From the NCBI GenBank assembly GCA_964528305.1, contig CAZGSD010000002.1, positions 93,409 through 157,408 on the forward strand: a stretch of 64,000 nucleotides of DNA. Reading direction: 5' to 3'. The translations under genes and the position numbers were made by a program. Position 1 is the first letter of the stretch; each line of letters begins with the position of its first letter. Shown piece after piece: positions 1 through 64,000 of the stretch. The DNA comes from an uncultured Candidatus Peribacteria bacterium (GTDB taxonomy: Bacteria > Patescibacteriota > Gracilibacteria > UBA1369). The notes under the pieces are model-generated. The model had not been told where the DNA came from, made no database searches, and was given only the letters and a program-made list of their open reading frames with translations.

Positions 1-954
1 AGGCTCATAAACATCTTCTATAGTCCCACTGTCTTCACTGGTCGCAGCCGCGATGGTATTCAATCCCACCGGTCCACCATGAAATTTTTCAATAATAGAA
101 GCCAATATACTCCTATCTCCATCATCTAAGCCCAATTCATCTATTCCCAGCATCTGTAAACACTTATTCGTTGCTGAAACCGTCACAACCCGCTCTCCAT
201 GAACCAAGGCATAATCCCTCACCCGACGCAGCAAACGATTAGCTATTCTAGGAGTTTGCCGGGCAGATTTAGCTATAATTTCAGCCGCATCATTTTCCAG
301 TTCCACCCCCAAAATACCAGCGGACCGCAAAACAATCTGCTTCACATGCTCACGCTCATAAAATTGCAATCGATACACCGCTCCAAAACGATCGCGCAAA
401 GGAGAAGATAGCATGCTAACCTTAGTAGTAGCTCCAATTAAAGTAAAACGGGGGAGCTTTAAACGCATAATTTTAGCAGCAGGCCCCTTACCAATAACCA
501 AATCAATAGCAAAATCTTCCATGGCCGAATAAAGTATTTCTTCCACAGCCGGCTTCAGGCGATGAATTTCATCAATAAACAAAATATCATTTTGCTTCAA
601 ATTGGTAATAATCGAAGCAATATCTCCTTGCTTTTCCAATGCTGGACCAGCCGTCACCCGCAAATTCACCCCCATCTCCTGAGCAATAATATTAGCCAAA
701 GTTGTTTTTCCCAAGCCAGGCGGCCCATGCAACAATAAATGATCCAAGGGCTCTTGCCGCAACCGAGCAGACTCTATCAAATAGCGTAGATTAGCCTTCA
801 CTTCATCCTGACCTATATAATCGGCCAAGCAACCAGGCCTCAGAGTTTGTTCCATGGTAATATCACTGTCGCTCACCGACAAATCACCAGACACGGAACG
901 CACGGCTCCAGTCTCCACCCCCTGATTTTGTTTATTAATTCTTTTTATCGTCAA
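1..954 (-). CDS. ruvB: Holliday junction ATPase RuvB, 3' end beyond window; start TTG 954 (or ATG 855)
   Basis: Minus-strand translation gives [23 protein letters not shown] (Walker A), [10 protein letters not shown] (Walker B) and [16 protein letters not shown]. It is absent from the ORF track because no stop lies inside the window. Confidence 0.9.
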
Positions 955-976
955 AAGAAAATCTTACGGCCAAACC

Positions 977-985
977 ACTATAACA
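977..985 (-). promoter_or_regulatory. extended -10 box TGTTATAGT upstream of ruvB
   Basis: The reverse complement of actataaca is TGTTATAGT, 23 nt upstream of the TTG at 954. It matches the TGnTAnAnT motif that recurs before other genes here. Confidence 0.35.
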
Positions 986-988
986 AAA

Positions 989-1570
989 CTATTCTCGACT
1001 GGCCACTTTACTATTTGTAGATTCCATTTTCTGGATAAAATTCGGCGCTTTTGTTTCTCGCCCCTGATATTTCGCCATATTGAGCGACCAATGTTTTCTG
1101 GACAGATTGGTTACAAAAAATTTAATCCCTTCCGGATCCGGAGCTTCATGAAAGGTAATTACCGTTTTAGTCGAAGCCGTTTCCACCAAAAACTCTCCAA
1201 AATCGAACAATTTAATATTAGACAAAAATCCGTTTTCTTTGGATTCAATATTTTGAATATCATTTAGCATAGCCTGAGTCTCCTGATATTTAAAAGGACT
1301 AATCCAATCTAAATGAACTATTCGCTGATTGGTCAAAACCAGCGTATCCAAATAATACATCATGAAATCATAGGCATAAACCAAAGCAAAAAGCACCAGC
1401 ACACTTACCACTATCGTTACAGTCACCATTCGAGGCAACACAGCACTAAATAGAGCCGCCAAAAAAAAGAATGGCAAGCTAGCCATCCACAACTTCACCC
1501 CACGCATAACAAAACAAAAGAAATTATGATGATAAACTTTCACTATTTTCTCATCTGGCTGCAATTTCAT
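989..1570 (-). CDS. membrane protein with two TM helices and a possible bacterial PH-like domain
   Basis: ORF 989..1615. The first ATG is at 1570 (MKLQPDEKIV...); the codon at 1615 is TTG. Two hydrophobic helices are followed by a soluble domain. The family call is tentative. Confidence 0.5.
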   Translation of the reverse strand: MKLQPDEKIVKVYHHNFFCFVMRGVKLWMASLPFFFLAALFSAVLPRMVTVTIVVSVLVLFALVYAYDFMMYYLDTLVLTNQRIVHLDWISPFKYQETQAMLNDIQNIESKENGFLSNIKLFDFGEFLVETASTKTVITFHEAPDPEGIKFFVTNLSRKHWSLNMAKYQGRETKAPNFIQKMESTNSKVASRE

Positions 1571-1723
1571 GAAACTTGCGCTAAAATCACTTATAATTCT
1601 AACATCACTCGACAAAAAAGCAAATCAGGATAATCCCAAACAGGAAAGGAATATAAAAAAATCCACAACAACAATGGTTTCAACACCAAAACCCTCACAG
1701 TTAATCTTATACAAGGCGCCAAC

Positions 1724-1771
1724 AAAAAATATTCTGAGACAGTATGATTAATACGGCTCAGGATATTTTTT
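1724..1771. terminator. AT-rich 15-bp hairpin flanked by an A-run and a T-run, downstream of tRNA-Arg
   Basis: aaaaaatattctgag (1724-1738) pairs with ctcaggatatttttt (1757-1771) with one non-Watson-Crick position. The stem is weak. Confidence 0.3.
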
Positions 1772-1808
1772 GTGCAGCAACGCAGTATAAAATAAACTAA
1801 TCACTTTC

Positions 1809-1885
1809 TGGTGCGCCCGACACGATTCGAACGTGTGACCTTTGCCTTAGAAGGGCACTGCTCTATCCAACTGAGCTACGGGCGC
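1809..1885 (-). tRNA. tRNA-Arg (anticodon UCU), CCA encoded
   Basis: The reverse complement GCGCCCGTAGCTCAGTTGGATAGAGCAGTGCCCTTCTAAGGCAAAGGTCACACGTTCGAATCGTGTCGGGCGCACCA folds as a cloverleaf. The anticodon loop is CTTCTAA. Confidence 0.9.
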
Positions 1886-1897
1886 TTAACGCCAGGG

Positions 1898-1926
1898 ATT
1901 CTAATGCAAAACCACACCACCAGCAA
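1898..1926 (-). promoter_or_regulatory. sigma70-type promoter TTGCTG-17-TAGAAT for tRNA-Arg
   Basis: The minus strand reads ttgctg gtggtgtggttttgcat tagaat, followed by 12 nt and then tRNA position 1. Confidence 0.55.
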
Positions 1927-1933
1927 CCTCAAT

Positions 1934-3880
1934 TTATTTTACCAAATAAAACTCCCGAGCCTTATCATCTGACACAGTAACAACATCATCAAAAACAGTA
2001 GCAGCACTTATTTTTATCACAACCATGCGGTAAATAATCTGGGCAACCTCGCCGCGAGTAATAAACTCATTCGGTTTAAACTTTTCCCGTCCTCCATCAA
2101 TCAAACCTTTTTCTTTGGCCATAGCGATGTAACCACTATACCAAGAATCAGTGGTAACATCGGCAAAAGGACGACTAGCTGGCTTAAAATCACCAACATT
2201 CATTCCAGCAGCTTCCATCAACATTTTCAAAAATTCAGCACGAGTCACATTACTGGCCGGTTTAAATTTATTACCCACATAACCTTTAACAACACCATCC
2301 ATTTGAGCCGCTAAAACATATTTAGCATACCAAGCGCCAGAATCCGTATCCGCAAATTCCAACAAACCACGATTAACTAAAGCTTTATTCAAGCCCTCAT
2401 AAATCAATTTCACAGCCTCTACGCGAGTTACTGGATTTTGCTGTTTAAAAGTACCATCAGAATACCCATTAATCACTCCATGCTCTTTCAAAAAATCAAC
2501 AGCCTTATAATTAACATCATCTTTTAACAAATCCTTAAAGAAGGATTCTTTAATCACCTCAGACACAGCAGCAATGCGGCCATCAGTCACCCCCAAACGC
2601 AAACCAAAAGACACAGTAGGGGTATATAGAACTTCTGCTTTTCCATCAACAAAGTCATCAGCATTCAAATAGGTTTTAGCTAAACTAGCACCACCGTTTT
2701 CCACTTTCACTTCTAATTCTTTTTCAGGTTTATAATTAGAAATAACCTGACCATCTTTATCCAAAGCCACCACTTTCAACTTTCCAGCCACACCGACATT
2801 GAAACTATCCTCATGCTGCAAAGCAAAACTAGCCAATTCTTTCACCTCCGGTTTCGCCACCACAGCAGGCTGAACAGTCACGCTAACTGGCGTTACAGGA
2901 GCATTAGTTACCTCTGAGGATGGTTCCGGAGCAGGCTTACTTTCTACAGGTTTTACCTCCGGCTGCTCACTAACAATTGAAGTGCTTGTTTCCACGCCAG
3001 CTCCGCCAAAATTTCGATATTTCTGCACATAAAGCAGAGGATGTATTGTCGTGGCTAAAGCCTTGTCTTTACCGAGTCCTACATTAACACCATCCCAAAA
3101 TCCGACTTTAGCATCAGCCGCATCCTTGGAAGTAAAAGGCCAATACAAATGCCAAGGAGCCTGATCATTATCTATTTGAAAATGCAAATGTGGCGTAGTA
3201 GCCGTACCCGAATTACCACTATAACCAATCAATTGCCCCTTATTCACTTGATCTCCTTCAGCCACCACAAAACTTCCCAAATGAGCATATCCAGAATAAT
3301 AAGTAGTTTTCACAGTAGCATCCGCAAGTGACGGTACCTCATCATGCCTAAGTACCACATGATAACCAAAACCAGAAGACTGATTAACAGCTTTAACAAC
3401 AACCGCATTGGCAATAGCATAAACAGGAGTTCCAGCAGGCAATTTAATATCCACAGCCAAATGACTACCAGCATATTCTTGCCCATCCAACTTATAATTC
3501 CCCATGTAAGGCGTGCTATAAGTCACCTGAGCATTTCTAATATTCTTGTCACTAAATTTGCTAAAATTCAAACTACTGAAAGGCACAGACAACTGAGCTG
3601 GATTATATTCCGGCATGTCCACAAACTTATCCAGTGGAATATCGATATAAGACGCCTTCCATTCTGCCGAAGTCAAATCTACCCAATTAGGCACTTTCTT
3701 AACCGGATAAACCGTACCATCAAAAATTGCTGATTTTTTGGCTGTCAACACATTGGCCTGAAAGTCCTGCCAACCGATGTTAACCATGCCTCCAGCCACA
3801 ATAAAAGCAGCTGCAACCAGCAAGATTTCTCTTCCACGTGTTTTCAAAAATTTATTTTCTCTAAACATCATCTTGAACAT
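1934..3880 (-). CDS. secreted M23 (LytM-type) peptidase with three C-terminal SLH domains
   Basis: An N-terminal signal anchor is present. M23 motifs are HLAVDI, GYHVVLRH and TTPHLHFQI. Three repeats of the type F.D...WY..Y......G...GY.....FKP...TR.E occupy the last ~200 aa. Confidence 0.85.
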   Translation of the reverse strand: MFKMMFRENKFLKTRGREILLVAAAFIVAGGMVNIGWQDFQANVLTAKKSAIFDGTVYPVKKVPNWVDLTSAEWKASYIDIPLDKFVDMPEYNPAQLSVPFSSLNFSKFSDKNIRNAQVTYSTPYMGNYKLDGQEYAGSHLAVDIKLPAGTPVYAIANAVVVKAVNQSSGFGYHVVLRHDEVPSLADATVKTTYYSGYAHLGSFVVAEGDQVNKGQLIGYSGNSGTATTPHLHFQIDNDQAPWHLYWPFTSKDAADAKVGFWDGVNVGLGKDKALATTIHPLLYVQKYRNFGGAGVETSTSIVSEQPEVKPVESKPAPEPSSEVTNAPVTPVSVTVQPAVVAKPEVKELASFALQHEDSFNVGVAGKLKVVALDKDGQVISNYKPEKELEVKVENGGASLAKTYLNADDFVDGKAEVLYTPTVSFGLRLGVTDGRIAAVSEVIKESFFKDLLKDDVNYKAVDFLKEHGVINGYSDGTFKQQNPVTRVEAVKLIYEGLNKALVNRGLLEFADTDSGAWYAKYVLAAQMDGVVKGYVGNKFKPASNVTRAEFLKMLMEAAGMNVGDFKPASRPFADVTTDSWYSGYIAMAKEKGLIDGGREKFKPNEFITRGEVAQIIYRMVVIKISAATVFDDVVTVSDDKAREFYLVK

Positions 3881-3912
3881 TTTGATTTTGGGTTTTTTTT
3901 ATGTATCGTTAA

Positions 3913-3921
3913 ATTATAGCA
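3913..3921 (-). promoter_or_regulatory. extended -10 box TGCTATAAT upstream of the M23 peptidase gene
   Basis: The reverse complement of attatagca is TGCTATAAT, 32 nt upstream of the ATG at 3880. Confidence 0.45.
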
Positions 3922-3955
3922 GAAAAACACCACTTTACCAAGCTTTAAGCCACCC

Positions 3956-4417
3956 ATGAATCCCCCTATCTCCCTACAATTTGAGGAACAGAGTTTAGCC
4001 GACCTAAAATCCCTTTCTAGCCAAATTAAAGATTTGCTGAATCCACCGAGCTTACTGCTCTTATCAGGCCCTCTAGGAGCTGGAAAAACCACCTTAGTCA
4101 AAGCCCTGATGGAACAATACGACTTACCGGCACGTCAAGTCAAAAGTCCAACATTCAGCCTGATTAATATTTATCAGACAAAAACCAGCCGCGTTGCTCA
4201 CCTGGATCTTTATCGTTTAACAGATGAGGACCCACTATTAATCGAAGAAATAAAAGAATTGCTGCAGGATCCAACCAGCATTGTTATTGTTGAATGGCCA
4301 GAAAAACTTGATCTATCAAGCCTTCACCCATACGCCAACCAAATCATCAATTTAAAATTGGCTTTCACGGCCAAAAATTTCAGGAATATCTCTCTACATG
4401 TTACAAATAACCTATAG
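3956..4417 (+). CDS. tsaE: tRNA t6A37 biosynthesis ATPase TsaE
   Basis: LLLLSGPLGAGKTTLVKAL (P-loop), VKSPTFSLINIY and HLDLYRL. The size is typical at 153 aa. Confidence 0.85.
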   Translation: MNPPISLQFEEQSLADLKSLSSQIKDLLNPPSLLLLSGPLGAGKTTLVKALMEQYDLPARQVKSPTFSLINIYQTKTSRVAHLDLYRLTDEDPLLIEEIKELLQDPTSIVIVEWPEKLDLSSLHPYANQIINLKLAFTAKNFRNISLHVTNNL

Positions 4418-4431
4418 ACACTCCCACAAAC

Positions 4432-7400
4432 ATGTTCATCCACCTCAACACTCACTCACATTACAGTCTTCTAGACGCTCTAGGTACACCCAAAGACATA
4501 GTCAAAAAAGCCAAGGAATTTGGCAGCCCAGCCATAGGTCTCACCGACAACTCCTATCTCTATGGAGCTGTCGAGTTTTATAAAGCCGCCAAAGACGCAG
4601 GCATCAAAGCAATTATAGGTTGTGATTTTCACTTCACCAGCGAATCCCGCTTTGAACATTCTCCCGAATCGGCTAAAAACACCTCCCGTCTAACCATAAT
4701 TGCCTACAACAATACTGGCTATCAAAATCTACTACAATTAAGCACACTTGCCTCATTGGAAGGACAGTTTTTACAAACCCCACGCCTAGATCTAGACCTA
4801 CTTCGTAAGTATAACGAAGGCTTGACAGTACTGAGCGGCAGCTTAAAAGGCGCCATCGGCCAGCAATTGGAACAGGGGAATTATCAAGCAGCTTCAGAAT
4901 TAGCCAAACAGTTTAAAGATATTTTCGGCGACAATTACTATTTAGAAATACAAAGACATCCAGAAATCCCAGCCTATGCCAATATTGAAGCTGATACTTT
5001 GCGTTTATCAAAGGACTTAAACATTCCTATTGTCGCCACCCAAAACGCCCATTATCTAAAACCCCAAGACGCTCCCCCCCACGACATACTGCTCTGCATT
5101 GGCAATCAAACCAATTTAAACAACCCTGATCGCCCCCGTTACGCCAGCGATTTTTCACTCAAACAGCCGAAGCTCATGACTGAAATATTTGCTGACCTGC
5201 CAGAAGCCTGTCTCAACACAGTCAAAATCGCTGACCAATGTGACGTCAAACTAACATTCGGCCAATACCTAATTCCCCAATTCAAAACTCCCAAACAACA
5301 AAGTTCCAAAGATTACTTGCGTGAGTTATGTCTGCAAGGCATGCAAGAACTATATCCCAAAGATGAGCATGAAAAAGCCTTAAAACAATTAGATTATGAA
5401 TTGGAAGTGGTCGACAAAATGGGCTTCAATGACTACTTCCTAATCGTTTGGGATTTTATCCATTATGCCAAAAGTAATGGTATCGTGGTCGGCCCCGGCC
5501 GCGGTTCCGCGGCCGGGGCGATAATCGCCTACACGCTAAAAATCACCGAGCTCGACCCACTAGCTCACGGACTGGTTTTCGAACGCTTTCTCAATCCCGA
5601 TCGTATCTCCATGCCGGATATCGATATTGATTTTGCTGACACTCGCAGACATGAAGTACTAGAATACACTATTCGCAAATATGGCCAAGAATGCGTATCA
5701 CAAGTGATCACTTACGGCACCATGTCAGCCAAAGCCGCCGTCCGCGATGTCGGGCGAGGTATGGGCTATCCTTATTCCGAAGTAGATTTAATCGCCAAAG
5801 CAGTACCCAACCCCATACTGGGCAAACATACCCCACTGGCTATTTCTATCGAAAAAGATCCAAATCTCAGCGAAATCTACAAAATGAACGCCCGAGCCAA
5901 AGAGTTGCTCGACAATGCCATCAAACTAGAGGGTACCGTCCGCAATGCGGGAACTCATGCCTGCGCAGTAATTATCGCCGATCGCCCACTAGTCAATTTC
6001 ACCCCACTACAAAAAGCTACCGACGGCAGCAATGGTCAGATTACCCAGTATTCCATGAAATATCTGGAAGATATTGGACTTCTGAAGATGGACTTTTTGG
6101 GACTTAAAAATCTAACCATTATCGAACAAGCGCTTAAACTTGTTCAAGCACGTACCGGAGAGCAAATCAACATCAGCCAAATCCCACTAGACGACAGTAA
6201 AACTTTTGAATTACTACAAAGAGGGGATACTACTGGTGTTTTTCAGTTAGAATCCTCCGGCATGCGACGCTACATACGAGAATTAAAACCAACTCATTTC
6301 GAAGATATCGTCGCTATGATCTCGCTTTACCGGCCCGGCCCCATGGAGTGGATACCCGCCTATATCGAGGGCAAACATAATCCCGAAAAAGTCACCTATC
6401 AGGACGAATCTTTTCAAAACATCCTCAAAGAAACCAACGGCATAGCCATTTATCAGGAGCAAATTCTACTGATCGCCAGACAATTCGCCGGCTTTTCACT
6501 TGGTGAAGCTGACATACTTCGCCGCGCTGTAGGTAAAAAAGATCCCAAAGCTCTGGCAGAACAAAAAGACAAATTCATCAGTGGAAGCACAAATCAGGGA
6601 CATTCCGAAAGTCACGCCAAAAATATTTTTGAAAAAGTCATTGAGCCTTTTGCAGGTTACGGTTTCAACAAAGCTCACGCGGCCTGCTACGCCATGATTT
6701 CCTACCGCACATCCTATTTGAAAGCACACTACCCCACAGAATTAATGGCCGCCTTACTCACTTCCGATAGTGATAATACAGAAAAAATTGCTCAGGAAAT
6801 GTCCGACTGTGAAAATATGGGCATACAAGTACTACCTCCCTCCATCAACGAATCAGAAGCGGGCTTCGCCGTCATCGAAGAAGGGAAAATACGTTTTGGC
6901 CTTGGCGCCATCAAAGGCCTCGGTGAGGGCGCCATACAGCAAATCATCGATAGTCGCAATCAACAAGGACGCTTCACTAGTTTAGAAAATTTTGCCAGCC
7001 GCCTACCAGCCAAACTAATTAATAAAAAAACTATTGAATGTCTGGCTTATTCCGGCGCATTGGACGAATTCGATGAAAGAACAAAAATTGCTGAAAATTA
7101 TGAAGCAATCAGTGAATTCGCCAAAAATATCGACCGCGCCAAACATGACGACCAACATCAAACCGACCTCTTTGACATGTCCGATCAAGCCGCAGAAGAA
7201 TTCCAACAAAAATTAAACCTCAAATCCGTCTCTCCCGCCGGACTAATGGAAAGATTAAACAAAGAAAAAGATTTTCTTGGATTATATGTTTCTTCACGAC
7301 CACTCAAAGGCTTGGGCCGATATTTAAAAAGCAAAGCCAAATTCATCGGTGATTTCACCGAACGAGACATCGGCAAAAATCACAAAGTGGCAGGACTCCT

Positions 7401-8004
7401 CACCTCTATTCGCACGGTCATCACCAAATCAGGCAGTCCCATGGCTTATGCCGAACTCGAAGACCCAACCAGTAAAATCAGTTTAACCATTTTCCCCAAA
7501 ATCTATCAGGAATATAAATTTAAATTAAAAGAAAATCAGATATTGATAGTTGATGGCAAACTAGAATATCGCAAAGGTTATTTGCAAATGGCCGTCTTTG
7601 AGTTGAAAACAGTTTCCTTGGAAACCATGATTAAAAACGCCAAAGAAGCTGGAATTTACGATTTAAATGAGAAAATTACCCGCCATACACCAATCATCAA
7701 CGCCGATAAACTCAAACCAACTGAAGACAAAGATAATTCAGAAAAAAAGACCCCACCCGCAACTTCATCCCCCAAACATCATCAACACATCAGTGGTGAC
7801 CAAACCCAAATCCTCATCCACATCCCCACACAATTTTCACCAACCAACTTTGACCGCTTAAAAACCCTGCTCACCAGCATGCCAGGCCCCACGCCAGTCA
7901 GCCTCAAAATCGAGCAAAATCAAGGTTACCAAACACTCAAAACACCAATTTCCATAGAAACATCCAGTCAAAATCTACAATCCATTGAAAAATTCTTTGG
8001 ATAA
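4432..8004 (+). CDS. dnaE: DNA polymerase III alpha subunit
   Basis: 1190 aa. PHP domain start FIHLNTHSHYSLLDA, then GPGRGSAAGA, MPDIDIDF, and an OB fold near the C-terminus. The C-terminal tail is low-complexity and rich in P, T, Q and H. Confidence 0.95.
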   Translation: MFIHLNTHSHYSLLDALGTPKDIVKKAKEFGSPAIGLTDNSYLYGAVEFYKAAKDAGIKAIIGCDFHFTSESRFEHSPESAKNTSRLTIIAYNNTGYQNLLQLSTLASLEGQFLQTPRLDLDLLRKYNEGLTVLSGSLKGAIGQQLEQGNYQAASELAKQFKDIFGDNYYLEIQRHPEIPAYANIEADTLRLSKDLNIPIVATQNAHYLKPQDAPPHDILLCIGNQTNLNNPDRPRYASDFSLKQPKLMTEIFADLPEACLNTVKIADQCDVKLTFGQYLIPQFKTPKQQSSKDYLRELCLQGMQELYPKDEHEKALKQLDYELEVVDKMGFNDYFLIVWDFIHYAKSNGIVVGPGRGSAAGAIIAYTLKITELDPLAHGLVFERFLNPDRISMPDIDIDFADTRRHEVLEYTIRKYGQECVSQVITYGTMSAKAAVRDVGRGMGYPYSEVDLIAKAVPNPILGKHTPLAISIEKDPNLSEIYKMNARAKELLDNAIKLEGTVRNAGTHACAVIIADRPLVNFTPLQKATDGSNGQITQYSMKYLEDIGLLKMDFLGLKNLTIIEQALKLVQARTGEQINISQIPLDDSKTFELLQRGDTTGVFQLESSGMRRYIRELKPTHFEDIVAMISLYRPGPMEWIPAYIEGKHNPEKVTYQDESFQNILKETNGIAIYQEQILLIARQFAGFSLGEADILRRAVGKKDPKALAEQKDKFISGSTNQGHSESHAKNIFEKVIEPFAGYGFNKAHAACYAMISYRTSYLKAHYPTELMAALLTSDSDNTEKIAQEMSDCENMGIQVLPPSINESEAGFAVIEEGKIRFGLGAIKGLGEGAIQQIIDSRNQQGRFTSLENFASRLPAKLINKKTIECLAYSGALDEFDERTKIAENYEAISEFAKNIDRAKHDDQHQTDLFDMSDQAAEEFQQKLNLKSVSPAGLMERLNKEKDFLGLYVSSRPLKGLGRYLKSKAKFIGDFTERDIGKNHKVAGLLTSIRTVITKSGSPMAYAELEDPTSKISLTIFPKIYQEYKFKLKENQILIVDGKLEYRKGYLQMAVFELKTVSLETMIKNAKEAGIYDLNEKITRHTPIINADKLKPTEDKDNSEKKTPPATSSPKHHQHISGDQTQILIHIPTQFSPTNFDRLKTLLTSMPGPTPVSLKIEQNQGYQTLKTPISIETSSQNLQSIEKFFG

Positions 8005-8066
8005 ACGCCTAAAACAATTATAATTCTGGCGCTTTGAAAGCATTTTAAACCGCACAAAAAACTACC

Positions 8067-9839
8067 ATGCTCCGAACACATACCAACAATGAACTAACGC
8101 TCAAGCATCTCAATCAAAAAGTAACTCTCACCGGCTGGGTGCATCGCCGCCGCGACCATGGAGGAGTTATTTTCATTGATTTACGCGATCGCTATGGACT
8201 AACTCAAATAGTTACCGATCCTGTCACTTACAATCAAGCTCATCAAACAGCCAATGAGGTGCGCCCAGAATATGTAGTAAAAGTCACCGGTACAGTACGT
8301 GAGCGCCCAGCCGGCCAAGCCAATACGCATCTGGCCACAGGAGAAATCGAAGTAGTGATAGAAGAATTCACCATACTTAATCGCGCCAAAACTCCACCTT
8401 TTGAAATCGACCATGAAATAGCCGTTAACGAAGAACTGCGCCTCAAATATCGTTATCTGGATTTACGCCGCGACCGCCTACAAAAAAACATCATCAAACG
8501 CCATCAAATAGTCAAAATGATGCGCGACATTCTAGATAGACAAGATTTCATTGAAGTAGAAACACCTATTTTGATCAAAGGCACACCCGAAGGCAGCCGC
8601 GAATATTTAGTGCCATCCCGCATTTATCCGGGTACATTTTTTGTTCTCCCCCAATCACCACAACAACTCAAACAGTTGCTGATGGTGGCCGGATTCGACC
8701 GCTATTTCCAAATAGCCCGTTGTTTCCGCGACGAAGATTTAAGAGGGGACAGACAACCTGAATTCACCCAACTCGACCTGGAAATGTCTTTTATCGAACA
8801 AGAAGACGTCATGCAAATCATTGAAAGCATGATGATTGAAATCAGTCAAAAATTGGTTGGACACAAACAAATTCAACAAACTCCTTTCCCACGTATCACC
8901 TGGCAAGAGGCAATGGAACAATACGGCTCAGACAAACCAGATATACGCTTCGACATGAAAATCGTCGACATTACCGATTTGGCCTCCAACTGTAATTTTA
9001 GCGTTTTCAAAAATGCCATACAGGCCGGAGGAGTCGTCAAATGTCTACGAGTAGAAAATGGCCTAGAACTAACCCGCAAGGAAATAGACGATCTCACCGA
9101 ATTGGCTAAAACCCACGGAGCCAAGGGCCTAGCCTATATACAGTTAGCCGAAGACGGCCCTAAATCAGCACTAGTCAAACACTTTACTGCTGAAGAAATT
9201 CAGTCTTTCGTCACACGCGCCAGCGCCAAGATCGGCGATATACTATTCTTCGCAGCCGACACCTTTGAAATAGCCTGCAACAGTCTCGGCCAAGTACGCC
9301 TGGCCTGTGGCAATCGCTTTAATCTACGACCTGCTGACAAACTAGCCTATCTCTGGGTAGAAAATTTCCCCTTATTCGAAAAAGATCCCGTCAGCGGACA
9401 ACTAGCTGCTGCCCATCATCCCTTTACCTCTCCACTAGACAGCGAGCTCAACACTCTGCATTCCGACACCCCAGAGAAAACCATCGCCAAAGCCTATGAT
9501 ATTGTACTGAATGGCTATGAAATCGGCGGTGGCAGCATTCGTATTCACGATCAACAATTACAGAAAAAAATATTTGAACTACTCAATATCACTGACGCTG
9601 ATGCCGAAAAAAGATTTGGACACATATTAGAAGCTTTTGAATATGGCGCTCCACCACATGGCGGACTAGCTTTGGGACTAGAACGCATCATCATGATTTT
9701 TCAGGACGAACCCAATATTCGCGAAGTAATGGCATTTCCCAAAGACTCCAAAGCCAAAGACTTAATGCTCGGAGCCCCCTCCAGCATGCCCACAGAAACT
9801 ATCGAAGAATTAAATTTGGAAATCAAACACAAACAATAA
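8067..9839 (+). CDS. aspS: aspartate--tRNA ligase, bacterial type with insertion domain
   Basis: 590 aa. QSPQQLKQLLMVAGFDRYFQIARCFRDEDLRGDRQPEFTQLDLE (motif 2 region) and GGGSIRIH..GAPPHGGLALGLERI (motif 3). Confidence 0.95.
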   Translation: MLRTHTNNELTLKHLNQKVTLTGWVHRRRDHGGVIFIDLRDRYGLTQIVTDPVTYNQAHQTANEVRPEYVVKVTGTVRERPAGQANTHLATGEIEVVIEEFTILNRAKTPPFEIDHEIAVNEELRLKYRYLDLRRDRLQKNIIKRHQIVKMMRDILDRQDFIEVETPILIKGTPEGSREYLVPSRIYPGTFFVLPQSPQQLKQLLMVAGFDRYFQIARCFRDEDLRGDRQPEFTQLDLEMSFIEQEDVMQIIESMMIEISQKLVGHKQIQQTPFPRITWQEAMEQYGSDKPDIRFDMKIVDITDLASNCNFSVFKNAIQAGGVVKCLRVENGLELTRKEIDDLTELAKTHGAKGLAYIQLAEDGPKSALVKHFTAEEIQSFVTRASAKIGDILFFAADTFEIACNSLGQVRLACGNRFNLRPADKLAYLWVENFPLFEKDPVSGQLAAAHHPFTSPLDSELNTLHSDTPEKTIAKAYDIVLNGYEIGGGSIRIHDQQLQKKIFELLNITDADAEKRFGHILEAFEYGAPPHGGLALGLERIIMIFQDEPNIREVMAFPKDSKAKDLMLGAPSSMPTETIEELNLEIKHKQ

Positions 9840-12317
9840 ATGCTTGAATTAATTATCATCAATCTCATTCTCATCGCGGCCGGAGCATTATCGCTCTATG
9901 GCATATTCTGGCTAGCCAAAGAAAAATACCTGGAGCACCGCAACTTCCAGCGTTCACTCAACCTGGTTTTTCTAAAAGTGCAAATGGCTAAAAAAGAGTC
10001 CAAAGAAGAACAGGATCAGGAGCAAAATTCAGGCGCCAAAGACTTCAAAGAAGCCATTAGCATCATGGCCCAGATGTACGACTCACTACATTCCATCTAT
10101 TCAGGTGACTGGAAAAACCGTTTTACCGGAGAAGATTTTCTCTCACTAGAATACGTTGTACAGCAGGAACAGATTTATTTTTACATGGTAGTACCATCCA
10201 AACTCGTCTCTCTCATAGAAAAACAGATCACCGGTCTTTTCCCAGATGCCTATGTCGATCAAACCGAAGAGTATAACATTTTCCAACCGGATTCCTGCAC
10301 AGCAGCCAAAGCTCTCACTTTGAGCAAAAATTTCATGTACCCAATTCGTACTTTTCAACGTCTCAGTTCCGATCCAATTAACAATCTAACCAACGCTCTC
10401 TCCAAATTATCCAGCGAAGACGGAGCCGCCATACAAATCATGATACGTCCTACCGATGACTGGCAAAAAGCCGGCCGGGACGAAGCCAAAAATATACTCA
10501 ATCAAAAACCCAAGAAAAACAAAACCCACCCCCTCAACCCCATCAAGTGGATTGGCGCTTTTTTCCAATTCATGATGGGACAGGAATCAAAAGATAAATC
10601 ATCAGGCCCCGAAGCACCAGACCGCACTACCCCCATGACTGACGAAGAAGTCAAAGATTTGGAACAAAAAAACACCAGCAAAGGTTATGAAACAATCATT
10701 CGCGTCATTTGCGCAGCCAAAGATGCCCATGAGGCCAAATCCAATCTTACCAATATTGTCAGCACTTTCGCCCAATATTCATCACCAACCGCCAATAAAT
10801 TCTCTAGCGTCAAACGATACCCAGAGGAAAAAATCATCAACGATTACATTTTACGCCGCTTCACTTATCCCTGGTATCAACGCATTAAAAGAAAACTGAC
10901 TATTTTATCCAGCGAGGAATTAGCCTCAATTTTCCACTTCCCTAATACTCGCTTCAACAAAACTCCCAATATTCACTGGCAAAGCTACAAAATCGCTGCC
11001 ACACCCAAAAACATGCCCAAAGAAGGTCTACTTTTGGGACATAATCATTTCCGTGGTATCACCACCGAAATACGCATGAAAAGAGAAGATCGTTTCCGCC
11101 ACTTCTACGTTATCGGTCAAACCGGTACCGGTAAATCATCTATTTTTCAAATCATGGCCCGCCAGGATTTACGCAATAATGACGGCCTGGCCGTGGTCGA
11201 TCCCCACGGTGAATTAATCGATACCTTACTACCATTTGTTCCCAAACATCGAGCCGATGATGTTATTTATTTCAGTCCTGCGGATCAAGCCCGCCCCATG
11301 GGGCTCAACCTCCTAGAAGCTGATTCAGATGATGAAAAAGAATTGGTTGCCCTAGATGCCATGAATATCATGATTAAATTATTCGGCAATGAAATTTTCG
11401 GACCACGCATACAAGATTATTTTCGCAATGGTTGTCTCACGCTAATGTCCCATCCAGAAGGCGGCACTATCGTAGACATAGTTCGACTCTTCACCGACGA
11501 CGATTTCCAGCAGGAAAAAATGCAATATGTTAAAAACCCAGTGGTAAAATCTTTCTGGACGGATCAAATGGCCAAAACTGGCGCCCGGGAAAAACAGGAA
11601 ATCATACCCTATTTTGCCGCTAAATTCGGTCAATTTATCACTAACTCCATGATGCGCAACATCATCGGACAAACCCGCTCCGCTTTCGATTTTATCGATG
11701 TTATGCAACAAAAAAAGATTCTATTCATGAATCTTTCCAAAGGTGAAATCGGTGACATCAACTCCAAATTACTCGGTTTAATCATCGTTTCCAAACTTCA
11801 AATGGCCGCCCTCCGCCGCCAAAGATTTGCCAAAGAAGATCGTCAGGACTTCTTTATGTACATCGATGAATTCCAAAACTACATCACCGATTCCATCGAA
11901 AGCATACTATCTGAAGCTAGAAAATACCGTCTCTCACTCAATATGGCTCACCAATACATCGCCCAATTAGAAGGCGAAGATGGCAAGTCCAGAGTAAAAG
12001 ACGCTGTTTTCGGCAATGTCGGAACCATGATGTGCTACAAAATAGGCGCAACTGACGCAGAATTCATGGCCAAAGAAATGGCCCCAGTCTTCTCAGCCCA
12101 AGACATGATCAATGTTGATGCTTTTAAAGGTATAATGAAATTATCCATAGACGGACAACCTTCCGTACCTTTCTCCATCTCCGTCCCCTTACCTTGGCTC
12201 GAAAAAGGCGATAAAAAGGTCGGTGAAGCTGTACGCCAGCTCTCACGCCTCAAATTTGGCCGCGATCGTGAGTTTGTGGAGAGAGAAATCACCCGTAGAA
12301 TTGGCATTATTGAATAA
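9840..12317 (+). CDS. membrane-anchored VirD4/TraD-like (type IV coupling protein family) P-loop ATPase, paralog 1
   Basis: N-terminal TM helix, Walker A GQTGTGKSS, DPHGEL, RPMGLNLLE, Walker B FMYIDEFQN and EARKYRLSLNMAHQY. The ATG directly abuts the aspS TAA. I do not recognise the N-terminal ~400 aa. Confidence 0.7.
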   Translation: MLELIIINLILIAAGALSLYGIFWLAKEKYLEHRNFQRSLNLVFLKVQMAKKESKEEQDQEQNSGAKDFKEAISIMAQMYDSLHSIYSGDWKNRFTGEDFLSLEYVVQQEQIYFYMVVPSKLVSLIEKQITGLFPDAYVDQTEEYNIFQPDSCTAAKALTLSKNFMYPIRTFQRLSSDPINNLTNALSKLSSEDGAAIQIMIRPTDDWQKAGRDEAKNILNQKPKKNKTHPLNPIKWIGAFFQFMMGQESKDKSSGPEAPDRTTPMTDEEVKDLEQKNTSKGYETIIRVICAAKDAHEAKSNLTNIVSTFAQYSSPTANKFSSVKRYPEEKIINDYILRRFTYPWYQRIKRKLTILSSEELASIFHFPNTRFNKTPNIHWQSYKIAATPKNMPKEGLLLGHNHFRGITTEIRMKREDRFRHFYVIGQTGTGKSSIFQIMARQDLRNNDGLAVVDPHGELIDTLLPFVPKHRADDVIYFSPADQARPMGLNLLEADSDDEKELVALDAMNIMIKLFGNEIFGPRIQDYFRNGCLTLMSHPEGGTIVDIVRLFTDDDFQQEKMQYVKNPVVKSFWTDQMAKTGAREKQEIIPYFAAKFGQFITNSMMRNIIGQTRSAFDFIDVMQQKKILFMNLSKGEIGDINSKLLGLIIVSKLQMAALRRQRFAKEDRQDFFMYIDEFQNYITDSIESILSEARKYRLSLNMAHQYIAQLEGEDGKSRVKDAVFGNVGTMMCYKIGATDAEFMAKEMAPVFSAQDMINVDAFKGIMKLSIDGQPSVPFSISVPLPWLEKGDKKVGEAVRQLSRLKFGRDREFVEREITRRIGIIE

Positions 12318-12387
12318 GAAAGCAACTCAAATTAAACCATTTTTCTAAAAACCGTCAACACCTACTCCCAGCTTGACCTTCATCTTC

Positions 12388-12396
12388 TGCTATAAT
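12388..12396 (+). promoter_or_regulatory. extended -10 box TGCTATAAT
   Basis: tgctataat lies 30 nt upstream of the ATG at 12426. There is no good -35 at 17-nt spacing. Confidence 0.45.
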
Positions 12397-12425
12397 ATAA
12401 GGATTGCCTTAAATCTTTGCAGAAC

Positions 12426-13763
12426 ATGAAAATATTTTCAGGCTCCAAAACTATCCATAAGCAGATACTTGGTGTGCTCTGCTGTTACAATTTGTTTCTG
12501 CCATTAGCAATGGCTCAAAGCGTAGAGGCCGAAAAGCCTATAGTTTTCACTAACAAACTCACCTCAAGCGAGACTATCTCAGAAGATATCGAAACCGAAA
12601 CATCCATTTCTGAAGTCCATCCAACCCCAGACACTCCAGCACCAGCCCCATCTGAATCCAACTCCAATAATGAGCAAATTTACCCATATCAACAGACTTT
12701 CACCATTACCGCCTACTACTCACCAATAGAAGGCCAAAAACGTTACATCAGGGGCTCCCTGGCTGCTGACAAGAAACTTAATGGGCGAGGCACCAACGGT
12801 GCTGACGGCACCCCAGTCTACCCTGGCATGATAGCCGCCCCCAAATCCATAGCCTTTGGCACCAAAATGGATATTCCAGGGCTGGGAACGGTAGCCGTAC
12901 ACGATCGCGGTGGAGCCATAGTTCCGGCAGGGGAGCGGGGCCAACGTTTCGACCGCCTGGACGTCTGGATGGGCCATGGAGACGAAGGACTTAATCGAGC
13001 CCTACGATGGGGACGCCGTAACGTCAATGTAACTGTACACGGCCAAAACGAATCTATTCCTGAAAACATCGATTTATCCAGTATATCTGGAGCTGATCTA
13101 CCAATAAATACCACTAGCAACACCAGCTCCAATCAAGAATTCGGTTTAGACGATGAAAACGAGCAAATCAGCCAAATCAAAAAAAACTTCGCTCAATTGA
13201 AATACTATCAAGGTGAAATCAACAATCAATTCGACGAAAACTTACGCCAAGCCGTAGTCAAATTTCAATTAGAATATGAGGTAATTGACCAAGAAAACGA
13301 CTTTGGCGCAGGTTATTTCGGCCCCCAAACCAGAAAAACACTAGAAAAAGCTTTACAGGGACTTAGTCCAGCCAAAAATCATCAACAAAACCTCATTCCA
13401 CTAGCCCAAGCCAGTCCTCGCGATCAAATCGCCCAAAACATTGAATTTGCTGGTAATGGTCTAGCTTTCCTTGATGACGACCTATCTCTAGGCGATTCAG
13501 GTCAAGCAGTCATAGAATTACAAACCGAATTAGCCAAATTAAATCTATTCGGACTTACCCCAACAGGCTATTACGGTGAATTAACCGCCCATGCCGTCTA
13601 TAAATTCCAGCAGAGCAGGGGAATAGTAATCAACAAAGAAGCCCCTGGAGCCGGCGCCTTCGGTCCTTCCACCCGCGCCCAAATGACCATAATAGTCAGC
13701 AACCGCATCGAAAATCGCCGACTAATAGCTCAAAAAAGCCCACAATTACTGGCACAGAAATAA
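12426..13763 (+). CDS. secreted 3D-domain cell-wall hydrolase with two peptidoglycan-binding (PG_binding_1-like) repeats
   Basis: Signal peptide present. 3D-domain signature FTITAYYSP..G..TNGADGTPVYPGMIAAP..I.FGT..DIPGLG...VHDRGGAI. C-terminal repeats LRQAVVKFQ...GYFGPQTR and TAHAVYKFQ..GAFGPSTR. The ORF track starts at TTG 12417; I prefer the ATG at 12426. Confidence 0.75.
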   Translation: MKIFSGSKTIHKQILGVLCCYNLFLPLAMAQSVEAEKPIVFTNKLTSSETISEDIETETSISEVHPTPDTPAPAPSESNSNNEQIYPYQQTFTITAYYSPIEGQKRYIRGSLAADKKLNGRGTNGADGTPVYPGMIAAPKSIAFGTKMDIPGLGTVAVHDRGGAIVPAGERGQRFDRLDVWMGHGDEGLNRALRWGRRNVNVTVHGQNESIPENIDLSSISGADLPINTTSNTSSNQEFGLDDENEQISQIKKNFAQLKYYQGEINNQFDENLRQAVVKFQLEYEVIDQENDFGAGYFGPQTRKTLEKALQGLSPAKNHQQNLIPLAQASPRDQIAQNIEFAGNGLAFLDDDLSLGDSGQAVIELQTELAKLNLFGLTPTGYYGELTAHAVYKFQQSRGIVINKEAPGAGAFGPSTRAQMTIIVSNRIENRRLIAQKSPQLLAQK

Positions 13764-13776
13764 TATAGAAATCCTG

Positions 13777-14211
13777 TTATTTAGCAAAATACTTTTTAAA
13801 CGCCTTATCCTCATCAGGATGAAAAAAGTCCTCTAAAGAAAACTTCCAATTAGTCGGATCTATCCATTCCATTTCCTCATGATCTTGAGAGATTATGGCT
13901 TCACCATCTAAATACTTCGCCTCATAAACAGTAACAAAAACCGAATAACCTTGATCAAAAAAATATCTCCTATACTGAAATAAGGGGCCTCCAACCTCTA
14001 TTTTAAAATTCTTACCAAGTTCTTCATTAATCTCCCGCTGTAGCACTTCCATCAAATCACTATCTCTTTCATCAACATTAATTCTTCCTCCAGGTAAATC
14101 CAAACGCCCACTTGGATGATGTTTCAGAAGCAAAAACTTCCCATCTCTCCAAATCAAGGCTTTTAGCCCAATCTGATAAGAAGCATGTTCTAACACATCT
14201 CTATTAACCAT
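13777..14211 (-). CDS. NUDIX hydrolase
   Basis: Nudix box GGRINVDERDSDLMEVLQREINEELG. Confidence 0.85.
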   Translation of the reverse strand: MVNRDVLEHASYQIGLKALIWRDGKFLLLKHHPSGRLDLPGGRINVDERDSDLMEVLQREINEELGKNFKIEVGGPLFQYRRYFFDQGYSVFVTVYEAKYLDGEAIISQDHEEMEWIDPTNWKFSLEDFFHPDEDKAFKKYFAK

Positions 14212-14227
14212 TTATTTCTCAAAGTTA

Positions 14228-14632
14228 TTAATCAGCAACTAACTCCATCACCCAATCATTATTAGAAATTTTCTGTGAATCTTTAACCAAGTCTCTGCCA
14301 GCCTCATAGCCAGTAGCCGCAATATTAGTCACCTCATTAATAATCCCCATCGGGATTACTATCACACCATTATTATCTGACTTTCCCTTCCACTCTTGCC
14401 CATCAGTATCGCAGGGCGTCGTAATACATCTAATACCATTGTCGCTATAAATATTCACATCAGTATTGGCAATAGCCTGCTTTGAAAGAGCATTCAATAA
14501 CTTTACTTTTATAATTCCATTTTGGGTTACAGGAACAGCACCTTTTTCACCAAAAACAAAATACCCCACACCCACACCAAGAAGTAAGCCCACTAACAAA
14601 ATCACTAAAACTTTTTTATGCATATTTTTCAC
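14228..14632 (-). CDS. small signal-anchored protein of unknown function (beta-rich)
   Basis: 134-aa ORF with an N-terminal hydrophobic helix (VLVILLVGLLLGVGVGYFVF). No recognisable motif. Confidence 0.5.
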   Translation of the reverse strand: MKNMHKKVLVILLVGLLLGVGVGYFVFGEKGAVPVTQNGIIKVKLLNALSKQAIANTDVNIYSDNGIRCITTPCDTDGQEWKGKSDNNGVIVIPMGIINEVTNIAATGYEAGRDLVKDSQKISNNDWVMELVAD

Positions 14633-14653
14633 TTCTTATCTTCAGTCTTCATT

Positions 14654-14738
14654 TGGTGCTGGGGAGAGGACTCGAACCTCCATGCTTTTAGGCGCTAGCT
14701 CCTAAGGCTAGTGTGTCTACCAGTTCCACCACCCCAGC
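14654..14738 (-). tRNA. tRNA-Leu (anticodon UAG), long variable arm, CCA encoded
   Basis: The reverse complement is GCTGGGGTGGTGGAACTGGTAGACACACTAGCCTTAGGAGCTAGCGCCTAAAAGCATGGAGGTTCGAGTCCTCTCCCCAGCACCA. The anticodon stem CTAGC/GCTAG encloses the loop CTTAGGA. Confidence 0.9.
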
Positions 14739-14751
14739 GTAAAACGAGTGC

Positions 14752-14780
14752 AATATAGAGAAAATTTCTATAAAATGCAA
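14752..14780 (-). promoter_or_regulatory. sigma70-type promoter TTGCAT-17-TATATT for tRNA-Leu(UAG)
   Basis: The minus strand reads ttgcat tttatagaaattttctc tatatt, followed by 13 nt and then tRNA position 1. Confidence 0.5.
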
Positions 14781-14798
14781 AAATTCCTGCCTTTTTTC

Positions 14799-15113
14799 TT
14801 ATACCTCGCCCAGCAAATGCAAATGTATATGGAAAATTTCTTGCCCCCCTTTTTCACCGACATTAAATAGCAGTTTATAGCCAGATAAACCCAACTTACG
14901 GCCCATATCACGCGCCACCAGCATCAAATGCCCCAATAAAGCCTGATCTTCATCGGCAGCTGCCATAATAGTCGGTATTTCTTTTTTAGGAATAATCAAC
15001 AGATGCACTGGAGCTTTGGGATATTTGTCATGAATTACCACACAGAATTCATCTTCATACTCTATCTGAGCTGGAATTTCCCTCTGAATAATTTTAGTAA
15101 AAATTGATGTCAT
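14799..15113 (-). CDS. HIT-family (histidine triad) nucleotide hydrolase
   Basis: HIHLHLLG triad at the C-terminus. MTSIFTKIIQREIPA is a typical HinT N-terminus. The upstream extension in the ORF track (to 15161) is unlikely to be real. Confidence 0.85.
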   Translation of the reverse strand: MTSIFTKIIQREIPAQIEYEDEFCVVIHDKYPKAPVHLLIIPKKEIPTIMAAADEDQALLGHLMLVARDMGRKLGLSGYKLLFNVGEKGGQEIFHIHLHLLGEV

Positions 15114-15184
15114 CGGATAATAAATAATACTACAACACCAGCATAGTTTTTCATTACCCAAAATTCAAACCAATTTCAAACTTC

Positions 15185-16294
15185 TTATGCTGTTCTCATC
15201 GCTTCATCCAAAGCATAAACCGCACGACCAACACGCACAAATTGGGGATTCTTTTGCAAATTAAGAGAAATAGTACCTTTTTTCACTCTTCGTTGCTTCA
15301 TCACCCCAGCAATAATTTCTTGCTTGCTCATTGGAGATTTCTTACGCAACAAATTCTCAATCACATCTGCCACAGTTCCTTTCTTATATCCCCATTCTTT
15401 CAAAGCATACAAACCGCGGCCAACCAATACAAACTGATCATAACGTATCAATTCATTATGAACGGCCTGAGTTGTTACCAACTTTTTATCAAAACCAGCC
15501 GCCGCAATACGATTAGCAATTTCCACAAAATGAAGAGGTTCAGTTGATTTTTTTAATACTATATAAGCTTTATCACGAATACTACGAGGATTAATATGTC
15601 GCCAAGAAGTCAATCCAAAGCCCTCAGCAACTTTTTTCACTCTTTTGTCTACTTCCATCGCTGAAAGTATCAAAAGCATATCGACAGTCTTACCACGTTC
15701 GGCAAAAACCGCCTGTATCTCACGTCCCAATTCAGCATCAACAACAATATCCCCCTTCTTATTCAATAAGGCTATACCATGATTAATAGCAGCCTTAATA
15801 TCTTCAAAAGCAATAGAGCTTAATTTCCAAAACGGTTTATAAATATTGCTCTTTTCACATTGCACTAGATCAGCATTGATATGCAAAGCCAAACGGATGA
15901 TATGAGCATCCACATCCTGCGCATTAGACAATTGATTCAAAAGCTCAGCCACCAAACGGCTCTCTAACATCAAACCTCCATTGTTTTTCAAAATATCTCT
16001 TGCCAATTTATTAATCACACTAAGCCTAGTAGTATCAACCGTACGACGTAGCTTACCAAGAGCAATTTTTTCTATCTGACGAACACGTTCTCTCGTGACA
16101 GAAAAAGATTGTCCTATTTTCTCCAAAGTCTGTCTCGGCTTATTATCCAAACAAAAACGTTTTACTATTACATCTTTTTCTTTTGGAGTAAGAACCATAA
16201 ACATGTCCTCAATCACGTCCATCAAATTCACGCTAACCAACTGTGACACACCAGCTGCGGCTACAGATCCAGAAGATGATAAATCCTGATTCAT
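15185..16294 (-). CDS. sigma-70 region-4 domain protein with two C-terminal HARE-HTH/winged-helix domains, paralog 1
   Basis: LEKIGQSFSVTRERVRQIEKIALGKLRR closely matches the sigma70 region 4.2 HTH. No region 2 is visible. The C-terminus LHFVEIANRI...VHNELIRYDQFVLVGRGLYALKEWGY matches the HARE-HTH pattern and is followed by a second similar repeat. Confidence 0.7.
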   Translation of the reverse strand: MNQDLSSSGSVAAAGVSQLVSVNLMDVIEDMFMVLTPKEKDVIVKRFCLDNKPRQTLEKIGQSFSVTRERVRQIEKIALGKLRRTVDTTRLSVINKLARDILKNNGGLMLESRLVAELLNQLSNAQDVDAHIIRLALHINADLVQCEKSNIYKPFWKLSSIAFEDIKAAINHGIALLNKKGDIVVDAELGREIQAVFAERGKTVDMLLILSAMEVDKRVKKVAEGFGLTSWRHINPRSIRDKAYIVLKKSTEPLHFVEIANRIAAAGFDKKLVTTQAVHNELIRYDQFVLVGRGLYALKEWGYKKGTVADVIENLLRKKSPMSKQEIIAGVMKQRRVKKGTISLNLQKNPQFVRVGRAVYALDEAMRTA

Positions 16295-16359
16295 AAACGT
16301 GATTAATGATTAACTTTTAACTAAATTAGTTGTTTACAACTATATTCCACCGCCTTTAG

Positions 16360-16368
16360 TGCTAGAAT
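16360..16368 (+). promoter_or_regulatory. extended -10 box TGCTAGAAT upstream of a ~190-nt leader and the GT2 gene
   Basis: tgctagaat is identical to the box at 18796. Confidence 0.4.
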
Positions 16369-16570
16369 ATAGGCCCGGAGCATAGTACTGTCAAGCAAGA
16401 AATTTGACACTATTCACAGTTTGTATATTTACAAAACAAAACCGTTCAAACCTATACAAAGGGCCCACAATATAGTTAAATATACTTTAAAAGTCAACTC
16501 CATTTGCTCTAAATTTGCGGGACGCCCCGCCTGTCTTGTATATTCTGACCACCTTTAAACAACCAACAGC

Positions 16571-18229
16571 CTGAACACACATCTGCAAAAACCCGAAACA
16601 CTAAGGAGATCCAGTCCTTACTGGCGTTTACTGGAAATAATTCCCGGCCTACTAACTTGGTCAGCTTTTCTCCTAGTTTTCATAGGATCCTTTCTTTTCC
16701 CAACCATTACAGCCAATTTAATCATCACCTACACCCTTATTTGGGTATTTCGAACCTTTCACTTTTCTTACAACCTTGTTAAATCCTATTATTTCAGCCA
16801 AAGAAGCCTAAAAGTTCCTTGGAACAAGCTGCTCTCCTACTTAGAAACACCTTCCCGCCTAGAATATTTAATTAAAACAAAAAACTTCCAACTAGATCCA
16901 CTTATTTTGAATCTCAAAAACAAACCAGTAGAACCGCAACTATTAGGAAAGATTCACCATTTACAAAAAATCAACCAAACGCTCAAACCATCTGAAGTAG
17001 TACACTGTATTACACTAGTCACCTATAAAGAATCACTAGAAGTCATCAAAACCTCAGTCGAATCATATATTAAAAGCGACTATGACTTAAAAAAAGTCAT
17101 TTTCATGCTAGCCTGCGAAGAATCCGATCGCGCCAACGCCCAAAACATTGCTGACCAAATTCAGCAAAAGTATGGTCATCATTTTATGGATTTTCTCTGC
17201 ACTTTTCACCCACAAAATCTTCCTAATGAATTAAAAGGTCGTGCCGGCAACGCCACCTGGGCAGCCAAACATCTCAAAAACTATCTAGAAAAAAGAAAAA
17301 TTCCTTTTACTTCAGTAATCCTATCCAGTTTTGACGCTGACACAGTAATTAGCCCTACTTTTTTAAGTGAATTAACCTTCCGCTTCTGTATCACAGAAAA
17401 TCGAACCGAAGTAGGCTATCAACCAGTACCATTCTACCATAACAACATCTGGGACGTACCGGTTTTCAACAGGCTAGTAGCCATTTCCTGTTCATTTTGG
17501 CAACTCTCTGTCAGTTTACGCAAAGACGAAAACAAAAGCTTTTCTTCACGCTCTATGAGTTTTCAATCAGTACTGGATTTTGGCTACTGGGACACGCGAG
17601 TCGTCCAAGACGACTCGCGCCAGTTCTGGACAGCATTTTTCGTCTATCAAGGACGCCATTATCTAGAAAACATCTACAGCCCCGTCTATATGGACGCCGT
17701 ACTCAGTGAATCCTATCTCGACACCATCAAAAGCCAATACAAACAACTAAGACGTTGGGCCTGGGGAGTGAGCGATTATCCATTTATAGTAACCAATTTA
17801 TGGCATAGCCCACATATTCCCTGGAAAAGAAAAGTATATGAAAGCCTACATTTCCTAGAAAGTGTCTTTTTCTGGGCTACAGGCCCTATGATACTACTTT
17901 TCGCAGGTTTTATACCCGGCACTATTAATCAAAACTTCAGCATCACCGTACTCAGCCACAATTTACCAATTATGATGAGTATTCTAATGAATATCGCCTC
18001 CATCGGCATAGTAGTCTGTCTGATTATCACTACTCAAATCATCCCTTTTGACCAACAACGAAGCTTGATCAAAAAAGTATCTCTTTTCCTACAATGGCTG
18101 CTTGTACCAATAGTTTCAGTCACTCTCAGCTCTATACCAGCCATCGACGCCCAAACCAGACTAATGTTAAACAAACGTCTGGACTTTCAGGTAACACAAA
18201 AAAGCCGTAAAAAAGCTTTAAAAGCCTAA
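16571..18229 (+). CDS. processive family-2 glycosyltransferase (cellulose/chitin-synthase-like), start uncertain
   Basis: SFDADT (DxD), VQDDSRQFW and QLRRW (QxxRW), plus C-terminal TM helices. The frame is open from 16559 and encodes two further N-terminal TM helices. The first ATG/GTG/TTG in that frame is TTG 16907; 16571 is an in-frame CTG. Confidence 0.7.
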   Translation: MNTHLQKPETLRRSSPYWRLLEIIPGLLTWSAFLLVFIGSFLFPTITANLIITYTLIWVFRTFHFSYNLVKSYYFSQRSLKVPWNKLLSYLETPSRLEYLIKTKNFQLDPLILNLKNKPVEPQLLGKIHHLQKINQTLKPSEVVHCITLVTYKESLEVIKTSVESYIKSDYDLKKVIFMLACEESDRANAQNIADQIQQKYGHHFMDFLCTFHPQNLPNELKGRAGNATWAAKHLKNYLEKRKIPFTSVILSSFDADTVISPTFLSELTFRFCITENRTEVGYQPVPFYHNNIWDVPVFNRLVAISCSFWQLSVSLRKDENKSFSSRSMSFQSVLDFGYWDTRVVQDDSRQFWTAFFVYQGRHYLENIYSPVYMDAVLSESYLDTIKSQYKQLRRWAWGVSDYPFIVTNLWHSPHIPWKRKVYESLHFLESVFFWATGPMILLFAGFIPGTINQNFSITVLSHNLPIMMSILMNIASIGIVVCLIITTQIIPFDQQRSLIKKVSLFLQWLLVPIVSVTLSSIPAIDAQTRLMLNKRLDFQVTQKSRKKALKA

Positions 18230-18241
18230 TAAAATCAGTTT

Positions 18242-18748
18242 CTAACTAGATTTCTGACAGAATTGCTTCCACAGCCCAATCACAAAATCCTCAGCCACTT
18301 TAGCGGCACGTTGCAATTGCTGTAACAAACCAGCCAAAACCCTGGCCCTCTTAACTTTGTCATTGAGCAGATGCGGCTTATTTTTACTCTTCATCATTAC
18401 TTTAATCTCTTTCTCGACACTATTTAATTCAACTTTAATCGCAGTCACAGTCTGCCCCATCATAATTTCAATACTCGGCAAATCCCTCACCACAGTACGC
18501 TTCAGAACTTTACCAGCCTTACCAGAAGCCCCTCCTTTATTCTCACCAGCCTTAGAACTGTTTTTCTCACTAAATACACCGACCTCTTCAATCCCTTCAG
18601 CAGCTATATCTACTCCTTCATTCACGGTACTGATCACCTTTCCCAGCTCGGCAAAACCGGCATTACTATCAACCCCACGATCCATTCGATTATCAGCAGA
18701 CGATCTATCTAAAGGGTTTTTACCGGGTTGTAACAGTTTTTTATCCAT
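18242..18748 (-). CDS. hypothetical protein (charged, coiled-coil-like C-terminal half)
   Basis: The 196-aa ORF is trimmed to MDKKLLQPG. An extended -10 box lies just upstream. A competing + strand ORF (18357..18836) is low-complexity and would run over the next promoter. Confidence 0.45.
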   Translation of the reverse strand: MDKKLLQPGKNPLDRSSADNRMDRGVDSNAGFAELGKVISTVNEGVDIAAEGIEEVGVFSEKNSSKAGENKGGASGKAGKVLKRTVVRDLPSIEIMMGQTVTAIKVELNSVEKEIKVMMKSKNKPHLLNDKVKRARVLAGLLQQLQRAAKVAEDFVIGLWKQFCQKSS

Positions 18749-18758
18749 ATCTAGACAC

Positions 18759-18767
18759 ATTTTACCA
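18759..18767 (-). promoter_or_regulatory. extended -10 box TGGTAAAAT, 10 nt before the ATG at 18748 (near-leaderless)
   Basis: The reverse complement of attttacca is TGGTAAAAT. Confidence 0.35.
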
Positions 18768-18795
18768 CAAAAAAGTAAACAAAAGAACCTAAATA

Positions 18796-18804
18796 TGCTA
18801 GAAT
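18796..18804 (+). promoter_or_regulatory. extended -10 box TGCTAGAAT
   Basis: tgctagaat lies 37 nt upstream of the ATG at 18841. Confidence 0.45.
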
Positions 18805-18840
18805 ATATAGATAAACAAAAGTCAAACACCATTTAGCGCT

Positions 18841-19758
18841 ATGAATTCTCTCAAAGAAATAGAACAACAGGTCAAAATCCTAATAGCATCTGAAAAATGG
18901 GCGCAAGCACATCAAATATGCCTGCAAATACTTCAATATGACCCGGAAAATTCCACTTTTCTCAAATTTAAAACTTCCATAGAAAAAACAGTCAACCAAA
19001 TCAATCAAAAAGCTATTCGCGAAGAATTGAAGAAGCTCGACCCCTTATTGCACAACAAACAATATGAAAGCTATCTACAACAAATTGCACCACTGCAGAA
19101 TTATATAAAAGATTATCCAGAAATCAGCAAAAAAATTCTATTAGCCCAACAATTACTAGAACAATCATATCAAGAGAAAGTTCAGCAAACTGTAGAAGAA
19201 GTCCAACAGATTTTTCTTAAAAATAAAAATCACCTGAATTTCGAAAATTTACGCCAACAATTAAATTATCTACATAAACAAGCCCCTCACGAAAAACGCA
19301 TCTCTCAATTACTGAACAAAATTACTAAACAACATATTAAAAACGAACTCCAACAACAAAAACCGCTCCTAGAAAGCAATCATTTTGAAGATATAATTAT
19401 TTTTCTACTTCGCCTGCAAAAACTAGACCCAAACAACAACACCCTAAAAAATCAGATTGAAAAAATCAAACAGCGCTACCAAATCGAAAAAATAGAAAAT
19501 CAAAGAGATTTTATTTTCAAAACTTTGGAAGAAGCAAAGCTGCTCTTTATCAGGAAAAAATACGATCTCTGCATGGAACTATGCGAAAGAGTCTTGAGTA
19601 TAGATCCACACAATCCAGCAGCCATAACCTATCTACAAAAAAGCACCAATAAAGCCAGTCAAGCTTCGGAAAACCTAATTATCACTCAACTTCTAGCCAA
19701 CTATAAAAACTTTCCACAAAGCAGCAACTATCAGGAAAAAAACTATATAAGAATTTGA
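18841..19758 (+). CDS. hypothetical Q/K/N-rich protein with TPR-like ends and a coiled-coil middle
   Basis: 305-aa ORF. ICLQILQYDPENSTF and LCERVLSIDPHNPAAITYL resemble TPR helices. Confidence 0.5.
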   Translation: MNSLKEIEQQVKILIASEKWAQAHQICLQILQYDPENSTFLKFKTSIEKTVNQINQKAIREELKKLDPLLHNKQYESYLQQIAPLQNYIKDYPEISKKILLAQQLLEQSYQEKVQQTVEEVQQIFLKNKNHLNFENLRQQLNYLHKQAPHEKRISQLLNKITKQHIKNELQQQKPLLESNHFEDIIIFLLRLQKLDPNNNTLKNQIEKIKQRYQIEKIENQRDFIFKTLEEAKLLFIRKKYDLCMELCERVLSIDPHNPAAITYLQKSTNKASQASENLIITQLLANYKNFPQSSNYQEKNYIRI

Positions 19759-19779
19759 TCAGATTAAAAGAAACCCGCT

Positions 19780-20814
19780 TTAAGCAGCCTTCAGAGCATA
19801 CTGCTTACGTCCAACCCTCACAAACTGATCTTTATTTTTCAAACTCAAAACTATAGTAATAGGCTTCACCTGACGCTGCTTTAATACCTCAGCCACTATG
19901 TCTTCCTGTGACATAGAGTCTTTACCATGCAAAATACCGGCAATAACATCAGCCACAGTGCCAGATTTAAAGCCCCATTCAGCCAAACTATAAATACCAC
20001 GACCAATCAACACAAACTCATCATGACGTATCAGCTCATTATGAACAGCTTGAAGATTAATTTTCTTCCTATCGAAATTACATTCGATAATTTTATTGGC
20101 TATATCGACAAAATGCATTGGTTGCTTTTTCATACGCAACACAAAATAAATTTTGTCACGCAAAGTCCGAGGGTTGATATGGCGCCATTCAAAAAGTCCC
20201 ACCAGTCCACCGTCCAAAACTTTAATTTTCTTATCCACTCGAATCAGAGACTGATAAGTTTCTAGAGTCATAGACACCTTACTTCCAGTTATAACTGCCG
20301 CATACAAATCCTCCAAAGACATTACCTGTTTTGCTTTAGCCAAAGCATCAACCGTCTGTTCACAAACCCCCTCCAAATCTGATTGGAGCAAAGCCACCAT
20401 TTTCAGATAAGGAAAATAAGATACAGTATTAGGAATTCTATTGAAACGTTTATCTATGGATAAAATCAATTGCAGAGCTTCAACAGGATAATCAACATGA
20501 ACCTTGATTAATTCATTAAGTAAGGTCTCTTCCTTAATTACTCCACCAGCTGTCTCAATCAAATCATATGCCATATTCGCCACTGCAAACAAACCACAAT
20601 TCTCTAAATTTCTCTTCAATTTACCTAGAGCATTTTTTTCTATCTGCCTTACTCTTTCTCTGGTAACAGAAAACTTTTGTCCTATTTCTTCAAGCGTAGC
20701 TCTCTCTTGCTGATCCAGATTGAAACGTCTCTCCACAACAAACCTTTCTTTCTGAGTTAACAACAATAAAAAGTCCTGTACCTGTTTAACAAAATCTTCT
20801 GTGACCATGCTCAT
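19780..20814 (-). CDS. sigma-70 region-4 domain protein with two C-terminal HARE-HTH/winged-helix domains, paralog 2
   Basis: LEEIGQKFSVTRERVRQIEKNALGKLKR, then MHFVDIANKI...VHNELIRHDEFVLIGRGIYSLAEWGF and a second repeat. Colinear with 15185..16294. Confidence 0.7.
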   Translation of the reverse strand: MSMVTEDFVKQVQDFLLLLTQKERFVVERRFNLDQQERATLEEIGQKFSVTRERVRQIEKNALGKLKRNLENCGLFAVANMAYDLIETAGGVIKEETLLNELIKVHVDYPVEALQLILSIDKRFNRIPNTVSYFPYLKMVALLQSDLEGVCEQTVDALAKAKQVMSLEDLYAAVITGSKVSMTLETYQSLIRVDKKIKVLDGGLVGLFEWRHINPRTLRDKIYFVLRMKKQPMHFVDIANKIIECNFDRKKINLQAVHNELIRHDEFVLIGRGIYSLAEWGFKSGTVADVIAGILHGKDSMSQEDIVAEVLKQRQVKPITIVLSLKNKDQFVRVGRKQYALKAA

Positions 20815-20864
20815 AATCTGTTTTTAAAGTATATATTTATTTTAAGGCCAAAATTCAAATAACA

Positions 20865-20873
20865 ATTTTAGCA
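20865..20873 (-). promoter_or_regulatory. extended -10 box TGCTAAAAT upstream of sigma-4/HARE paralog 2
   Basis: The reverse complement of attttagca is TGCTAAAAT, about 50 nt upstream of the ATG at 20814. Confidence 0.4.
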
Positions 20874-20957
20874 ACCACACGTTTCAGTATATGCAAAGCA
20901 GAACTTAAAAAAAGAAAATAAACTTGTGAAACACCCAAAAAACATTTCTGATACATA

Positions 20958-21620
20958 TCACTCCAAAATATAACCGCTACAGGGAACAGTTTTAATCATA
21001 TCATCTACATCAAAACTAGCCTTCAAAATTTTACGTAACTTACTTACATGCACATCCACGGTATTGGTCGAAACAATAAAATTCATATCCCAAACATTTT
21101 CCAAAATATTATTCCTGCTCAAAACCCGACCTCTATTTCTAGCCAAATACAACAACAACTCAAACTCTTTATTTGGTAAAAAAACTTCAGCACGCCCATC
21201 ACCAACAACCCGCCTGTTTAAATTCAACTTTAAAACTCCCAATTCCAAAGAGTCTTTAAGCAAATAATTTTTCACTCCAACTATAGACTGTAAATCATCT
21301 AACAATAATTGATAATTCAAGGGCCAAAAATAACATCTCATGACACCATCAGCTAATCGCCCCAAATTTTCACTCGGAGTAGGCAGTCCATCCATTAAAA
21401 AAAACTTTTCCATTGGCAAAGAAATTTTCATTAAATCAACCCAAATTTCTCCAACACGATCAAATAAAATCACATCACAACTCAATTCCACAGTACCCGC
21501 CCCCACATATCTCCTAAAATACTCAACCCCCATCCTTTCAACTATCACCTTATTTTTCATCAAATATCTGCACACCCCCTCCACCTCACTAATTTTATCC
21601 GAAACCATCAATAATTTCAT
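20958..21620 (-). CDS. OmpR/PhoB-type winged-helix regulator with a degenerate receiver domain
   Basis: The C-terminus LPNKEFELLLYLARNRGRVLSRNNILENVWD...TNTVDVHVSKLRKIL is a Trans_reg_C signature. The N-terminal receiver keeps DVILFD, but the conserved Lys-Pro position reads WPL. Confidence 0.7.
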   Translation of the reverse strand: MKLLMVSDKISEVEGVCRYLMKNKVIVERMGVEYFRRYVGAGTVELSCDVILFDRVGEIWVDLMKISLPMEKFFLMDGLPTPSENLGRLADGVMRCYFWPLNYQLLLDDLQSIVGVKNYLLKDSLELGVLKLNLNRRVVGDGRAEVFLPNKEFELLLYLARNRGRVLSRNNILENVWDMNFIVSTNTVDVHVSKLRKILKASFDVDDMIKTVPCSGYILE

Positions 21621-21757
21621 AAAATAAAATTACAGGAGATCAAGATAACCCCATTCACCCACACCAAGCAAACCCGCACACTCCCCAAATCAATTATTTC
21701 CTCTAGTCAAAAAGCAAAAACCCACGTAATATCCTGTCGTCCAAAATTGGACAACAG

Positions 21758-22777
21758 ATGAAAACACCAGCCGAAATACAACACGCGCTTAAACAGCTCA
21801 ACCTGCCAATTTTCCGTCAAAAGCAAATCAGCAGTGCTGTCTTCGAACAGGGGATTACCAGCTATCAAGACATTACAACTCTACCAGCCACAGCCAAACA
21901 AACACTCGCCACCCATCTTCCTATCCTGTCCATTACACCAGTAATTCATGTCGTCTCTCAAAAAAAGGACACGGAAAAAGCCCTCTTTGAAATAGCAGGC
22001 GGATTAAAAATCGAGGCGGTATTAATGAAATTTCGAGATGGACGCAATTCCATTTGCGTTTCCAGCCAGGCCGGCTGTCAAATGGGTTGTAAATTCTGCG
22101 CCACAGGTACAATGAAATTTGGCCGCAACCTTACCGCTGAGGAAATTTTCGATCAGGTGCTTTATTTTCATTGCCAACTAGTCAAAAGTGGTGAGCATAT
22201 TTCCAATATTGTCTTCATGGGCATGGGAGAACCATTTATGAATTACGATCACGTCATGAGTGCTGTCAGAAGAATAAATTCTCCAGAAGAACTCGGCATA
22301 GCGGCCCGCCGCATCACACTTTCTACTTCCGGATTGGTAGATGGTATTGAAAAACTCACAGCGGATCCCTTGCAAGTCAATTTGGCCGTATCGCTACACG
22401 CCCCCAATCAAGCCGCCCGCGAAAAAATCATGCCAGTAGCCAGACTTTGGCCATTAGAAAAACTTTTATCTGCCATTCACCAATATACTGAAAAAACTCA
22501 TCGCCGCGTGTCTTTTGAGTATGTCATGCTCAAAAACATCAACGATTCCACTGCTATGGCAGAAGAACTTGCTCAGATTAGCAACAATAAATTGATTCAC
22601 ATCAATATCATTCCTTACAATCAAACCTCCATTGAAAACATTTCCGGCAGTGACAGACAAACTATTTTAAATTTTCAAAAAATCTTACAAAATGCCGGCA
22701 TCAGTGCTACAGTCAGAGTAACCATGGGGGAGGACATTGCAGCAGCCTGTGGACAATTAGCCAATAAAAATAGTTAA
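21758..22777 (+). CDS. rlmN: 23S rRNA/tRNA A2503 methyltransferase RlmN (radical SAM)
   Basis: SSQAGCQMGCKFCATG (CxxxCxxC), FMGMGEPFMNY and the C-terminal catalytic Cys in AACGQL. Confidence 0.9.
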   Translation: MKTPAEIQHALKQLNLPIFRQKQISSAVFEQGITSYQDITTLPATAKQTLATHLPILSITPVIHVVSQKKDTEKALFEIAGGLKIEAVLMKFRDGRNSICVSSQAGCQMGCKFCATGTMKFGRNLTAEEIFDQVLYFHCQLVKSGEHISNIVFMGMGEPFMNYDHVMSAVRRINSPEELGIAARRITLSTSGLVDGIEKLTADPLQVNLAVSLHAPNQAAREKIMPVARLWPLEKLLSAIHQYTEKTHRRVSFEYVMLKNINDSTAMAEELAQISNNKLIHINIIPYNQTSIENISGSDRQTILNFQKILQNAGISATVRVTMGEDIAAACGQLANKNS

Positions 22778-22793
22778 ATTAATAATTAATCCT

Positions 22794-23102
22794 ATGACAC
22801 AACCACACAATCAACAACCAGCAGGAAATCCACAAAATCCAGCTCAACCAGCCGGAGCATCTCCCAAAATCAATTTAAAAATCGAAGCCGCCCAAGAGCA
22901 GGGGAGTTACGCTAATGCTATTTCCATACATGTTAATCACAATGAGGTCATTCTAGATTTCGGCTACATGATGCCAAATCAAGACCCTCTAACAGTGAAA
23001 CTAGTCAGCCGCGTCAATCTCACCCACAGTACCGCCGAAAGCCTACTCAGCGTACTATCAAACGCTATGCTAGACTGGCGCAATAAAAACAAGAAATCTT
23101 AA
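22794..23102 (+). CDS. DUF3467-like small protein
   Basis: 102 aa. YANAISIHVNHNEVILDFGYM matches my memory of the DUF3467 core. Tentative. Confidence 0.5.
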   Translation: MTQPHNQQPAGNPQNPAQPAGASPKINLKIEAAQEQGSYANAISIHVNHNEVILDFGYMMPNQDPLTVKLVSRVNLTHSTAESLLSVLSNAMLDWRNKNKKS

Positions 23103-23119
23103 TTAAGACCATCAACATC

Positions 23120-24535
23120 ATGAGTATCGAGAACAACATGGATCACATTATTTCACTTTGCAAAAGACGCGGCTTCATCTTCCCAGGATCAGAAATATAC
23201 GGAGGGTTGGCAAATAGCTGGGATTACGGCCCTCTTGGTTCTCAATTGAAAAAAAATATTCAGGACATCTGGTGGAAAACTTTTGTAGAAAATCGACTAG
23301 ATATGGTTGGCCTAGATAGTGCTATTTTAATGAATCCAACTATTTGGGAAGCTTCTGGTCATGTAGCTGGTTTTAGCGACCCTTTGATGGATTGTAAAAA
23401 ATGTAAATCTCGAGAAAGAGCCGATAAGCTAATTGAAACCTGGATACATGAGAATAAATCCAACGAAAAACCCGCTAATTGGGCTGGAGAAAAAACCCCT
23501 CCTGCTGATTTATTGGACTTTATAATGGAGAAAAGAATTCTTTGCCCCATCTGTCAGGCCTGCGACTGGAGTGAGCCCAAAGCTTTCAATCTAATGTACA
23601 AAACAAAACAGGGAGTAGTAGAAGGCGAAGGCAAAGATATCTATCTACGCCCAGAAACAGCTCAGGGTATTTTTGTAAATTTCAAAAATGTACTGGATAC
23701 CAGCCGCAAAAAACTCCCCTTTGGCATAGCACAAATCGGTAAAGCTTTTCGCAATGAAATTACACCTGGAAATTTCATATTCCGTACGCGTGAATTCGAA
23801 CAAATGGAAATAGAGTATTTTTTCGACCCCGAAAACACTCCCTGGACAAGCATTTTCGAGCAATGGAAACAAGACAGTATGAATTTCGTGGTTAATAAAT
23901 TAAATATTTCCGCAGAAAAACTCCGTCTACGTGACCATGATCCTGATGAATTATCGCATTATTCCAAAGGTACCACCGATATAGAATATCACTTTCCTTT
24001 TGGCTGGGGAGAACTAGTAGCTGCCGGAGCATACCGCACCGATTTTGATCTCAAACAACACGAAAAATATTCCGGTCAAAAGCTAACTTATCTGGATCCG
24101 CAAACCAATCGTGTCTTCACGCCACATGTCATGGAACCAAGCTTTGGTTTAACCCGTCTAACTTTGGCAGTATTATTAGATGCTTATCACGAAGAAAAAC
24201 TAGCTGATGATGATAGCCGCATAGTAATGAAATTCAAACCATCCCTCGCCCCCATCTCCGTAGCAGTTCTACCACTGGTCAATAAACTCAACACCCCAGC
24301 CCAGGAACTGGCTCAAAATCTACTGCAGGATTTCCGCGTCGATTTCGACACCTCCGGCACCATCGGCAAACGTTATCGCCGTCAGGATGAAATTGGCACA
24401 CCTTTCTGCGTTACTTTCGATTTTGAAAGCTTGGAAGATCAATCTGTTACAGTTCGAGATCGTGATACAATGCAACAGGAGAGAATTCCTCTCGCTCAAT
24501 TAAAAACATATCTACAAAACAAATTAAATCAATAA
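23120..24535 (+). CDS. glyQS: glycine--tRNA ligase (alpha2 type)
   Basis: 471 aa. RRGFIFPGSEIYGGLANSWDYGPLG, LRPETAQGIFVNF, FRNEITPGNFIFRTREFEQMEIEYF and the C-terminal anticodon-binding domain. Confidence 0.95.
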   Translation: MSIENNMDHIISLCKRRGFIFPGSEIYGGLANSWDYGPLGSQLKKNIQDIWWKTFVENRLDMVGLDSAILMNPTIWEASGHVAGFSDPLMDCKKCKSRERADKLIETWIHENKSNEKPANWAGEKTPPADLLDFIMEKRILCPICQACDWSEPKAFNLMYKTKQGVVEGEGKDIYLRPETAQGIFVNFKNVLDTSRKKLPFGIAQIGKAFRNEITPGNFIFRTREFEQMEIEYFFDPENTPWTSIFEQWKQDSMNFVVNKLNISAEKLRLRDHDPDELSHYSKGTTDIEYHFPFGWGELVAAGAYRTDFDLKQHEKYSGQKLTYLDPQTNRVFTPHVMEPSFGLTRLTLAVLLDAYHEEKLADDDSRIVMKFKPSLAPISVAVLPLVNKLNTPAQELAQNLLQDFRVDFDTSGTIGKRYRRQDEIGTPFCVTFDFESLEDQSVTVRDRDTMQQERIPLAQLKTYLQNKLNQ

Positions 24536-24541
24536 AAACCA

Positions 24542-27073
24542 ATGCCAGAACTGGCTAATCCACTAGAACAAATACTTGAAGGCGACATTATGCTGGGCCT
24601 GCTCAACTTACTGATCTGGGGCGCTATCATCATTATAGGCCTCAAATTACTGCGCAAATTTGCCCGTGATATTTTTATACTTCATCAAAATCGCAGTCAC
24701 GTCTGCCTAAAAATTCGCGTACCGCGTGAAGATTCCACTAAAGACAACGAAAAAAAAGAGGACAAAGATTTCAAAGAAAAAGTCAGCCTGATGGAACAGT
24801 GTTTTCGTAATATACATGAACTGTCCGAACTCAGTCTCACCAATATCATTCGTACCACACTCTTTGATTCCAATATTATTTCTTTTGAAATAGTCGCTCA
24901 GAAAAAAGTAATTGATTTTTATCTGATCACACCCGCCATCTATCGTGAATTGCTGGAAAAACAAATCACTGCCTACTATCAGGACGCCGACATCATTCCC
25001 GTAGAAAACTACCAAATCACCAGCCCGGGTCAGCATTTACGCATGTATTTTGCCTATCTTACCCAACCTTTCTGGTTTCCCTTCAAAACCTACAAAACCA
25101 CCGAAAACGACCCCCTCAATGATCTCACCAACATTTTTTCCAAGCTGGAAGACAATGAAATAGCCGGATTACAGGTGACACTTCGACCAATTCGCAGCCG
25201 CAAATACAATAAAATCATCGAACAAACTGCCTCAACATTATTCAAAGGCAAAAAAGTCAATCGTTTCCATATTCCAGGATTGGGCTTCCTCAACAATATC
25301 ATTGTCGGCCTCTTTTTTGGCTATGACAAAATCATCAAAGACAAACCGGAAGATCAGGGTGGTTTCGTCCGCATGCTCCAACCTCTGGAAGAGCGAGCAA
25401 AAAAGATGGGGGAAAAAGCCGCCCAACCATTGTTTCGCACTGTGATAAGATTTTTCGCTTCTGCCAGCACCACCCGCCGCGCCGAAGAAATCACTAACAA
25501 TGTCAATTTAGCTTTCAGCATGTTTCGCGACGAATCCTCCAACTGGTTTCAGACTCGGCGCGTGGTGCCAATCGACGCCATCAATAACCACTTCATGGCC
25601 TTCAACTACCGCAACAGGTTGATTGATACTTCTTTTGGGCCCTTTGGAGAAAAAAACAGTATCAACGGTCCAGAAGAAATCGCCTCCATCTTTCACCTAC
25701 CCTGTAGCCGCTACAATCACACCCCAGCCATCAATTGGCTGCCCTACAAAGTACTTCCAGCCCCAATAGAAACACCAAAAGAGGGAATTTTACTCGGCTA
25801 CAACTTGCACCGTGGCGTAAAAAAAGAAATTCGCATGCTACGTAAAGATCGCACCAGACATCATTACTGCATCGGTAAATCTGGTTCCGGAAAATCTGTT
25901 TTCTTAAGCTTCTTAGCCCGTCAAGATATTTTGGCTGGCGATGGAGTCGGTGTAATCGACCCACATGGAGATCTCATTGAAGAATTAACCAATTTCGTGC
26001 CAAAAGAACGGGCTAAAAACTGTATTATCTTTAATCCATCCGATTCCGAACGCCCCATGGGCTTAAACATACTAGAAGCCAAAACTCCCGAAGAAATGGA
26101 TATGGCCTCCAGCCAAGCCACCGAAATTTTCATCAAACTTTTCGGTGACGAAATTTTCGGACCACGCATCCAACATTATTTCCGCAACGCTTGCCTTACC
26201 TTGATGGAAGACCAAGAAGAAGGCGCCACCCTGATCGACGTCCCACGCGTTTTCGTCGACGATGAGTTCATGAAATACAAAGTCAGCAAAGTCAAAAACC
26301 CCGTGGTCCGCTCTTTTTGGGAACATGAATATGCCCACACCGGCGATCGCGAGAAACAAGAAATGATTCCTTACTTCTCCGCAAAATTCGGTCCATTCAT
26401 CACTAATTCCATCATGAGAAATACTATTGGGCAGACCAAATCTGCTTTCAATTTCCGTGAAGCGATGGATAAACAACAGATTTTGCTGATCAATCTCTCC
26501 AAAGGTAAAATCGGTGATCTCAACACACAACTCCTGGGACTGGTAATGGTTGCCAGAATTCAAATGGCCGCCATGAGCCGCGTGGACATACCAGAAGAAG
26601 CCCGCAAAGATTTTTATCTCTATGTAGATGAATTCCAAAATTTTTCCACCGACAGTTTCTGCTCCATTCTCTCCGAAGCTCGTAAATATCACCTGGCCCT
26701 GATCATGGCCAATCAATATATCAAACAGCTGGAAAAGAAAAATGACACCTCCATACGTGACGCTGTCTTTGGTAACGTCGGTACCATGATGTCTTTCAAA
26801 GTTGGTGCTGATGATGGCGAATATCTGGCCAAAGAATACGCACCAGTACTCACCGAACAGGACATCATCTCCATCGCCAATTTCAAAGCTTATATCAAGC
26901 TCAACATCAATAACACCACTTCACGACCATTTTCACTGGAAACAGTTTATGACATGAGTGGAGCCAACAAAAAAATCGGTGAAATCGTCACCCAGTATTC
27001 CCGCATCAAATATGGCCGTAAAAAAGAATTTGTCGATCAAGAAATTCGCGCCCGCATCGGCATAGAAGTTTAG
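24542..27073 (+). CDS. membrane-anchored VirD4/TraD-like P-loop ATPase, paralog 2
   Basis: N-terminal TM helix, Walker A GKSGSGKSV, DPHGDL, RPMGLNILE, Walker B YLYVDEFQN and EARKYHLALIMANQY. Long colinear blocks are shared with 9840..12317. It starts 6 nt after the glyQS stop. Confidence 0.7.
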   Translation: MPELANPLEQILEGDIMLGLLNLLIWGAIIIIGLKLLRKFARDIFILHQNRSHVCLKIRVPREDSTKDNEKKEDKDFKEKVSLMEQCFRNIHELSELSLTNIIRTTLFDSNIISFEIVAQKKVIDFYLITPAIYRELLEKQITAYYQDADIIPVENYQITSPGQHLRMYFAYLTQPFWFPFKTYKTTENDPLNDLTNIFSKLEDNEIAGLQVTLRPIRSRKYNKIIEQTASTLFKGKKVNRFHIPGLGFLNNIIVGLFFGYDKIIKDKPEDQGGFVRMLQPLEERAKKMGEKAAQPLFRTVIRFFASASTTRRAEEITNNVNLAFSMFRDESSNWFQTRRVVPIDAINNHFMAFNYRNRLIDTSFGPFGEKNSINGPEEIASIFHLPCSRYNHTPAINWLPYKVLPAPIETPKEGILLGYNLHRGVKKEIRMLRKDRTRHHYCIGKSGSGKSVFLSFLARQDILAGDGVGVIDPHGDLIEELTNFVPKERAKNCIIFNPSDSERPMGLNILEAKTPEEMDMASSQATEIFIKLFGDEIFGPRIQHYFRNACLTLMEDQEEGATLIDVPRVFVDDEFMKYKVSKVKNPVVRSFWEHEYAHTGDREKQEMIPYFSAKFGPFITNSIMRNTIGQTKSAFNFREAMDKQQILLINLSKGKIGDLNTQLLGLVMVARIQMAAMSRVDIPEEARKDFYLYVDEFQNFSTDSFCSILSEARKYHLALIMANQYIKQLEKKNDTSIRDAVFGNVGTMMSFKVGADDGEYLAKEYAPVLTEQDIISIANFKAYIKLNINNTTSRPFSLETVYDMSGANKKIGEIVTQYSRIKYGRKKEFVDQEIRARIGIEV

Positions 27074-27090
27074 CCGCACATTTACCAAAC

Positions 27091-28287
27091 ATGGATCCAT
27101 CCAATAAACAAATATCAAAATTAAAATTCTACTCCTTCCTATTCGCCTTTATTTTGCTACTGCAAATTATCGGGGTTGCTTTTTTTCTGCGTAATTCCAA
27201 CCGCCTACATTCCGCTAGTCTCAATCAAATCAATTCCCTGATCAGCGAAGTAGGCACACTCAAAGAAGAAAACCTACTACTCAATACCAGTCTCAATCAG
27301 GAGAAAAATCTGAATCAATTAAATGAACAAACCATTCGCCAAATCTACTTAAGCGTGGCAGCCAATCAATCCAACACCAAAGATTTGCAAACCAATCTAC
27401 TTAGCTATCAAAATTTTTTAGAAAATGAACGTCGCAAATTATCAGCAGAAAAGACATTACTCAACACCACCATACAAAATCAACAAAACACCATTCAGCA
27501 GTTGAAACAAAAAGAACAGGCCCAAGCAGCCAGCAATGAATTAAATGATAAAATCGACGCCATACTGTTTTTAGGAGAAAATCAAAAATTAACCGACACC
27601 ATACAATTAGCTATAATCAATCCACAAAAACAACAGACAACCCTGATCAGCATTCCACGCGATCTATACTTCGAAGGACGAAAAATCAATGAATATTACA
27701 AATTTTACGGTATAGAAAAAACCGCCGAGGTCGTTAACAAAATCACTAACATTAAAATTGATCATTATGTTAGCCTCAATTTCCAGGCTTTTATCGAATT
27801 AATCGATCTGCTGGGAGGACTTGATATTCAAATAGATAAAGCTCTACTAGATAATGCCTACCCAACAGCAAACGGCGGCTACAAAATAGTAACCTTCACG
27901 CCCGGCCTAGAACATATGACAGGGGAGCGCGTACTGGAATATGCCCGTTCCAGAAAAAGCACCAGTGATTTTGATCGCAGCCTGCGCCAACAAAAAATTC
28001 TGCAGGCCATAAGAGACAAATTAGCCAGTCTCAATATTATGAAAAATATTCAATTTTACCTGACCGCCTTTCAAAGTCTGCAAAAAAATCTACAAACCGA
28101 TTTCAATATCCTGGAAGCCATCGAACTTTTCGAACAACACAAAGCCAATCAGCTTTCCACCGGCCATAGCTTAAGCAACAGCAATTACCTCTATTCCTCA
28201 ACCAGCCTCCAGGGCCAATCAATACTCCTGCCAAAAGACGGCAACTTCCAGGCTTTCCAAAAATATTTAGCGGAATTGATTAACTAA
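27091..28287 (+). CDS. LytR-CpsA-Psr (LCP) family cell-wall polymer transferase with an N-terminal TM helix and coiled coil
   Basis: TDTIQLAIINP...LISIPRDLYF, IDHYVSLNFQAFIELIDLLGG and EYARSRKSTSDFDRSLRQQ. Confidence 0.85.
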   Translation: MDPSNKQISKLKFYSFLFAFILLLQIIGVAFFLRNSNRLHSASLNQINSLISEVGTLKEENLLLNTSLNQEKNLNQLNEQTIRQIYLSVAANQSNTKDLQTNLLSYQNFLENERRKLSAEKTLLNTTIQNQQNTIQQLKQKEQAQAASNELNDKIDAILFLGENQKLTDTIQLAIINPQKQQTTLISIPRDLYFEGRKINEYYKFYGIEKTAEVVNKITNIKIDHYVSLNFQAFIELIDLLGGLDIQIDKALLDNAYPTANGGYKIVTFTPGLEHMTGERVLEYARSRKSTSDFDRSLRQQKILQAIRDKLASLNIMKNIQFYLTAFQSLQKNLQTDFNILEAIELFEQHKANQLSTGHSLSNSNYLYSSTSLQGQSILLPKDGNFQAFQKYLAELIN

Positions 28288-29404
28288 GTAGACGGCGCTG
28301 TCTATAATCGGCAATTTCTTTCAGCGTCTTTTCAATAGAGTCAGTCAATTCTGGAAATACACCTTTATACAAATCACCATGCCAACGCAAAACAGCAGTT
28401 ATATTCTCCATAGATAAAGAATCCACATTTCGCATTAATAAACGCAATTTTTCCCTTCTATAGCGACTAATTATCTCCTGCCACGAAGCATCAGTAAACA
28501 CTCTATGAAGTATTCTCAAACTTTCAATTTGCGCAAAAGACAGTCCCTCAGCCATGACAGTGTCAAAACCCAGCATCTTAAACACGCTCTCTACCTGATC
28601 AGAGGCCAGCAGCAGTCTTTCAAGCCCAGCTCCATCCACAACAAGACACCTATCCCATGACCGCACATCAGTCACATAGTTAATCCCATCCCTATTCACC
28701 ACTACTGGAAACCATAACAAACACTCTATGGTGGCAATATCCAAATAGGATCCATTATCTAATTTATATAAAATTTCATTCCTATATCCCCAGGGAGCCA
28801 CTGTCACATCCCAATTACTAGTCAAAAAAGTATCTCTAGAATGATCCGGCTGCATCTGATCAGCAGTTAAACCAGCCTCCAACCAATACTTATACCACGG
28901 ATCAGCCGGTATTTCGAAATCAGCTTCAATTTTCAAATGACTACCAGATTTTTTAGCACCAGCTTCAACTTGCCTAGCAACCACATGGCCAGCACAATAA
29001 CTCACCAATAACCGCTCTTTTTTAAGACCAACATAATCAGTTAAAAATTTCATCACCCCAAATACAGAATTTCTATACAACCCTTCCGCCTCACTTCTAG
29101 CCATAATATGACCACCATTAATGGTTGTCATGGTAAACAAGCCCAAATGATGTGGCGATTTATCTTTCGAACTAAAATAATGTTGAAAATCAGCCAAGCG
29201 TATCGATGGCTGAATTTTCAAAAAATGTTCATCATCATAGATATTTACAAAATCCCCATATTTCTCATAAATATGAATCTCATCCAAACAATAATTAAAT
29301 TGTCCAGGAAACAAAGGAGAGACCACACTACTCCTCTCTATAGTAGGCCAAGGCAAAGTATTGTGATATAACTTCAACACCCCCAACATTGCGGCCAAAT
29401 CCAT
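28280..29404 (-). CDS. divergent stand-alone homolog of the class IIc alanyl-tRNA synthetase catalytic core
   Basis: By-eye alignment to E. coli AlaRS residues ~1-400: QPSIR vs QRCVR, [10 protein letters not shown] vs [18 protein letters not shown] vs [25 protein letters not shown] vs [31 protein letters not shown] vs VDTGMGLERIA. Many catalytic positions are changed. Confidence 0.5.
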   Translation of the reverse strand: [374 protein letters not shown]

Positions 29405-29427
29405 ACATTTAAATAAAAATCCCGAAT

Positions 29428-29436
29428 ACTATATCA
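29428..29436 (-). promoter_or_regulatory. extended -10 box TGATATAGT upstream of the AlaRS-like gene
   Basis: The reverse complement of actatatca is TGATATAGT, 24 nt upstream of the ATG at 29404. Confidence 0.4.
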
Positions 29437-29446
29437 TAAAACTATA

Positions 29447-30028
29447 TCACCACCAGACCTTTTTCCAACCGATTAAATAAGCCAGTAAATTGGCCCCCAA
29501 ATGCAACAGGGGAGTGATGAGCAGTGCAGCAATCAAAACCGGCCAGGTTATTTGCCATGAAATCAAAAGTCCTGACCATATCCAGGCCCCAATAATAAAA
29601 TCCACTTGATCAAAAATCAGCCAGACCCGCCCGGGCGCAATATTTAAACGTCTTTTAAAAAAACTTTTGGCGACGTCTCCACTGATAGCCGCCAACCCCA
29701 AACCTCCACCAATCAGCAAAGCTATCCACCAATTTCCCCACCAGCCAGCCATTACTCCCATCCATTCATATCCACCTCCAAACAGCCCCATCAACCACAA
29801 AACCACTCCACCAAAAGCCCCACCCAGAGCAGCACTCAGCACCCCCGCCCACGTCTTATGATCACCCAAAACCCTTTTCCCACGCCACATCGCCCCACCG
29901 TCCAGCGGTAGCCAAAGCCCCTTAAACATACCCAGCCCATGCAACACCACCGGCGCCGCATTACCCAGATAAGCCGGTAAAAACAGTAGCAACACCTCAA
30001 TCAATATCCGTCCGAAATCATTTAGCAT
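29447..30028 (-). CDS. CarS-family (CDP-archaeol synthase-like, DUF46) integral membrane CTP-transferase
   Basis: FLPAYLGNAAPVV...PLDGG..WRGKRVLGDHKTWAGVL matches the CarS pattern LPAY.AN..PV...P.D.G....G.R.LGD.KTW.G. There are five or so TM helices. Confidence 0.7.
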   Translation of the reverse strand: MLNDFGRILIEVLLLFLPAYLGNAAPVVLHGLGMFKGLWLPLDGGAMWRGKRVLGDHKTWAGVLSAALGGAFGGVVLWLMGLFGGGYEWMGVMAGWWGNWWIALLIGGGLGLAAISGDVAKSFFKRRLNIAPGRVWLIFDQVDFIIGAWIWSGLLISWQITWPVLIAALLITPLLHLGANLLAYLIGWKKVWW

Positions 30029-30596
30029 AATACAAATCCACTATGGAAAATAAATTAGTAATAGACAGCACAACAGCCCAAAACAGCAAAACAGGATCCA
30101 GAATATTCCCACCACCCAGCCAGACCACCAGCCAAGCAAAATAAACAAAATATTTACTAAAAGAAAAAGGATAACGCCCAACTTCAATACCAAAACGCAA
30201 ATAATTCACGAAATAACTAACCACTATTTGCAGCATATAAAAGGCTGCCCAAAAAGCATCAGCCAAACCCCAAAAAATCAACCCCAGCATCAGCGGCACC
30301 ACATAAAAATTATCTATACAAACATCCAACGCCCGCCCCCGAATGCTAGCCCGCCCGGACACTCTAGCCAACACACCATCCACTCCATCCAGCAAATAAT
30401 TAGCCAGTAAAATCACCAGCACCAGCCAGGGAGCATACCCCAAAGCAAAAAACATCGGCACCACCAAACAGGCTCGAAACCAGGACACTTGATCGGCAGT
30501 TACCCCCACAGACAAGAGGCCTTTGGCCGGTTTATCCAGGACCCTATCCCTCCAAATTTTGGCCGAATTATAATACCATAGTAAATCTTTTTTCAT
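30018..30596 (-). CDS. CDP-alcohol phosphatidyltransferase
   Basis: Complete D(x)2DG(x)2AR(x)8G(x)3D(x)3D motif: LDGVDGVLARVSGRASIRGRALDVCID. It overlaps the CarS-like gene by 11 nt. Confidence 0.85.
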   Translation of the reverse strand: MKKDLLWYYNSAKIWRDRVLDKPAKGLLSVGVTADQVSWFRACLVVPMFFALGYAPWLVLVILLANYLLDGVDGVLARVSGRASIRGRALDVCIDNFYVVPLMLGLIFWGLADAFWAAFYMLQIVVSYFVNYLRFGIEVGRYPFSFSKYFVYFAWLVVWLGGGNILDPVLLFWAVVLSITNLFSIVDLYYAK

Positions 30597-30646
30597 CTAT
30601 AAAAATTCAAGACAACCACAGCATAATCAATCTCATCAGAAATGTC

Positions 30647-30675
30647 TTGTCTTTTTGGCCAAAAATTCCTAGAAT
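30647..30675 (+). promoter_or_regulatory. sigma70-type promoter TTGTCT-17-TAGAAT for tRNA-Met
   Basis: ttgtct ttttggccaaaaattcc tagaat, followed by 12 nt and then tRNA position 1. Confidence 0.55.
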
Positions 30676-30687
30676 ACGCCAGTATTC

Positions 30688-30764
30688 GGCTGGGTAGCTC
30701 AGTTGGTTAGAGCGTGGGACTCATAAGCCCAAGGTCGAGAGTTCGATTCTCTCCCCAGCCACCA
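30688..30764 (+). tRNA. tRNA with CAU anticodon, elongator Met type (tRNA-Ile2/lysidine cannot be excluded), CCA encoded
   Basis: GGCTGGGTAGCTCAGTTGGTTAGAGCGTGGGACTCATAAGCCCAAGGTCGAGAGTTCGATTCTCTCCCCAGCCACCA. The 1-72 pair is G-C, so it is not an initiator. Confidence 0.85.
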
Positions 30765-30857
30765 AGAACAAGACGCCTCATTAAAAAGGCTCTTTTAAAG
30801 AATATTATAAAAGCACCTCCACGCAAGCTATAACACATCAAAAAATCCTTTTAATTC

Positions 30858-30932
30858 TGGTTGCGGGGGTTGGATTCGAACCAACGACCTCCGGGTTATG
30901 AGCCCGACGAGCTGCCTCTGCTCTACCCCGCG
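30858..30932 (-). tRNA. initiator tRNA-fMet (CAU), CCA encoded
   Basis: The reverse complement CGCGGGGTAGAGCAGAGGCAGCTCGTCGGGCTCATAACCCGGAGGTCGTTGGTTCGAATCCAACCCCCGCAACCA has a C1/A72 mismatch and GGG/CCC in the anticodon stem. It is near-identical to E. coli tRNA-fMet. Confidence 0.9.
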
Positions 30933-30942
30933 TTGCCCGTAG

Positions 30943-30971
30943 AATCTACTGCAAAGAATAGTTTCTGTCAA
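30943..30971 (-). promoter_or_regulatory. sigma70-type promoter TTGACA-17-TAGATT for tRNA-fMet, embedded in the 3' end of the upstream CDS
   Basis: The minus strand reads ttgaca gaaactattctttgcag tagatt, followed by 10 nt and then tRNA position 1. Confidence 0.55.
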
Positions 30972-31356
30972 AGAAAAAGACCCACCATTTCTGCCCATTA
31001 CTGAGCCCCGCCAAATTACTATCCCGCTCATCCTGTAGAGACTGAAGCCCATCCGTTACCGGTGCCTGATTAGAAAGTATAATCACCTCCTCACCCGGAT
31101 TGACCAAACCAAGATTTTGCTTAGCAATCTTTTCTATATAATTAGAAGAAGTGAAATATTCATAATCTTCTGACTTCTGACGATTTTCAGACTCTATCCT
31201 GCGATTTTCAGATTCAAAATCAGCTATCACCCGGTCAATCTGATAACCACGATAAACCGATACGGTCAAAGTATTAAGCAGATAAATAACCAAAATCAGC
31301 TCTACAACTATCACTAATTTTGCTATATTCGAGGTCGGACTAAACTTAAAAGGCAT
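30946..31356 (-). CDS. FtsB/DivIC-like septum formation initiator (single TM helix plus coiled coil)
   Basis: TM helix IAKLVIVVELILVIYLL, then a coiled coil and YIEKIAKQNLGLVNPGEEVI, a typical family ending. I prefer the ATG at 31356 over the TTG at 31374. Confidence 0.6.
   Translation of the reverse strand: MPFKFSPTSNIAKLVIVVELILVIYLLNTLTVSVYRGYQIDRVIADFESENRRIESENRQKSEDYEYFTSSNYIEKIAKQNLGLVNPGEEVIILSNQAPVTDGLQSLQDERDSNLAGLSNGQKWWVFFFDRNYSLQ
31321..31329 (+). promoter_or_regulatory. extended -10 box TGCTATATT for murC, located inside the divergent ftsB-like CDS
   Basis: tgctatatt lies 34 nt upstream of the ATG at 31363. Confidence 0.4.
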
Positions 31357-31362
31357 AACCCA

Positions 31363-32760
31363 ATGTCTCATCAAACTTTAAAAGCTTTCCAAAAATACCA
31401 GAACATTCATTTTATTGGAATTGGCGGAATAGGAATAAGTGCTCTTGCTAGAATTTTGGCCAGGACAGGCCATCATATTACCGGATCAGACAACAGCACC
31501 AGCCACAACAGTGAATTACTTCAACAAGAAGGGATTATCCTTCACTCTGTGCATCAGGCGGAAAACATTCCACCACAAACCAACTTAGTGATACACACCA
31601 CGGCTATAGCCGATGATAATGTTGAGTTGCAGGCAGCTCGAAACAGGGGACTCACTATACTGACTTACCCACAGGCCATTGGTTTACTCACTAAGTCCTA
31701 TCGCAGTATTTGTATAGCAGGCACACATGGCAAAACCACCACCACGGCCATGCTGGGACTGATGATGGCAGCAGAACAAACGGATCCAACGGTCATTGTC
31801 GGAAGTCTGATCAAAGAGTTTGATCAGAAAAATGAAAGGCTAGGCAAGTCTCCTTGGCTGGTATTGGAATCCTGTGAATACAAAGACGCTTTTCTCAATT
31901 ATCAACCAGAAATAATTGTACTTACCTGTATTGATCCCGAACATCTGGATTATTTTAAAACAACAGAAAATTACCTGCAGGCTTTCATCAACTTCCTGTC
32001 CCGGCTGCCAGAAACAGGTGTATTGATAGCCAATATAGACGATGCCAATATCAAAAAAATTATTCAAGAAAATAACTGGAAATTCTCAATCATCACCTAT
32101 GGCACATCGCCCATAGCTGATTTTCAATTAAACCAGCATCAATTAAAATTACCATCCGGAAAAACATTAGAAGTAAATTTATCAATTCCCGGCCAACACA
32201 ATTTACACAATGCCTCAGCTGCTCTGACCGCATTACTACATCTACAGGGAAACAACACAGCGCCAAAACAGGCCCTAACTGCTTTAAACAACTTTCGTGG
32301 AGCCGCACGACGCTTCGAAATCAAAGGCCAACTTGGTAAAACTACGATTATAGACGACTACGCCCACACTCCCATGGAAATCCAGGCCACCATGCAGGGA
32401 GCTAGAGAACGGTTTGGCACAGAAGCAAAAATATTAGTTATCTTTCAGCCCCACCAATATTCCCGAACACATTTTTTCCTCAAAGAATTCGGACAATCTT
32501 TCCAAAACGCCGACCATGTATTCATCCCCAACATTTACCGCACCCGCGACAGTGAAGAAGATGTAAGCAAAGTCAACGTTGATCTATTGGTAGCAGAAAT
32601 CAACAAAAATCACCCCACCACCGCCCGCGCCTCCAACACCCACAGCCTCCCTGAAACATTACAAAAAACCCTCTCCATCGCCACACAATTTGACGTAATC
32701 CTCACCATCGGCGCGGGCGACATCACCAAACTCAGCGATCAGATTCTCTCAAGCTCCTGA
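31363..32760 (+). CDS. murC: UDP-N-acetylmuramate--L-alanine ligase
   Basis: IHFIGIGGIGISALARIL, CIAGTHGKTTTTAM, and the Mur ligase middle and C-terminal domains (DDYAHTP). Confidence 0.9.
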   Translation: MSHQTLKAFQKYQNIHFIGIGGIGISALARILARTGHHITGSDNSTSHNSELLQQEGIILHSVHQAENIPPQTNLVIHTTAIADDNVELQAARNRGLTILTYPQAIGLLTKSYRSICIAGTHGKTTTTAMLGLMMAAEQTDPTVIVGSLIKEFDQKNERLGKSPWLVLESCEYKDAFLNYQPEIIVLTCIDPEHLDYFKTTENYLQAFINFLSRLPETGVLIANIDDANIKKIIQENNWKFSIITYGTSPIADFQLNQHQLKLPSGKTLEVNLSIPGQHNLHNASAALTALLHLQGNNTAPKQALTALNNFRGAARRFEIKGQLGKTTIIDDYAHTPMEIQATMQGARERFGTEAKILVIFQPHQYSRTHFFLKEFGQSFQNADHVFIPNIYRTRDSEEDVSKVNVDLLVAEINKNHPTTARASNTHSLPETLQKTLSIATQFDVILTIGAGDITKLSDQILSSS

Positions 32761-34142
32761 GACCCATCTGGAGAGTCTTTCACCACATATCCTAAGCCTT
32801 TAATTGCTTCACGCAAGCGATCTGATTCAGCAAAATCTTTTTTCTGTCGAGCCAGCCCTCTCTCCGCTAATAATTTTGTCAATTCAATATCCACCACCAT
32901 TTCAGATTCAACCACATCCAACCCCAATCCAAACACTCGATCAAAATCCAAAACCGTCGCCAATTTAACAGCATCACTCAAATCAGACTTCAAAACTTCC
33001 CACAATACGCCCAAAGCCTCCGCTGTATTTAAATCATTATTAATAACTTCCATAAATTTAGCCCGATACGACGCATCAATCTCACCCGGAGCAACAAGTT
33101 TCTGCAGTTCCGTAACCTTACGACGCAACCTCTTCAATGCCGTCTGCGCCCCCTCCAAAGCCTCCCAGGTGAAATTCAACTGAATTCGATAATGCGTTCC
33201 CAAATTCAAATAACGAAAAGCCAAAGGATCAAAACCTTTATCAATCACATCCTGCACTAGATAAGCATTCCCTTCAGATTTCCCCATACGTCGACCATCC
33301 ACCATCATAAATTCTCCATGCAGCCAGTAATTCACATATTTCTCACCGTTAGCCGCTTCACTCTGAGCTATCTCATTTTCATGATGTATGGCTATGTGAT
33401 CAACCCCACCACAATGCACATCAAAATGCCTCCCCAAATATTTCATACTCATGGCACTACACTCTATATGCCAACCAGGAAAGCCTTTACGCCCCCAAGG
33501 AGAATCCCATTCCATCTGACGTTTCTCTCCCGCAGGCGTAAATTTCCAAAGAGCAAAATCAAAAGGATTTCTCTTATCTTCATTCAATTCCACTCGAGCC
33601 CCAACTTTTTTTTCAGCCAATTTTTGCCCGGATAATTTCCCATAATCCTGCCATTTACTGACATCAAAATAAATTCCATCAGAAGTTTGATAAGCATATC
33701 CCTTCTTTTCCAAATCAACCACCATAGCCAACTGTTCCTCAATATGATCAGTAGCACGAGGCATCAAAGCCGCTTTTTCAACATTTAATTTTCGGAGATC
33801 CGTCTCAAAAGCTTCTGTATAAAACCGGGCTATTTCCCAAGCATCACGCCCCTCCTTACGAGCAGCTTTCTCCATTCTATCCTCTCCACTATCTGCATCT
33901 CCCAAATTATCTCCGGTCAAATGCCCCACATCAGTAATATTCACAATCTGTTTCACCACCAAATCGTTATATTCAAACATTCGGCGCAAAATATCTTCAA
34001 ACAGATACATTCGCATATTTCCTAAATGCGCATAAGCATAAACAGTCGGTCCACAGCAATACATGGCCACCTTACCCGATTCAAGAGGAACAAATTCCTG
34101 CATTGACCGCCCCAAAGTATTAAAAAGTTTAATTGAATTCAT
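32739..34142 (-). CDS. cysS: cysteine--tRNA ligase
   Basis: CGPTVYAYAHLGNMR (HIGH region), GWHIECSAM (zinc site) and RMGKSEGN (KMSKS). The 3' end overlaps murC by 22 nt. Confidence 0.95.
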   Translation of the reverse strand: MNSIKLFNTLGRSMQEFVPLESGKVAMYCCGPTVYAYAHLGNMRMYLFEDILRRMFEYNDLVVKQIVNITDVGHLTGDNLGDADSGEDRMEKAARKEGRDAWEIARFYTEAFETDLRKLNVEKAALMPRATDHIEEQLAMVVDLEKKGYAYQTSDGIYFDVSKWQDYGKLSGQKLAEKKVGARVELNEDKRNPFDFALWKFTPAGEKRQMEWDSPWGRKGFPGWHIECSAMSMKYLGRHFDVHCGGVDHIAIHHENEIAQSEAANGEKYVNYWLHGEFMMVDGRRMGKSEGNAYLVQDVIDKGFDPLAFRYLNLGTHYRIQLNFTWEALEGAQTALKRLRRKVTELQKLVAPGEIDASYRAKFMEVINNDLNTAEALGVLWEVLKSDLSDAVKLATVLDFDRVFGLGLDVVESEMVVDIELTKLLAERGLARQKKDFAESDRLREAIKGLGYVVKDSPDGSQELERI

Positions 34143-34163
34143 AAAACATCAAAAAGTGGCCCC

Positions 34164-34202
34164 AGTTTATCAGGCAGCCACTCAAAAATCCATATTTTAT
34201 CA
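34164..34202 (-). promoter_or_regulatory. two tandem extended -10 boxes (TGATAAAAT and TGATAAACT) upstream of cysS
   Basis: The minus strand reads cctgataaaat (34194-34202) and cctgataaact (34164-34172), 52 and 21 nt before the ATG. Confidence 0.4.
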
Positions 34203-34222
34203 GGACCTTACCCCTCTACTTT

Positions 34223-34345
34223 AAGGAAGCTCTAAAAATCAGTTTTTACAAGGCGTCAAAAAAAAACTGAGGAGACAGTGTGCGTTACACGGCGACGATG
34301 ATTTTTTGAAGACAACGCAGTAAAAACTAATTTTTAGAGCTTCCT
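34223..34345. repeat. 123-nt element with 26-nt terminal inverted repeats; long hairpin after the surface-protein gene
   Basis: aaggaagctctaaaaatcagttttta (34223-34248) against taaaaactaatttttagagcttcctt (34320-34345). The single non-complementary position is a G-U pair in the minus-strand RNA. The inner tcaaaaaa/ttttttga stem extends the hairpin. Confidence 0.8.
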
Positions 34346-36538
34346 TCGCACCTTTTTTTTAGTAGTCCATACAGCACCCAAAGCAGCACTCGCCCCAAAC
34401 ACTAATAGCAGTTCAGGTCCAGTTTTCGCAGTATTATCTGGAAATGGTCCACTATAAGCAGCAGGCCTCAAACCATTGTCCAAGGGTTGCACAGGGAAAT
34501 CCGTCAAAGCAGTATTAATTTCCAAAGCAAATGGAATACTACTGATTATTTCACTACGCAAAGAACTTTCCTTACCCTCATCATCGATAGCCGTCACCGC
34601 AAAGAAATATTCCTTACCATTTTCTAAACCAGGCACATACCAGGTAGTACTAGCATCTTTGGTCAAAACAACCTGGGACAAAGATTTCACATCACTGCCA
34701 TAATATACTTTATAATTTTTAACCATTTTATCATCAGTAGCGGCATTCCATACCAAAGTAACGCGCTTATCGGATCCATACCCGATCAAACCATTTACTT
34801 GGGACGGAGCACCTGCCACAGGTTGCAATTCACCACCATTAGTAGGCGTCGCCCCAGTAGAGCCAGCATTGGCCACTGGACCTTTAACACTATTATCAAT
34901 CACAGCCCCAGCGGAATCGACAGTTATTTTGGCAGCCGCCTCATAAGTTTTTTCATTTTGCAATTCATCCACCAAAAGCACGCTCAAACTATAAGCTCCC
35001 GCGTCAGCTGGCGCTTGAATAGTACCGACATACACACTTGGATCATCAATACTGGCCGTCAGTTTGATAATATCAAAATTAAATAGTACTGCCGCCTGAG
35101 CCAAGCTTTTTTCACTATAAACCTTCACATTAATCACCGAACCAGCTTTGATGCCAGTACTTGGCTCCAAGACTAAATCTTCCAGCAGGGGAGCTTTAGT
35201 ATCTATATTTACACTAACAGGCTCAGAAGTACCGACTATAGCTGCAGTAATAGTATCCACATTGGTAACATACAAACTATGTGCACCATCGGTCAAAGCT
35301 GGCGTCTGAAAAGTAAATTTACCATTAGGTCCAACCGGCACAGATCCAATTTCCTGTGAATTATCAAATATTTTCATGGTTGAACTGGTTTTACCTGTAC
35401 CAGTCACAGTCTGCTCAGCTTGACTATAAGTCCCAGGTACTGGAGCGGTAATCATCGGTTTAACAGAACCAGCAGGTGCTGCGACAACAGCCCCACCATC
35501 ACCAACGACCACAGTCTTTTCTGCTTTTTTAAATTTATCCAACAAATCATTTACTACTATTTTATAAGTACCAGCCTTGGCAAAACTTAAGCCCAAATTA
35601 AACTGATGCTCACCTTGATCAGTAGCCAAAAACTTATAATTCGCTGGCAAAGTCACACCAGAGCTATTCTCACCTTCAGCTGAAAATCTAACAGTACCAG
35701 TATAATCAGACACTTTGACATTTTTCGAATCCACAGCCCGCACCTTGAAACTGACATTTTCATTGGGCTTAATGGTATTGGGCACATCCAATATTTCAAA
35801 TCCAGCCAAAGCCCCAGCATCCTGCGCATGAGCCCTCTGTATCACGTCTCCACCAATATCAGCCGTCAAAATAACATCATCCACAAAAGACACGGTAGGA
35901 CGTGCATCCAACAAAACATCTTCTCCTACATCCATCAAAGACAAATAAGACAGACCGGCCGCCCTACTTCGCACAGTAAAGTCAGCTTCACCGTTTTTAT
36001 CAGTATCAATTGTTGCAGGTTTAATTTCATCAGCTTTTCTGGAAGAAATTAGTTTCACAGCATGTCCATCCAACAAATTATTATAAGCATCTCTTAAAAC
36101 AACTTTCATTTCAAATGAATCCTGCCCATCAGCTTGTATTACAGTACGCCCATATTCCAAAGTAGAATTAAAGGCATCCACAGCAGCCGGGAAAACCATA
36201 AAACTGGTTTTATTAGTAAAACCATGGCGAATCGAATTTTCCGCCATTACATAATAAATTCCAGCTTTCTGAGTATGATAACCATCCAAATAAGCCACAG
36301 CACGACCAGAAGCGTCAGCTTTTACCGACATGTTAATGTTTAAACCATCGGCCTTTTCCACAACAAAATTCACTAACTGATTAGGAGGAAAATTACTGGC
36401 TTTCAAAATTGTTTCTTCACCAGCTATAGTGTCATTTCCAACCACATTGGCCGTATTTTGGGCAAGAACCACAGCCGTATTGGACAAAAACAGATTCAAG
36501 GCCATCAACATAGGAAGAATTTTTTTCACTGCGAACAT
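34334..36538 (-). CDS. large secreted surface protein with Ig-like (Big_1-type) and FN3 domains and a C-terminal sorting-signal-like anchor
   Basis: Signal peptide MFAVKKILPMLMALNLFLSNTAVVLAQ. Big_1-like segment SFEMKVVLRDAYNNLLDGHAVKL...DKNGEADFTVRS. FN3-like segment VTLVWNAATDD..NYKVYYG...YFFAVTAIDDEGKES. The tail is TAKTG, then a hydrophobic stretch, then KKKVRRKL. Confidence 0.75.
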   Translation of the reverse strand: MFAVKKILPMLMALNLFLSNTAVVLAQNTANVVGNDTIAGEETILKASNFPPNQLVNFVVEKADGLNINMSVKADASGRAVAYLDGYHTQKAGIYYVMAENSIRHGFTNKTSFMVFPAAVDAFNSTLEYGRTVIQADGQDSFEMKVVLRDAYNNLLDGHAVKLISSRKADEIKPATIDTDKNGEADFTVRSRAAGLSYLSLMDVGEDVLLDARPTVSFVDDVILTADIGGDVIQRAHAQDAGALAGFEILDVPNTIKPNENVSFKVRAVDSKNVKVSDYTGTVRFSAEGENSSGVTLPANYKFLATDQGEHQFNLGLSFAKAGTYKIVVNDLLDKFKKAEKTVVVGDGGAVVAAPAGSVKPMITAPVPGTYSQAEQTVTGTGKTSSTMKIFDNSQEIGSVPVGPNGKFTFQTPALTDGAHSLYVTNVDTITAAIVGTSEPVSVNIDTKAPLLEDLVLEPSTGIKAGSVINVKVYSEKSLAQAAVLFNFDIIKLTASIDDPSVYVGTIQAPADAGAYSLSVLLVDELQNEKTYEAAAKITVDSAGAVIDNSVKGPVANAGSTGATPTNGGELQPVAGAPSQVNGLIGYGSDKRVTLVWNAATDDKMVKNYKVYYGSDVKSLSQVVLTKDASTTWYVPGLENGKEYFFAVTAIDDEGKESSLRSEIISSIPFALEINTALTDFPVQPLDNGLRPAAYSGPFPDNTAKTGPELLLVFGASAALGAVWTTKKKVRRKL

Positions 36539-36566
36539 ATTTTTCAGTTTATTTTTAAATCTTCCT

Positions 36567-36575
36567 ATTATATCA
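36567..36575 (-). promoter_or_regulatory. extended -10 box TGATATAAT upstream of the surface-protein gene
   Basis: The reverse complement of attatatca is TGATATAAT, 28 nt before the ATG at 36538. Confidence 0.45.
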
Positions 36576-36610
36576 TAAAAAAGCTTTAAATTCAAACCAC
36601 CAAGCCAGAA

Positions 36611-37357
36611 ATGAGCATTATCAAACACAAACCCCTGCTTTTAGGTGCAGGATTGGCCATTTTAGGCGTAATTCTAGGGCTTTCAGGCCTAATTAGCCAC
36701 ACCATCCAAACCCTAATACTACAAGGATTCCCAGCCCCTTTACTCTATTTAAGCCTATCTTTACCTTTTTTAGGGCTTTTGATCAGCCTAACCAAGATAA
36801 TTATTGGTATGAACATCAACAACAATCTCATCCCAATTAGCCTTATTGGAGGCAGTATATTGATCGGGCCAATCAATAGTGTCAGTATTTTTCTAATCTG
36901 CCTGCTAATCAATTATTTTGCTAAAACAGCGACTAATCTCTTTCACCTTCATGTAGGAGTAAAAAACTCTCTATTTATCAGTATTGGCAGTCTCCTCCTG
37001 ATACTTTACCTCGGATTTTGTAATAACACCCCACAGACAGCCTCCCAAAGCGTTATTTATGGCTTAATTACTGTTTTAATCATCAATGAAAAGTTCCTAA
37101 CCTTCAAAATCAGTAAAACCAGTTTAATTAGCGACCTAAAAACAATAGGCAAAACACTATTTCTCGCTGCTATTGGTTATTTGCTACTAGGCGGCCAACT
37201 ACTTGGCTGGCAATGGCTCGGACTGCAAAACCTAATCATAAACTACCCAGAAAGCAGTTTACTCGCCATACTGGGCACCTTTTTGATCGGACAATATACC
37301 GGCCTACGACTGTCAGAAATCATCCGTTTCCGCAAACTTATCTTTAAAAATCACTGA
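36611..37357 (+). CDS. polytopic (7-8 TM) membrane protein, partner of the downstream ATP-grasp fusion
   Basis: 248 aa, almost entirely hydrophobic helices, ending in GQYTGLRLSEIIRFRKL. The stop overlaps the next ATG (TGATG at 37355-37359). Confidence 0.6.
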   Translation: MSIIKHKPLLLGAGLAILGVILGLSGLISHTIQTLILQGFPAPLLYLSLSLPFLGLLISLTKIIIGMNINNNLIPISLIGGSILIGPINSVSIFLICLLINYFAKTATNLFHLHVGVKNSLFISIGSLLLILYLGFCNNTPQTASQSVIYGLITVLIINEKFLTFKISKTSLISDLKTIGKTLFLAAIGYLLLGGQLLGWQWLGLQNLIINYPESSLLAILGTFLIGQYTGLRLSEIIRFRKLIFKNH

Positions 37358-39723
37358 TGTTTTTCAGAAATAGCGGCATCTTGGGGATTAACGCACGCAA
37401 TCTCCTTTATATCCGCCCCTACAATCAGGAAAAAAGTGTTGAATTTGCGGATGATAAGCTTAAAACCAAAGCATTTTTATCTGCTCGCGGCATTCCCGTA
37501 CCAAAACTTTTATCCGTTATCGGCAGTAAAGCTGAATTGGATAAATTTAATTTTCAAAAACTACATGCCGAATTTGTCCTAAAACCCAATCTGGGATATG
37601 GGGGGCAGGGGATTATACCAATTCTCAAAAAACATCATGGAGAATTCCTTGGCACTAAAGGGCAAATCTATAACAAAAACTATCTAATCGAACACATTCG
37701 CAACATACTCAGTGGCACTTTTGCAATTAATGAACAACAAGACAAAGCCTTTTTTGAAAAACTAATCACCACCGATGATATTTTAGGTAAATTTGCTTTT
37801 AACGGTCTACCAGACATACGTATCATTCTCTATAATCTCGTGCCAGTCATGGCTATGCTTCGCCTACCAACCGAAGAGTCCGATGGCAAAGCTAATCTAC
37901 ACCAAGGCGCTATTGGAGCTGGAATAGATCTCGCCAAAGGAGAGGTCACCCATCTACTACATAAAAACAGTATTATCAAAGAAATTCCTGGTCGCGGACC
38001 AATCAAAGGGTTAAAAATACCCTTCTGGGATGATATTTTACGCATAGCCGGCAAATCTCAATTAGCCTCCAATCTTGGCTATATGGGAGCGGATATCGCT
38101 ATAGACAAACACCACGGTCCAGTTCTACTGGAAATAAATGCCAGAGCAGGAATTAGCATACAAATGGCCAATCTAAGTCCTCTCCGCAAAAGACTGGAAA
38201 AATTAGATGGAATGCAAATCACTAGTGTAGAAAAAGGCATTCGTCTGGCCAAAGACCTCTTCGGCTATTCCATAGAAAAAAACATTAAATCTATTTCCGG
38301 TAAAAAAGTAATTGGTATTTACGAACATATTGATTTTTATCACGATAATCAAACAGTTAGCGCTCTAGCATTTATCAATAGTTCACGCAAAAAAAGCGCC
38401 GTTAGTCCAGATATAGCCAAACAACTGGGATTAATAAAATCAAAAAAACAAAAAGATTTGGAAAAAATAAATCTACGATTGAAATTCAAACTTGGAGGAA
38501 AAAAACTCACATCCATTTTCAAAATCGACAAAACCATAAAGAAAAAATATCAAGTAATTATCGGCAGTCGTGATTTAAGCGGATCTTTTTTATTGGATTC
38601 ATCCATCAACAACATCCTTGGCGAAAAATCCAAAGGGCCTGTTAAACACATTTTCATCAGTAATTACAATCCCATCGAAACTGATCGCCAAATCTGTAAA
38701 ATTAACAATCAATTAAAACTCTTAAGTTATTTCCGCCCATTAAATTTTCATGAAGAAGCAAATAAATTTCGCCAAAACAAAAATTACAACCCTCAATTCA
38801 TCTACAAAGACTACGATCAGGAAACATCCAATCTCAAAAAAACTCTACAAAAAATCAAATATGACGATAGCGACCTGGGCATACTCTTTCACAAAAAAAT
38901 CTCCGAACTAGATAATTATCTCAATCTAATCAAAAGCAGGGGACAGAGGGAGTTTACCGAACTTTCCAAAGAGATTTTTGGATTTCCCTCAAAACAAGAC
39001 TTATTGGAATTATCAGAAAGAATAGATCCAGAAAAAGCAGCCGGCAAACTCAAACAATACACCTCGCTGGAATTGAAACAGATTTTCGAACATATACTAC
39101 ATGACTATGGACTACACGAATGGCGTGTACTGCTCAAAGAAAGCATGCTCAGCAAATGTATCGTCAATCGAAATCGAACCATTATGATCAAAAAAGACTC
39201 GCTATTCAATGAACAACGAGTCCGTGATTTAATCATTCACGAAATAGAAACACATCTCTTCACCACCGAAAACGGCAGTAAACAAAAGTATCGTCTTTTC
39301 CATGTTGGTTTCGCTAATTATTTGGAAACACAGGAAGGTTTAGCCATACACAACGTTCTATCCAGAGGAAGTCTTTACAGCGAAGATGGTCATAAAGAAA
39401 TTCTAACCGAAGCAATCTACCTGGCTGATCAGCTCTCACTAAGCGATCTCTATCAGGAGATAAAACAAAAAGGGTTAAACGAAAAAAGTGCCATGGATAT
39501 CTGCTTTAGAGTTAAAAGAGGTCTGTCAGACACATCACAAGGTGGAGTTTTTAGCAAAGATTATTGTTATTTCAGCGGCAGGAAAAAAATCAAGAAATTC
39601 CTAGATAATGGAGGGGATTTACGAGACTTGTATTTTGGTAAATACAGTGTCGACGACCTCCAGCTAATCAAAAACATCTCTTCATTCCAAACACCGCCCC
39701 TATTACCAAAATGGCTAATCTGA
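37357..39723 (+). CDS. fusion protein: N-terminal RimK/TTL-like ATP-grasp ligase plus C-terminal DUF1704 (MATCAP/QEGLA family) HExxxH metallopeptidase
   Basis: ATP-grasp motifs: FVLKPNLGYGGQGIIPI, DIRIILYNLVPVMAMLRLPTEESDGKANLHQGA and MGADIAIDKHHGPVLLEINARAG. C-terminal half: IIHEIETH (HExxxH, nt 39238-39255) and YLETQEGLAIHN (QEGLA, nt 39331-39345). Confidence 0.75.
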   Translation: MFFRNSGILGINARNLLYIRPYNQEKSVEFADDKLKTKAFLSARGIPVPKLLSVIGSKAELDKFNFQKLHAEFVLKPNLGYGGQGIIPILKKHHGEFLGTKGQIYNKNYLIEHIRNILSGTFAINEQQDKAFFEKLITTDDILGKFAFNGLPDIRIILYNLVPVMAMLRLPTEESDGKANLHQGAIGAGIDLAKGEVTHLLHKNSIIKEIPGRGPIKGLKIPFWDDILRIAGKSQLASNLGYMGADIAIDKHHGPVLLEINARAGISIQMANLSPLRKRLEKLDGMQITSVEKGIRLAKDLFGYSIEKNIKSISGKKVIGIYEHIDFYHDNQTVSALAFINSSRKKSAVSPDIAKQLGLIKSKKQKDLEKINLRLKFKLGGKKLTSIFKIDKTIKKKYQVIIGSRDLSGSFLLDSSINNILGEKSKGPVKHIFISNYNPIETDRQICKINNQLKLLSYFRPLNFHEEANKFRQNKNYNPQFIYKDYDQETSNLKKTLQKIKYDDSDLGILFHKKISELDNYLNLIKSRGQREFTELSKEIFGFPSKQDLLELSERIDPEKAAGKLKQYTSLELKQIFEHILHDYGLHEWRVLLKESMLSKCIVNRNRTIMIKKDSLFNEQRVRDLIIHEIETHLFTTENGSKQKYRLFHVGFANYLETQEGLAIHNVLSRGSLYSEDGHKEILTEAIYLADQLSLSDLYQEIKQKGLNEKSAMDICFRVKRGLSDTSQGGVFSKDYCYFSGRKKIKKFLDNGGDLRDLYFGKYSVDDLQLIKNISSFQTPPLLPKWLI

Positions 39724-39737
39724 ACCCCAACTTGACA

Positions 39738-40754
39738 TCATAAAAGCAACATTCCATCACCAAAAGAAAAAAATCGCCTATTTCGTAATATAGCCAGGCG
39801 ATATAACTGTAAGACTTTATTTTTTCCAATCCAAGCCGCCACCAGCAATAACAACGTACTTTTCGGCAAATGAAAATTAGTAATCAAACCAGAAATAACC
39901 CTCCACCGATAACCTGGCTCAATCATAATCGAAGTCCGATAATCTCCAGCTACAAATAAGCCAAAACGTCCATAATTATCTTCCAACACCCTCACCGCTG
40001 TAGTTCCCACCGCTATAATACGCCGCCGCTGTTTAATATATTTATTCAAACGTATAGCAGTATCACTAGCGATATTATAAGCTTCTTCATGCATATGATG
40101 ATATCGAGTATCACTAGCTTTAACCGGTAAAAAAGTCCCCAATCCTACCTCCAACGTCACAAATTCCAACACTACACCTTTTGCTCTTAAACGCCCCAAT
40201 AATTCGGGAGTAAAGTGTAAACCAGCAGTCGGTGCCGCCACACTTTTCCCATCATGACGAGCATAAACAGTATTATAATCGGCATCCTGAGACTGCCCTG
40301 CGTCTATATATGGCGGCACCGGCATAGCCCCATAACTATATAGATACTCCATCAGCCCAGTCTGCGAGAGATCACAACTCAAATAGCGAAAGCCCTCATC
40401 ATCAATTTTTTCAATCTTAAAATCCACTCCATGCACCTTAACCGTCTGCCCCAGTTGAAAAAACTTCCCAGGACGAACCATCACTTTCCAATAATCACCT
40501 GCCAATTCCAAGAAAAAAATCTGCATTTGACGACCATTCTGTTCAAACAGTAAACGAGCCGGCATCACTCTAGAATCATTAAACACTAAAACATCACCCG
40601 GCCCCAAATATCGAGGCAAATCAAAAAAATGGCCATCATCTATCACCTTACCATCACGTGCCACTACCAACATACGAGCATGATCACGTGGAACAATCGG
40701 CTTTTGCGCTATAAGCTTTTTAGGCAAATCAAAGTCAAAATCAGCAATACGCAT
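39738..40754 (-). CDS. queA: S-adenosylmethionine:tRNA ribosyltransferase-isomerase
   Basis: MRIADFDFDLPKKLIAQKP, PTAGLHFT and AVGTTAVRVLE. Confidence 0.9.
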   Translation of the reverse strand: MRIADFDFDLPKKLIAQKPIVPRDHARMLVVARDGKVIDDGHFFDLPRYLGPGDVLVFNDSRVMPARLLFEQNGRQMQIFFLELAGDYWKVMVRPGKFFQLGQTVKVHGVDFKIEKIDDEGFRYLSCDLSQTGLMEYLYSYGAMPVPPYIDAGQSQDADYNTVYARHDGKSVAAPTAGLHFTPELLGRLRAKGVVLEFVTLEVGLGTFLPVKASDTRYHHMHEEAYNIASDTAIRLNKYIKQRRRIIAVGTTAVRVLEDNYGRFGLFVAGDYRTSIMIEPGYRWRVISGLITNFHLPKSTLLLLVAAWIGKNKVLQLYRLAILRNRRFFSFGDGMLLL

Positions 40755-40802
40755 AATAAAGAAACATTATACCCGCCAATTCTGCCCTAAAATAGCCAAA
40801 AA

Positions 40803-41966
40803 TCAATTTGTTTTTGCCGGTTCAGCACTCCACCGCTCTTGCTTATGATCAATCACAGCCTGACTTTCCACACCGTCCTCTAAACGCTTAATAACAACAA
40901 GTGTAACATCGTCCTCCTGTACATGCTCCTCTACAAATCTGGAAAAATCACGAGCAATATTTCTACTAATATCCTGAGCCCCCCCTTGAGAACCATAAAG
41001 AGATACTAATTGTTTCAACCTTTCCAATCCAAACATTTCCCCCTTCATATTCCTAGCTTCTGTAATACCATCGGTATAAAGCACCATCACGTCACCAACA
41101 GCCATTTCAACTTCCTGTTCTTTCACTATTTTACTATTATCAGCCACCATTCCCAAGGCTATGCCACCGCTAGCAGTAGCAGTAACTTCACCACTAGCAG
41201 CCTTATAAAGAACTAAGTGTTCATGTCCACACCCAACATAAGTCATTTTTCGAATTTCCGCGTCCCATTTAAGCATCAACATGGTCATAAACATCGTAGC
41301 ACGTATGCGCTTTTTTAAACGCCTATTAGTATTCACCACAATTTCCTTTGCAGTTGTGTATATTTCCGCATAAGCATTAATCAAAGTATTTACCATAGTC
41401 ATCACTATCGCTGCTGGCACGCCATGACCAGTCACATCACCCACGTAAAAATAAGTAGATTTACCCACCTGTATAAAATCCAAATTATCTCCTCCTAATT
41501 CCTCAGCAGAACGATTTTTAACAGCTATGTCAAAACCAGTAATAGTCGGCGCCTGCACCGGCATTAACTCTTTTTGTAATTGTCCAGCCGTCCTCAGTTC
41601 TCCAGACACTCTACGACTTTCAGACAATTCATCAGTTACTTTTTCCAAACTAGCGGTAATTTCATTGAAAAAATGCGCAAAAATACCGATTTCATCAGTA
41701 CGTTCAGTATATATTTTCTTATATTTCCGCCCCGTCAAAATAGCCTTTACCTGATCTAAAACGGCTCTTAGAGGAACAACCATATCCACATAATAAACCA
41801 AGACCGCCAAGAGCAAACAAAAGACCATCAATATCATTACCTCCACCCAATTAAATACAGCTTTTCCTAACAAATAAGATATTCCTCCAACTATCACCGA
41901 TATAGCCGCCATCAGCAGCAAGAAATGTACATAAATTTTCTTTTTTAAATAAGCCTTACTCAGCAT
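40803..41966 (-). CDS. membrane-bound PP2C/SpoIIE-type phosphatase with HAMP domain (RsbU-like)
   Basis: Two TM helices. HAMP signature TDEIGIFAHFFNEI. PP2C signatures GGDNLDFI, YFYVGDVTGHGVPAAIVM and LYTDGITEA. Confidence 0.85.
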   Translation of the reverse strand: MLSKAYLKKKIYVHFLLLMAAISVIVGGISYLLGKAVFNWVEVMILMVFCLLLAVLVYYVDMVVPLRAVLDQVKAILTGRKYKKIYTERTDEIGIFAHFFNEITASLEKVTDELSESRRVSGELRTAGQLQKELMPVQAPTITGFDIAVKNRSAEELGGDNLDFIQVGKSTYFYVGDVTGHGVPAAIVMTMVNTLINAYAEIYTTAKEIVVNTNRRLKKRIRATMFMTMLMLKWDAEIRKMTYVGCGHEHLVLYKAASGEVTATASGGIALGMVADNSKIVKEQEVEMAVGDVMVLYTDGITEARNMKGEMFGLERLKQLVSLYGSQGGAQDISRNIARDFSRFVEEHVQEDDVTLVVIKRLEDGVESQAVIDHKQERWSAEPAKTN

Positions 41967-42324
41967 AGTCTATACTGGTTAAACACTCAGAAAGCCCATC
42001 ATAATGATGCACAGTTTCCAAAATACCAACCACTCGAAGCACATCCAAAACCTGTTTAACCGCCCCAACCAAAACTAGATTAGCATTACGGGTTTTTAAA
42101 GTCTCGTTGATCTCTAAAAGCAATCCAATCCCTTCGCTATTAATAAATTCTAATTTCGAAAAATCCAAAATCAAAAATTTCCCATGGAAATCGCTTACCA
42201 ATCGGGAAATTTCATTTCTATGAAGTTTCAATCCAAAGGAATCCAAAGCCCCAACAAAAGAAATCAAACAAACCTTCGGTTTAAAATTTGAGTCAACCTG
42301 TAACGATAAATGTTCCTGTGACAT
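41956..42324 (-). CDS. STAS-domain anti-sigma-factor antagonist (RsbV/SpoIIAA-like), copy 1
   Basis: 122 aa. ILDFSKLEFINSEGIGLLL contains the phosphorylatable Ser position. It overlaps the phosphatase gene by 11 nt. Confidence 0.8.
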   Translation of the reverse strand: MSQEHLSLQVDSNFKPKVCLISFVGALDSFGLKLHRNEISRLVSDFHGKFLILDFSKLEFINSEGIGLLLEINETLKTRNANLVLVGAVKQVLDVLRVVGILETVHHYDGLSECLTSIDYAE

Positions 42325-42353
42325 GTAATTAATAAGGATGAATAAATCCTGTT

Positions 42354-42362
42354 ATTATATCA
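42354..42362 (-). promoter_or_regulatory. extended -10 box TGATATAAT upstream of the STAS-PP2C operon
   Basis: The reverse complement of attatatca is TGATATAAT, 30 nt before the ATG at 42324. Confidence 0.45.
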
Positions 42363-42372
42363 CAAAAAGCCA

Positions 42373-42960
42373 TTACACATCAAACCGGACAAAACGTACC
42401 ACTTTGATGTTTTCTCCCAATTTAACAATAGATTCCCTCACCAAAGCTTCAATTGTCTTATCTCCATCTTTGATAAAAGCCTGTTTCATCAAGGAAAACT
42501 CCTCTCTGGCTTTTTTCTCTTTATTCTCCAAAATCATGGCTATTTTATCCTCCGGTTTTCCCTCACTTTTCAACTGTTCAATCCAAATAGACTTTTCTCT
42601 AGCAATAAACTCATCACTAATATCTTCCGGATTCAATGCTTTTGGATTGGCAGCCACCACTTGCATGGCAATATCATTAGCCAATTCAATAAACTGCTCA
42701 TTTTTAGCGACAAAATCAGTTTCACAAGCCAAATGAACCAAGGCTCCAACCTTACGATTACTATGCACATAAGCATGAACCACACCCTGTCCAGTAGTAC
42801 GATCAGATTTTTCCGCAGCCTTAGCTTCGCCCTTTTTACGTAAAGCATCAACAGCTTTTTCAAAATCGCCATTATGTTCCTCCAAAGCCTTCTTACAAGC
42901 CATCATTGAGGCTCCAGTAGCTTCGCGTAAATTTTTCACATCATCAAGAGATACAGTCAT
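42373..42960 (-). CDS. tsf: elongation factor Ts (short form)
   Basis: MTVSLDDVKNLREATGASMMACKKALEE (UBA-like N-terminus) and HSNRKVGALVHLACETDFVAKNEQF. The ORF-track extension to 43188 is low-complexity and overlaps the upstream gene. Confidence 0.9.
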   Translation of the reverse strand: MTVSLDDVKNLREATGASMMACKKALEEHNGDFEKAVDALRKKGEAKAAEKSDRTTGQGVVHAYVHSNRKVGALVHLACETDFVAKNEQFIELANDIAMQVVAANPKALNPEDISDEFIAREKSIWIEQLKSEGKPEDKIAMILENKEKKAREEFSLMKQAFIKDGDKTIEALVRESIVKLGENIKVVRFVRFDV

Positions 42961-42994
42961 GCTTTTATAATTTATTGAATATTTATAATAAAAC

Positions 42995-43873
42995 TTATTT
43001 AGATGGATTCTGCATACCAGCATCAGTAGAAGACGCAGAATTAACTGGTGCCCCCTGAACAGGAGCCGTTGTAGTAGCAGCATTTCCAGCAGATGATGCG
43101 GCTTGAGCAGGAGGCACAGCAGCCGCAACTGGAGCGGTATTTTCTGCCTTCTCCTTCTGCAAAGTATCCTGTCGCACATCATAATCATTTTTCGCTACAC
43201 CAACCTGACCGGTAATATTTTCTTTGGACGTTTTAGCCATCCACTCAATTGGAATTAAATCAGCCACAGGCCCCAATACTGGCATTTTCCACCAAAAACC
43301 ATAAGCAGCCAAATACATGGAGTAAGCTCCTGCAACCAAACAAAACATTGGCACCAAACCAATCAACAAAGCCAAAAACTCTCCTAATGGTCCTAAAACA
43401 GAAGCAATCACAGCAAACATTCCAACAAAGAAAAACAACAATGACAACAATAATCCTTGTTTAGCATGCAACCTAACATAAGCGCTATCAGGCTTGATAA
43501 TAATCGACAACAAAGCCACAAAAGGCAAGTAAGCTAAAGCCGCATAAATCTTGTCTTCCTTATTTACAGGTGGCTGATTACCTTTTTCCGGATTGATTAT
43601 TTGAGACAGAAGACTACCAGCCTTCACAACTCCCGCCTGTCCCAGATTCTGAACCTGCTCTACACCAGCTTTCCCTAGATTAGTCACCTGTGATTTTGCC
43701 TCACCACCGAGATCCTGTAACTTATTTTGAGCTGTTTGAGCTAAATTTTGGGCCTCCTGTTTGACAGTATCTTGCAAACCTGCCGCAGAAGCTCCAGGCT
43801 GCTGACTGGAAACCCCAGAAGCCTCACCAGCAGAGGGTGTAGCACCAGACTGATTATCCATTGTATTTTGCAT
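42995..43873 (-). CDS. membrane protein, DUF4870-like core with repeat-rich N-terminal and A/P/T-rich C-terminal tails
   Basis: KIYAALAYLPFVALLSIIIKPDSAYVRLHAKQGLLLSLLF plus further TM helices. It lies between rpsB and tsf. The family call is tentative. Confidence 0.5.
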   Translation of the reverse strand: MQNTMDNQSGATPSAGEASGVSSQQPGASAAGLQDTVKQEAQNLAQTAQNKLQDLGGEAKSQVTNLGKAGVEQVQNLGQAGVVKAGSLLSQIINPEKGNQPPVNKEDKIYAALAYLPFVALLSIIIKPDSAYVRLHAKQGLLLSLLFFFVGMFAVIASVLGPLGEFLALLIGLVPMFCLVAGAYSMYLAAYGFWWKMPVLGPVADLIPIEWMAKTSKENITGQVGVAKNDYDVRQDTLQKEKAENTAPVAAAVPPAQAASSAGNAATTTAPVQGAPVNSASSTDAGMQNPSK

Positions 43874-43897
43874 GTCTATTGCTGTTATAAAGTTGTT

Positions 43898-44590
43898 TTA
43901 TTTTTTATCTCCCTTTTTCCCTTCTACTAAAGACTTTTGCACACGGGAAACTACATAAGTCAAAGCAGACAAAGCGTCATCATTAGCCGGGATAACATAA
44001 TCAACCCCATCCGGATCCGCATTTGAATCAGTGATAGCCACCACTTTAATATTCATTTTATTGGCTTCCTTGACCACAATCTTATCTCTCACTACATCGG
44101 CCACGAAAACCACCGCAGGCAATCTATCCATCTCTCTCACCCCACCGAAAGCATCCTGTAGCTTAACTAGTTCTTTTTTAATACGAGCTATCTCTTTTTT
44201 AGTATATTTCTCCAGCTCACCACTTTTCTCTTGTGCCAGCAAGTCATTAAAATACTTAATGCGCTTTTTGATAGTAGAAAAATTAGTCAAAAGTCCAGGC
44301 ATCCATTTATTCACAACATATGGCATACCAGTCGCCTTAGCAGCATCCATAATCAAACGAGCCGCTTGTGGTTTGGTACTAGCCAACATGACAGTTTTCC
44401 CACTAGCCGAAGCCTGTTTGAGAAACTCCATAGCCTCATCCAAGTAAGCAGCGGTCTTATCCAAATCAAAAATATGAATACCGCTTTTGGATCCATATAG
44501 AAAAGGTTTCATCTTTGGATTCCACCTTTGAGTTTGATGGCCAAAATGCATGGCCGCATCCATCATTTCCTTTACCGTTGTTTTTGACAT
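43898..44590 (-). CDS. rpsB: 30S ribosomal protein S2
   Basis: MMDAAMHFGHQTQRWNPKMKPFLYG and VFVADVVRDKIVVKEANKMNIKVVAITDSNADPDGVDYVIPANDD. Confidence 0.95.
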   Translation of the reverse strand: MSKTTVKEMMDAAMHFGHQTQRWNPKMKPFLYGSKSGIHIFDLDKTAAYLDEAMEFLKQASASGKTVMLASTKPQAARLIMDAAKATGMPYVVNKWMPGLLTNFSTIKKRIKYFNDLLAQEKSGELEKYTKKEIARIKKELVKLQDAFGGVREMDRLPAVVFVADVVRDKIVVKEANKMNIKVVAITDSNADPDGVDYVIPANDDALSALTYVVSRVQKSLVEGKKGDKK

Positions 44591-44768
44591 ATATCCTTTT
44601 GGTTAATTTATCCCTTCTTCTTGCGCATTGCCTATGACGCACCGCCACAGGAGGATTTCGCAATCCGGAGATAAACTTGAAATAAAACAAGACGAATCTA
44701 TTATATTTGAACGGTAAAAGCAAGCCTTTCCAATGACTTTCAGAGGTTTTGACAAAAATCCCATAAAC

Positions 44769-44777
44769 TGATATGAT
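44769..44777 (+). promoter_or_regulatory. extended -10-like box TGATATGAT upstream of the rsbW-like gene
   Basis: tgatatgat lies 28 nt before the ATG at 44805. Confidence 0.35.
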
Positions 44778-44804
44778 AATAAGACACCAAAGAGCTCAAA
44801 GCCA

Positions 44805-45371
44805 ATGGAAAACACAGCAACAAATAATAACAACGAAAACACTCAAGCGGCAAGCCAAACTAAGCCGCTACCAGTGGTAATCACTATCAGTATGCCTACT
44901 CAGACTTATTTTGTCTCTGGCATACGGGATTTCACCTTGAATTTGATCAAAAACATGACCAGTTTCAGTGAACAATGGGCTTTCCGATTTCAATCAATAG
45001 TCGATGAACTATGCAATAACGCCATAGAACACGGCTCCCGCACCGGAGAAACCATTAAAATTATTTTCGAAAGCCAGTCACAAGAATACATTCAAATCAC
45101 CGTCGAAGACTCCGGTACAGCAGCCAAACACCTCAAAGCAGCTGAAATCACTAAACTAGTTAATGAAAGAAAATCACAAACCGTCTTAAATGGACTCATT
45201 CGCGGCAGGGGATTACCCAAGATTGTTGCTGAATGGACAGATGAAATGGAATTTTCTGACCTGGCCAATGGTGGCATCAAAGCCAGAGTACGCAAATATC
45301 TCAAAGACCCCGCTTTACAAGAAACATCTCCATCCAGTCTTGAAAGTCCCAGCCATATCGTGCTTAATTAA
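44805..45371 (+). CDS. RsbW/SpoIIAB-type anti-sigma Ser/Thr kinase (HATPase_c)
   Basis: N box ELCNNAIEHG, G1 VEDSGTA and G2 RGRGLPKI. Confidence 0.8.
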   Translation: MENTATNNNNENTQAASQTKPLPVVITISMPTQTYFVSGIRDFTLNLIKNMTSFSEQWAFRFQSIVDELCNNAIEHGSRTGETIKIIFESQSQEYIQITVEDSGTAAKHLKAAEITKLVNERKSQTVLNGLIRGRGLPKIVAEWTDEMEFSDLANGGIKARVRKYLKDPALQETSPSSLESPSHIVLN

Positions 45372-45396
45372 AACAAATAACATTTTTAAAAAAGAC

Positions 45397-45807
45397 ATGA
45401 CAGAAATCAATATCAACATCGAAGACATCCCAGTAACAACAGCGGGTAAAACCGTCAAACTGGTAACATTCAAAGGTCAACTCGACGAAACCAATGTCGA
45501 TGAAAAAGCTAAAACTATTTATAGCCTCATCGAGCAAACCCCACATAACCTCAACCTGCTACTTGATTTTGAGCAACTGGAATACATGAACAGTAAATCA
45601 ATTGGCTATTTGACGGACTGGTACAGTAAAATCTCCGAAGGTGGAGGCAAAGTCGTTATAGCCAAAGCCAGACCAAATATTTTAGATATATTAGAAGTAG
45701 TGGGACTAACCCAGTTGATCACATCTTTCCCCACAACTGATGAAGCAAAACTGGCCCTAGTAGATGCTCCAGCAGCAGGCAGCACCACAGCTTCGCCAGC
45801 CAAATAG
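45397..45807 (+). CDS. STAS-domain anti-sigma-factor antagonist, copy 2
   Basis: MTEININ... start. LLDFEQLEYMNSKSIGYL carries the conserved Ser. PNILDILEVVGL is typical of STAS. The ORF-track start at 45190 overlaps the kinase gene. Confidence 0.8.
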   Translation: MTEININIEDIPVTTAGKTVKLVTFKGQLDETNVDEKAKTIYSLIEQTPHNLNLLLDFEQLEYMNSKSIGYLTDWYSKISEGGGKVVIAKARPNILDILEVVGLTQLITSFPTTDEAKLALVDAPAAGSTTASPAK

Positions 45808-45813
45808 CTTCAT

Positions 45814-46881
45814 ATGCCAAATTTTGAACCACTTTATCTACTTTATGGCGTCTTAGCTTTTCTACCAGCCATCATCTGGATATCTTTTCTATTCAAAAAG
45901 CAACAAGACAAAAAAACTCAAATCCTCATTTTTTTACTTGGATCACTTTCCGTAGCTCCAATTTTTTTACTACAATACCTTTTCAAGCTCTTTCCCAGTT
46001 TAGATATCGTCAGCTTTAGTGAGCAATACATTCAAAATCCCTTTCTACACTTTTTGATAATGTACGCTTGGGTTGGCTTTACCGAAGAATTAATCAAACA
46101 GTGGTTGATACGCGTACTAGATTCACGTTACTTATTAGTACAATCCATCAACGACTCCATTAATTTTAGTTTAATCTCTGCCCTTGGCTTCTCCTTTGCT
46201 GAAAACATCTTTTATTTCTATCACATCGGTACTCAATTAGGCCTAGCTTCATTATTAGTCGCCTATATTTTCCGTTCTTTATTCACCACCTGTGGACATT
46301 TAGTCTTTTCTGGATTTTTTGGTTATTATTATGGGCTGGCAAAATTTTCTACCAGCATTTTCGAACAAGCAAAACTACAAGGAAGAAAATTACCACTATC
46401 GAGAATACTGGGAAGAACACTCAACATTTCACAAATTCAAGCTTTTCAAGAAGTCACCATTTTAAAAGGTTTAATTATTGCCATAGTTTTACATACCATC
46501 TTCAATTTCCTCCTGGAAATGAATAACTACAGCGGACAAGCTGTCTTTACAGCTCTAGCAGCACTTTTCATTTTAATTAATTTCATCATCCTACGCTTGG
46601 TACTAGCACATCGGTCAGGAGGCGTAGAATTAGCACATGGAGAAATAGAGAAAAGCGCCTCAACCATGGACAAAAAAGATGAAGACGTAGTTATAGAATT
46701 ATTGGGCATGTGGTCACAACAAGGAAAATTCGTAGAAGTAATTCAAATCTGTGAACGCCTGCTCAAAAGAGATCCAGACAATAAAATTGTTAAACTCTTC
46801 AAAGCCAAAGCATTAGATGGAATGGATGCTAGCCACCCTTACAAAAACATTCTTAATAAACTGTTCCCCGATCAGGAATAA
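45814..46881 (+). CDS. PrsW-family intramembrane metalloprotease with a C-terminal TPR-like tail
   Basis: Multi-TM protein with GFTEELIKQ (EE motif), CGHLVFSGFFGYYYG and HTIFNFLLE. The tail is ICERLLKRDPDNKIV. Confidence 0.7.
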   Translation: MPNFEPLYLLYGVLAFLPAIIWISFLFKKQQDKKTQILIFLLGSLSVAPIFLLQYLFKLFPSLDIVSFSEQYIQNPFLHFLIMYAWVGFTEELIKQWLIRVLDSRYLLVQSINDSINFSLISALGFSFAENIFYFYHIGTQLGLASLLVAYIFRSLFTTCGHLVFSGFFGYYYGLAKFSTSIFEQAKLQGRKLPLSRILGRTLNISQIQAFQEVTILKGLIIAIVLHTIFNFLLEMNNYSGQAVFTALAALFILINFIILRLVLAHRSGGVELAHGEIEKSASTMDKKDEDVVIELLGMWSQQGKFVEVIQICERLLKRDPDNKIVKLFKAKALDGMDASHPYKNILNKLFPDQE

Positions 46882-46908
46882 TGCTACACTGAACCTGCAT
46901 TTTTCCCT

Positions 46909-48036
46909 GTGGAATTGAAATCATTAGAACAAGCAAAAATAGCCATCATCTGCGACTGGCTAACCGTGGCCGGTGGCGCTGAAAAAGTCATACACGGCTT
47001 ACACCAACTTTTTCCAGCCAGCCCTATTTACAGCACCTTATACAATCCAGACCGCGTCAAAGGTTTTGAGCATGCCCAAATTAAAACCTCTTTTCTGCAA
47101 AAAATCCCCAGAGCCAATCGCCATCACCAATTCTGCCTGCCTCTAATGCCATCTGCCATCGAAAGTTTTGATTTATCTGATTTCGATATAGTTATATCCA
47201 GTTCACATTCATGTGCCAAAGGCGTAATTTTACCACCACACACACTGCATATTAGTTATTGCCATTCTCCCATGCGCTACGCCTGGGACAATTTTCAAAA
47301 TTACATACAGGAATATCGTATTAATAAATTCCTCAAAACTCTAGCAACTCCCTTGATTCATAAAATTCGCATTTGGGACCGCTATAGTGCTGATCGTGTG
47401 GATCACTTCATCAGTAATTCTAAACTGGTTCAACAAAGAATACGCAAATTCTATCGACGTGAAAGTATCATAATCCCACCCTTCATCGAACCAGAAAACT
47501 TCCATTCTCAACCTAAAAAAAATTTTTACCTAGCCGTCGGACGGTTAACAGCCTACAAAAAATTTGACCTAATCATCGAAGCATTCAACAAAAACGGCCT
47601 GCCACTCAAAATTGCTGGAACGGGTAACATGCTTTCACATTTACAAAAAATCGCCGGCCCCAATATTGAATTACTCGGATTTGTCAGCGATCAGGAGTTA
47701 AAACAATTGTATAGTACGGCCAAAGCCTTTATATTTCCACAAATAGAAGATTTCGGTATCACCCCATTGGAGGCCATGGCCAGCGGCTGTCCAGTCATAG
47801 CCATGGGAGCAGGTGGAGCACTAGACACCATCACAGACGGTCAATCAGGATATTTATTTATGGAACAAACAGTCGAAGCCATCAATTCCGCCATCGCTAA
47901 ATTAGAAAAATCCCCTTTATCCGAAAAAAACATTCTGGCTCAAGCCCAAAAATACAGCAAAACAAGATTTAACCAGGATTTCATTGATTTTCTGGAAAAA
48001 GCCTGGCATCAACATCAAGTAACCAATTTGATATGA
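46909..48036 (+). CDS. GT4-family (GT-B) glycosyltransferase, GTG start
   Basis: IAIICDWLTVAGGAEKV at the N-terminus and FIFPQIEDFGITPLEAMASGCPVIA (EX7E region). Confidence 0.85.
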   Translation: MELKSLEQAKIAIICDWLTVAGGAEKVIHGLHQLFPASPIYSTLYNPDRVKGFEHAQIKTSFLQKIPRANRHHQFCLPLMPSAIESFDLSDFDIVISSSHSCAKGVILPPHTLHISYCHSPMRYAWDNFQNYIQEYRINKFLKTLATPLIHKIRIWDRYSADRVDHFISNSKLVQQRIRKFYRRESIIIPPFIEPENFHSQPKKNFYLAVGRLTAYKKFDLIIEAFNKNGLPLKIAGTGNMLSHLQKIAGPNIELLGFVSDQELKQLYSTAKAFIFPQIEDFGITPLEAMASGCPVIAMGAGGALDTITDGQSGYLFMEQTVEAINSAIAKLEKSPLSEKNILAQAQKYSKTRFNQDFIDFLEKAWHQHQVTNLI

Positions 48037-48965
48037 CTATCACAGAATATTTCAAACTTGCTCAAAGAAATTTTTTACTCATCGCTTTTTGTTTATTATG
48101 CGGCAGTACAACTGGTTTTTGGTTGGCCAATAAACAACCAATCAACCTAGTTGAACATTCAATCTTAGTGAATTTGGCCATACAGGACAAAACACGAGCC
48201 ACTAGCGCTCACGACAATCTCCAAGCCGCAGATCATATCACCGAAAGCATACAGGGTTGGCTCAAAAGTCATTCTTTTCAAACAGATCTACAAAACAAAT
48301 TCCCTAATTCTCTAGCTTTTACTGCCAAAAAACAGGAAAAAGATAATTTAGTAATTAGCTTCACCAACACAGATACAGAGCAAGCCCGCGCATTTAGCCA
48401 AAACCTCATCCAACTTATTAACCAATGGATCGAACAATACAATCAGAAATCCGATCTCAATATCATCCTCAACGCCGAACCACTAGCCTCCACGGCTAAA
48501 CCAATTCCACTTACCCTCTACTTAATCATCAGCACTTTGATGGGGCTAATTATCGGCTATTTAGCTAGTTGGTATTATGAAATAATTAACAATAAATTAA
48601 CTTCCGCCCAACAATTTCACTCTATTTTCATAACTACACCATTTAGTTTTAGCAATAGTCGTGATTTCAAAAAACATCATCAGTATTTTTCCAAATATCT
48701 AAATCAAAAATATCAACATCAGCCATTACAAATTCTGGACCTAACCCATAAGAATAAAATCGGCGTAGAAACCATCTCCAAACACGGTCACTTCCAAAGC
48801 ATCAAGTCCTGGAATATCCCGAACGATCTGGAACATATAGCAATCGATCATCCAACTATTATATTAGTAGAACTTGGTTATACTTCAGTACACGATTTAG
48901 CATCACTACATCGTCTAGGCATACAAAAAGTAGAGGGCATTATTTTTGATCACGTGAAACGGTAA
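48033..48965 (+). CDS. Wzz/PCP-like chain-length determinant with a P-loop-less BY-kinase-like C-terminal remnant (tentative)
   Basis: Two TM helices bracket a ~140-aa loop. The C-terminal TIILVELGYTSVHDLASLHRLGIQKVEGIIFDHV resembles the end of Wzc/CpsD kinases, but no Walker A is present. There is a 4-nt overlap with the GT4 gene. Confidence 0.4.
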   Translation: MTITEYFKLAQRNFLLIAFCLLCGSTTGFWLANKQPINLVEHSILVNLAIQDKTRATSAHDNLQAADHITESIQGWLKSHSFQTDLQNKFPNSLAFTAKKQEKDNLVISFTNTDTEQARAFSQNLIQLINQWIEQYNQKSDLNIILNAEPLASTAKPIPLTLYLIISTLMGLIIGYLASWYYEIINNKLTSAQQFHSIFITTPFSFSNSRDFKKHHQYFSKYLNQKYQHQPLQILDLTHKNKIGVETISKHGHFQSIKSWNIPNDLEHIAIDHPTIILVELGYTSVHDLASLHRLGIQKVEGIIFDHVKR

Positions 48966-48978
48966 AAATAGCCAATTT

Positions 48979-50205
48979 TTAGTGGTCTCCCGCGTGAATA
49001 CGACGACCGACATCACTCACAAATATTGACAATATCGTCGCAATCGGAATTGCCAAAACCAATCCCAACACGCCCAACAGCTGAAAACCAACCATTAAAG
49101 CAAAAATAATCACCAACGGACTAAGTCCAACAGCTTTATTCATCAATACTGGCACCAATATATTGTTTTCCAACCAGGACACGGCAAAATAATACACTAT
49201 CAGATATAGACCTAAACCAGGGGACTGATTAATAACAATCGGCAATACCAGAACCGCCGCCACCACCCTTCCAAAAACAGGAACAATCATGCATATACCG
49301 GTAATAACAGCTATCAACAAAGCAAATTCCACCCCAGCCACAACCAAACCAACAAAAGTAATCAGCGCCGCCGCCACAGACACCATCAGTTGCCCACGAA
49401 TCCATTCACCAATTTTCACTTTCACCATGCGCAGACGCTCCGTCACATAGCCCATATGCCGACTTGGGAAAATGCTTGTACAAAAATTTTCTATAGCCAT
49501 TTCATCCACCGTCATGAAAAACACCACAATCAAAATCAACAAGAAATTAAACAGCCCATTGGAAAGTTGAAGCAGTATAAACCAAAGATTGCCACCTAAA
49601 TTGAGTAATTGCCCCGAAATCACCTGCAAAGAAGATTGCAATTGTTCCGCCACTATTTTGATATCCACCGCCCTATACAATTCATCCAAAAAAGACTTCA
49701 AAGTAGGACCAAAAGGCAAATTAGCTGTAGGAGTCTGAGACAATTTCAAAACAAATTCATTAATTGAAACAGCTAAACTAAATAACTGCTGAGCTATTAA
49801 CGGCAGTAAATGGGCAAAAAGCAGAGCCACTAAAACAAAGATCAACACATAAACCAGCAGCACGCCCAAAGCTCTAGGAATTTTCATTTTTTGCAACCAA
49901 TCAATCAACGGATCCAAAGCCGCCGCCACAAAAAAGGCCACAAAAAACATCAGCAAAATCCCCCCCATTTGATAGACCAAATAAGCTCCAACCGACACCC
50001 CCAGCAGCACCAAAGCCGACTGAAACACGGAATAAGGAGAAAGATTTACAGTTTGTTCAGCACCATCACGTCCCTTGTTCAAGGCCTTTCCACGTGGCAA
50101 ACCGGATAATTCCATATTTTTTGCAGCAGGCGCGCGACCATGTTGATGAAAAACTTCTTTCAACCATTCTGACCATTTATTATTTTTATTTTTTTTTGAT
50201 TTCAT
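48979..50205 (-). CDS. AI-2E family (PerM/YhhT, UPF0118) transporter
   Basis: 408 aa with about 8 TM helices. The overall pattern and the C-terminal LGLVLAIPIATIL fit the family. Confidence 0.8.
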   Translation of the reverse strand: MKSKKNKNNKWSEWLKEVFHQHGRAPAAKNMELSGLPRGKALNKGRDGAEQTVNLSPYSVFQSALVLLGVSVGAYLVYQMGGILLMFFVAFFVAAALDPLIDWLQKMKIPRALGVLLVYVLIFVLVALLFAHLLPLIAQQLFSLAVSINEFVLKLSQTPTANLPFGPTLKSFLDELYRAVDIKIVAEQLQSSLQVISGQLLNLGGNLWFILLQLSNGLFNFLLILIVVFFMTVDEMAIENFCTSIFPSRHMGYVTERLRMVKVKIGEWIRGQLMVSVAAALITFVGLVVAGVEFALLIAVITGICMIVPVFGRVVAAVLVLPIVINQSPGLGLYLIVYYFAVSWLENNILVPVLMNKAVGLSPLVIIFALMVGFQLLGVLGLVLAIPIATILSIFVSDVGRRIHAGDH

Positions 50206-50209
50206 AAAT

Positions 50210-50659
50210 TTAACCCGTTAAAGCCGCCATGATAACATTGACTACAGACCAAGCTAAAAAGGCTATAGCCATGCCAATCAGGGCATTAGTAATATATTTT
50301 TTCCCTTTATCTTTATATTCCGAAACCATTCCGCTGGAAATATACATAAATCCACCAATCACAGTGAAAAGCAGTGATAACAAACTAACCAGTCCCAATA
50401 AATAATTACTGAAATAACGTATAAAGTGGGGGACCATGGATAGAGACACGCGGCCAGTTTTAATGGCGCAGCCTAAAATCTGATCCATATCTGAAGCAGC
50501 CTTAGAGGAGTCCTTGGCAAAGCCAGTCAGCAACGCCTCACAATCAGCTCCTCCTGCCTCCGGCAAAATAGTTTTTTGAGCCTGTACCACACCCACGCCC
50601 ACCATCATCACCATCATTATGGCCATGGACACACAATATAATTTTATTTTCGTAAACAT
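50210..50659 (-). CDS. small secreted protein resembling TrbC/VirB2-like T4SS pilins
   Basis: A signal peptide is followed by two C-terminal hydrophobic helices separated by a short charged loop: LLGLVSLLSLLFTVIGGFMYISSG...KGKKYITNALIGMAIAFLAWSVVNVI. Confidence 0.55.
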   Translation of the reverse strand: MFTKIKLYCVSMAIMMVMMVGVGVVQAQKTILPEAGGADCEALLTGFAKDSSKAASDMDQILGCAIKTGRVSLSMVPHFIRYFSNYLLGLVSLLSLLFTVIGGFMYISSGMVSEYKDKGKKYITNALIGMAIAFLAWSVVNVIMAALTG

Positions 50660-50688
50660 ATTTTATTTTTCCTCATTTCTTCAAAAAA

Positions 50689-50697
50689 ATACTAACA
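50689..50697 (-). promoter_or_regulatory. extended -10 box TGTTAGTAT upstream of the pilin-like gene
   Basis: The reverse complement of atactaaca is TGTTAGTAT, 30 nt before the ATG at 50659. Confidence 0.35.
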
Positions 50698-50724
50698 TTC
50701 ATCACCACAAAAACCAAACTTAAG

Positions 50725-51393
50725 TCACCTCAAAGATTTCAGTCCAATACGTATTTCCGACACCCCTTCTGCAATCAAACGCCTAAAATCATCCATGTAA
50801 TTAATCGATAAAATCTCCACCCCTCGATATTTTTGCTGCATCAGTTTAAACATTACCCCAGCTTTACGGGCAGCCGTCGCTTGCATCTTGAGATTACCAA
50901 TATCCGGTATATAAGTATGTAACCCCACCAAGCGCAATCCAGACAGAAGCGCCACTTCCAGGGCCAAAGAATTCACTTCCACCGGCAGCACACCATAACG
51001 CGCATCATCATTCCACACATTAACCTGCAATAAAAGCCTGCTAACACGCCCAACCCTAGCATTCAAATCACTAATTTCCCGCGCTTCCACTAACGATTTA
51101 ACAGTTTCCACTAATTCAAAATTACTCAGCAGGGGAGTGAGACTTTGCCCTTCCACTCCTCCCAAATAATGCTTCTGACAAGGCAAAAGCAAGTTTTCCC
51201 ATTGTAAATACTGATCTAGAGTAGTGAACCCAACCCTCCTTACCCCAGCAGCAATTAATTTATTAATTTGATCATACTCAAGCCCATCAGCTTCAAGCAA
51301 CAACGGAATATCTACGGCATTGCGAAAATTCAATTTGGCAAAATACTGTATTTTATTTACTATTTCCTGTAGTCTGGCCACCTGAAACTCCAT
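50725..51393 (-). CDS. YggS/PROSC-like fold-type III barrel protein lacking the PLP-binding lysine
   Basis: Colinear with the YggS pattern: ...LLAVSK... aligns with PLLLEADG, SMGMSDD with SINYMDD, and RIGTAIFG with RIGLKSLR. The start is set at MEFQV (51393). Confidence 0.55.
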   Translation of the reverse strand: MEFQVARLQEIVNKIQYFAKLNFRNAVDIPLLLEADGLEYDQINKLIAAGVRRVGFTTLDQYLQWENLLLPCQKHYLGGVEGQSLTPLLSNFELVETVKSLVEAREISDLNARVGRVSRLLLQVNVWNDDARYGVLPVEVNSLALEVALLSGLRLVGLHTYIPDIGNLKMQATAARKAGVMFKLMQQKYRGVEILSINYMDDFRRLIAEGVSEIRIGLKSLR

Positions 51394-51397
51394 ACAC

Positions 51398-52771
51398 ATG
51401 AACAATAAATTTAATCACAAATTACCATTCATAGCCATCATTGGTAAACCCAATGTTGGCAAATCCAGCCTCTTTAACCGATTGGTAGGAGAAAAAGTAG
51501 CTATTATTTCTGATCAAGCTGGCACCACTCGCGATCGAGTTTTTCGCAAAATACAATTGGAAAACCTCACAGCTATACTGGTAGACACAGGTGGTTTGGA
51601 ATTTGATAAAAAACAAGATATCGAGGCCGATATGCAATCACAGGCCCGCCTAGCCATAGATGAAGCGGACTTAATTGTCTTTTTAGTGGACGGCAGACAA
51701 AGTCCCACCGCCGACGACCTGGAAACAGCCCAGATACTACGCCGACAATCCAAAAAAATTCTACTGGTAGCCAATAAAATCGATCACGCCAAATCAGCCC
51801 ACAATCTGCTCGTTTGGACCGAACTTGGTTTTGACGAACCAGTTAGTATTTCTGTTATACACAATTTAGGACTAGAAAAATTCCAAAACATCCTAGCCCG
51901 CCATTTAGTAGCAGACGGTTGGACGACTCCAGAAGAAACATCCACTGACCAGAGCGTTAAACTTGCTATCATTGGCCGACCTAATGCTGGAAAATCCTCA
52001 TTGGTCAACGCACTATGTGGAGCAGAGCGCGTAATTGTTTCATCACAAGCCGGCACCACTCGCGACGCCATCGATATCGAATTAGTCCAAGATAATCAAC
52101 ATTTTACATTAATCGACACGGCCGGCCTACGACGACGTGGCAAAATAGAGAAAGGCCTAGAAAAATATTCCAGCTTTCGAACCATCAACGCCATCGAACG
52201 CGCCGACATCGCCTGTCTTGTTCTGGATTACGAGGTAGGTATACGCGCACAAGATCTACATATTTCTTCCTATATTTTAGAAGCCAGCAAAGGCCTCATC
52301 CTCATCGTCAATAAAATTGATTTGATGGAAAACAAAGAGGAAGAACGCAACCGCATCGCCAGACTACTCAAAAGCCGTTTCGACTATCTCTCCTGGGCTC
52401 CCGTACTATTTGTTTCAGCCAAAAATCGCAAAAACCTGGATCATATTTTAATTCACGCCACACAAATAGCCGACGAAAGACGCCGCCAAATCGATCATGA
52501 AGAATTACTGGATTTTCTACGCGAAACTTCTCACAAACATCAACCTCCCACCGCCGGCCGCAACAAATTACTTTTTTATGATTTACAGCAATTCCCAGCC
52601 GCCACTCCCACTTTCGAATATCTGGTCAATAACAAAGACATTGTCCATTTTTCCTATCAACGCTATCTGGAAAACGCTTTTCGCGAACGTTTCGGCTTCA
52701 CCGGCACCAGCCTACGCTTTTTCTTCAAATCCATCGATCCTAAATTGATCAAAAAACAGAAGCCGCTTTAA
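51398..52771 (+). CDS. der: ribosome-associated GTPase Der/EngA
   Basis: Two GTPase domains (GKPNVGKSS..DTGG..NKID and GRPNAGKSS..DTAG..NKID) plus a KH-like C-terminus. Confidence 0.95.
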   Translation: MNNKFNHKLPFIAIIGKPNVGKSSLFNRLVGEKVAIISDQAGTTRDRVFRKIQLENLTAILVDTGGLEFDKKQDIEADMQSQARLAIDEADLIVFLVDGRQSPTADDLETAQILRRQSKKILLVANKIDHAKSAHNLLVWTELGFDEPVSISVIHNLGLEKFQNILARHLVADGWTTPEETSTDQSVKLAIIGRPNAGKSSLVNALCGAERVIVSSQAGTTRDAIDIELVQDNQHFTLIDTAGLRRRGKIEKGLEKYSSFRTINAIERADIACLVLDYEVGIRAQDLHISSYILEASKGLILIVNKIDLMENKEEERNRIARLLKSRFDYLSWAPVLFVSAKNRKNLDHILIHATQIADERRRQIDHEELLDFLRETSHKHQPPTAGRNKLLFYDLQQFPAATPTFEYLVNNKDIVHFSYQRYLENAFRERFGFTGTSLRFFFKSIDPKLIKKQKPL

Positions 52772-53710
52772 AAATTCATCCCGATACTCCCGCCGTTTAT
52801 CATTATTATGATATTTCAAACGGGTTTCACTGACAATCACCGAAGCATTAGCTCCAAGCAAATGTCGTCTTGCCTGAAATCTTTTTTGCAAAACCCTACT
52901 AATTCTCCTTTCCATCCAATCACCAAGTCGCCCAGCTAAAAATCCTTCCACCATTAAAGCCACCCAACTACAGCTATTAGTGAAATCTCCATCCACACGA
53001 ATAGGTTTAGGAAAATACGCCTTCAACCACGCTAAATTAGCGTCCCACATTCCCCGCCAAACCTGACCATCCCCATAAACCGGCCGTAAAGCCAACATCC
53101 AATAAACCATATACACGTCATTTTCTATCAAAACATCCTCCAAATTCAAAGAATCCTCGGCTATATAAAAACTCAAACAAAATCGCCCAGCTATATGACG
53201 ACCATGACGTCTAACGCGCAATAAATGCAACAATACAGTCAGAAAAATTTTAGCTAAAAAAATCCGCCCACTCTTCGTCACCACCAGCAAATCTATATCA
53301 CTATGCTCATCCGCTATCTCCAGAGCAGAGTAATTGCACACCGCTACCAATTTAATAAAAGGCACATAGGGCAATACCCGTGCCAACCACTCAGACCTGG
53401 CCAAAATTTGCCGGGCATATTTCGCCCCATCTTCATCACTAAACACACCCCTATTTTTCAGCCCATATCTGTCATCAGCAAACCCCACTTCATTTTCCAA
53501 TCCCACCAAAGCCTCAGTCACAACCAACTCAGACACCGCCCCTCCCAGTAACCACCCCGCCAATTCCTCCAACTTTAAACGCCGCCCAAAAACATCAAAA
53601 TAAGCCAATGTAGCCAAAATTTTTTGCCGCACCGTCCACCCCTGAATGTCACTCAACTTTATCATCAAATCAAAACAAATATTGGTAGCCCAACCAGGCC
53701 AGACTATCAT
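52712..53710 (-). CDS. hypothetical protein with a Pol-beta-type nucleotidyltransferase-like core (start uncertain: 53710 or 53665)
   Basis: EHSDIDLLVVT resembles the NTase DxD strand. The function is unknown. The 3' end overlaps der by 60 nt. Confidence 0.4.
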   Translation of the reverse strand: MIVWPGWATNICFDLMIKLSDIQGWTVRQKILATLAYFDVFGRRLKLEELAGWLLGGAVSELVVTEALVGLENEVGFADDRYGLKNRGVFSDEDGAKYARQILARSEWLARVLPYVPFIKLVAVCNYSALEIADEHSDIDLLVVTKSGRIFLAKIFLTVLLHLLRVRRHGRHIAGRFCLSFYIAEDSLNLEDVLIENDVYMVYWMLALRPVYGDGQVWRGMWDANLAWLKAYFPKPIRVDGDFTNSCSWVALMVEGFLAGRLGDWMERRISRVLQKRFQARRHLLGANASVIVSETRLKYHNNDKRREYRDEFLKRLLFFDQFRIDGFEEKA

Positions 53711-53744
53711 ATACTATAGCCAGAAGACGATCAAAAACCAATCC

Positions 53745-55985
53745 ATGTCCAATACCTATTTAGAACATTTACGAAAAAACACTCCCCATCAACCAGGCGT
53801 TTATCGCTTCAAAAATAGCGAACAACAAGTCATTTACGTGGGTAAAGCAAAAAACTTACACAAAAGAGTAAACAGCTATTTCAGTGACAGCAAACAACAC
53901 TCCACCAGAACACTTAAAATGCGCGACCAAATCACTGACATAGAATACACCACCGTATCCAGCGAATTAGAAGCATTAATACTGGAAACCAATCTAATCA
54001 AAAACCTGCGCCCCAAATATAATATTTTGATGAAAGACGACAAAAATTTCGCCTACATCAAAATCACTATCAATGAAGATTACCCTCGCATCCTCATAGT
54101 CAGAAAAATACAAAACGACCACGCCCGCTACTTCGGTCCCAAGACAGCAGCCAGTCAAATTTATCGTACACTTAATTTACTCAGAAAAATTTTCCCATTC
54201 CGCACCTGTAACCTGCAAATTGAAAATATCGCCCCCGCCCCCATTGACGACATCAATAAAAAACAACTAGTCAAAGTCAGCAAAGCCACCATCAAATATC
54301 CCTGCCTCGATCTACACATCAAACGCTGTCTGGGCCCCTGCGTTGGCAAAGCAGATCATCAGCAATACCGACAAACTATTGAAAAAATTATCGCCTTTTT
54401 GGATGGGAGATTCGAAGAAGTCGTTGCACATCTCACCACTGAAATGCAAGAAGCTGCTAAAAATAAACGCTTCGAACGGGCGGCCGCATTACGAGACAAA
54501 ATTACCAGCATTCAAAACATTTATCAGCATCAACTGGTCAGCGACCCAACCCAAAAAAATCTCGACGTAGTCAATTATTTCAACGAACATCATCAAGCTT
54601 ATTTCAACGTTTTCCAATTTCGCCAGGGTAAATTAATTGATCAACAAAATCTCATCATTGAGCACGGCGAGACTTTAGGAAAAAACCTTACTCCAGCGGA
54701 ACTAATGGGACAGTTTTTACAACAATTCTACACAGAAAACCCCAACATCCCGGGAGAAATACTACTTCCACATACTGCTGAAGACCAAGAACTGCTAAGC
54801 AAATACCTCCACCAAACAGCCCAGCACAAAGTAATCATCAGTACCCCTCAAAAAGGCAATAAAGATAAACTACTCACACTATCCCTGGAAAACGCCCACA
54901 ATTTCGCCAAACAAAATCGTGCCCGCTGGGAGGGCGCCTCTGTCGATCAAAGACAAAACACCCTGGAAGCCATCGCCCAAACTCTAGGACTACCAGCTCT
55001 TCCTAAAAGAATAGAATGCTTCGACATTTCTCATCTTGCCGGCACCCACACTGTCGCCTCCATGGTTGTGATGGAAAACGGCCTGCCCAAAGCAGACCAG
55101 TACAGGCATTTTAAAATCAACCTCCCCCTACAACCAGGCTCTCCTGACGATTTTCGCAGCATGGAAGAAGTTATCCTCCGCCGCCTCAAATATCTCAAAC
55201 CATCACTGAACTTCAAAGAATTCAAATTAACCAAAATTACCAACAGCAATCCCACAACCTACCGCTTCAAAAAAGGAAAGTCCACTTTGCTGGATATACA
55301 AATACTATCCAGCACAAAATTAAAAACACTAATCGCGCCATTCACATTACCCACTGAAAACATTCCAGCCCTAATACAAAAAATCATTGATAAATTTAAT
55401 AGCAAAAGAATTTATCTAGTCATTCCCAAGAATCAAATCTCCCAATTGGAAGATTTAGGTTTTCAACAAGTCCGTGATCAATTGGACAATTACCAAGATA
55501 CCCCCCCCACAGACGTTGTCGCAGTATATGACAAAACTCGCCATCATCAGGACAATTCATTCCAAAAAGTACCCGATCTGATAGTTATAGATGGTGGTAA
55601 GGGACAACTAGGAAGCGCTGTAAAAGCAATGAAAGAATATAATTTTAAAATTCCCATCGTATCTCTAGCCAAAAAACAAGAAGAGTTCTTCTTGCCAGGC
55701 AAATCAAAATCTATTCAACTAACACCATCCGATCCAGCCCGACTCTTGATACAACAAATAAGAGATGAAGCACATCGTTTTGCCATCGAATACAATAGAA
55801 AATTACGCAAAAACGACTATACTGTCTCTGCCTTGGAACAAATTCCAGGTATTGGTAAAACAACCGCTCAAAAAGTACTCAAAACCTTCGGGTCGATTGA
55901 ACAAGTAAAACAAACCCCGGTAGAAACACTCGCCAAAAGCATCGGCTTGAAAAATGCCATCAAAATTCATTCATTTCTTCAATAA
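53745..55985 (+). CDS. uvrC: excinuclease ABC subunit C with a ~120-aa insertion
   Basis: GIY-YIG (PGVYRFKN..VIYVGKAKNLHKRV), UVR domain (RFERAAALRDKI), RIECFDISH, PDLIVIDGGKGQL and a C-terminal (HhH)2. The start is at MSNTY (53745). Confidence 0.9.
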   Translation: MSNTYLEHLRKNTPHQPGVYRFKNSEQQVIYVGKAKNLHKRVNSYFSDSKQHSTRTLKMRDQITDIEYTTVSSELEALILETNLIKNLRPKYNILMKDDKNFAYIKITINEDYPRILIVRKIQNDHARYFGPKTAASQIYRTLNLLRKIFPFRTCNLQIENIAPAPIDDINKKQLVKVSKATIKYPCLDLHIKRCLGPCVGKADHQQYRQTIEKIIAFLDGRFEEVVAHLTTEMQEAAKNKRFERAAALRDKITSIQNIYQHQLVSDPTQKNLDVVNYFNEHHQAYFNVFQFRQGKLIDQQNLIIEHGETLGKNLTPAELMGQFLQQFYTENPNIPGEILLPHTAEDQELLSKYLHQTAQHKVIISTPQKGNKDKLLTLSLENAHNFAKQNRARWEGASVDQRQNTLEAIAQTLGLPALPKRIECFDISHLAGTHTVASMVVMENGLPKADQYRHFKINLPLQPGSPDDFRSMEEVILRRLKYLKPSLNFKEFKLTKITNSNPTTYRFKKGKSTLLDIQILSSTKLKTLIAPFTLPTENIPALIQKIIDKFNSKRIYLVIPKNQISQLEDLGFQQVRDQLDNYQDTPPTDVVAVYDKTRHHQDNSFQKVPDLIVIDGGKGQLGSAVKAMKEYNFKIPIVSLAKKQEEFFLPGKSKSIQLTPSDPARLLIQQIRDEAHRFAIEYNRKLRKNDYTVSALEQIPGIGKTTAQKVLKTFGSIEQVKQTPVETLAKSIGLKNAIKIHSFLQ

Positions 55986-55999
55986 CCTCTTCAACCATC

Positions 56000-57133
56000 A
56001 TGGATATCACCATCATTCTACTTGTTTTAGCCATCGCTGGACTGGGCTGGCTGATCTATCAAAACCTACAACCCAAAACACCACAAAATCAACAGAGCGA
56101 GAAACTCTTCCTGGAAATGCTAGAAAATCTTCGCCGGGAAATGCATGACACCTCCGTCCGCACACGCCAGGAAATTCAACTTAGCCAAGAAAAAAGTCGC
56201 CATGATGTTCAAACTCAACTAGAAAAAGTCAATGAGCAGCTCTCCAAAGGAATGGTCGAAAACACTAAAACCATCCAAACCCAATTTCAGCAGTCAGCCG
56301 AGATTATCAAAGAAGTTACCTCCAAACTAACCAAACTGGATGAAACCAATAAACAGGTGGTTTCTTTTGCCGAACAAATGAAATCACTGGAAAACATTCT
56401 CAACAATCCCAAACAGCGCGGCATCCTGGGAGAATACTTTTTGGAAACACTTTTAGGCAATATTCTCCCCCCCAATCAGTACAAAATGCAGTATCTTTTC
56501 CAAAACGGTGAAATCGTTGATTCAGTGATCTTTTTCAAAGATAAAATCATTCCCATCGACGCCAAGTTTTCTTTGGAAAATTACAACAAATTGATGCAGG
56601 AAAATGACAGCGCTAAACGCAACAAACTGGAAAAAGAATTCAAACAGGACATCAAAAACCGCATCGACGAAACATCCAAATACATTCGGGCCGAAGAAAA
56701 TACCACCGACTTCGCTTTTATGTTTATACCTGCCGAAGGTATCTACTACAATCTACTAATCTACAAAACTGGCACAGTAGAAATCAACACCCATGATTTA
56801 ATCGAATACGCTTTCAAAAAACACGTCATCATCGTATCTCCAACATCTTTTTATGCTTATTTGGAAACCGTTCTACATGGGTTGAAAGCACTAGAAATGG
56901 AAGAATCAGTCAAAGATGTTATCAAAAGAGTAGGGGAGTTGGGGCGCCATCTCAATTCTTATCAGGATTACATGCAAAAAATGGGCAATCAGCTGGGGAC
57001 TGTCGTCAATACTTACAACAAAGCCTCTGGAGAATTCAAAAAAATTGATAAAGATGTCATAAAAATCAGTGGTGGTACTGAAAAAATCGGCGTGGAATTG
57101 GAATTGTTGGAAAAGCCATCTTTAATGGAATAA
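56000..57133 (+). CDS. rmuC: DNA recombination protein RmuC
   Basis: N-terminal TM helix, coiled coil, then VDSVIFFKDKIIPIDAKFSLENY and FAFMFIPAEGIYY. Confidence 0.85.
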   Translation: MDITIILLVLAIAGLGWLIYQNLQPKTPQNQQSEKLFLEMLENLRREMHDTSVRTRQEIQLSQEKSRHDVQTQLEKVNEQLSKGMVENTKTIQTQFQQSAEIIKEVTSKLTKLDETNKQVVSFAEQMKSLENILNNPKQRGILGEYFLETLLGNILPPNQYKMQYLFQNGEIVDSVIFFKDKIIPIDAKFSLENYNKLMQENDSAKRNKLEKEFKQDIKNRIDETSKYIRAEENTTDFAFMFIPAEGIYYNLLIYKTGTVEINTHDLIEYAFKKHVIIVSPTSFYAYLETVLHGLKALEMEESVKDVIKRVGELGRHLNSYQDYMQKMGNQLGTVVNTYNKASGEFKKIDKDVIKISGGTEKIGVELELLEKPSLME

Positions 57134-57136
57134 CAG

Positions 57137-57216
57137 GAAGCAGAAATAGAAAATTACTTCGGCGACTTTGGGGTAGGGACCGCTCAAGAACCGAAGTGAT
57201 TTTCTATTTCTACTTC
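57137..57216. terminator. 26-bp-stem hairpin between convergent rmuC and tsaC (bidirectional terminator candidate)
   Basis: gaagcagaaatagaaaattacttcgg (57137-57162) against ccgaagtgattttctatttctacttc (57191-57216). There are two non-Watson-Crick positions and a 28-nt loop. Confidence 0.6.
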
Positions 57217-57231
57217 TTTCTAAATTTCCAA

Positions 57232-57870
57232 TCAGATAATTTCTTCATTCAGACATTTTTCTATCTCCACACGGGACACACACCCTTCCCGCAATAGCTT
57301 CACCTGAGCTCCAGTGATATCCACTACCGTCGAAGCCTGGCCCATCATAGAAACATCTATCTCTAGCCGCCCATCCAATGGCTGATCTAAAATAGGCAAA
57401 GTCGGGAATTCACGCTCTATACTAGTTATATCATTCAAAGCCGACTGGCCCGATTTATTAACCGAAGTAGCTATCAAAGGTCGCCCCAAAGCCTCTATAA
57501 GTTGTAGGGGCAAAAAATGATTGGGCCAGCGTACACCAATGGTATCTCCACCAGAAGTAATAGCCTGAGACAAACCCTGCTTAGCCCGCAAAACCATAGT
57601 CAAAGCCCCCGGCCAAAAAGCACAAGCCAAAATCATCTGCCGCTCTTTTATCACACCATCCATTTCCGCAGTAATACCGCTCAACATTTCCAAACCGCCA
57701 ATCAAAGCAATCAAAGGCTTACTATCCGGCCGCCCCTTAATCTCCCGTATTTTTCGCACGGCCTCTTCATTAACACTATCACAAGCTAAACCATAAACAG
57801 TATCCGTCGGCACCACTAACAAATCCCCACGCCGCAAAATTTCCACAGCCTGGTCCAGAGTCACTATCAT
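57232..57870 (-). CDS. tsaC: L-threonylcarbamoyladenylate synthase (YrdC/Sua5 domain only)
   Basis: LRRGDLLVVPTDTVYGLACD, KGRPDSKPLIAL and GDTIGVRWP. The ORF-track N-terminal extension runs through the tRNA-Leu gene and is rejected. Confidence 0.85.
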   Translation of the reverse strand: MIVTLDQAVEILRRGDLLVVPTDTVYGLACDSVNEEAVRKIREIKGRPDSKPLIALIGGLEMLSGITAEMDGVIKERQMILACAFWPGALTMVLRAKQGLSQAITSGGDTIGVRWPNHFLPLQLIEALGRPLIATSVNKSGQSALNDITSIEREFPTLPILDQPLDGRLEIDVSMMGQASTVVDITGAQVKLLREGCVSRVEIEKCLNEEII

Positions 57871-57887
57871 GATTAAAAACTTATATT

Positions 57888-57974
57888 TGGTGCGCAAGGA
57901 GGGACTTGAACCCTCACGCCATTGCTGGCATGCGATTTTGAGTCGCACGCGTCTGCCAGTTCCGCCACTCGCGC
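57888..57974 (-). tRNA. tRNA-Leu (anticodon CAA), long variable arm, CCA encoded
   Basis: The reverse complement is GCGCGAGTGGCGGAACTGGCAGACGCGTGCGACTCAAAATCGCATGCCAGCAATGGCGTGAGGGTTCAAGTCCCTCCTTGCGCACCA. The anticodon stem TGCGA/TCGCA encloses the loop CTCAAAA. Confidence 0.9.
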
Positions 57975-57998
57975 ACAATTTTTCTAGAAAGCAGGCAA

Positions 57999-58027
57999 AT
58001 TCTAGGGACTAGCCAGCAGCAAGTCAA
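57999..58027 (-). promoter_or_regulatory. sigma70-type promoter TTGACT-17-TAGAAT for tRNA-Leu(CAA) and tsaC
   Basis: The minus strand reads ttgact tgctgctggctagtccc tagaat, followed by 24 nt and then tRNA position 1. Confidence 0.55.
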
Positions 58028-58098
58028 CAATATTTGCATTTTAGAGGGAAACAAGGAACAATAAACCCGATTAATTCACGATCAACTATAGCCCAAAT

Positions 58099-59442
58099 AT
58101 GAGCAAATTCTGCGACATCACAATTATTAAATGTATTGCCGGACGAGGTGGCAACGGAGCATCCCATTTTCATCGCGAAAAATACATCGACCATGGAGGC
58201 CCAGACGGCGGCGATGGAGGGAGGGGAGGAGACATTGTTTTTCAAGCTGATGAAAACCTCAACACCCTAATTGAATTTCACACCAAAAAGAAATATCAAG
58301 CCACTGACGGCGGCAATGGTCAGAAGAAACTCATGCACGGTGCCGACGGAGAACATCTTATCCTCCTCGTACCAGTTGGCACACTCATTTATGATCAAGA
58401 AAACAATAATCTACTTGCTGACCTAAAAAATCATGGACAGCAGGCCTTAATAGCCAAAGGTGGCCGAGGTGGATTGGGGAATGCCCACTTCAAAAGCTCC
58501 ACCAATCAAGCCCCCACTTTTGCCGAACACGGTGAAGCGGGAGAACAGCTGGAAATTAAACTTGAATTAAAACTAGTAGCCAATGTCGGCATAATAGGCA
58601 TCCCTTCAGCCGGTAAGTCTACTCTCATCTCCCGCATCTCCAATTCCCGCCCCAAAATAGCCGACTATCCTTTCACCACATTGATCCCCAATCTGGGAGT
58701 AGTAAACATGCAGACTTTCGACAAAAACACTCATTATTCCTTTGTCGTTACCGATATACCAGGACTTATCGCTGGAGCTCATCAAGGCAAAGGTCTCGGC
58801 CACGAGTTCTTACGCCATGTCAGCCGCAACCATTTATTGCTTCATCTCCTCGATGCCACTTCAGCCGACCCCTTAGAGGACTATCTCACCATCAATAGTG
58901 AATTGAAAGCATATGACGAATCTTTAGCCCAAAAAGAGCAGATAGTAGTCATCAATAAAATTGACGCCGTCGACGCTGAAACTCTCAAAAGTCTGATCAA
59001 AAAAATTAAACAAAAAGTTCCTGCCCTCAAAAAAAATCTACACTGTATTTCTGCCGTAACTGGAGAAAATTTAGCGGAATTAATGTTTATTCTAGCCGAT
59101 AAAGTCAAACAGCATCAACACAGCCAACAGCAACTGGAACACCTCGACGATCAAATCGGCCTCATCCAACCAGCTATCAGAAAAAACAAAATCGAGGTAG
59201 AATTCGTGCGCAAAAAAATTGATCCACGCACGGGAAAGGGCAAAATCACTTGGGATATTTTTTCTGAACGCTTTGAGCAATTAGTAAATATGACCGACTT
59301 GGAAGACCGCGAAGGCTTGGAACGTGTTTATCACTTTTTGGAACGCCTGGGCATAAAAAACCTCCTGCGCAAAAAAGGTGCTCAAACTGGTGACCGATTG
59401 CGTATAGGTGGCGTTAATGGCAAAGAAATACGCCTACGCTAA
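58099..59442 (+). CDS. obg: GTPase Obg/CgtA with C-terminal OCT domain
   Basis: GGNGASHFHREKYIDHGGPDGGDGGRGGDIVF (Obg fold), GIPSAGKST and DIPGLI. Confidence 0.95.
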   Translation: MSKFCDITIIKCIAGRGGNGASHFHREKYIDHGGPDGGDGGRGGDIVFQADENLNTLIEFHTKKKYQATDGGNGQKKLMHGADGEHLILLVPVGTLIYDQENNNLLADLKNHGQQALIAKGGRGGLGNAHFKSSTNQAPTFAEHGEAGEQLEIKLELKLVANVGIIGIPSAGKSTLISRISNSRPKIADYPFTTLIPNLGVVNMQTFDKNTHYSFVVTDIPGLIAGAHQGKGLGHEFLRHVSRNHLLLHLLDATSADPLEDYLTINSELKAYDESLAQKEQIVVINKIDAVDAETLKSLIKKIKQKVPALKKNLHCISAVTGENLAELMFILADKVKQHQHSQQQLEHLDDQIGLIQPAIRKNKIEVEFVRKKIDPRTGKGKITWDIFSERFEQLVNMTDLEDREGLERVYHFLERLGIKNLLRKKGAQTGDRLRIGGVNGKEIRLR

Positions 59443-59475
59443 CAAGCCCCACCCTCCTAACCCTGCCAAAACCAC

Positions 59476-60066
59476 ATGAAAAATACAACTATACTCATTG
59501 CTGGACTGGGGAATCCAGGCAATAAATACCAAAAAAACCGTCATAATATCGGCTTCGTAGTCGTGGACACTTTAGCCTACAAATTTCAAGCCGACTTTAG
59601 TTTGAATAAAAAATTCAACGCTGAAATCGCTGAAATTAACCACCCCGATCTACCCGGATTACATCTAATATTGGCCAAACCCCAGACCTATATGAACAAT
59701 TCTGGCTTGGCCATACAAAAAATAGCCGCTTTTCACAAACTCACCCCAGAACAGATTTGGGTAATATTTGATGAATTAGATTTGCCATTAGGCACTATTA
59801 AAATCCGCAAATCAGGTAGTGCCGGAACACATAATGGCATGAAATCAATAGTCAGCCAAATTGGCAAAGAATTTCCTCGTTTCCGTATTGGCATAGAAAG
59901 CAGGGGATCAACCGCATCTACTTTTCAGGACACTCCCTCCTTTGTTCTTAGCGATTTTTTTGGCCCAGAAAAAGAAATGATTATCACAACCGTCAATCAA
60001 ACCGTAGAAGCCATCGAAACCGCCCTCCAATATGGCCTGGATGAAGCCATGAACAAATTCAATTAA
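59476..60066 (+). CDS. pth: peptidyl-tRNA hydrolase
   Basis: LIAGLGNPGNKYQKNRHNIGF, KPQTYMNNSG and GTHNGMKS. Confidence 0.9.
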   Translation: MKNTTILIAGLGNPGNKYQKNRHNIGFVVVDTLAYKFQADFSLNKKFNAEIAEINHPDLPGLHLILAKPQTYMNNSGLAIQKIAAFHKLTPEQIWVIFDELDLPLGTIKIRKSGSAGTHNGMKSIVSQIGKEFPRFRIGIESRGSTASTFQDTPSFVLSDFFGPEKEMIITTVNQTVEAIETALQYGLDEAMNKFN

Positions 60067-60070
60067 TCAC

Positions 60071-60099
60071 TTGCAATCACAGCCATCTTCCATTAAACT
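60071..60099 (+). promoter_or_regulatory. possible promoter TTGCAA-17-TAAACT upstream of rplU
   Basis: ttgcaa tcacagccatcttccat taaact lies about 40 nt before the ATG at 60141. Confidence 0.3.
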
Positions 60100-60140
60100 C
60101 GCAGCGCAAAATGCATAATTAACGTCTTATCAAAGCCAAT

Positions 60141-60449
60141 ATGATTGCCATAGTAGAAGTAGGTGGAAAACAATACAAAGTATCTCCTTCCAGCCAAGTG
60201 CAGGTAGATCTGCTAGACGCCGCAGAAGGGTCTGAAATCAGCCTGGACAAAGTACTACTCAAATCAGACGAAGACGGCTCCAAATGCCAAATTGGCCAAC
60301 CTTACACTGGTGATACTCTTACAGCAAAAGTCATCGAACACGTCAAAGGAGACAAAGTTCGTGTATTTAAATTCAAACCAAAAACTCGTTACGCCAAAAC
60401 CCGCGGTCACCGCCAAAACTACACCGTTCTTGAAATAGGAGCGTTCTAA
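60141..60449 (+). CDS. rplU: 50S ribosomal protein L21
   Basis: MIAIVEVGGKQYKV...KVRVFKFKPKTRYAKTRGHRQNYT. Confidence 0.9.
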   Translation: MIAIVEVGGKQYKVSPSSQVQVDLLDAAEGSEISLDKVLLKSDEDGSKCQIGQPYTGDTLTAKVIEHVKGDKVRVFKFKPKTRYAKTRGHRQNYTVLEIGAF

Positions 60450-60458
60450 AATACCATT

Positions 60459-60489
60459 AAAAATTCTCTAAAATCATTAGAGATTTTTT
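60459..60489. terminator. short A-run/hairpin/T-run between convergent rplU and rluD
   Basis: aaaaattctctaa (60459-60471) against ttagagatttttt (60477-60489), with loop aatca. The second arm covers the rluD stop codon. Confidence 0.4.
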
Positions 60490-61427
60490 AATACCAATTG
60501 CAAATCAGCAGGCAGATCCACCCTCAAATCTACCTGCTTTTTAGTTATCGGATGAGTAAAAGCCAATCTATAAGCATGTAAAAACTGTCGGCTCAAACCA
60601 GTTTTCTCCTCAAACCACTGGTTTATTTTGGTATTTCCATAAGTTTTATCACCAATTAAAGCATGCCGAATCGATTGAAAATGCACACGAATTTGATGAG
60701 TACGCCCTGTCAATAAATGCACATCCACCAAAGTGCTAGCCGACACACCCTTACCATATCGCCTTAACACTTCGAACTCAGTCACCGCCTCACGCGCCCT
60801 AGCCCCATCTATGCTCATCTTTTTCCTGCTAACCGGATGCCGGCCTATGGCTGCTTCAATACGCCCATTATCCACTGACAAATGTCCGGAAACCAAAGCC
60901 TGATATTTCTTCTCTATTTGCCGATTTTTAAACATCTCCACCAGTCTCTGATGAGCCACATCGGTTTTAGCCACCACGATTAAACCGGAAGTATCTTTGT
61001 CCAATCTGTGCACTATACCCGGCCGCAACACCCCACCAATACCCCTCAAACCATCACCGACATGGGCCAAAACAGCATTGACCAGACTTTTCCCCATAAA
61101 TTTACCATGCTCCGCCGGATGCACCACCACGCCAGCATCTTTATCTATCACCAGTAAATATTCATCTTCATAGACAATTTTTAGCGGCAATTCCACCGGC
61201 TCCAACTCCATTTTAACCGGCAATGGATAATCCACAACAATTTCATCACCAAACGCAACTTTATAACTTGGTTTCAAATAAATCCGCCCCTTCCAAACAA
61301 GCTTTTCCTTAAATAGTTTTTGTAAATATTGACGTGAAACTCCAGCCTCATTATCCGCCAAAAACACATCCACTCTCTGCTGGGCAGCCCCTTCCTCCAC
61401 CCTGTAAGTTTTTTTTACTCCCAACAT
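60477..61427 (-). CDS. rluD: RluA-family 23S rRNA pseudouridine synthase (RluD-like) with N-terminal S4 domain
   Basis: HPAEH, VHRLDKDTSGLIVVAKT (catalytic Asp) and LLTGRTHQIRVH. Confidence 0.85.
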   Translation of the reverse strand: MLGVKKTYRVEEGAAQQRVDVFLADNEAGVSRQYLQKLFKEKLVWKGRIYLKPSYKVAFGDEIVVDYPLPVKMELEPVELPLKIVYEDEYLLVIDKDAGVVVHPAEHGKFMGKSLVNAVLAHVGDGLRGIGGVLRPGIVHRLDKDTSGLIVVAKTDVAHQRLVEMFKNRQIEKKYQALVSGHLSVDNGRIEAAIGRHPVSRKKMSIDGARAREAVTEFEVLRRYGKGVSASTLVDVHLLTGRTHQIRVHFQSIRHALIGDKTYGNTKINQWFEEKTGLSRQFLHAYRLAFTHPITKKQVDLRVDLPADLQLVLKNL

Positions 61428-61486
61428 TGATTGTCATTAATAAGCACCTTGCTGTACAATAGCCACAAAAATAGCATATCAAGACC

Positions 61487-62692
61487 ATGAAAGTTAATAA
61501 AGAGCTGATTCACCACATTTTACATCACAATGTATCCGAAGTAATTGACCGTGAAGAGCTGGAAAAAAAACTGCTCTCTGGTAAAAAACTCCGCGTCAAA
61601 TTCGGTATTGATCCCACAGGCGCATTTCTGACCCTGGGACACGCCATAGTACTTCATAAATTAAAAGAGTTTCAAAATGCCGGTCATGATATCTATCTAC
61701 TTTTCGGTAATTTCACAGCTCAAATAGGGGATCCAACAGGCAAATCAGAAACACGCAAACCACTCACGCGTGAACAAGTAGAAAAAAACGCCAATACCTA
61801 CTTGGAACAAGTTGGAAAAATACTCGATCTCAAAAAAATCAAAACCGTCTGGAATGCCGACTGGTTTGAAAAATTCAATTTTCAGGACGTATTACAACTG
61901 GCCGGACAATTCACCGTGGCCCAAATGCTGGAACGTGATATGTTTCAAGAACGCATTAAAAAAGACCAACCAATTGGATTACATGAATTTCTATATCCAT
62001 TGATGCAGGGCTATGATTCAGTTGAATTAAAAGCTGATCTGGAATTGGGTGGCAATGATCAAATGTTCAATATGATGGCCGCCAGACCACTGCAAAAAGC
62101 CGCCAGCCAAACCCCACAAGCCGTCATGACTATGAAAATTTTGGTGGGCACCGACGGAGTCAAAAAAATGGGCAAAAGCGAAAACAATTTCATTGCTCTA
62201 CATGATGCTCCCCGCGACATGTTCGGCAAAATCATGTCTATTCCTGATCATTTAATGCCAACCTATTTCGAAATGTGCAGCCATCTGGAGGACAGGGAAT
62301 TAGCTGAAATTCAAAAACGCTTAGCCGGCTCCGAAAACCCTCGCAATCTCAAAATCGAATTAGCCACTGCCATCACCAGCCTCTACCACGGCCCCCAAGC
62401 CGCCGACCAGGCCGCTATGGAATTTAATAGGGTCTTTAGCCAAGGAGGAACACCAGATGAATTACAAACAATTACTCTCTCAGAGAAAAATCCACCACTA
62501 TTAGACCTATTAATCCATCATCAACTTATCCCTTCTAAAGGCGAAGGAAAAAGATTAATGGATGGGGGAGGACTCAAAGTCAATCAACAAAAAATTAGTG
62601 ATTACAACTTCACACTATCCTCTCATGAAGAATATTTAGTTCAAATCGGTAAACGTAAATTTGTTAAATTTATTCCTCACTCGTTACCTTGA
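61487..62692 (+). CDS. tyrS: tyrosine--tRNA ligase
   Basis: GIDPTGAFLTLGHAIVL (HIGH region), GDPTGKSETR, KMGKSENN (KMSKS) and the C-terminal S4-like GEGKRLMDGGGLKVN. Confidence 0.9.
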   Translation: MKVNKELIHHILHHNVSEVIDREELEKKLLSGKKLRVKFGIDPTGAFLTLGHAIVLHKLKEFQNAGHDIYLLFGNFTAQIGDPTGKSETRKPLTREQVEKNANTYLEQVGKILDLKKIKTVWNADWFEKFNFQDVLQLAGQFTVAQMLERDMFQERIKKDQPIGLHEFLYPLMQGYDSVELKADLELGGNDQMFNMMAARPLQKAASQTPQAVMTMKILVGTDGVKKMGKSENNFIALHDAPRDMFGKIMSIPDHLMPTYFEMCSHLEDRELAEIQKRLAGSENPRNLKIELATAITSLYHGPQAADQAAMEFNRVFSQGGTPDELQTITLSEKNPPLLDLLIHHQLIPSKGEGKRLMDGGGLKVNQQKISDYNFTLSSHEEYLVQIGKRKFVKFIPHSLP

Positions 62693-63234
62693 ATATCAAA
62701 GAGTTAAAAAACATACTTTCCCTGCAAACACTGCAGAAGATCCAGGATAATTATTCTACCGCCCTGGGCATTCCGGTATCAGTTCGTAATTCACATGGAG
62801 AAGCGTTAACCAAACCAAGTAACCCCAGCAAACTTTGGAATTATATTCACAAAAACTCAGCCGCTGAAGACAATCTAATCAAAATACTTCAAGAAGCTAT
62901 TGAAAAATGCAATCGCACCAGCCAGATAGTCATTTTCGAACGACATCCCGATACGAATGCTTTCTTAGCCCCCATGATGGCTAACGGGAAACCAATAGCC
63001 TATTTCGTCGGAGGACTAGTACGCTTTGGCAATCCCAATATGAATATAGCAGAAACCCAAGCCAAATTACTGCATTTAGATATCGACACCTATCTGGACG
63101 CTTATTTACATTTACCATTATTCACCAAAACACGTCTGGAAGCAGCAGCCAATCTTATCAAAACCATCGGCAGTACTATCACCAGCTGTGAAGAAATCAA
63201 AAGCAGTCAGCGTGAATCTCGCCGCAGCAAATAG
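62689..63234 (+). CDS. small protein with a PocR-like sensory domain (tentative), TTG start overlapping the tyrS stop
   Basis: LQKIQDNYSTALGIPVSVRNSHGEALTKPSN resembles the start of PocR ligand-binding domains. No output domain is present. Confidence 0.4.
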   Translation: MNIKELKNILSLQTLQKIQDNYSTALGIPVSVRNSHGEALTKPSNPSKLWNYIHKNSAAEDNLIKILQEAIEKCNRTSQIVIFERHPDTNAFLAPMMANGKPIAYFVGGLVRFGNPNMNIAETQAKLLHLDIDTYLDAYLHLPLFTKTRLEAAANLIKTIGSTITSCEEIKSSQRESRRSK

Positions 63235-63247
63235 CCCTCAATTCAGC

Positions 63248-64000
63248 ATGGATCAGCGCACGCCTCTCAGTAAAATACTCAAAACCACCAAAATCTATCT
63301 ACAAAGATTGGAGAGATTAGAAGTGAAAACAGTAGGGGATTTGCTTAACTATTTCCCACGCACCTATAGTGACCAAAGTAATTTCAGCAAAATCATTGAT
63401 ATACGCACCGATCAAATCAATATTATCCGTGGCAGCTTAAGCCAACTCAGTGAAATACGCACCAAATTTGGCAAAAAATTAATCAAAGCCAAGCTAACTG
63501 ACAATACAGGGTCAGTTGATATCATTTGGTTTAATCAACCTTTTATCACCAGGCTGCTACATAACGGCCAACAAATTATTTTAGCCGGAAAAGCTAAATT
63601 CGAATTAGGCAAAGTAACACTGATCAGCCCTGATTTTGAAGCGGTACAACCTCAACAATTACACACTGCCAGATTAGTTCCCATCTATCACGAAACCGAA
63701 GGCCTCTCTTCCAAATGGCTAAGAGAAAAAATCCATCCACTACTGAAATACACCTCCACACTTTTTACAGAATATCTACCAGCAGAAATCATTACCAAAC
63801 ATCAATTAATAGCTCTAGATCAAGCCATCCGGGAAATACATTTCCCCAGCAATCAAGCCAATTTGGATCAGGCCAAAAAAAGACTGGCTTTCGATGAATT
63901 ATTCCTTTTACAACTACAAACATTACAAAAAAAATGGCAATGGCAAAATAATCAACAAGGCAGACCACATCGCATGATTCGCCATCCTAAACTGGCCTCC
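63248..64000 (+). CDS. recG: ATP-dependent DNA helicase RecG, N-terminal part (continues beyond window)
   Basis: The open frame runs from ATG 63248 to the window end. LQRLERLEVKTVGDLLNYFPRTYSD and the OB/wedge region (DNTGSVDIIWFNQPF) are typical of the RecG N-terminus. Confidence 0.75.
   Translation, partial: MDQRTPLSKILKTTKIYLQRLERLEVKTVGDLLNYFPRTYSDQSNFSKIIDIRTDQINIIRGSLSQLSEIRTKFGKKLIKAKLTDNTGSVDIIWFNQPFITRLLHNGQQIILAGKAKFELGKVTLISPDFEAVQPQQLHTARLVPIYHETEGLSSKWLREKIHPLLKYTSTLFTEYLPAEIITKHQLIALDQAIREIHFPSNQANLDQAKKRLAFDELFLLQLQTLQKKWQWQNNQQGRPHRMIRHPKLAS

Follow-up and report, generated by a model that had tools for sequence, protein, structure and literature searches.

A Patescibacteria protein family joining sigma-70 region 4 to tandem winged helices, tentatively read as a sigma-derived transcription factor

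Gene A, an open reading frame in the 64-kb stretch of DNA analysed here (the window), encodes a protein built from known parts: the end of a sigma factor that reads promoters, and after it repeated copies of the fold by which the delta subunit attaches to RNA polymerase (RNAP). Judged by its domain content, the gene A protein is not a sigma factor. We tentatively favour the reading that it could be a Patescibacteria-specific, sigma-derived transcription factor, which would read −35-like DNA alongside RpoD and probably regulate itself. The features on which this reading draws are collected in Table 1.

Table 1. Positions of gene A, its predicted domains, the upstream elements and the neighbouring genes within the window.
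Feature	Position	Strand	Basis and remarks
T1, one TM helix + DUF8128-like domain fused to TraG/TrwB/HerA-like P-loop ATPase	9840..12317	(+)	Pfam, TM prediction
HIT-family gene, probable co-transcript of gene A	14799..15161	(-)	Pfam HIT; 23 nt downstream
Gene A, 369-aa sigma4 + four winged-helix protein	15185..16294	(-)	ORF, ATG start, stop codon 15185-15187; Pfam; AlphaFold
Winged helix 4 (wH4), second HARE-HTH copy, aa 304-369	15188..15385	(-)	hhalign, internal BLAST
Winged helix 3 (wH3), Pfam HARE-HTH, aa 236-303	15386..15589	(-)	Pfam, TIGR04567
Winged helix 2 (wH2), cryptic HARE-HTH/delta-like, aa 162-235	15590..15811	(-)	hhalign
Winged helix 1 (wH1), H-b-H-H-b-b, aa 89-161	15812..16030	(-)	DSSP of model; hhalign
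Sigma-70 region 4 (4.1+4.2), aa 19-88	16031..16240	(-)	Helices 24-34, 37-46, 57-64, 68-86; Pfam, NCBIfam, PDB profile search, AlphaFold, Foldseek
Promoter-like site of gene A, TTGACA-17 nt-TATATT	16366..16394	(-)	-10 hexamer ends 72 nt before ATG
21-bp element TGTCAAATTTCTTGCTTGACA, TGTCAA-N9-TTGACA, inverted pair of -35 hexamers, candidate operator	16389..16409	(-)	Overlaps -35 box
Paralog B, 344 aa, architecture as gene A	19780..20814	(-)	Pfam; BLASTP E=8e-94, 43% identical to A, full length
T2, paralog of T1 (42% identity)	24542..27073	(+)	3.7 kb from paralog B; arrangement kept in L081

A preliminary description of the gene had placed sigma-70 region 4 at the N-terminus of the protein, and HMM searches bore this out. 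The Pfam Sigma70_r4 model matched aa 34–83 well over its cut-off (E=5.3e-14, 51.9 bits vs. 24.1), while aa 16–91 aligned only with the C-terminal region 4.1+4.2 of the NCBIfam RpoD, RpoS and SigA models, with E~1e-17 for the RpoD models. When a family profile was compared with PDB sequences, it matched solely region 4 of group 1/2 sigmas, with E-values down to 2.5e-21. An AlphaFold model of the protein (pLDDT 94.2, pTM 0.84) agreed, and Foldseek superimposed this part on sigma4 structures with an rmsd of 1–2 A over ~60 aa at 37–49% identity. Membership in a defence system (MZA or others) was considered and rejected; HARE-HTH domains are common in restriction enzymes, but PADLOC matched just the region-4 end of MzaA (aa 20–91) and the neighbours of gene A are housekeeping genes.

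In sigma-70 factors, binding to the β′ clamp helices, −10 recognition and DNA melting are the work of region 2. Pfam searches up to E=10 detected neither this region (Sigma70_r2) nor r3 or r1 in the gene A protein, the only other match in that range being a weak one to DUF7669, and the RpoD models and the PDB profile search reached region 4 only. The possibility raised earlier, that a cryptic region 2 might hide in the middle domain, was rejected together with a cryptic region 3: Pfam, NCBIfam and the PDB profile search were empty, phmmer found nothing for aa 88–235, and in the model aa 89–235 fold as two more winged helices, not as a region-2 helical bundle. An alpha-CTD-like middle domain was discarded as well, since Pfam gave no PF03118 match and the model contains no helix-hairpin-helix fold. 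With region 4 present but regions 2 and 3 absent, the protein is predicted to lack all three region-2 activities (clamp binding, −10 reading and DNA melting), in line with the earlier statement that it cannot act as a complete sigma factor.

Beyond region 4 the model consists of four tandem winged helices, and the helix after region 4 runs on into a winged helix. Delta-type HARE-HTH domains, which the preliminary description had proposed, were recovered by Pfam (PF05066, aa 238–301, E=8.6e-8, 32.9 bits; gathering score 25.9), and the RNAP delta model TIGR04567 aligned with aa 239–302 at 29.7 bits, under its family cut-off of 42. Both copies counted at that time are real: wH3 is the Pfam domain, and wH4 aligned with it by hhalign (P=92%, E=8e-8), shares its helix-strand pattern in the AlphaFold model and gave 37% over 38 aa in an internal BLAST. 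The count of two was nevertheless too low. wH2 also proved HARE/delta-like, matching wH3 (P=87%, E=5e-7) and the B. subtilis delta NTD (P=96%, E=1.5e-9), and is the most delta-like of the four. The most divergent repeat, wH1, has no Pfam match and aligned with wH2 at P=64% (E=9e-6). By these profile comparisons, three of the four winged helices are related to HARE-HTH or the delta N-domain; the winged-helix half had no sequence match among solved structures. The most conserved winged helices are wH3 and wH4, both strongly basic, and wH3 is the most conserved domain of all (mean column conservation 0.66). The net charge of the protein is +19, of which wH4 alone contributes +9.

Compared with RpoD/SigA, the gene A protein aligns over the whole of 4.1+4.2 with all −35-contact residues kept, but lacks regions 1.2, 2 and 3 and the 3.2 linker, and carries region 4 at the N-terminal rather than the C-terminal end. 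A set of 54 diverse family members, reaching down to ~31% identity, shows the equivalents of E. coli sigma-70 L573, R584, E585, R586, R588 and Q589 without exception. Of the 54, 53 retain R562 and 50 retain T583 (the remainder having Ser), and the R554 position is K or R in 50/54. The recognition helix reads VTRERVRQIE, almost identical to VTRERIRQIE of E. coli. In contrast to RpoD/SigA, the family does not conserve the activator-contact positions K593 and R596. From the conservation of these residues we infer −35-like DNA as the target of the protein. Of the roles suggested earlier (flap competitor, −35-binding regulator or RNAP accessory factor), the evidence favours a reader of −35-type DNA, because pure competition for the β flap would not require such invariance.

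The promoter-like site of gene A is the best sigma-70-type match (11/12) between 12 and 24 kb in the window. Its −35 box and the overlapping 21-bp element are kept in all six related loci, picked without regard to the motif, and the core of the element is invariant in related genomes with diverged flanks. No second inverted pair of this kind occurs in the 64 kb, and the 12-mer of the element is also unique in the window. A metagenomic pattern search returned 117 matches, 34 of them directly upstream of A-type genes; the other 83 lie mostly within long ORFs or high-GC contigs, as chance predicts. On the strength of this conserved sequence, the gene A protein would probably repress its own strong promoter through the candidate operator. 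The cis element could equally serve another factor, be UP-like or belong to a divergent promoter. Moreover, the centres of its hexamers are separated by 15 bp, which would place them on opposite helix faces, an arrangement ill-suited to a classical dimer. A promoter candidate in L089 was dropped, as it resembles the promoter but has no homolog downstream. The idea that the extended promoter motif serves promoters in general or marks a regulon was likewise dismissed, given that TCTTGCTTGACA occurs once in the window and two-mismatch matches are at chance level. An RNA element in the 612-bp intergenic region upstream of gene A was also rejected, the Rfam matches in the window being five tRNAs only, and nothing convincing in the way of a conserved element was seen upstream of paralog B or its OmpR-like neighbour.

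We define the family as proteins of ~340–400 aa in which sigma4 is followed by winged helices, collinear over the full length. Gene A has >4,400 homologs, the best 120 of which show 65–80% identity, equal length and an identical Pfam pair. At 50% identity the family forms 560 clusters with E<1e-30, and the top 150 cluster representatives align over aa ~20–365 at 33–60% identity, indicating collinear full-length homology. Among the up to 600 candidate stretches listed from GTDB species genomes, which are dominated by true RpoD genes, the full-length matches belonged to CPR (Patescibacteria) in 13/13 cases; the remaining matches listed were confined to region 4, the usual picture for ordinary sigma factors. 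The named cluster members were all CPR. Full-length relatives come from Peregrinibacteria, Saccharibacteria, Parcubacteria, Doudna-, Kaiser-, Falkow- and Azambacteria and Paceibacterota. Three genomes were compared: gene A shares 78/70/64% identity with its orthologs there, AspRS 77/63/59% and DnaE 68/54/50%, and the conservation of gene A exceeds that of the neighbouring aminoacyl-tRNA synthetases. Together with the essentiality of the Saccharibacteria counterpart described below, this suggests housekeeping of a general kind, and not control of a niche regulon. At NCBI the family is named ‘sigma factor-like helix-turn-helix DNA-binding protein’, and its genes are recurrently mis-annotated as ‘RpoS’, ‘sigma factor’ or ‘RNAP delta subunit’, labels that the present finding corrects.

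A literature search found no paper dedicated to the sigma4 + HARE-HTH family, only table entries in a study of Southlakia epibionticum (Wang et al., 2023, Cell; PMC10633639, Tables S1/S2), where SEML1_0294 appears without discussion or characterisation. This 349-aa protein (PF04545+PF05066, Prokka label ‘RpoS’) was parsed there into one sigma4-type and three winged domains, one of them assigned by DPAM to 7f75_L (RNAP delta), and was scored as a core, Patescibacteria-enriched family (PMC10633639). In the Tn-seq data of Southlakia, the one species covered here, its gene was essential at all three time points, with 24 insertions in the input and 1–2 after selection, while the directly downstream SEML1_0293, a fused X+ATPase gene (see below), was non-essential and retained 87–120 insertions (PMC10633639). 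We regard SEML1_0294 as the gene A counterpart on the basis of length, Pfam pair, domain parse and synteny in the published table rather than a sequence alignment. The two are alike in length class, Pfam pair, sigma4 + winged-helix parse and the downstream TrwB-like gene; they differ in that SEML1_0294 belongs to another CPR class and is single-copy, whereas the window has two paralogs. In the complete Southlakia genome, which has a single recognisable sigma factor, RpoD alone (SEML1_0063; r1.2, r2, r3 and r4) carries PF04542. A canonical FtsK with a gamma domain is also encoded separately there, which ruled out the idea that the neighbouring ATPase is the FtsK of CPR and the gene A protein an analogue of its gamma domain.

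Paralog B lies 3.5 kb from gene A and adjoins an OmpR/PhoB-type gene, an adjacency kept in L081 and L083; that of gene A and the HIT gene is kept in five loci (L001, L081, L083, L202 and L203). In other CPR loci two separate genes correspond to the halves of T1 and come immediately after the sigma4-wH gene: the next same-strand gene encodes a ~430-aa one-TM protein (X) in 12/13 loci, and the ATPase then follows in six. The window carries X and the ATPase as one fused gene present twice (T1 and T2, 42% identical), a duplication that parallels that of A and B (43% identical). All four genes fall within a stretch of ~17 kb; the sigma4-wH and ATPase genes are no longer adjacent there, nor co-oriented. 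From this synteny we infer a functional association of T1 with the family. Since the conserved synteny in CPR also takes in secDF, mltG and aaRS genes, the region is a housekeeping block anyway.

Read as a transcription factor, the gene A protein would dock its region-4 helix-turn-helix on hexamers of the TTGACA type in exactly the manner of primary-sigma region 4, and the winged-helix array would contribute contacts to flanking DNA and/or RNAP. It would work at promoters beside the single RpoD holoenzyme. By occupying −35 boxes or −35-like sites it could repress transcription or insulate these sites from spurious initiation; alternatively, it could bridge −35-like sites to RNAP and so activate. 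LuxR/GerE-type regulators employ a sigma4-like tri-helical HTH, from one superfamily with sigma region 4, as a free DNA-binding domain. Unlike these, the gene A domain scores as a true sigma-70 region 4 with a primary-sigma recognition helix and not as GerE, and it is followed by four winged helices, with no receiver or ligand domain. Aravind and Iyer are said to have described in 2012 bacterial proteins that unite HARE-HTH with sigma-type DNA-binding parts and reportedly show traits of both the RNAP alpha subunit and sigma factors. Set against that description, the gene A protein differs in lacking the alpha-CTD and in having winged helices rather than helix-hairpin-helix. To our knowledge, no CPR genomes were available in 2011–2012.

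Some further considerations speak against this leading reading. It is uncommon for a specific transcription factor to be kept, or to be essential, throughout a superphylum, a pattern which a stoichiometric RNAP-associated factor would fit better than a free regulator. Such an accessory subunit or general initiation factor, which we consider possible but doubtful, would sit with region 4 on the β flap tip (of the core, or displacing region 4 of RpoD) and with its delta-like HARE domains on the β′ shelf/jaw, supplying ‘region 4 in trans’ or remodelling the holoenzyme, with DNA read on the polymerase. The delta N-domain, the one studied bacterial HARE domain, is positioned on the β′ shelf/jaw, and both module types of the gene A protein have RNAP-binding homologs. 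The protein keeps region 4.1, a contributor to the flap-binding groove, with the RpoD models matching from aa 16, and the phylum-wide conservation and essentiality resemble those of CarD/RbpA-type general factors. However, the RpoD of CPR owns a region 4 (SEML1_0063), so the flap would normally be occupied, and HARE-HTH domains elsewhere bind DNA. The likeness to Firmicutes delta (RpoE) is also limited to the HARE-HTH-type winged helices: gene A has four copies instead of one, with the sub-cut-off score given above, is fused to a sigma region 4, and is strongly basic, ending in a folded basic winged helix where delta has a polyanionic disordered tail (overall +19 vs. −47 for the C-terminal region of delta alone). 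Another consideration is that the conserved gene order with a TraG/VirD4-like ATPase, together with the parallel duplication of both genes in the window, would suggest DNA handling as an alternative or further role. The protein might then be a DNA-recognition adaptor or nucleoid protein for a membrane-anchored TraG/VirD4/HerA-like ATPase, marking or delivering DNA for translocation (transfer, uptake or segregation) like the relaxosome accessory proteins of conjugative coupling proteins. We judge this improbable, even though X and the ATPase recur downstream of the family in CPR and, fused, in Southlakia, the A/B and T1/T2 arrangement is kept in L081, T1 is itself highly conserved (77% and 65% identity), and five DNA-binding-type domains with a +19 charge would suit such a task. 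In Southlakia the sigma4-wH gene is essential and the adjacent ATPase gene is not, which argues that the essential role of the protein does not need the ATPase; besides, a canonical FtsK exists separately, the genes in the window are no longer adjacent or co-oriented, and the synteny is that of a housekeeping block.

It is very unlikely that gene A encodes half of a split sigma factor, contributing region 4 while a separate region-2 protein provides core binding and −10 recognition. In B. subtilis SigO-RsoA and phage T4 gp55+gp33, sigma functions are split between polypeptides or the β-flap/region 4 position is taken over, and AsiA/MotA offer a precedent for factors taking over that position (PMC6755090). 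The intact, primary-sigma-type region 4 would be compatible with such a division, and two paralogs could give two specificities. Yet, unlike in these systems, no region-2 partner was detectable: tblastn, and Pfam searches of the neighbours, found no region-2-like sequence elsewhere in the window, PF04542 in Southlakia is confined to RpoD, and the 15 loci inspected share no small conserved partner gene. Since the −35-reading residues are RpoD's own, no new promoter class is implied either, and Foldseek revealed no sequence or fold similarity of the gene A protein to gp33, AsiA or MotA. That gene A is a functionless remnant of a decayed sigma gene, or a chance domain match, has a negligible probability. 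Nothing beyond the missing region 2 suggests it, and thousands of full-length homologs, purifying selection stronger than on the neighbouring aaRS genes, a confidently predicted fold and an essential Southlakia counterpart all stand against it.

Patescibacteria make up a very large, mostly uncultured share of bacterial diversity with tiny genomes, and their transcription control is almost unstudied. An understanding of the sigma4-wH family could bring to light a layer of promoter recognition, or of chromosome handling, peculiar to this lineage. A further proposal, to which we assign a low probability, is that these bacteria initiate with a three-part system of core RNAP, one RpoD and an essential sigma4/delta-like stoichiometric factor, which would dock via its HARE domains and/or the β flap and act as a second −35 reader. 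If true, promoter recognition across the whole radiation would be mechanistically unlike the textbook bacterial model, and the two Peregrinibacteria paralogs would define two promoter classes. Southlakia and TM7x can be cultivated, and Southlakia can also be transformed, so that the question is now testable; the conserved operator-like element is an immediate substrate for in vitro work.

The preliminary description had also observed that most protein-gene promoters in the window lack a −35 element, whereas the tRNA promoters have one. A crude scan of the window bore this out weakly, good −35 boxes being rare overall; the five tRNA genes scored 3, 4, 4, 2 and 5 of 6. The hexamer TTGACA is two-fold rarer in the window than expected (18 observed vs. 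36+-6.6).

The 369-aa product of gene A (protein A) carries a sigma-70 region 4, as the preliminary description had claimed. Pfam assigned Sigma70_r4 to aa 34-83 (E=5.3e-14) and HARE-HTH to aa 238-301 (E=8.6e-8), both above the gathering score, and up to E=10 the only further match was a weak one to DUF7669. The NCBIfam RpoD, RpoS and SigA models aligned by just their last ~70 positions (aa 16-91), so that no part ahead of regions 4.1 and 4.2 takes part in the match. The RNAP delta model TIGR04567 matched aa 239-302 below its cut-off. When a family profile was run against all PDB sequences, every match fell in region 4 of a group 1/2 sigma factor. Taken together, these domain matches are far beyond chance. 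AlphaFold2, supplied with a family alignment of 54 sequences (A2; identity down to ~31%), gave a very confident model (pLDDT 94.2, pTM 0.84) with ~20 disordered residues, four region-4 helices (aa 24-86) and four winged helices (wH1-wH4). Foldseek hits in the PDB were of two kinds: tandem winged-helix proteins (UFL1/DDRGK1, SelB WH2-4, ESCRT-II, Dcc1) and structures of sigma region 4, some of them sigma4/beta-flap chimeras, with an rmsd of 1-2 A across ~60 residues. Profile-profile comparison showed that the repeats are related (wH3-wH4 P=92%, wH2-wH3 87%, wH1-wH2 64%) and that wH2 is closest to the N-domain of B. subtilis RNAP delta (P=96%, E=1.5e-9), followed by wH3 (59%); the delta query was verified against PDB 6zfb and 7f75_L. 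Protein A thus carries four HARE-type winged helices, and the two copies reported earlier were correct as an incomplete count. The proposed absence of region 2 was borne out by Pfam to E=10, NCBIfam, the PDB profile and Foldseek, which show region 4 alone of sigma; the middle of the protein, where a cryptic region 2 had been considered, consists of winged helices, and neither the model nor Foldseek against the PDB revealed a region-2-like helical bundle. Protein A is not a sigma factor.

Coordinates of features in the window and of the winged helices of protein A
Feature	Position	Strand	Description
M23/S-layer-homology gene	1934-3880	-	648 aa; M23 peptidase domain, three S-layer-homology repeats
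T1	9840-12317	+	825 aa; one-TM DUF8128-like domain + TraG/TrwB/HerA-like ATPase
HIT to peptidoglycan-binding gene	13777-14738		NUDIX, small membrane protein, tRNA-Leu
ORF	14228-14632	-	134 aa
Gene A	15185-16294	-	sigma-70 region 4 + wH1-wH4
Promoter-like site	16394-16366	-	TTGACA-17-TATATT
Inverted hexamer pair	16409-16389		TGTCAA-N9-TTGACA
Second promoter-like site	16497-16469	-	TTGACT-17-TATATT
GC-rich hairpin	16517-16530		GCGGGACGCCCCGC
ORF	16907-18229	+	440 aa
ORF	18242-18832	-	196 aa
Paralog B	19780-20814	-	344 aa; architecture as protein A
OmpR/PhoB-type regulator gene	20958-21620	-	paralog B directly downstream
T2	24542-27073	+	843 aa; domains as T1
tRNA-Met(CAT)	30688-30764	+	faces the next gene
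tRNA-Met(CAT)	30858-30932	-	94 nt from the preceding gene
wH1, wH2, wH3, wH4	aa 91-160, 163-228, 239-298, 308-362		protein A, AlphaFold2 model

Region 4 was mapped to E. coli sigma-70 through an unambiguous alignment around VTRERVRQIE. Equivalents of L573, R584, E585, R586, R588 and Q589 are invariant in the family (54/54), that of R562 is present in 53 members, that of T583 in 50 (Ser in the remainder), and the R554 position is K or R in 50 of 54. It is established from sigma4/-35 complexes such as 1KU7 that these residues touch the TTGACA hexamer. In contrast, the activator-contact positions K593 and R596 are variable. The -35-reading residues of protein A are therefore intact, and it is difficult to see why they should be retained across so deep a radiation if the domain did not bind -35-type DNA. 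Protein A is basic (net charge +19, of which +9 in wH4), and its most conserved parts are the two C-terminal winged helices.

The site that precedes gene A itself scored best of the sigma-70-type sites in 12 kb. The block TCAAAwwTCTTGCTTGACA is invariant in four genomes whose upstream regions have otherwise diverged, and is kept with one or two changes in two more loci picked regardless of the motif. A metagenome scan with this 19-mer gave 117 matches, 34 of which immediately precede an A-type gene, whose start, by extrapolation, lies 10-75 nt past the match. In these 34, positions that the pattern left free were conserved too: the two free bases were always TT, and a TTGC farther upstream and an A/T tract recurred. 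The remaining matches look like chance hits, mostly within ORFs. The block is a cis element specific to this gene, and it overlaps the -35 box. In the window it forms two -35 hexamers in perfect inverted orientation, a pair conserved in 40 related loci. This pair is the sole one of its kind in 64 kb, and TTGACA is two-fold depleted in the window (18 observed vs. 36±6.6 expected). Autoregulation by protein A would be the simplest reading of this element. The intergenic region upstream of gene A is unusually long (612 bp), gave no Rfam match, and contains a second promoter-like site and a hairpin.

A search of 5.8 billion proteins returned >4,400 homologs, of which the best 120 are 65-80% identical and 345-411 aa long, with the same Pfam pair in all but one; their named sources are Candidatus Peregrinibacteria, Gracilibacteria or Altimarinota. 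Exhaustive phmmer gave 560 clusters (50% identity, E<1e-30), almost all full-length among the best 150. At least 13 full-length matches occur in GTDB species genomes, all CPR among the matches listed (Peregrini-, Sacchari-, Parcu-, Doudna-, Kaiser- and Falkowbacteria, Paceibacterota), the others listed covering region 4 alone, like ordinary sigma factors; among named cluster members there are also Azambacteria. Across three related genomes protein A keeps a higher identity (78/70/64%) than the nearby-encoded AspRS (77/63/59%), ProRS (77/63%) and DnaE (68/54/50%). The family is spread across CPR lineages and strongly constrained; that gene A is a decayed gene is scarcely credible.

Length, domains and synteny identify SEML1_0294 of Southlakia epibionticum as a putative ortholog (349 aa, Prokka name 'RpoS'; PF04545 at 27-72, PF05066 at 225-283), which a structure-based parse divides into one sigma4-type and three winged domains, one assigned to 7f75_L, the RNAP delta (Wang et al., 2023; PMC10633639, Table S2). 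It was scored as a core, Patescibacteria-enriched family and as essential at 3/3 time points, with 24 insertions in input DNA and 1-2 after selection (Table S1); it appears in the tables and is not discussed in the main text. Its essentiality is buried in the supplement. Since region 2 occurs only in RpoD in the Southlakia genome, a split sigma is very unlikely. The possibility of a second function in DNA handling with a TraG-like ATPase arises from the neighborhood. In 12 of 13 loci of other CPR classes the next same-strand gene codes for a protein of ~430 aa that has a single N-terminal TM helix and matched nothing in the Pfam scan; it is followed in 6 of the 12 by a 575-630-aa TraG/TrwB/HerA-like P-loop ATPase. 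In the window these separate halves are fused, in two copies (T1 and T2, 42% identical), each 3-4 kb from one of paralogs A and B; DUF8128 is the precomputed annotation label for the part corresponding to the one-TM protein. An aminoacyl-tRNA synthetase gene precedes each copy. The link is evolutionarily persistent, yet the fused gene directly downstream of SEML1_0294, SEML1_0293, is non-essential (PMC10633639) and thus cannot explain the essential function; we consider such a role rather improbable. Canonical FtsK is encoded separately in Southlakia.

We tentatively propose that protein A would act on TTGACA-like DNA at promoters together with the RpoD holoenzyme, which the intact -35-reading residues and the promoter element make quite possible. 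The main rival reading, a stable RNAP-bound general factor that would use the flap and/or the beta' shelf/jaw in the manner of sigma4 and delta, appears somewhat unlikely. The parts of protein A are already known, and fusions of HARE-HTH with sigma-like parts were reportedly noted in 2012. The family is present in databases under generic or wrong labels, no functional study of it was found in the literature, and it offers a way into CPR transcription that can be tested.

Paralog B is 43% identical to protein A over its full length, and its pairing with the OmpR/PhoB-type gene is kept in two related genomes (L081, L083). As PhoB-type activators contact sigma region 4 (PDB 3t72), the two products may, by analogy, interact. 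No RpoD gene or region-4-like sequence besides A and B was found within the 64-kb window. A HIT-family gene starts 23 nt after gene A, an adjacency shared by five related loci. The 440-, 196- and 134-aa ORFs nearby had no Pfam match, the first two no NCBIfam match either; a 559-aa ORF, also without Pfam match, takes the place of the 440-aa ORF in L081. Between the HIT and peptidoglycan-binding genes L081 has instead a LexA and Y-family polymerase (IMS) pair (11632-13530), which marks the locus as a variable islet. The M23/S-layer-homology protein hints at an S-layer-type envelope in the source organism. On opposite strands, two tRNA-Met(CAT) genes point toward each other. GC skew is negative in all 2-kb bins of the window (1-64000; -0.08 to -0.41, mean about -0.25) and never changes sign. 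The whole window falls on a single replichore, and the genome is strongly skewed.

Follow-up and report, generated by a model that had tools for sequence, protein, structure and literature searches.

Two genes in the 64,000-nucleotide stretch of Candidatus Peribacteria DNA analysed here (the window) encode ATPases that resemble type IV coupling proteins (T4CP1 and T4CP2; Table 1). They are ancient sister paralogs, and they probably belong to inherited housekeeping strings, their position behind aminoacyl-tRNA synthetase (aaRS) genes carrying no link to aminoacylation. The gene order that places them there is limited to one taxonomic order, and it therefore seems to be an operon layout passed down by descent and not a sign that the ATPases serve translation.

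The TAA of aspS (9837-9839) is followed directly by the T4CP1 ATG at 9840 (gap 0 nt), and six nucleotides (aaacca) separate glyQS from the T4CP2 ATG at 24542; a sequence-only reading of this DNA had given both junctions correctly. An alternative in-frame T4CP2 start lies at 24590 (Met17), with which the glyQS gap would become 54 nt. That reading had also described the two ATPases as colinear with shared blocks, and indeed they align end to end (43% identity over 828 aligned residues, E = 0), the quoted blocks being present. As it had argued, the two aaRS-ATPase pairs do not derive from one segmental duplication, the upstream AspRS and GlyRS being distinct enzymes. The cell-wall gene that it placed after each ATPase is likewise there: a PG_binding_1 protein with a weak 3D match behind T4CP1 and an LCP (LytR_cpsA_psr) gene behind T4CP2.

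Table 1. Genes of the two ATPase strings and their surroundings, with positions in the window.
Feature	Positions	Strand	Matches and remarks
String A
tsaE	3956..4417	+	Pfam TsaE 1.8e-29; opens co-directional string A here
dnaE (DNA polymerase III alpha)	4432..8004	+	Pfam DNA_pol3_alpha 9e-99 and partner domains
aspS (class II aspartate--tRNA ligase)	8067..9839	+	NCBIfam NF001750 826.7 bits; single copy in genome
T4CP1 (ATPase paralog 1)	9840..12317	+	825 aa; Pfam T4SS-DNA_transf 9.4e-12, TrwB_AAD_bind 3.8e-08
Peptidoglycan-binding protein with 3D-type hydrolase domain	12417..13763	+	PG_binding_1 9.9e-16; weak 3D match 0.0042
Between the strings
Sigma-70 region 4/HARE-HTH copy A	15185..16294	-	Pfam Sigma70_r4 5.3e-14, HARE-HTH 8.6e-08
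Sigma-70 region 4/HARE-HTH copy B	19780..20814	-	Pfam Sigma70_r4 7.7e-14, HARE-HTH 1.2e-05
OmpR-type winged-helix regulator	20958..21620	-	Pfam Trans_reg_C 1.7e-23; divergent from string B
String B and downstream
Radical SAM protein	21758..22777	+	Pfam Radical_SAM 7e-14; opens string B; conserved upstream in family
DUF3467 protein	22794..23102	+	Pfam DUF3467 1.6e-11; before glyQS in most genomes of order
glyQS (class II glycine--tRNA ligase, dimeric type)	23120..24535	+	NCBIfam NF003211 645.2 bits; single copy
T4CP2 (ATPase paralog 2)	24542..27073	+	843 aa; Pfam TrwB_AAD_bind 4.8e-12, residues 434-784
LCP (LytR-CpsA-Psr) glycopolymer transferase	27091..28287	+	Pfam LytR_cpsA_psr 5.4e-34
cysS	32739..34142	-	same cluster as Pfam-verified CysRS

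The ATPases join a VirB4-like N-domain to a coupling-protein motor

T4CP1 and T4CP2 share one architecture, consisting of a single N-terminal transmembrane (TM) helix, a VirB4-like N-domain and a TrwB/VirD4-type motor. In T4CP1, the matches to T4SS-DNA_transf and TrwB_AAD_bind are confined to residues 412-756. The Walker A (G-x-x-G-x-GK) and Walker B (DEFQN) motifs are invariant across 60 homologues, and the coupling-protein Pfam scores exceed their cut-offs, as expected of P-loop motors of the FtsK/HerA superfamily. In the full-length AF2 model of T4CP2 (pLDDT 88.7), residues 15-50 form the long N-terminal helix, and the helical stretch from about residue 516 to 630, within the motor, represents the all-alpha domain. 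The C-terminal half matches TrwB (PDB 1e9s/1gl6; TMt 0.62-0.68 over 420-465 columns).

The N-domain (~370 aa) had no Pfam match, even at E = 10. Its model (pLDDT 90.7) returned 14 PDB matches at E <= 1e-3, every one of them TrwK/VirB4, with E 1.4e-6 and TMq 0.39-0.45 against VirB4 N-terminal domains; the full-length T4CP2 model aligned with TrwK/VirB4 over ~900 columns (E 1e-13) in the same kind of search. Assignment of the motor itself to the VirB4 type was rejected, as the T4CP profiles outscore the VirB4 profile TIGR00929, which scored 23.7 bits (cut-off 643.1) and matched around Walker A only. We also rejected the ATPases as the genome's FtsK; a canonical FtsK with four TM helices, motor and gamma winged helix is encoded separately (C3:31191-33662).

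A third paralog, T4CP3 (892 aa, 36-38% identical to T4CP1/2), lies outside the window, 57 kb off, behind rplI-ruvX (G000:C2:177587-180265(-)). Other type IV parts are scattered through the genome. A VirB4-like gene (845 aa) is on contig C10, a different contig from the ATPases, and 14 T4SS_pilin matches occur elsewhere, with VirB2-like pilin arrays. A Pfam survey of the neighbours found no relaxase, integrase or VirB genes within either string; where a coupling protein would have a relaxase and/or a VirB4-based channel alongside, these ATPases have dnaE, aspS, glyQS, LCP and hydrolase genes. The ATPases may be membrane-anchored hexameric motors working alongside or with a dispersed type IV secretion system.

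Whole gene strings are conserved within the order

We compared synteny in 41 genomes of the order and in 56 that represent other orders in its class, the linkage fractions for the order referring to evaluable genomes. Immediately upstream of T4CP1, aspS was found in 29/33 genomes of the order, across 17 families, with a median gap of 45 nt; the junction is kept over 54-78% aspS identity and despite flank rearrangements. The gene immediately 5' of aspS is dnaE in most genomes, and the placement of tsaE is variable. Two genomes (G002 and G014) lack aspS, and dnaE then abuts T4CP1. For T4CP2, glyQS lies at most three genes upstream in 29 of 34 genomes and is directly adjacent in 17; 14 genomes carry a RadC-like gene between the two, and elsewhere glyQS ends ~91 nt before the next gene.

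The downstream wall genes are linked to the ATPases at least as tightly as the synthetases. A hydrolase follows within three genes of T4CP1 in every evaluable genome of the order (35/35), the ortholog in L035 matching Pfam 3D at 8.9e-09, and LCP directly follows T4CP2 in 24/33; of these 24 gaps, 21 measure 10 nt or less, and the median is 0.5 nt. Further downstream, genomes across the order carry cysS 6-7 genes 3' of T4CP2. In other Patescibacteria classes the single T4CP has cysS 2-3 genes 5' of it, and the gene belongs to a conserved, older neighbourhood of T4CP1/2-type genes.

The linkage of aaRS and ATPase thus recurs among relatives, as the sequence-only reading had envisaged, but within the order only. 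In none of the 56 genomes sampled from the class outside the order does aspS adjoin T4CP1 or glyQS adjoin T4CP2, and neither adjacency was found in the other Patescibacteria classes examined, where genes such as cysS, dnaX and SecY and those for proteins of 175 and 210 aa neighbour the T4CP. What is conserved is the full string, dnaE-aspS-ATPase1-hydrolase or DUF3467-glyQS-ATPase2-LCP, not the aaRS-ATPase pair specifically, and the adjacency did not recur in independent lineages beyond shared ancestry.

Synthetase genes do occur near members of the ATPase family in separate clades (aspS, glyQS, cysS at -2/-3, a single case of pheT at -3, and ileS preceding T4CP3 by 5-6 genes), at a frequency that we roughly estimate to be somewhat above the 2-3% expected per gene. 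The strings near the ATPases also hold other nucleic-acid-handling genes, namely dnaE, dnaX, ruvX, ssb and the RadC-like gene besides the synthetases.

A pattern scan of both loci found no terminator-like sites between the aaRS and ATPase genes, which, together with gaps of 0 and 6 nt, fits co-transcription; promoter- and terminator-like scans were at chance level, and their patterns do not extend to uncharacterised Patescibacteria promoters. Judging from the gaps, the strings are probably co-transcribed.

The paralogs predate the split of code-25 lineages

In the family tree, T4CP clade 1, into which T4CP1 falls, is sister to clade 2 (SH-aLRT 100), and each clade holds both standard-code and code-25 lineages. 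This phylogeny, the means by which the earlier reading had hoped to date the duplication, shows that T4CP1 and T4CP2 arose before standard-code Peregrinibacteria/Peribacteria MAGs split from TGA-recoded Gracilibacteria; T4CP3 is a more distant paralog. Each of the 41 genomes of the order has all three paralogs, in an unchanged chromosomal context, a T4CP copy is present in 61/61 genomes of the class sample, and most of the 56 other-order genomes have two T4CP1/2-type copies.

The two sigma4/HARE-HTH genes situated between the ATPase loci are 43% identical to each other and form sister clades; across the order, copy A tracks the T4CP1 locus and copy B the T4CP2 locus. Copy B and the OmpR-like gene are divergent from string B, in a layout (sig4-ompR facing the radical SAM gene) that is conserved in the order. 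This neighbour was probably duplicated along with the ATPase.

Inheritance, function or mobility

The synteny indicates that each ATPase copy had settled into a compact string of co-directional housekeeping genes in the ancestor of the order, and that both strings have since been passed down largely intact. With each copy locked into an inherited string, its place behind an aaRS gene would mean that housekeeping promoters drive it by read-through in a streamlined genome of 0.96 Mb, and would not in itself point to a mechanistic tie with aminoacylation. The long-kept aspS-T4CP1 junction could also reflect selection on the pair, which runs counter to a reading by inertia, as does the recurrence of synthetase genes near the family in separate clades.

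We give little credence to a functional link, in which the ATPase would handle a substrate tied to tRNA or translation (such as imported host RNA or tRNA, or an exported aaRS-related product) or its dosage would be locked to aaRS expression in one selected transcript. It could draw on the very tight junctions here, on the spread of the aspS-T4CP1 junction over 17 families and on the three different aaRS genes found 5' of family members in three clades (aspS, glyQS and cysS, the last upstream in 7/15 loci of another CPR clade), besides the pheT and ileS cases; host RNA is also reported to be taken up by a cultivated Patescibacterium, by a mechanism not settled in that work (2026 preprint, 10.64898/2026.06.21.733656). 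However, aaRS identity changes from clade to clade amid otherwise generic housekeeping neighbours, and each linkage counts as a single evolutionary event. The absence of both adjacencies from the rest of the class, the persistence of dnaE-T4CP1 where aspS is absent, and the RadC-like insertions and wider glyQS gaps elsewhere all tell against the specific tie to the translation machinery that the sequence-only reading had suggested. It is unlikely, too, that the VirB4-headed ATPases are motors of the cytoplasmic membrane pulling host RNA or DNA inward through the Patescibacteria type IV apparatus, with strings that reflect this role and paralogs that split substrates or mix in rings. Remnants of integrated conjugative elements landed beside aaRS genes would suit the best sequence matches, which are conjugative coupling proteins (TraD, VirD4 and TrwB), and tRNA-related loci are classic integration sites. 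Such an origin is nevertheless hardly tenable, given a complement of three paralogs fixed in context throughout the order and a copy in every genome of the class sample, strings free of relaxase, integrase and VirB genes, intact and invariant catalytic motifs, and a GC content at both loci (0.41-0.45) similar to that of the rest of the window (0.37-0.45).

Under inheritance in housekeeping strings, the envelope enzymes 3' of the ATPases would be the likelier functional partners, foremost the apparently translationally coupled LCP. A refinement compatible with this explanation, which we regard as a real if tentative possibility, is that ATPase and envelope enzyme (T4CP2-LCP and T4CP1-3D/PG-binding hydrolase), possibly with sigma4/HARE-HTH, form a module that builds or services a wall-spanning apparatus to which the synthetases are bystanders. 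The near-zero T4CP2-LCP gaps and the ever-present hydrolase after T4CP1 favour it, as do the PG-binding, sortase, DsbA-like and T4SS-pilin genes that recur 3' in other lineages; monoderm conjugation systems are established to require a dedicated peptidoglycan hydrolase (review PMC12857230). Sigma4/HARE-HTH paralogs follow the two ATPase loci, and in other classes a homologue precedes a split T4CP3-type ATPase in an operon. The LCP and hydrolase partners are, however, lineage-limited, and in the wider sample LCP does not rank among the families commonly found at +1/+2. To our knowledge, LCP enzymes also have no role in type IV secretion.

Relation to known systems and significance

T4CP1-3 belong to the chromosomal type IV coupling-protein-like ATPases already known across Patescibacteria. 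Quinonero-Coronel et al. 2025 counted chromosomal 'T4CP homologues to VirD4' in this phylum (PMC12102498), and these resemble the present ATPases in their Pfam/T4CP profile matches and their distance from virB4, each genome having roughly two or more of them with no relaxase nearby. The VirD4-type profile match far from virB4 in Peregrinibacteria, Peribacteria and Gracilibacteria MAGs places the ATPases in that group. Relative to that count, the VirB4-like N-domain, the three-paralog set of the order and the fixed slots behind aspS and glyQS appear to be additions; a full-text literature search combining T4CP homologues with aminoacyl-tRNA synthetases gave no match. One Southlakia homologue cited in the literature was not essential (PMC12102498).

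TrwB of R388 and VirD4/TraD/Cag-beta have the same C-terminal fold, a P-loop motor with an all-alpha domain. TrwB, however, is anchored by a short pair of membrane helices and lacks a large N-domain, whereas here one helix is followed by the ~370-aa VirB4-like domain, which intervenes where a short anchor would directly precede the motor. TrwB is also plasmid-borne beside a relaxase, and the genes of the present ATPases (~15% sequence identity) belong to the chromosomal core and lie in housekeeping strings. With TrwK/VirB4 of R388 (PDB 7o42, 7o43, 8rtd) they share the N-domain fold, but their motor carries the coupling-protein all-alpha domain and T4CP-profile matches, and a separate VirB4-like gene exists. 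The strings resemble the 'uber-operons' of reduced genomes, in which unrelated essential genes likewise lie co-directionally with tiny or no gaps and are inherited as blocks in a lineage. Unlike a generic uber-operon, they hold two paralogs in the same slot, after a class II aaRS gene and before a wall enzyme gene.

The one genetically tractable Patescibacterium cannot live as an epibiont without its type IV secretion system, and the coupling-protein-like ATPases of Patescibacteria sit on the chromosome away from that essential system. What is new here is that the order holds three stable paralogs, two of them from an old duplication that probably included a sigma4/HARE-HTH gene. Each is locked in a housekeeping string, which points to constitutive core genes rather than mobile-element cargo. 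Their synthetase neighbours can be discounted as a clue to function, and the LCP and the ever-present peptidoglycan hydrolase are the partners of interest.

Two ATPases behind synthetase genes

The sequence-only reading had described two paralogous ATPases, T4CP1 and T4CP2, each directly behind the gene for a class II aminoacyl-tRNA synthetase (aaRS) and each followed by a cell-wall gene. The ORF map and the raw junction sequence bear out all of its coordinates: the TAA of aspS is followed on the very next base by the ATG of T4CP1, and six bases separate glyQS from the ATG of T4CP2 (an alternative in-frame start of T4CP2 at Met17 would give a gap of 54 nt). aspS and glyQS are each single copy in the genome. 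The paralogy was borne out as well, the two proteins (825 versus 843 aa) being 43% identical across 828 residues. The gene 3' of T4CP1 encodes a PG_binding_1 protein that matches the 3D domain weakly, and that 3' of T4CP2 an LCP-family transferase. A third paralog, T4CP3 (892 aa, 36-38% identical), lies about 57 kb farther on the same contig, after rplI and ruvX and convergent with pgk.

Features of the window, with strand where assigned
Feature	Position	Strand	Remark
aspS	8067-9839		Aspartate--tRNA ligase, 826.7 bits (NCBIfam)
T4CP1	9840-12317		ATG at 9840
sigma-70-region-4/HARE-HTH gene	15185-16294	-	Copy A; 43% identical to copy B at 19780-20814
440-aa protein gene	16907-18229	+	Weak GT2-like Pfam matches only; beside sigma4/HARE-HTH copy A
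sigma-70-region-4/HARE-HTH gene	19780-20814	-	
glyQS	23120-24535		Dimeric-type glycine--tRNA ligase, 645.2 bits (NCBIfam)
T4CP2	24542-27073		ATG at 24542; Met17 at 24590
AlaRS-like paralog	28280-29404	-	
cysS	32739-34142	-	
VirB2-like T4SS pilin locus	50210-50659	-	
T4SS pilin family match within this locus	50231-50425	-	One of 14 in the genome

The AlaRS-like paralog and cysS, just past the glyQS string, bring the aaRS-type genes to four in 26 kb. The window is C2:93409-157408 (contig C2) of a 0.96-Mb assembly in 23 contigs that is 96% complete, and public records of its closest relatives bear Peregrinibacteria or Peribacteria MAG titles. GC skew by strand is very strong (|0.1-0.3| per 10 kb, with one sign along each of contigs C1-C8), despite which coding is near-equally divided between strands; the plus strand of the window is C-rich.

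A pattern scan found no terminator-like site between the paired genes on the plus strand; its counts equal those in shuffled sequence and are hence uninformative. Promoter-like sites around both junctions occurred at the same rate as in shuffled sequence. Because the intergenic gaps are so small, the simplest reading is that each synthetase gene and its ATPase gene would be co-transcribed by read-through, a prediction made from the gaps.

Protein architecture

The Pfam families TrwB_AAD_bind, T4SS-DNA_transf and TraG-D_C match the C-terminal 400 residues only, and the N-terminal 370 residues, searched alone with Pfam, returned no match even at E = 10. An AlphaFold2 model from 60 homologs (pLDDT 88.7) matched TrwK/VirB4 of plasmid R388 in the PDB at full length (about 900 aligned columns, E 1e-13), and its C-terminal half matched TrwB, a coupling protein, at TM-scores of 0.62-0.68. 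Modelled alone, the N-domain (pLDDT 90.7) had 14 significant PDB matches, every one of them TrwK/VirB4 (best E 1.4e-6). The catalytic motifs are intact, with the Walker A and B residues invariant in the 60 homologs. From the C-terminal Pfam matches, the PDB fold matches and the invariant Walker residues, the architecture is a single membrane helix followed by a VirB4-like N-domain and then a motor of the VirD4/TrwB type.

Many relatives within the order, though not this genome, have a fourth T4CP-like open frame (about 740-780 aa) that matches in the motor half only (relatives' genomes G005, G006, G015, G019, G023, G025, G026, G030, G031, G033 and G035-G040).

Conservation and limits of the synthetase linkage

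We compared gene order in 77 flanking regions from a kinship-ranked sample that covered 24 further genera of this genome's family and 16 further families of its order. The units conserved are whole strings, dnaE-aspS-T4CP1-hydrolase and (rSAM)-DUF3467-glyQS-T4CP2-LCP, usually with a divergent sigma4/HARE-HTH gene upstream of each. The 80-locus sample used for the family tree, with aaRS linkage in 10/26 and 7/8 tree rows, understates conservation inside the order.

Gene order around T4CP1 and T4CP2 within the order, counted over loci whose flank is 1.5 kb or longer
Arrangement	Loci	Gap
aspS directly upstream of T4CP1	29/33	Median 45 nt, range -1 to 136
3D/PG-binding hydrolase at most three genes downstream of T4CP1	35/35	About 100 nt
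glyQS at most three co-directional genes upstream of T4CP2	29/34	Median 91 nt for adjacent pairs
glyQS directly adjacent to T4CP2	17/34	6 nt in the window; more than 10 nt at every other locus
LCP immediately downstream of T4CP2	24/33	Median 0.5 nt; 10 nt or less in 21/24

In one Peribacteria MAG (locus L044, 2761-9800), glyQS, aspS, T4CP1 and the 3D hydrolase form one string with the two synthetases adjacent, and in one family of the class (f27) the distance between aspS and glyQS is also just 2.5-7 kb.

Recurrence of the aaRS-ATPase adjacency in relatives, for which the sequence-only reading had proposed a synteny comparison, thus holds within the order and fails beyond it: aspS or glyQS stood next to a T4CP gene in none of the 56 genomes of other orders in a class-wide sample, where the nearest cases are on the same strand, 6-12 kb upstream. 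In other Patescibacteria classes, a single T4CP1/2-type gene sits in a string of cysS, (corA), a 175-aa protein, T4CP, (methyltransferase), a 210-aa protein and dnaX; among the upstream genes in the wider sample are also those for SecY, PilB, MraW, DnaJ, a CCA-adding enzyme and, once, pheT. Orthologs of T4CP3 retain ileS-...-rplI-ruvX-T4CP3.

Exceptions also occur inside the order. Two genomes of the same family (G002 and G014; loci L206 and L213) had no aspS match at E <= 1e-60, and in them the T4CP1 ortholog comes straight after dnaE, at gaps of 81 and 44 nt. Either these genomes lost aspS by a clean excision or a divergent AspRS elsewhere took over. A RadC-like JAB gene (about 215 aa, HNHPSG motif) separates glyQS from T4CP2 in 14 of the order's genomes (loci L222-L238 and others), and a tblastn search found no radC anywhere in the present genome. 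We rejected the identification of this small intervening gene with the 175-aa partner of other classes (hhalign probability 0.06).

Since the linkage is confined to the order and the neighbours differ elsewhere, each aaRS adjacency counts as a single evolutionary event that became fixed in the ancestor of one order. The genome has about 20 aaRS genes among roughly 880 called genes, so the prior for an aaRS at position -1 is about 2.3%; two such neighbours among three paralogs are unusual (about 2 in 1,000), but this class of coincidence was chosen post hoc. Given the limits of the linkage outside the order and within it, we do not think that the double adjacency carries functional weight.

History of the paralogs

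All three paralogs are core genes: the sample from the order has them in 41/41 genomes, and in the class-wide sample 61/61 genomes have one T4CP1/2-type copy or more, most of them two. A tree of 78 homologs, drawn from 80 species-level loci plus the three paralogs of this genome and rooted with T4CP3 as outgroup, placed T4CP1 and T4CP2 in two clades that are sisters, the clade uniting them having an SH-aLRT of 100. Standard-code Peregrinibacteria/Peribacteria MAGs and TGA-recoded Gracilibacteria are both found in each of the two, whereas the homologs of Doudna-, Uhr-, Falkow- and Saccharibacteria-type MAGs fall outside them.

In most genomes of the order the T4CP1 and T4CP2 loci lie 10-20 kb apart on one contig, in the same or inverted orientation. 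Two sigma4/HARE-HTH genes lie between them in the window, and in a tree of this family the A-type and B-type form sister clades relative to the homologs of other classes. Because each type stands beside one ATPase locus across the order, we infer that the ATPase and regulator neighbourhood was duplicated together. In other classes a split T4CP3-type ATPase gene is preceded in its operon by a sigma4/HARE-HTH homolog; in other Patescibacteria the gene directly after such split ATPases encodes a homolog of the 440-aa protein (15 loci at +1).

Relation to the type IV system

A VirB4-like gene (845 aa) lies on contig C10 (C10:17355-19892), and with the pilin family matches it indicates that a type IV system exists, the coupling-type ATPases being encoded elsewhere. 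VirB2-like pilin matches occur, besides the one in the window, at G000:C2:31889-38941 (this genome) and on contigs C4 and C15, some in tandem multi-domain ORFs; one 1,587-aa ORF bears a pilin-like segment. At two loci of TGA-recoded Gracilibacteria (L020 and L026), two T4SS_pilin (PF18895) genes follow the T4CP2-type ortholog, and L026 has a PilC-like gene ahead of that ortholog as well. The order of this genome lacks this direct link between T4CP2 and pilus genes.

The ATPase family is already catalogued. Where Quinonero-Coronel et al. (2025; PMC12102498) discuss Patescibacteria T4CP homologues, the situation is the same as here, with coupling-type ATPases apart from the T4SS; those passages give the Southlakia homologue as non-essential and raise exaptation as a possibility. 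Our literature search returned no described link of Patescibacteria coupling proteins to aaRS genes.

Discussion

Operon architecture that a streamlined genome has inherited is the best explanation of the aaRS adjacency. Coupling-type ATPases might otherwise mark an integrated conjugative element, a reading we rejected on their universal presence and fixed context, or stand in for FtsK, which we rejected on the separate canonical FtsK that the genome encodes. That the ATPases are import motors for nucleic acid strikes us as unlikely, though a preprint (10.64898/2026.06.21.733656) reports that a cultivated Patescibacterium takes up host RNA, by a route that it leaves open.

As inherited parts of housekeeping operons, the ATPases would be made constitutively from housekeeping transcripts and may form membrane-anchored rings, in which the VirB4-like N-domain would dock on inner-membrane parts of the T4SS, as VirB4 does in R388, and the coupling-type motor would engage a substrate. 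The LCP gene is probably translationally coupled to T4CP2, and the peptidoglycan hydrolase is ever-present downstream of T4CP1. Likelier partners of these ATPases than the synthetases may be the downstream envelope enzymes, above all the LCP protein and the peptidoglycan hydrolase.

Follow-up and report, generated by a model that had tools for sequence, protein, structure and literature searches.

A divergent family of AlaRS catalytic-core paralogs in CPR bacteria and DPANN archaea, linked to TrmBL2-like regulators and tRNA genes

Introduction

Paralogs of the aminoacyl-tRNA synthetases (aaRSs) have repeatedly become new enzymes, among them HisZ, AsnA, EpmA, MshC, the cyclodipeptide synthases and AcmF. 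Alanyl-tRNA synthetase (AlaRS) is, to our knowledge, the aaRS with the most invariant architecture, and AcmF is the only described paralog of its core that we know of. A 374-aa protein encoded in the 64-kb stretch of DNA analysed here (the window) was predicted to be another: a stand-alone, highly divergent paralog of the AlaRS catalytic core. This raises the question of whether the protein is indeed derived from AlaRS and, if so, whether it still serves alanine or has been turned to another substrate and another acceptor. The answer concerns more than one gene, as the protein belongs to a family which offers a concrete and testable candidate for an acyl-tRNA chemistry not seen before, in organisms about which most biological knowledge comes from genome annotation.

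The gene and its surroundings

The open reading frame occupies positions 28280..29404 on the reverse strand and is complete, encoding a class IId catalytic domain and an ATL-like helical domain. Its start, the ATG at 29404, is backed by the N-termini of homologs; one gene call on record (P0001) begins five codons further downstream. The C-terminus is set by a convergent LytR-CpsA-Psr gene (27091..28287, forward strand), which overlaps the stop codon and the last 8 nt of the frame. This overlap leaves no space for the editing or C-Ala domains, so that the end of the protein at residue 374 bears out their predicted absence. It likewise leaves no room for a tRNA-like gene downstream of this copy.

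On the upstream side, a CDP-alcohol phosphatidyltransferase gene (30018-30596, reverse strand) and a CarS-like gene (29447-30028, reverse strand) precede the AlaRS-like gene, with a gap of 42 nt between the latter two. As had been noted from the sequence, all three lie on the same strand and the AlaRS-like gene has a -10 box of its own. A promoter-like site (TTGGAA-16-TG-TATAGT, 29441-29468, reverse strand) covers the last nucleotides of the CarS-like gene and reaches into the 42-nt gap. Nothing resembling a terminator was found between the two genes, and transcription from the gene's own promoter or by read-through from the CarS-like gene is possible. The nearest tRNAs are two ordinary tRNA(CAT) genes 1.3-1.45 kb upstream, one on the forward strand (30688-30764) and the other, initiator-like, on the reverse strand (30858-30932) and thus co-oriented with the three-gene string.

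An AlaRS-type core

Searches of Pfam, NCBIfam and the PDB with the single window sequence returned no match. A profile built from 46 family members ranked AlaRS catalytic domains first in the PDB (E 4e-8), and hhalign against E. coli AlaRS, whose reference sequence was checked against PDB 3hxu, gave a probability of 92% (E 8e-7). The AF2 model of the 374-aa protein (pLDDT 95.2, pTM 0.92) led to the same place: the top 27 Foldseek matches were all AlaRS catalytic fragments (E 1e-16 to 3e-7; best TM 0.70, over the full protein length), followed by GlyRS-alpha (1e-6) and then other class II enzymes. Identity to AlaRS is 14-17%, and the relationship reaches significance only with the family profile and the structure model. 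The tRNA-synt_2c profile (PF01411), which had been proposed as a check, gave no match to the window sequence and weak matches in six of the 46 relatives, the best at E 6e-6. Single members stay below the Pfam threshold; P0101, the one match with a bit score, reached 23.9 bits, under the cutoff of 30.3 bits. Family proteins range from 350 to 405 aa in length.

In the model, the protein consists of a class II catalytic domain with the AlaRS-type fold and, after it, a helical tRNA-recognition domain. The catalytic domain (residues ~1-270; 28595..29404, reverse strand) was delimited from the secondary structure of the model, the alignment to residues 4-242 of E. coli AlaRS, and Foldseek. The helical domain (residues ~271-374; 28283..28594, reverse strand) corresponds to the beginning of the tRNA-recognition (ATL) domain of AlaRS, as the original prediction had it. 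Its conserved residues are E294, R297, H300, R301, D305, R316 and K319, of which R301 and D305 match the R-x-x-x-D of the AlaRS RVIADH motif in the family profile alignment. The motif pairs that had been matched by eye were all recovered by hhalign, namely QPSIR/QRCVR, HHLGLFTM/HHTFFEM, KERLLVSY/KERLWVTV, a further pair of 11-residue segments, and the motif-3 pair VVDGAGLER/VDTGMGLER.

The fold of the N-terminal fragment of AlaRS (PDB 3HXU, 4XEM, 5KNN) is thus common to the window protein over its whole length, together with the motif-2 Arg and Phe, the GxGxER of motif 3, the KERL strand and, in the RVIADH helix, its R and D. Unlike AlaRS, the window protein ends some 60-80 residues short of the end of the tRNA-recognition domain. 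Within subclass IId, the bacterial GlyRS alpha subunit (GlyQ) is sister to AlaRS (PMC4938167; bioRxiv 10.1101/2023.05.29.542759). It also has an AlaRS-related catalytic core, and it too can be understood as containing a minimal unit of catalytic domain plus ATL. However, its structural match to the window protein is far weaker than that of AlaRS (Foldseek E 1e-6, TM ~0.35), no GlyQ match appeared in the family profile search of the PDB, and the Trp and the acid of a Trp115/Glu156-type glycine recognition have no equivalent in the family.

Adenylate-forming residues and a different pocket

The members of the 46-sequence family alignment are only 23-51% identical to the window protein. R69, F90, E210, G260, E262 and R263 are invariant throughout this alignment. 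Within the motif-2 region (residues 64-97; 29114..29215, reverse strand), R69, D72 and F90 do not vary, the region closing with G97; R69 and F90 are equivalent to E. coli R69 and F90 and are found in 46 of 46 sequences. In E. coli AlaRS, R69 contacts the alpha-phosphate and F90 stacks on the adenine (PMC12143591). Motif 3 (V256-D-G-A-G-L-E-R263; 28616..28639, reverse strand) has invariant G260, E262 and R263, corresponding to E. coli G239, E241 and R242. At the level of sequence, the residues of adenylate formation, the motif-2 Arg and Phe and the motif-3 Arg, have been kept.

The same cannot be said of the amino acid. Asp235, which anchors the alpha-amino group, and Trp170 are absolutely conserved in AlaRS (PMC4938167). 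The Asp235 position is taken by V256 in the window protein and by Ile (31), Val (14) or Leu (1) across the 46 sequences. The Trp170 position is variable and at best holds Trp in 28 of the 46, if shifted by one residue. These alignments show that both amino-acid anchors of the AlaRS/GlyRS-alpha type have been lost, and the earlier remark that substrate-binding positions differ holds in this sharper form.

Other residues have become fixed instead. The signature P-W-G-Y-R-N-E (residues 204-210; 28775..28795, reverse strand) replaces GPCGPC(T/S)E of AlaRS. Five of its residues never vary (P204, G206, R208, N209 and E210), W205 and Y207 hardly do, and E210 is equivalent to E. coli E183. On the strand L-D-I-A-T-I-E (residues 221-227; 28724..28744, reverse strand), D222 is present in 45 of the 46 sequences and T225 and E227 in all. 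Equivalences along this strand, including the counterparts of V214 and N212, vary with the alignment: hhalign pairs D222, T225 and E227 with E. coli E209, N212 and V214, while the hmmsearch register is five residues off. P0194 and P0196, which are closer to AlaRS in sequence, gave no alignment across strand 196-235 when used as bridging sequences. The invariants new to the family are D72, R208, N209, T225, E227 and D305, and the conservation pattern shows a new, strictly conserved polar pocket.

Distribution of the family

The family is undescribed. In a set of 1.84 billion representative sequences, it forms ~200 clusters when grouped at 50% identity. A scan of 185,579 species genomes yielded 36 loci, every one of them in CPR bacteria or DPANN archaea, to which the family is restricted. 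In the family tree, proteins from bacteria and archaea do not separate, and the family has been exchanged between the two groups. IMG/VR contained no relative, and a viral or mobile origin is unsupported. One locus (L013) carries a tandem duplicate of the gene, and C-terminal fusions occur among the members. The protein probably serves an accessory function rather than that of a housekeeping AlaRS.

Partner genes: a regulator and tRNAs

All-against-all clustering of flanking ORFs gave a single conserved protein partner, a TrmB-like protein. At 18 of 41 loci, a TrmBL2-like regulator is divergently adjacent to the AlaRS-like gene or fused to it by its C-domain (15-16 in a set of 37 loci), and the link extends to the window protein's own subclade (L044, L046 and L048). 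Compared with the TrmBL2/TrmB regulators (PDB 5BPD, 3QPH), the partner resembles TrmBL2 over its full length; its profile matches 5bpd through both the wHTH and the C-terminal domain (E 3e-13). In the fusions, it is the C-domain without the HTH that has been joined, repeatedly, to the AlaRS-like core. Our literature search brought up no published case in which a synthetase-like enzyme has a TrmB-family protein as its partner or carries the C-domain of one as a fusion.

The second partner is an RNA. Co-oriented tRNA or tRNA-like genes abut the AlaRS-like gene at 14 of 41 loci, L044 and L046 included. This arrangement, which is not seen in the window, would suit a dedicated pair of synthetase and tRNA such as PylRS and tRNAPyl. 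Among 36 tRNA genes in 519 kb, 15 lie within 250 nt of a family gene, where ~1.5 would be expected, and all 15 are co-oriented with it. At three loci (L026, L031 and L033), the tRNA-like gene begins at or inside the stop codon of the family gene. In most cases it is the 5' end of the tRNA that faces the family gene, an orientation at odds with insertion by an integrase. Both deep clades repeatedly have Ile(TAT) and Val(TAC) tRNAs, some of the linked tRNA-like genes have a non-decoding anticodon arm, and tRNA-Ala is never among the linked tRNAs.

About 15 of the 41 loci, mostly from one archaeal clade, have neither partner. Upstream neighbours at TrmB-less loci are unrelated to one another by Pfam (MazF, PaaX-like, peptidases, integrase, RNase HII, HD). 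The window gene is itself such an orphan copy with neither partner in cis, as the 64 kb contain neither a TrmB-like gene nor an atypical tRNA.

Several of the abutting tRNAs have a GUGC T-loop and an altered D-loop lacking GG. The staphylococcal non-proteogenic tRNA-Gly, with UGC for UUC in its T-loop (PMC7826273), is alike in this respect, which is a resemblance only. A reading of the GUGC T-loop as the mark of non-proteogenic tRNAs dedicated to this enzyme was dropped, since the variant turns up often and mostly away from the enzyme; of the tRNA evidence, only the proximity counts were retained. A metagenome scan returned more than 120 tRNAs with an elbow of GG-less D-loop and UGC T-loop, and none of the 80 loci fetched had the enzyme. 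This elbow occurs widely in tRNAs of ordinary appearance (for the most part tRNA-Phe) and in tRNA arrays with no such enzyme nearby.

Proposed function and its alternatives

Residue conservation and gene neighbourhoods give an even chance to the proposal that the protein is an ATP-dependent, acyl-tRNA-synthetase-like enzyme which uses a substrate other than alanine and acts on tRNA acceptor stems. Such an enzyme would bind ATP and activate a carboxylate substrate, held otherwise than the alpha-amino acid is held in AlaRS, and would transfer it to the 3' terminus of a specific set of tRNAs or tRNA-like RNAs recognised through the acceptor stem. The TrmBL2-like and tRNA partners, together with the retained acceptor-stem-binding helical domain, indicate an acceptor of the tRNA type. 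Where the TrmB-type partner is separately encoded, it would control expression, and where its C-domain is fused, it would control the enzyme directly; in both cases it would respond to a related ligand.

A more specific form of this proposal is tentative. The protein may be a new AlaRS-derived synthetase whose RNA substrates were transferred along with it, loading an amino acid other than alanine, or a carboxylate without an amino group, via the acceptor stem onto dedicated tRNAs or tRNA-like RNAs (the UAU/UAC species and non-decoding variants) under the control of a TrmBL2-type sensor. If this is true, it would represent, depending on whether the RNAs reach the ribosome, either a system that donates acyl groups outside the ribosome or a local device for recoding AUA/GUA codons in CPR and DPANN organisms.

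It has to be asked whether an adenylate is formed at all. AcmF is an AlaRS-like, aminoacyl-tRNA-dependent transferase of ascamycin biosynthesis, and this one characterised AlaRS-core paralog is truncated to the identical two domains, aminoacylation and tRNA recognition (PMC12945691). By analogy, the family might skip activation and move the amino acid of a charged tRNA to the amine of a small molecule, lipid or cell-wall component. The kept Arg and Phe could bind A76 of a charged tRNA instead of ATP. A link with tRNA genes suits a tRNA-dependent enzyme equally well, the window gene comes after lipid head-group genes, and both AcmF and the family are non-canonical at the N212 and D235 positions. 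However, the family pattern is the opposite of AcmF's, which has lost most ATP-binding residues and holds the alanyl amine with Glu232, so that the D235 position is still acidic (PMC12945691). The family keeps its ATP residues invariant and has Ile or Val at that position, and the description of AcmF sets it apart. In genomic context the two also differ, the AcmF locus being a Streptomyces biosynthetic cluster and the family loci carrying TrmBL2-like and tRNA genes in CPR and DPANN; no biosynthetic-cluster context was found around family genes. Taken together, we regard an AcmF-type transferase as unlikely.

The regulator suggests a different role, that of a HisZ-like regulatory or sensor subunit whose core binds a ligand and/or uncharged tRNA and controls transcription with the TrmBL2-like protein. 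In E. coli, AlaRS acts as an alanine-responsive repressor of its own gene. That the sole conserved protein partner is a wHTH regulator, whose C-domain without HTH is repeatedly fused to the AlaRS-like core, speaks for such a role. On the other hand, the invariant catalytic Arg/Phe/Arg and the dense polar pocket are more typical of an enzyme, a divergent regulator-target pair is the commonest layout for a local regulator of an enzyme gene, and the window copy and many others have no regulator nearby. A sensor function is equally improbable.

The original prediction speculated on a lipid or cell-wall acceptor. In this scheme, the CarS-like, CDP-alcohol-transferase or LytR neighbours would make a lipid head group or a polymer of the cell wall, and the enzyme would aminoacylate this product directly, which is in keeping with the same-strand adjacency, the short gap free of terminator-like sites and the LytR-CpsA-Psr gene on the opposite flank. 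Yet homologs of CarS, CDP-OH transferase, LytR, TraG and MurC, sought in all loci, were found only in the organism's own contigs (L005-L007; none of 40 other loci), and a lipid operon was rejected as a family property. That the gene follows two genes for lipid head groups is an accident of gene order in this lineage. With a promoter-like site ahead of the gene, and with the ATL-type helical domain and the tRNA linkage indicating an RNA acceptor, this part of the prediction is not supported, and a lipid or wall acceptor is now highly improbable.

A split housekeeping AlaRS of which this protein is one half, or else a mini-AlaRS charging tRNA-Ala with alanine, would suit the reduced genomes of DPANN and CPR organisms and a window without alaS (neither alaS nor a C-terminal AlaRS half was found there or in the ~550 kb of flanks of 43 loci, which are short and hence uninformative), but we give it hardly any credence, given the missing alanine-binding residues, PF01411 scores no better than the E-value reported above, so few carriers among organisms that must generally charge tRNA-Ala, the tandem duplicate and TrmB-domain fusions, and linked tRNAs that are never tRNA-Ala. 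The Nanoarchaeum equitans AlaRS-alpha and the Tupanvirus mini-AlaRS, by contrast, are true AlaRSs with conserved motifs and alanine pocket (PMC10036535). On this point the original prediction, which preferred a paralog of new specificity to half of a split enzyme because of its divergence, is supported.

Some family members have been labelled "alanyl-tRNA synthetase" by annotation pipelines, and such labels would make the aaRS set of a bin look complete when it is not.

A stand-alone paralog of the AlaRS catalytic core

The resemblance of the 374-aa protein encoded at 28280-29404 on the minus strand to AlaRS exceeds chance, although it is visible only at the level of the family and the fold. 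As a single sequence the protein had no significant match when searched against Pfam, NCBIfam and the PDB sequences, and tblastn with E. coli AlaRS missed the ORF. Searching a database brought up 66 homologs, nearly all stand-alone and 370-405 aa long, and 46 of these were used to build a family profile (A1). Against PDB, this profile ranks AlaRS catalytic domains first (human AlaRS at E 4e-8, with archaeal and bacterial AlaRS behind it), and hhalign places it on residues 4-290 of E. coli AlaRS with 92% probability (E 8e-7), the E. coli sequence having been checked residue by residue against PDB 3HXU. The original prediction had aligned the protein with bacterial AlaRS by eye, and every motif pair that it listed is reproduced here. 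With pLDDT 95.2 and pTM 0.92, the AlphaFold2 model has very high confidence. Its best 27 Foldseek matches in PDB are all N-terminal fragments of AlaRS (best match E 1.4e-16, TM 0.70, whole query covered), followed by bacterial GlyRS-alpha (~1e-6, TM ~0.35) and then by other class II enzymes. As predicted, a helical stretch of ~100 residues at the C-terminus aligns to the initial portion of the AlaRS tRNA-recognition domain, named ATL (bioRxiv 10.1101/2023.05.29.542759), with R301 and D305 corresponding in the profile alignment to the Arg and Asp of the RVIADH motif.

Retained ATP-site residues and a changed substrate pocket

In the AlaRS-ATP-Ala structure, the adenine stacks between the Phe of motif 2 and the Arg of motif 3, while a motif-2 Arg holds the alpha-phosphate (PMC12143591). 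The alpha-amino group is anchored by Asp235 (E. coli numbering), the pocket is closed by the absolutely conserved W170, and Val214 contacts the methyl group; these roles were taken from the structure paper and from a comparison of AlaRS with GlyRS-alpha (PMC12143591, PMC4938167). Conservation was scored over the 46 family sequences, which are 23-51% identical to the window protein. Invariant among them are R69, F90, E210 and G260-x-E262-R263, the counterparts of E. coli R69, F90, E183 and G239-x-E241-R242, and the equivalences in motifs 2 and 3 are robust. The position of D235 is instead occupied by Ile (31 sequences), Val (14) or Leu (1), and that of W170 is variable, or is Trp in only 28 of the 46 if the loop is shifted by one, which bears out the prediction that substrate-binding positions differ. 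New invariant or near-invariant polar residues are found at D72, W205, Y207, R208, N209, D222, T225 and E227, the four from W205 to N209 belonging to a PWGYRNE signature that stands in place of the AlaRS GPCGPC(T/S)E. By hhalign, D222, T225 and E227 would correspond to E. coli E209, N212 and V214; this assignment is provisional because hmmsearch, which aligned the family with human AlaRS, puts this strand in a register five residues away, and bridging sequences did not remove the disagreement. Judged from sequence conservation, the pattern would suit an adenylate-forming enzyme with a rebuilt substrate pocket.

The one characterised AlaRS-core paralog, AcmF of ascamycin biosynthesis, uses Ala-tRNA as donor (PMC12945691, a review), and the family could by analogy be an aminoacyl-tRNA-dependent transferase. 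However, AcmF has lost the ATP residues and still has an acidic residue where E. coli has D235, the opposite of what is found here (PMC12945691), and we consider this reading improbable.

A patchy family in CPR bacteria and DPANN archaea

When 1.84 billion representatives were searched exhaustively with the profile, 203 clusters came out at E<1e-10, nearly all 350-405 aa long. A few members are longer, namely the homologs P0002, P0003, P0085 and P0101 (522-533 aa), and the 543-aa product of locus L043, found by genome scan, groups with them. Scanning one genome per species for 185,579 species gave 36 loci, all in Patescibacteria/CPR (Vogel-, Morani-, Sacchari- and Paceibacterota, Berkelbacteria), in DPANN archaea (Woese-, Pace- and Nanoarchaeota, Iainarchaeum) or in bins whose labels are evidently unreliable. 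In a neighbour-joining tree, archaeal members lie interspersed among bacterial ones, and the gene has therefore moved between both groups. The search of viral contigs found no relative.

Pfam and NCBIfam hold no model for the family, and some members carry the JGI label 'alanyl-tRNA synthetase'. In the literature searched we found no description of it; the AlaRS variants there are AcmF, the Tupanvirus mini-AlaRS and the split AlaRS of N. equitans, and a review of aaRS paralogs from 2022 names none built on the AlaRS core. Synthetase-like paralogs are already known as a kind. The family is a new, uncharacterised derivative of the AlaRS core, and its context of regulator and tRNA genes is unprecedented.

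On one Nanoarchaeota contig the AlaRS-like gene is duplicated in tandem (L013:8535-10858), the two copies belonging to different deep clades of the tree. Two remote matches to the profile, P0194 (1488 aa) and P0196 (910 aa), represent a different type of AlaRS-core paralog, each with two tandem catalytic-plus-helical units and with Glu at the D235 position, like AcmF. The long C-terminal extension of P0194 resembles, by eye, GAF and histidine-kinase domains.

A recurrent TrmBL2-like partner

TrmBL2 is an archaeal chromatin and regulator protein. A TrmBL2-like protein of ~245 aa is encoded within 1 kb of the family gene in 14 of 37 distinct loci, always upstream of that gene and on the other strand, and additional paralogs of the protein are often close by; in one more locus, L035, there is just a weak 97-aa fragment, located downstream. 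The partner consists of an N-terminal TrmB-type wHTH (PF01978) and a C-terminal domain, and its profile matches TrmBL2 (PDB 5BPD) over the full length (E 3e-13). In L043, P0002, P0003, P0085, P0101 and P0134 the AlaRS-like protein itself continues, at its C-terminus, into the C-terminal domain of the partner, without the HTH. Adjacent or fused, the partner is present in 18 of 41 distinct loci, plus the one weak case. The link extends over both deep clades and into the subclade of the window protein, to which the fusions P0002 and P0003 belong (54-55% identical to the window protein) and in which P0007 and P0021 have a divergent TrmB gene. Such a partnership could also mean that the AlaRS-like protein is itself a regulatory subunit, sensing a ligand or tRNA together with the TrmB-like protein, a reading to which we give the same low probability as to the transferase. 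At two distant loci a DUF4325 protein adjoins the AlaRS-like gene (L026:1277-1567 and L048:7207-7500; 63% identical).

Linked tRNA and tRNA-like genes

Across the 37 distinct loci, 519 kb in all, ARAGORN found 36 tRNA genes. Of these, 15 (at 10 loci) are no more than 250 nt away from the family gene, against ~1.5 expected, and all 15 are co-oriented with it, versus 15 of the 21 distal ones. A covariance model built from four of the proximal tRNAs revealed three further tRNA-like genes (L026, L031, L033), which begin at the stop codon or within it. Within the subclade of the window protein, two more loci have such neighbours: L046 has a tRNA-Val(TAC) and a tRNA-Ile(TAT) whose end lies 10 nt upstream of the gene, and L044 has a tRNA-Val 40 nt downstream. 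Altogether, 14 of 41 loci have a linked gene. Ile(TAT) recurs at five loci and Val(TAC) at four, with Leu-like or long-arm tRNAs in several and Ser(GGA) in one subclade; a linked tRNA-Ala was never found. In most loci the 5' end of the tRNA faces the AlaRS-like gene, which disfavours island insertion at a tRNA 3' end.

The anticodon loop is degenerate in some linked tRNAs, for instance with G33, with C33 or with a pyrimidine at 37. In four tRNA-like genes (L026:2756-2833, L031:11087-11168, the first L033 element at 9230-9311, and L027:11093-11172) the acceptor, D and T arms are normal, but the anticodon arm is replaced by a helix of 8-10 bp with a 4-5-nt loop, so that they are unable to decode. 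They start at or inside the AlaRS-like stop codon, and RNase P-type processing would therefore strip the stop codon from the mRNA. The acceptor stems frequently contain a G5:U68 wobble (L018:11278-11350, L033:9317-9392, L037:3252-3324 and the L027 and L026 elements), the L026 element also having G3:U70; these are possible identity elements for an AlaRS-derived enzyme, with the caveat that G:U pairs are common in AT-rich genomes.

Unlike the housekeeping tRNAs of the same contigs, the linked tRNAs have D-loops without GG and T-loops with GUGC or GAUC rather than GUUC; L018 has an additional ordinary tRNA-Ile(TAT) 4.5 kb off. The GUGC resembles the UGC that replaces UUC in a staphylococcal non-proteogenic tRNA-Gly, which interacts poorly with EF-Tu and the ribosome and feeds cell-wall synthesis (PMC7826273). 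In the converse test, metagenome contigs were scanned for a GG-less D-arm with GUGC. More than 120 contigs match, and none of the 80 fetched loci (L050-L129) encodes an AlaRS-like or TrmB-like protein; 50 of 71 matching tRNAs are tRNA-Phe(GAA), and several lie within arrays of 12-28 tRNAs in AT-rich DNA. The elbow variant is thus a widespread type of tRNA, which marks neither the module nor non-ribosomal use. The evidence for the tRNA link is the enrichment in proximity, the recurrent anticodons and the non-decoding variants. In L050-L129 the variant has a D-loop AGTAGTA without GG and a T-loop GUGC(A/G)A; the contigs are AT-rich, marine and freshwater, with many matches at contig ends.

A possible function

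We give about an even chance to the family being an ATP-dependent, acyl-tRNA-synthetase-like enzyme for a non-alanine substrate, acting on particular tRNAs or tRNA-like RNAs under the control of a TrmBL2-type sensor. The AlaRS-like core would form the adenylate of the substrate with ATP and transfer the acyl group to the acceptor end of these RNAs. A separate sensor would control the enzyme by transcription, and a fused C-terminal domain allosterically or by assembly. What the analysis shows directly is the fold, the pattern of conservation, the distribution and both linkages; from these, the use of ATP, the kind of substrate and the acylation of tRNA are inferred. More tentatively, the genes may constitute a dedicated synthetase/tRNA-like system, either a non-ribosomal acyl donor or a device for recoding AUA/GUA, which, if true, would be of high interest.

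The copy in the window and its neighbours

The start that gives 374 aa is backed by the N-termini of homologs, and the window copy is intact, since every family-invariant residue is kept. Its 3' end shares 8 nt with a convergent LytR-CpsA-Psr gene (27091-28287). Upstream on the same strand, a CarS-like gene (29447-30028) ends 42 nt before the AlaRS-like start and is overlapped by a CDP-alcohol phosphatidyltransferase gene (30018-30596), in agreement with the predicted position just downstream of this pair. A -10 box had been noted for the gene; a promoter-like site lies at 29441-29468 on the minus strand (TTGGAA, 16 nt, TG-TATAGT), and no terminator-like site was found between the two genes. 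Neither a TrmB-like gene nor an atypical tRNA is encoded in the 64 kb, a filter-free search of 25.5-32.5 kb included. The closest tRNA genes, a pair of ordinary tRNA(CAT) genes, lie past both lipid genes at a distance of 1.3-1.45 kb upstream.

It had been speculated from this location that the protein aminoacylates a lipid or cell-wall acceptor directly. The neighbourhood of CarS, CDP-alcohol transferase and LytR occurs on just three contigs, all short and from this same organism (L005-L007), and is absent from all other family loci, and those of P0006, P0032 and P0059 are mutually unrelated; the speculation is therefore without comparative support, and we regard it as very unlikely. Least probable of all is a split or mini housekeeping AlaRS, given the loss of the alanine-binding residues, the sparse and patchy distribution, the tandem duplicate and the fusions, the lack of an AlaRS C-terminal half in the window or ~550 kb of flanks, and linked tRNAs that are never tRNA-Ala, so that the earlier preference for a paralog over half of a split enzyme holds.

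The CarS-like protein scores 137 bits against the NCBIfam CDP-archaeol synthase model (cutoff 148), and the best match of the CDP-alcohol phosphatidyltransferase is archaetidylinositol-phosphate synthase; 29447-30596 thus holds an archaeal-type lipid head-group pair in an apparent CPR bacterium, whose bacterial signs are MurC, LytR and a sigma-70 region-4 protein on its contig L005. The tRNA(CAT) genes at 30688-30764 (plus strand) and 30858-30932 (minus strand) are arranged back to back. The second has initiator features, namely a C1-A72 mismatch and an anticodon stem with three G-C pairs, and is oriented like the string of lipid and AlaRS-like genes. The plus strand encodes two TraG/VirD4-like type IV coupling proteins, paralogs with 43% identity, at 9840-12317 and 24542-27073; one of the two genes comes immediately after that for GlyRS. 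The strands of the whole window (1-64000) are extremely asymmetric in composition, independent of gene orientation: the plus strand has a GC skew of -0.24, the skew at third codon positions is -0.50 for 19 plus-strand genes and +0.63 (coding strand) for 11 minus-strand genes, and the cumulative skew keeps its sign over the 64 kb.
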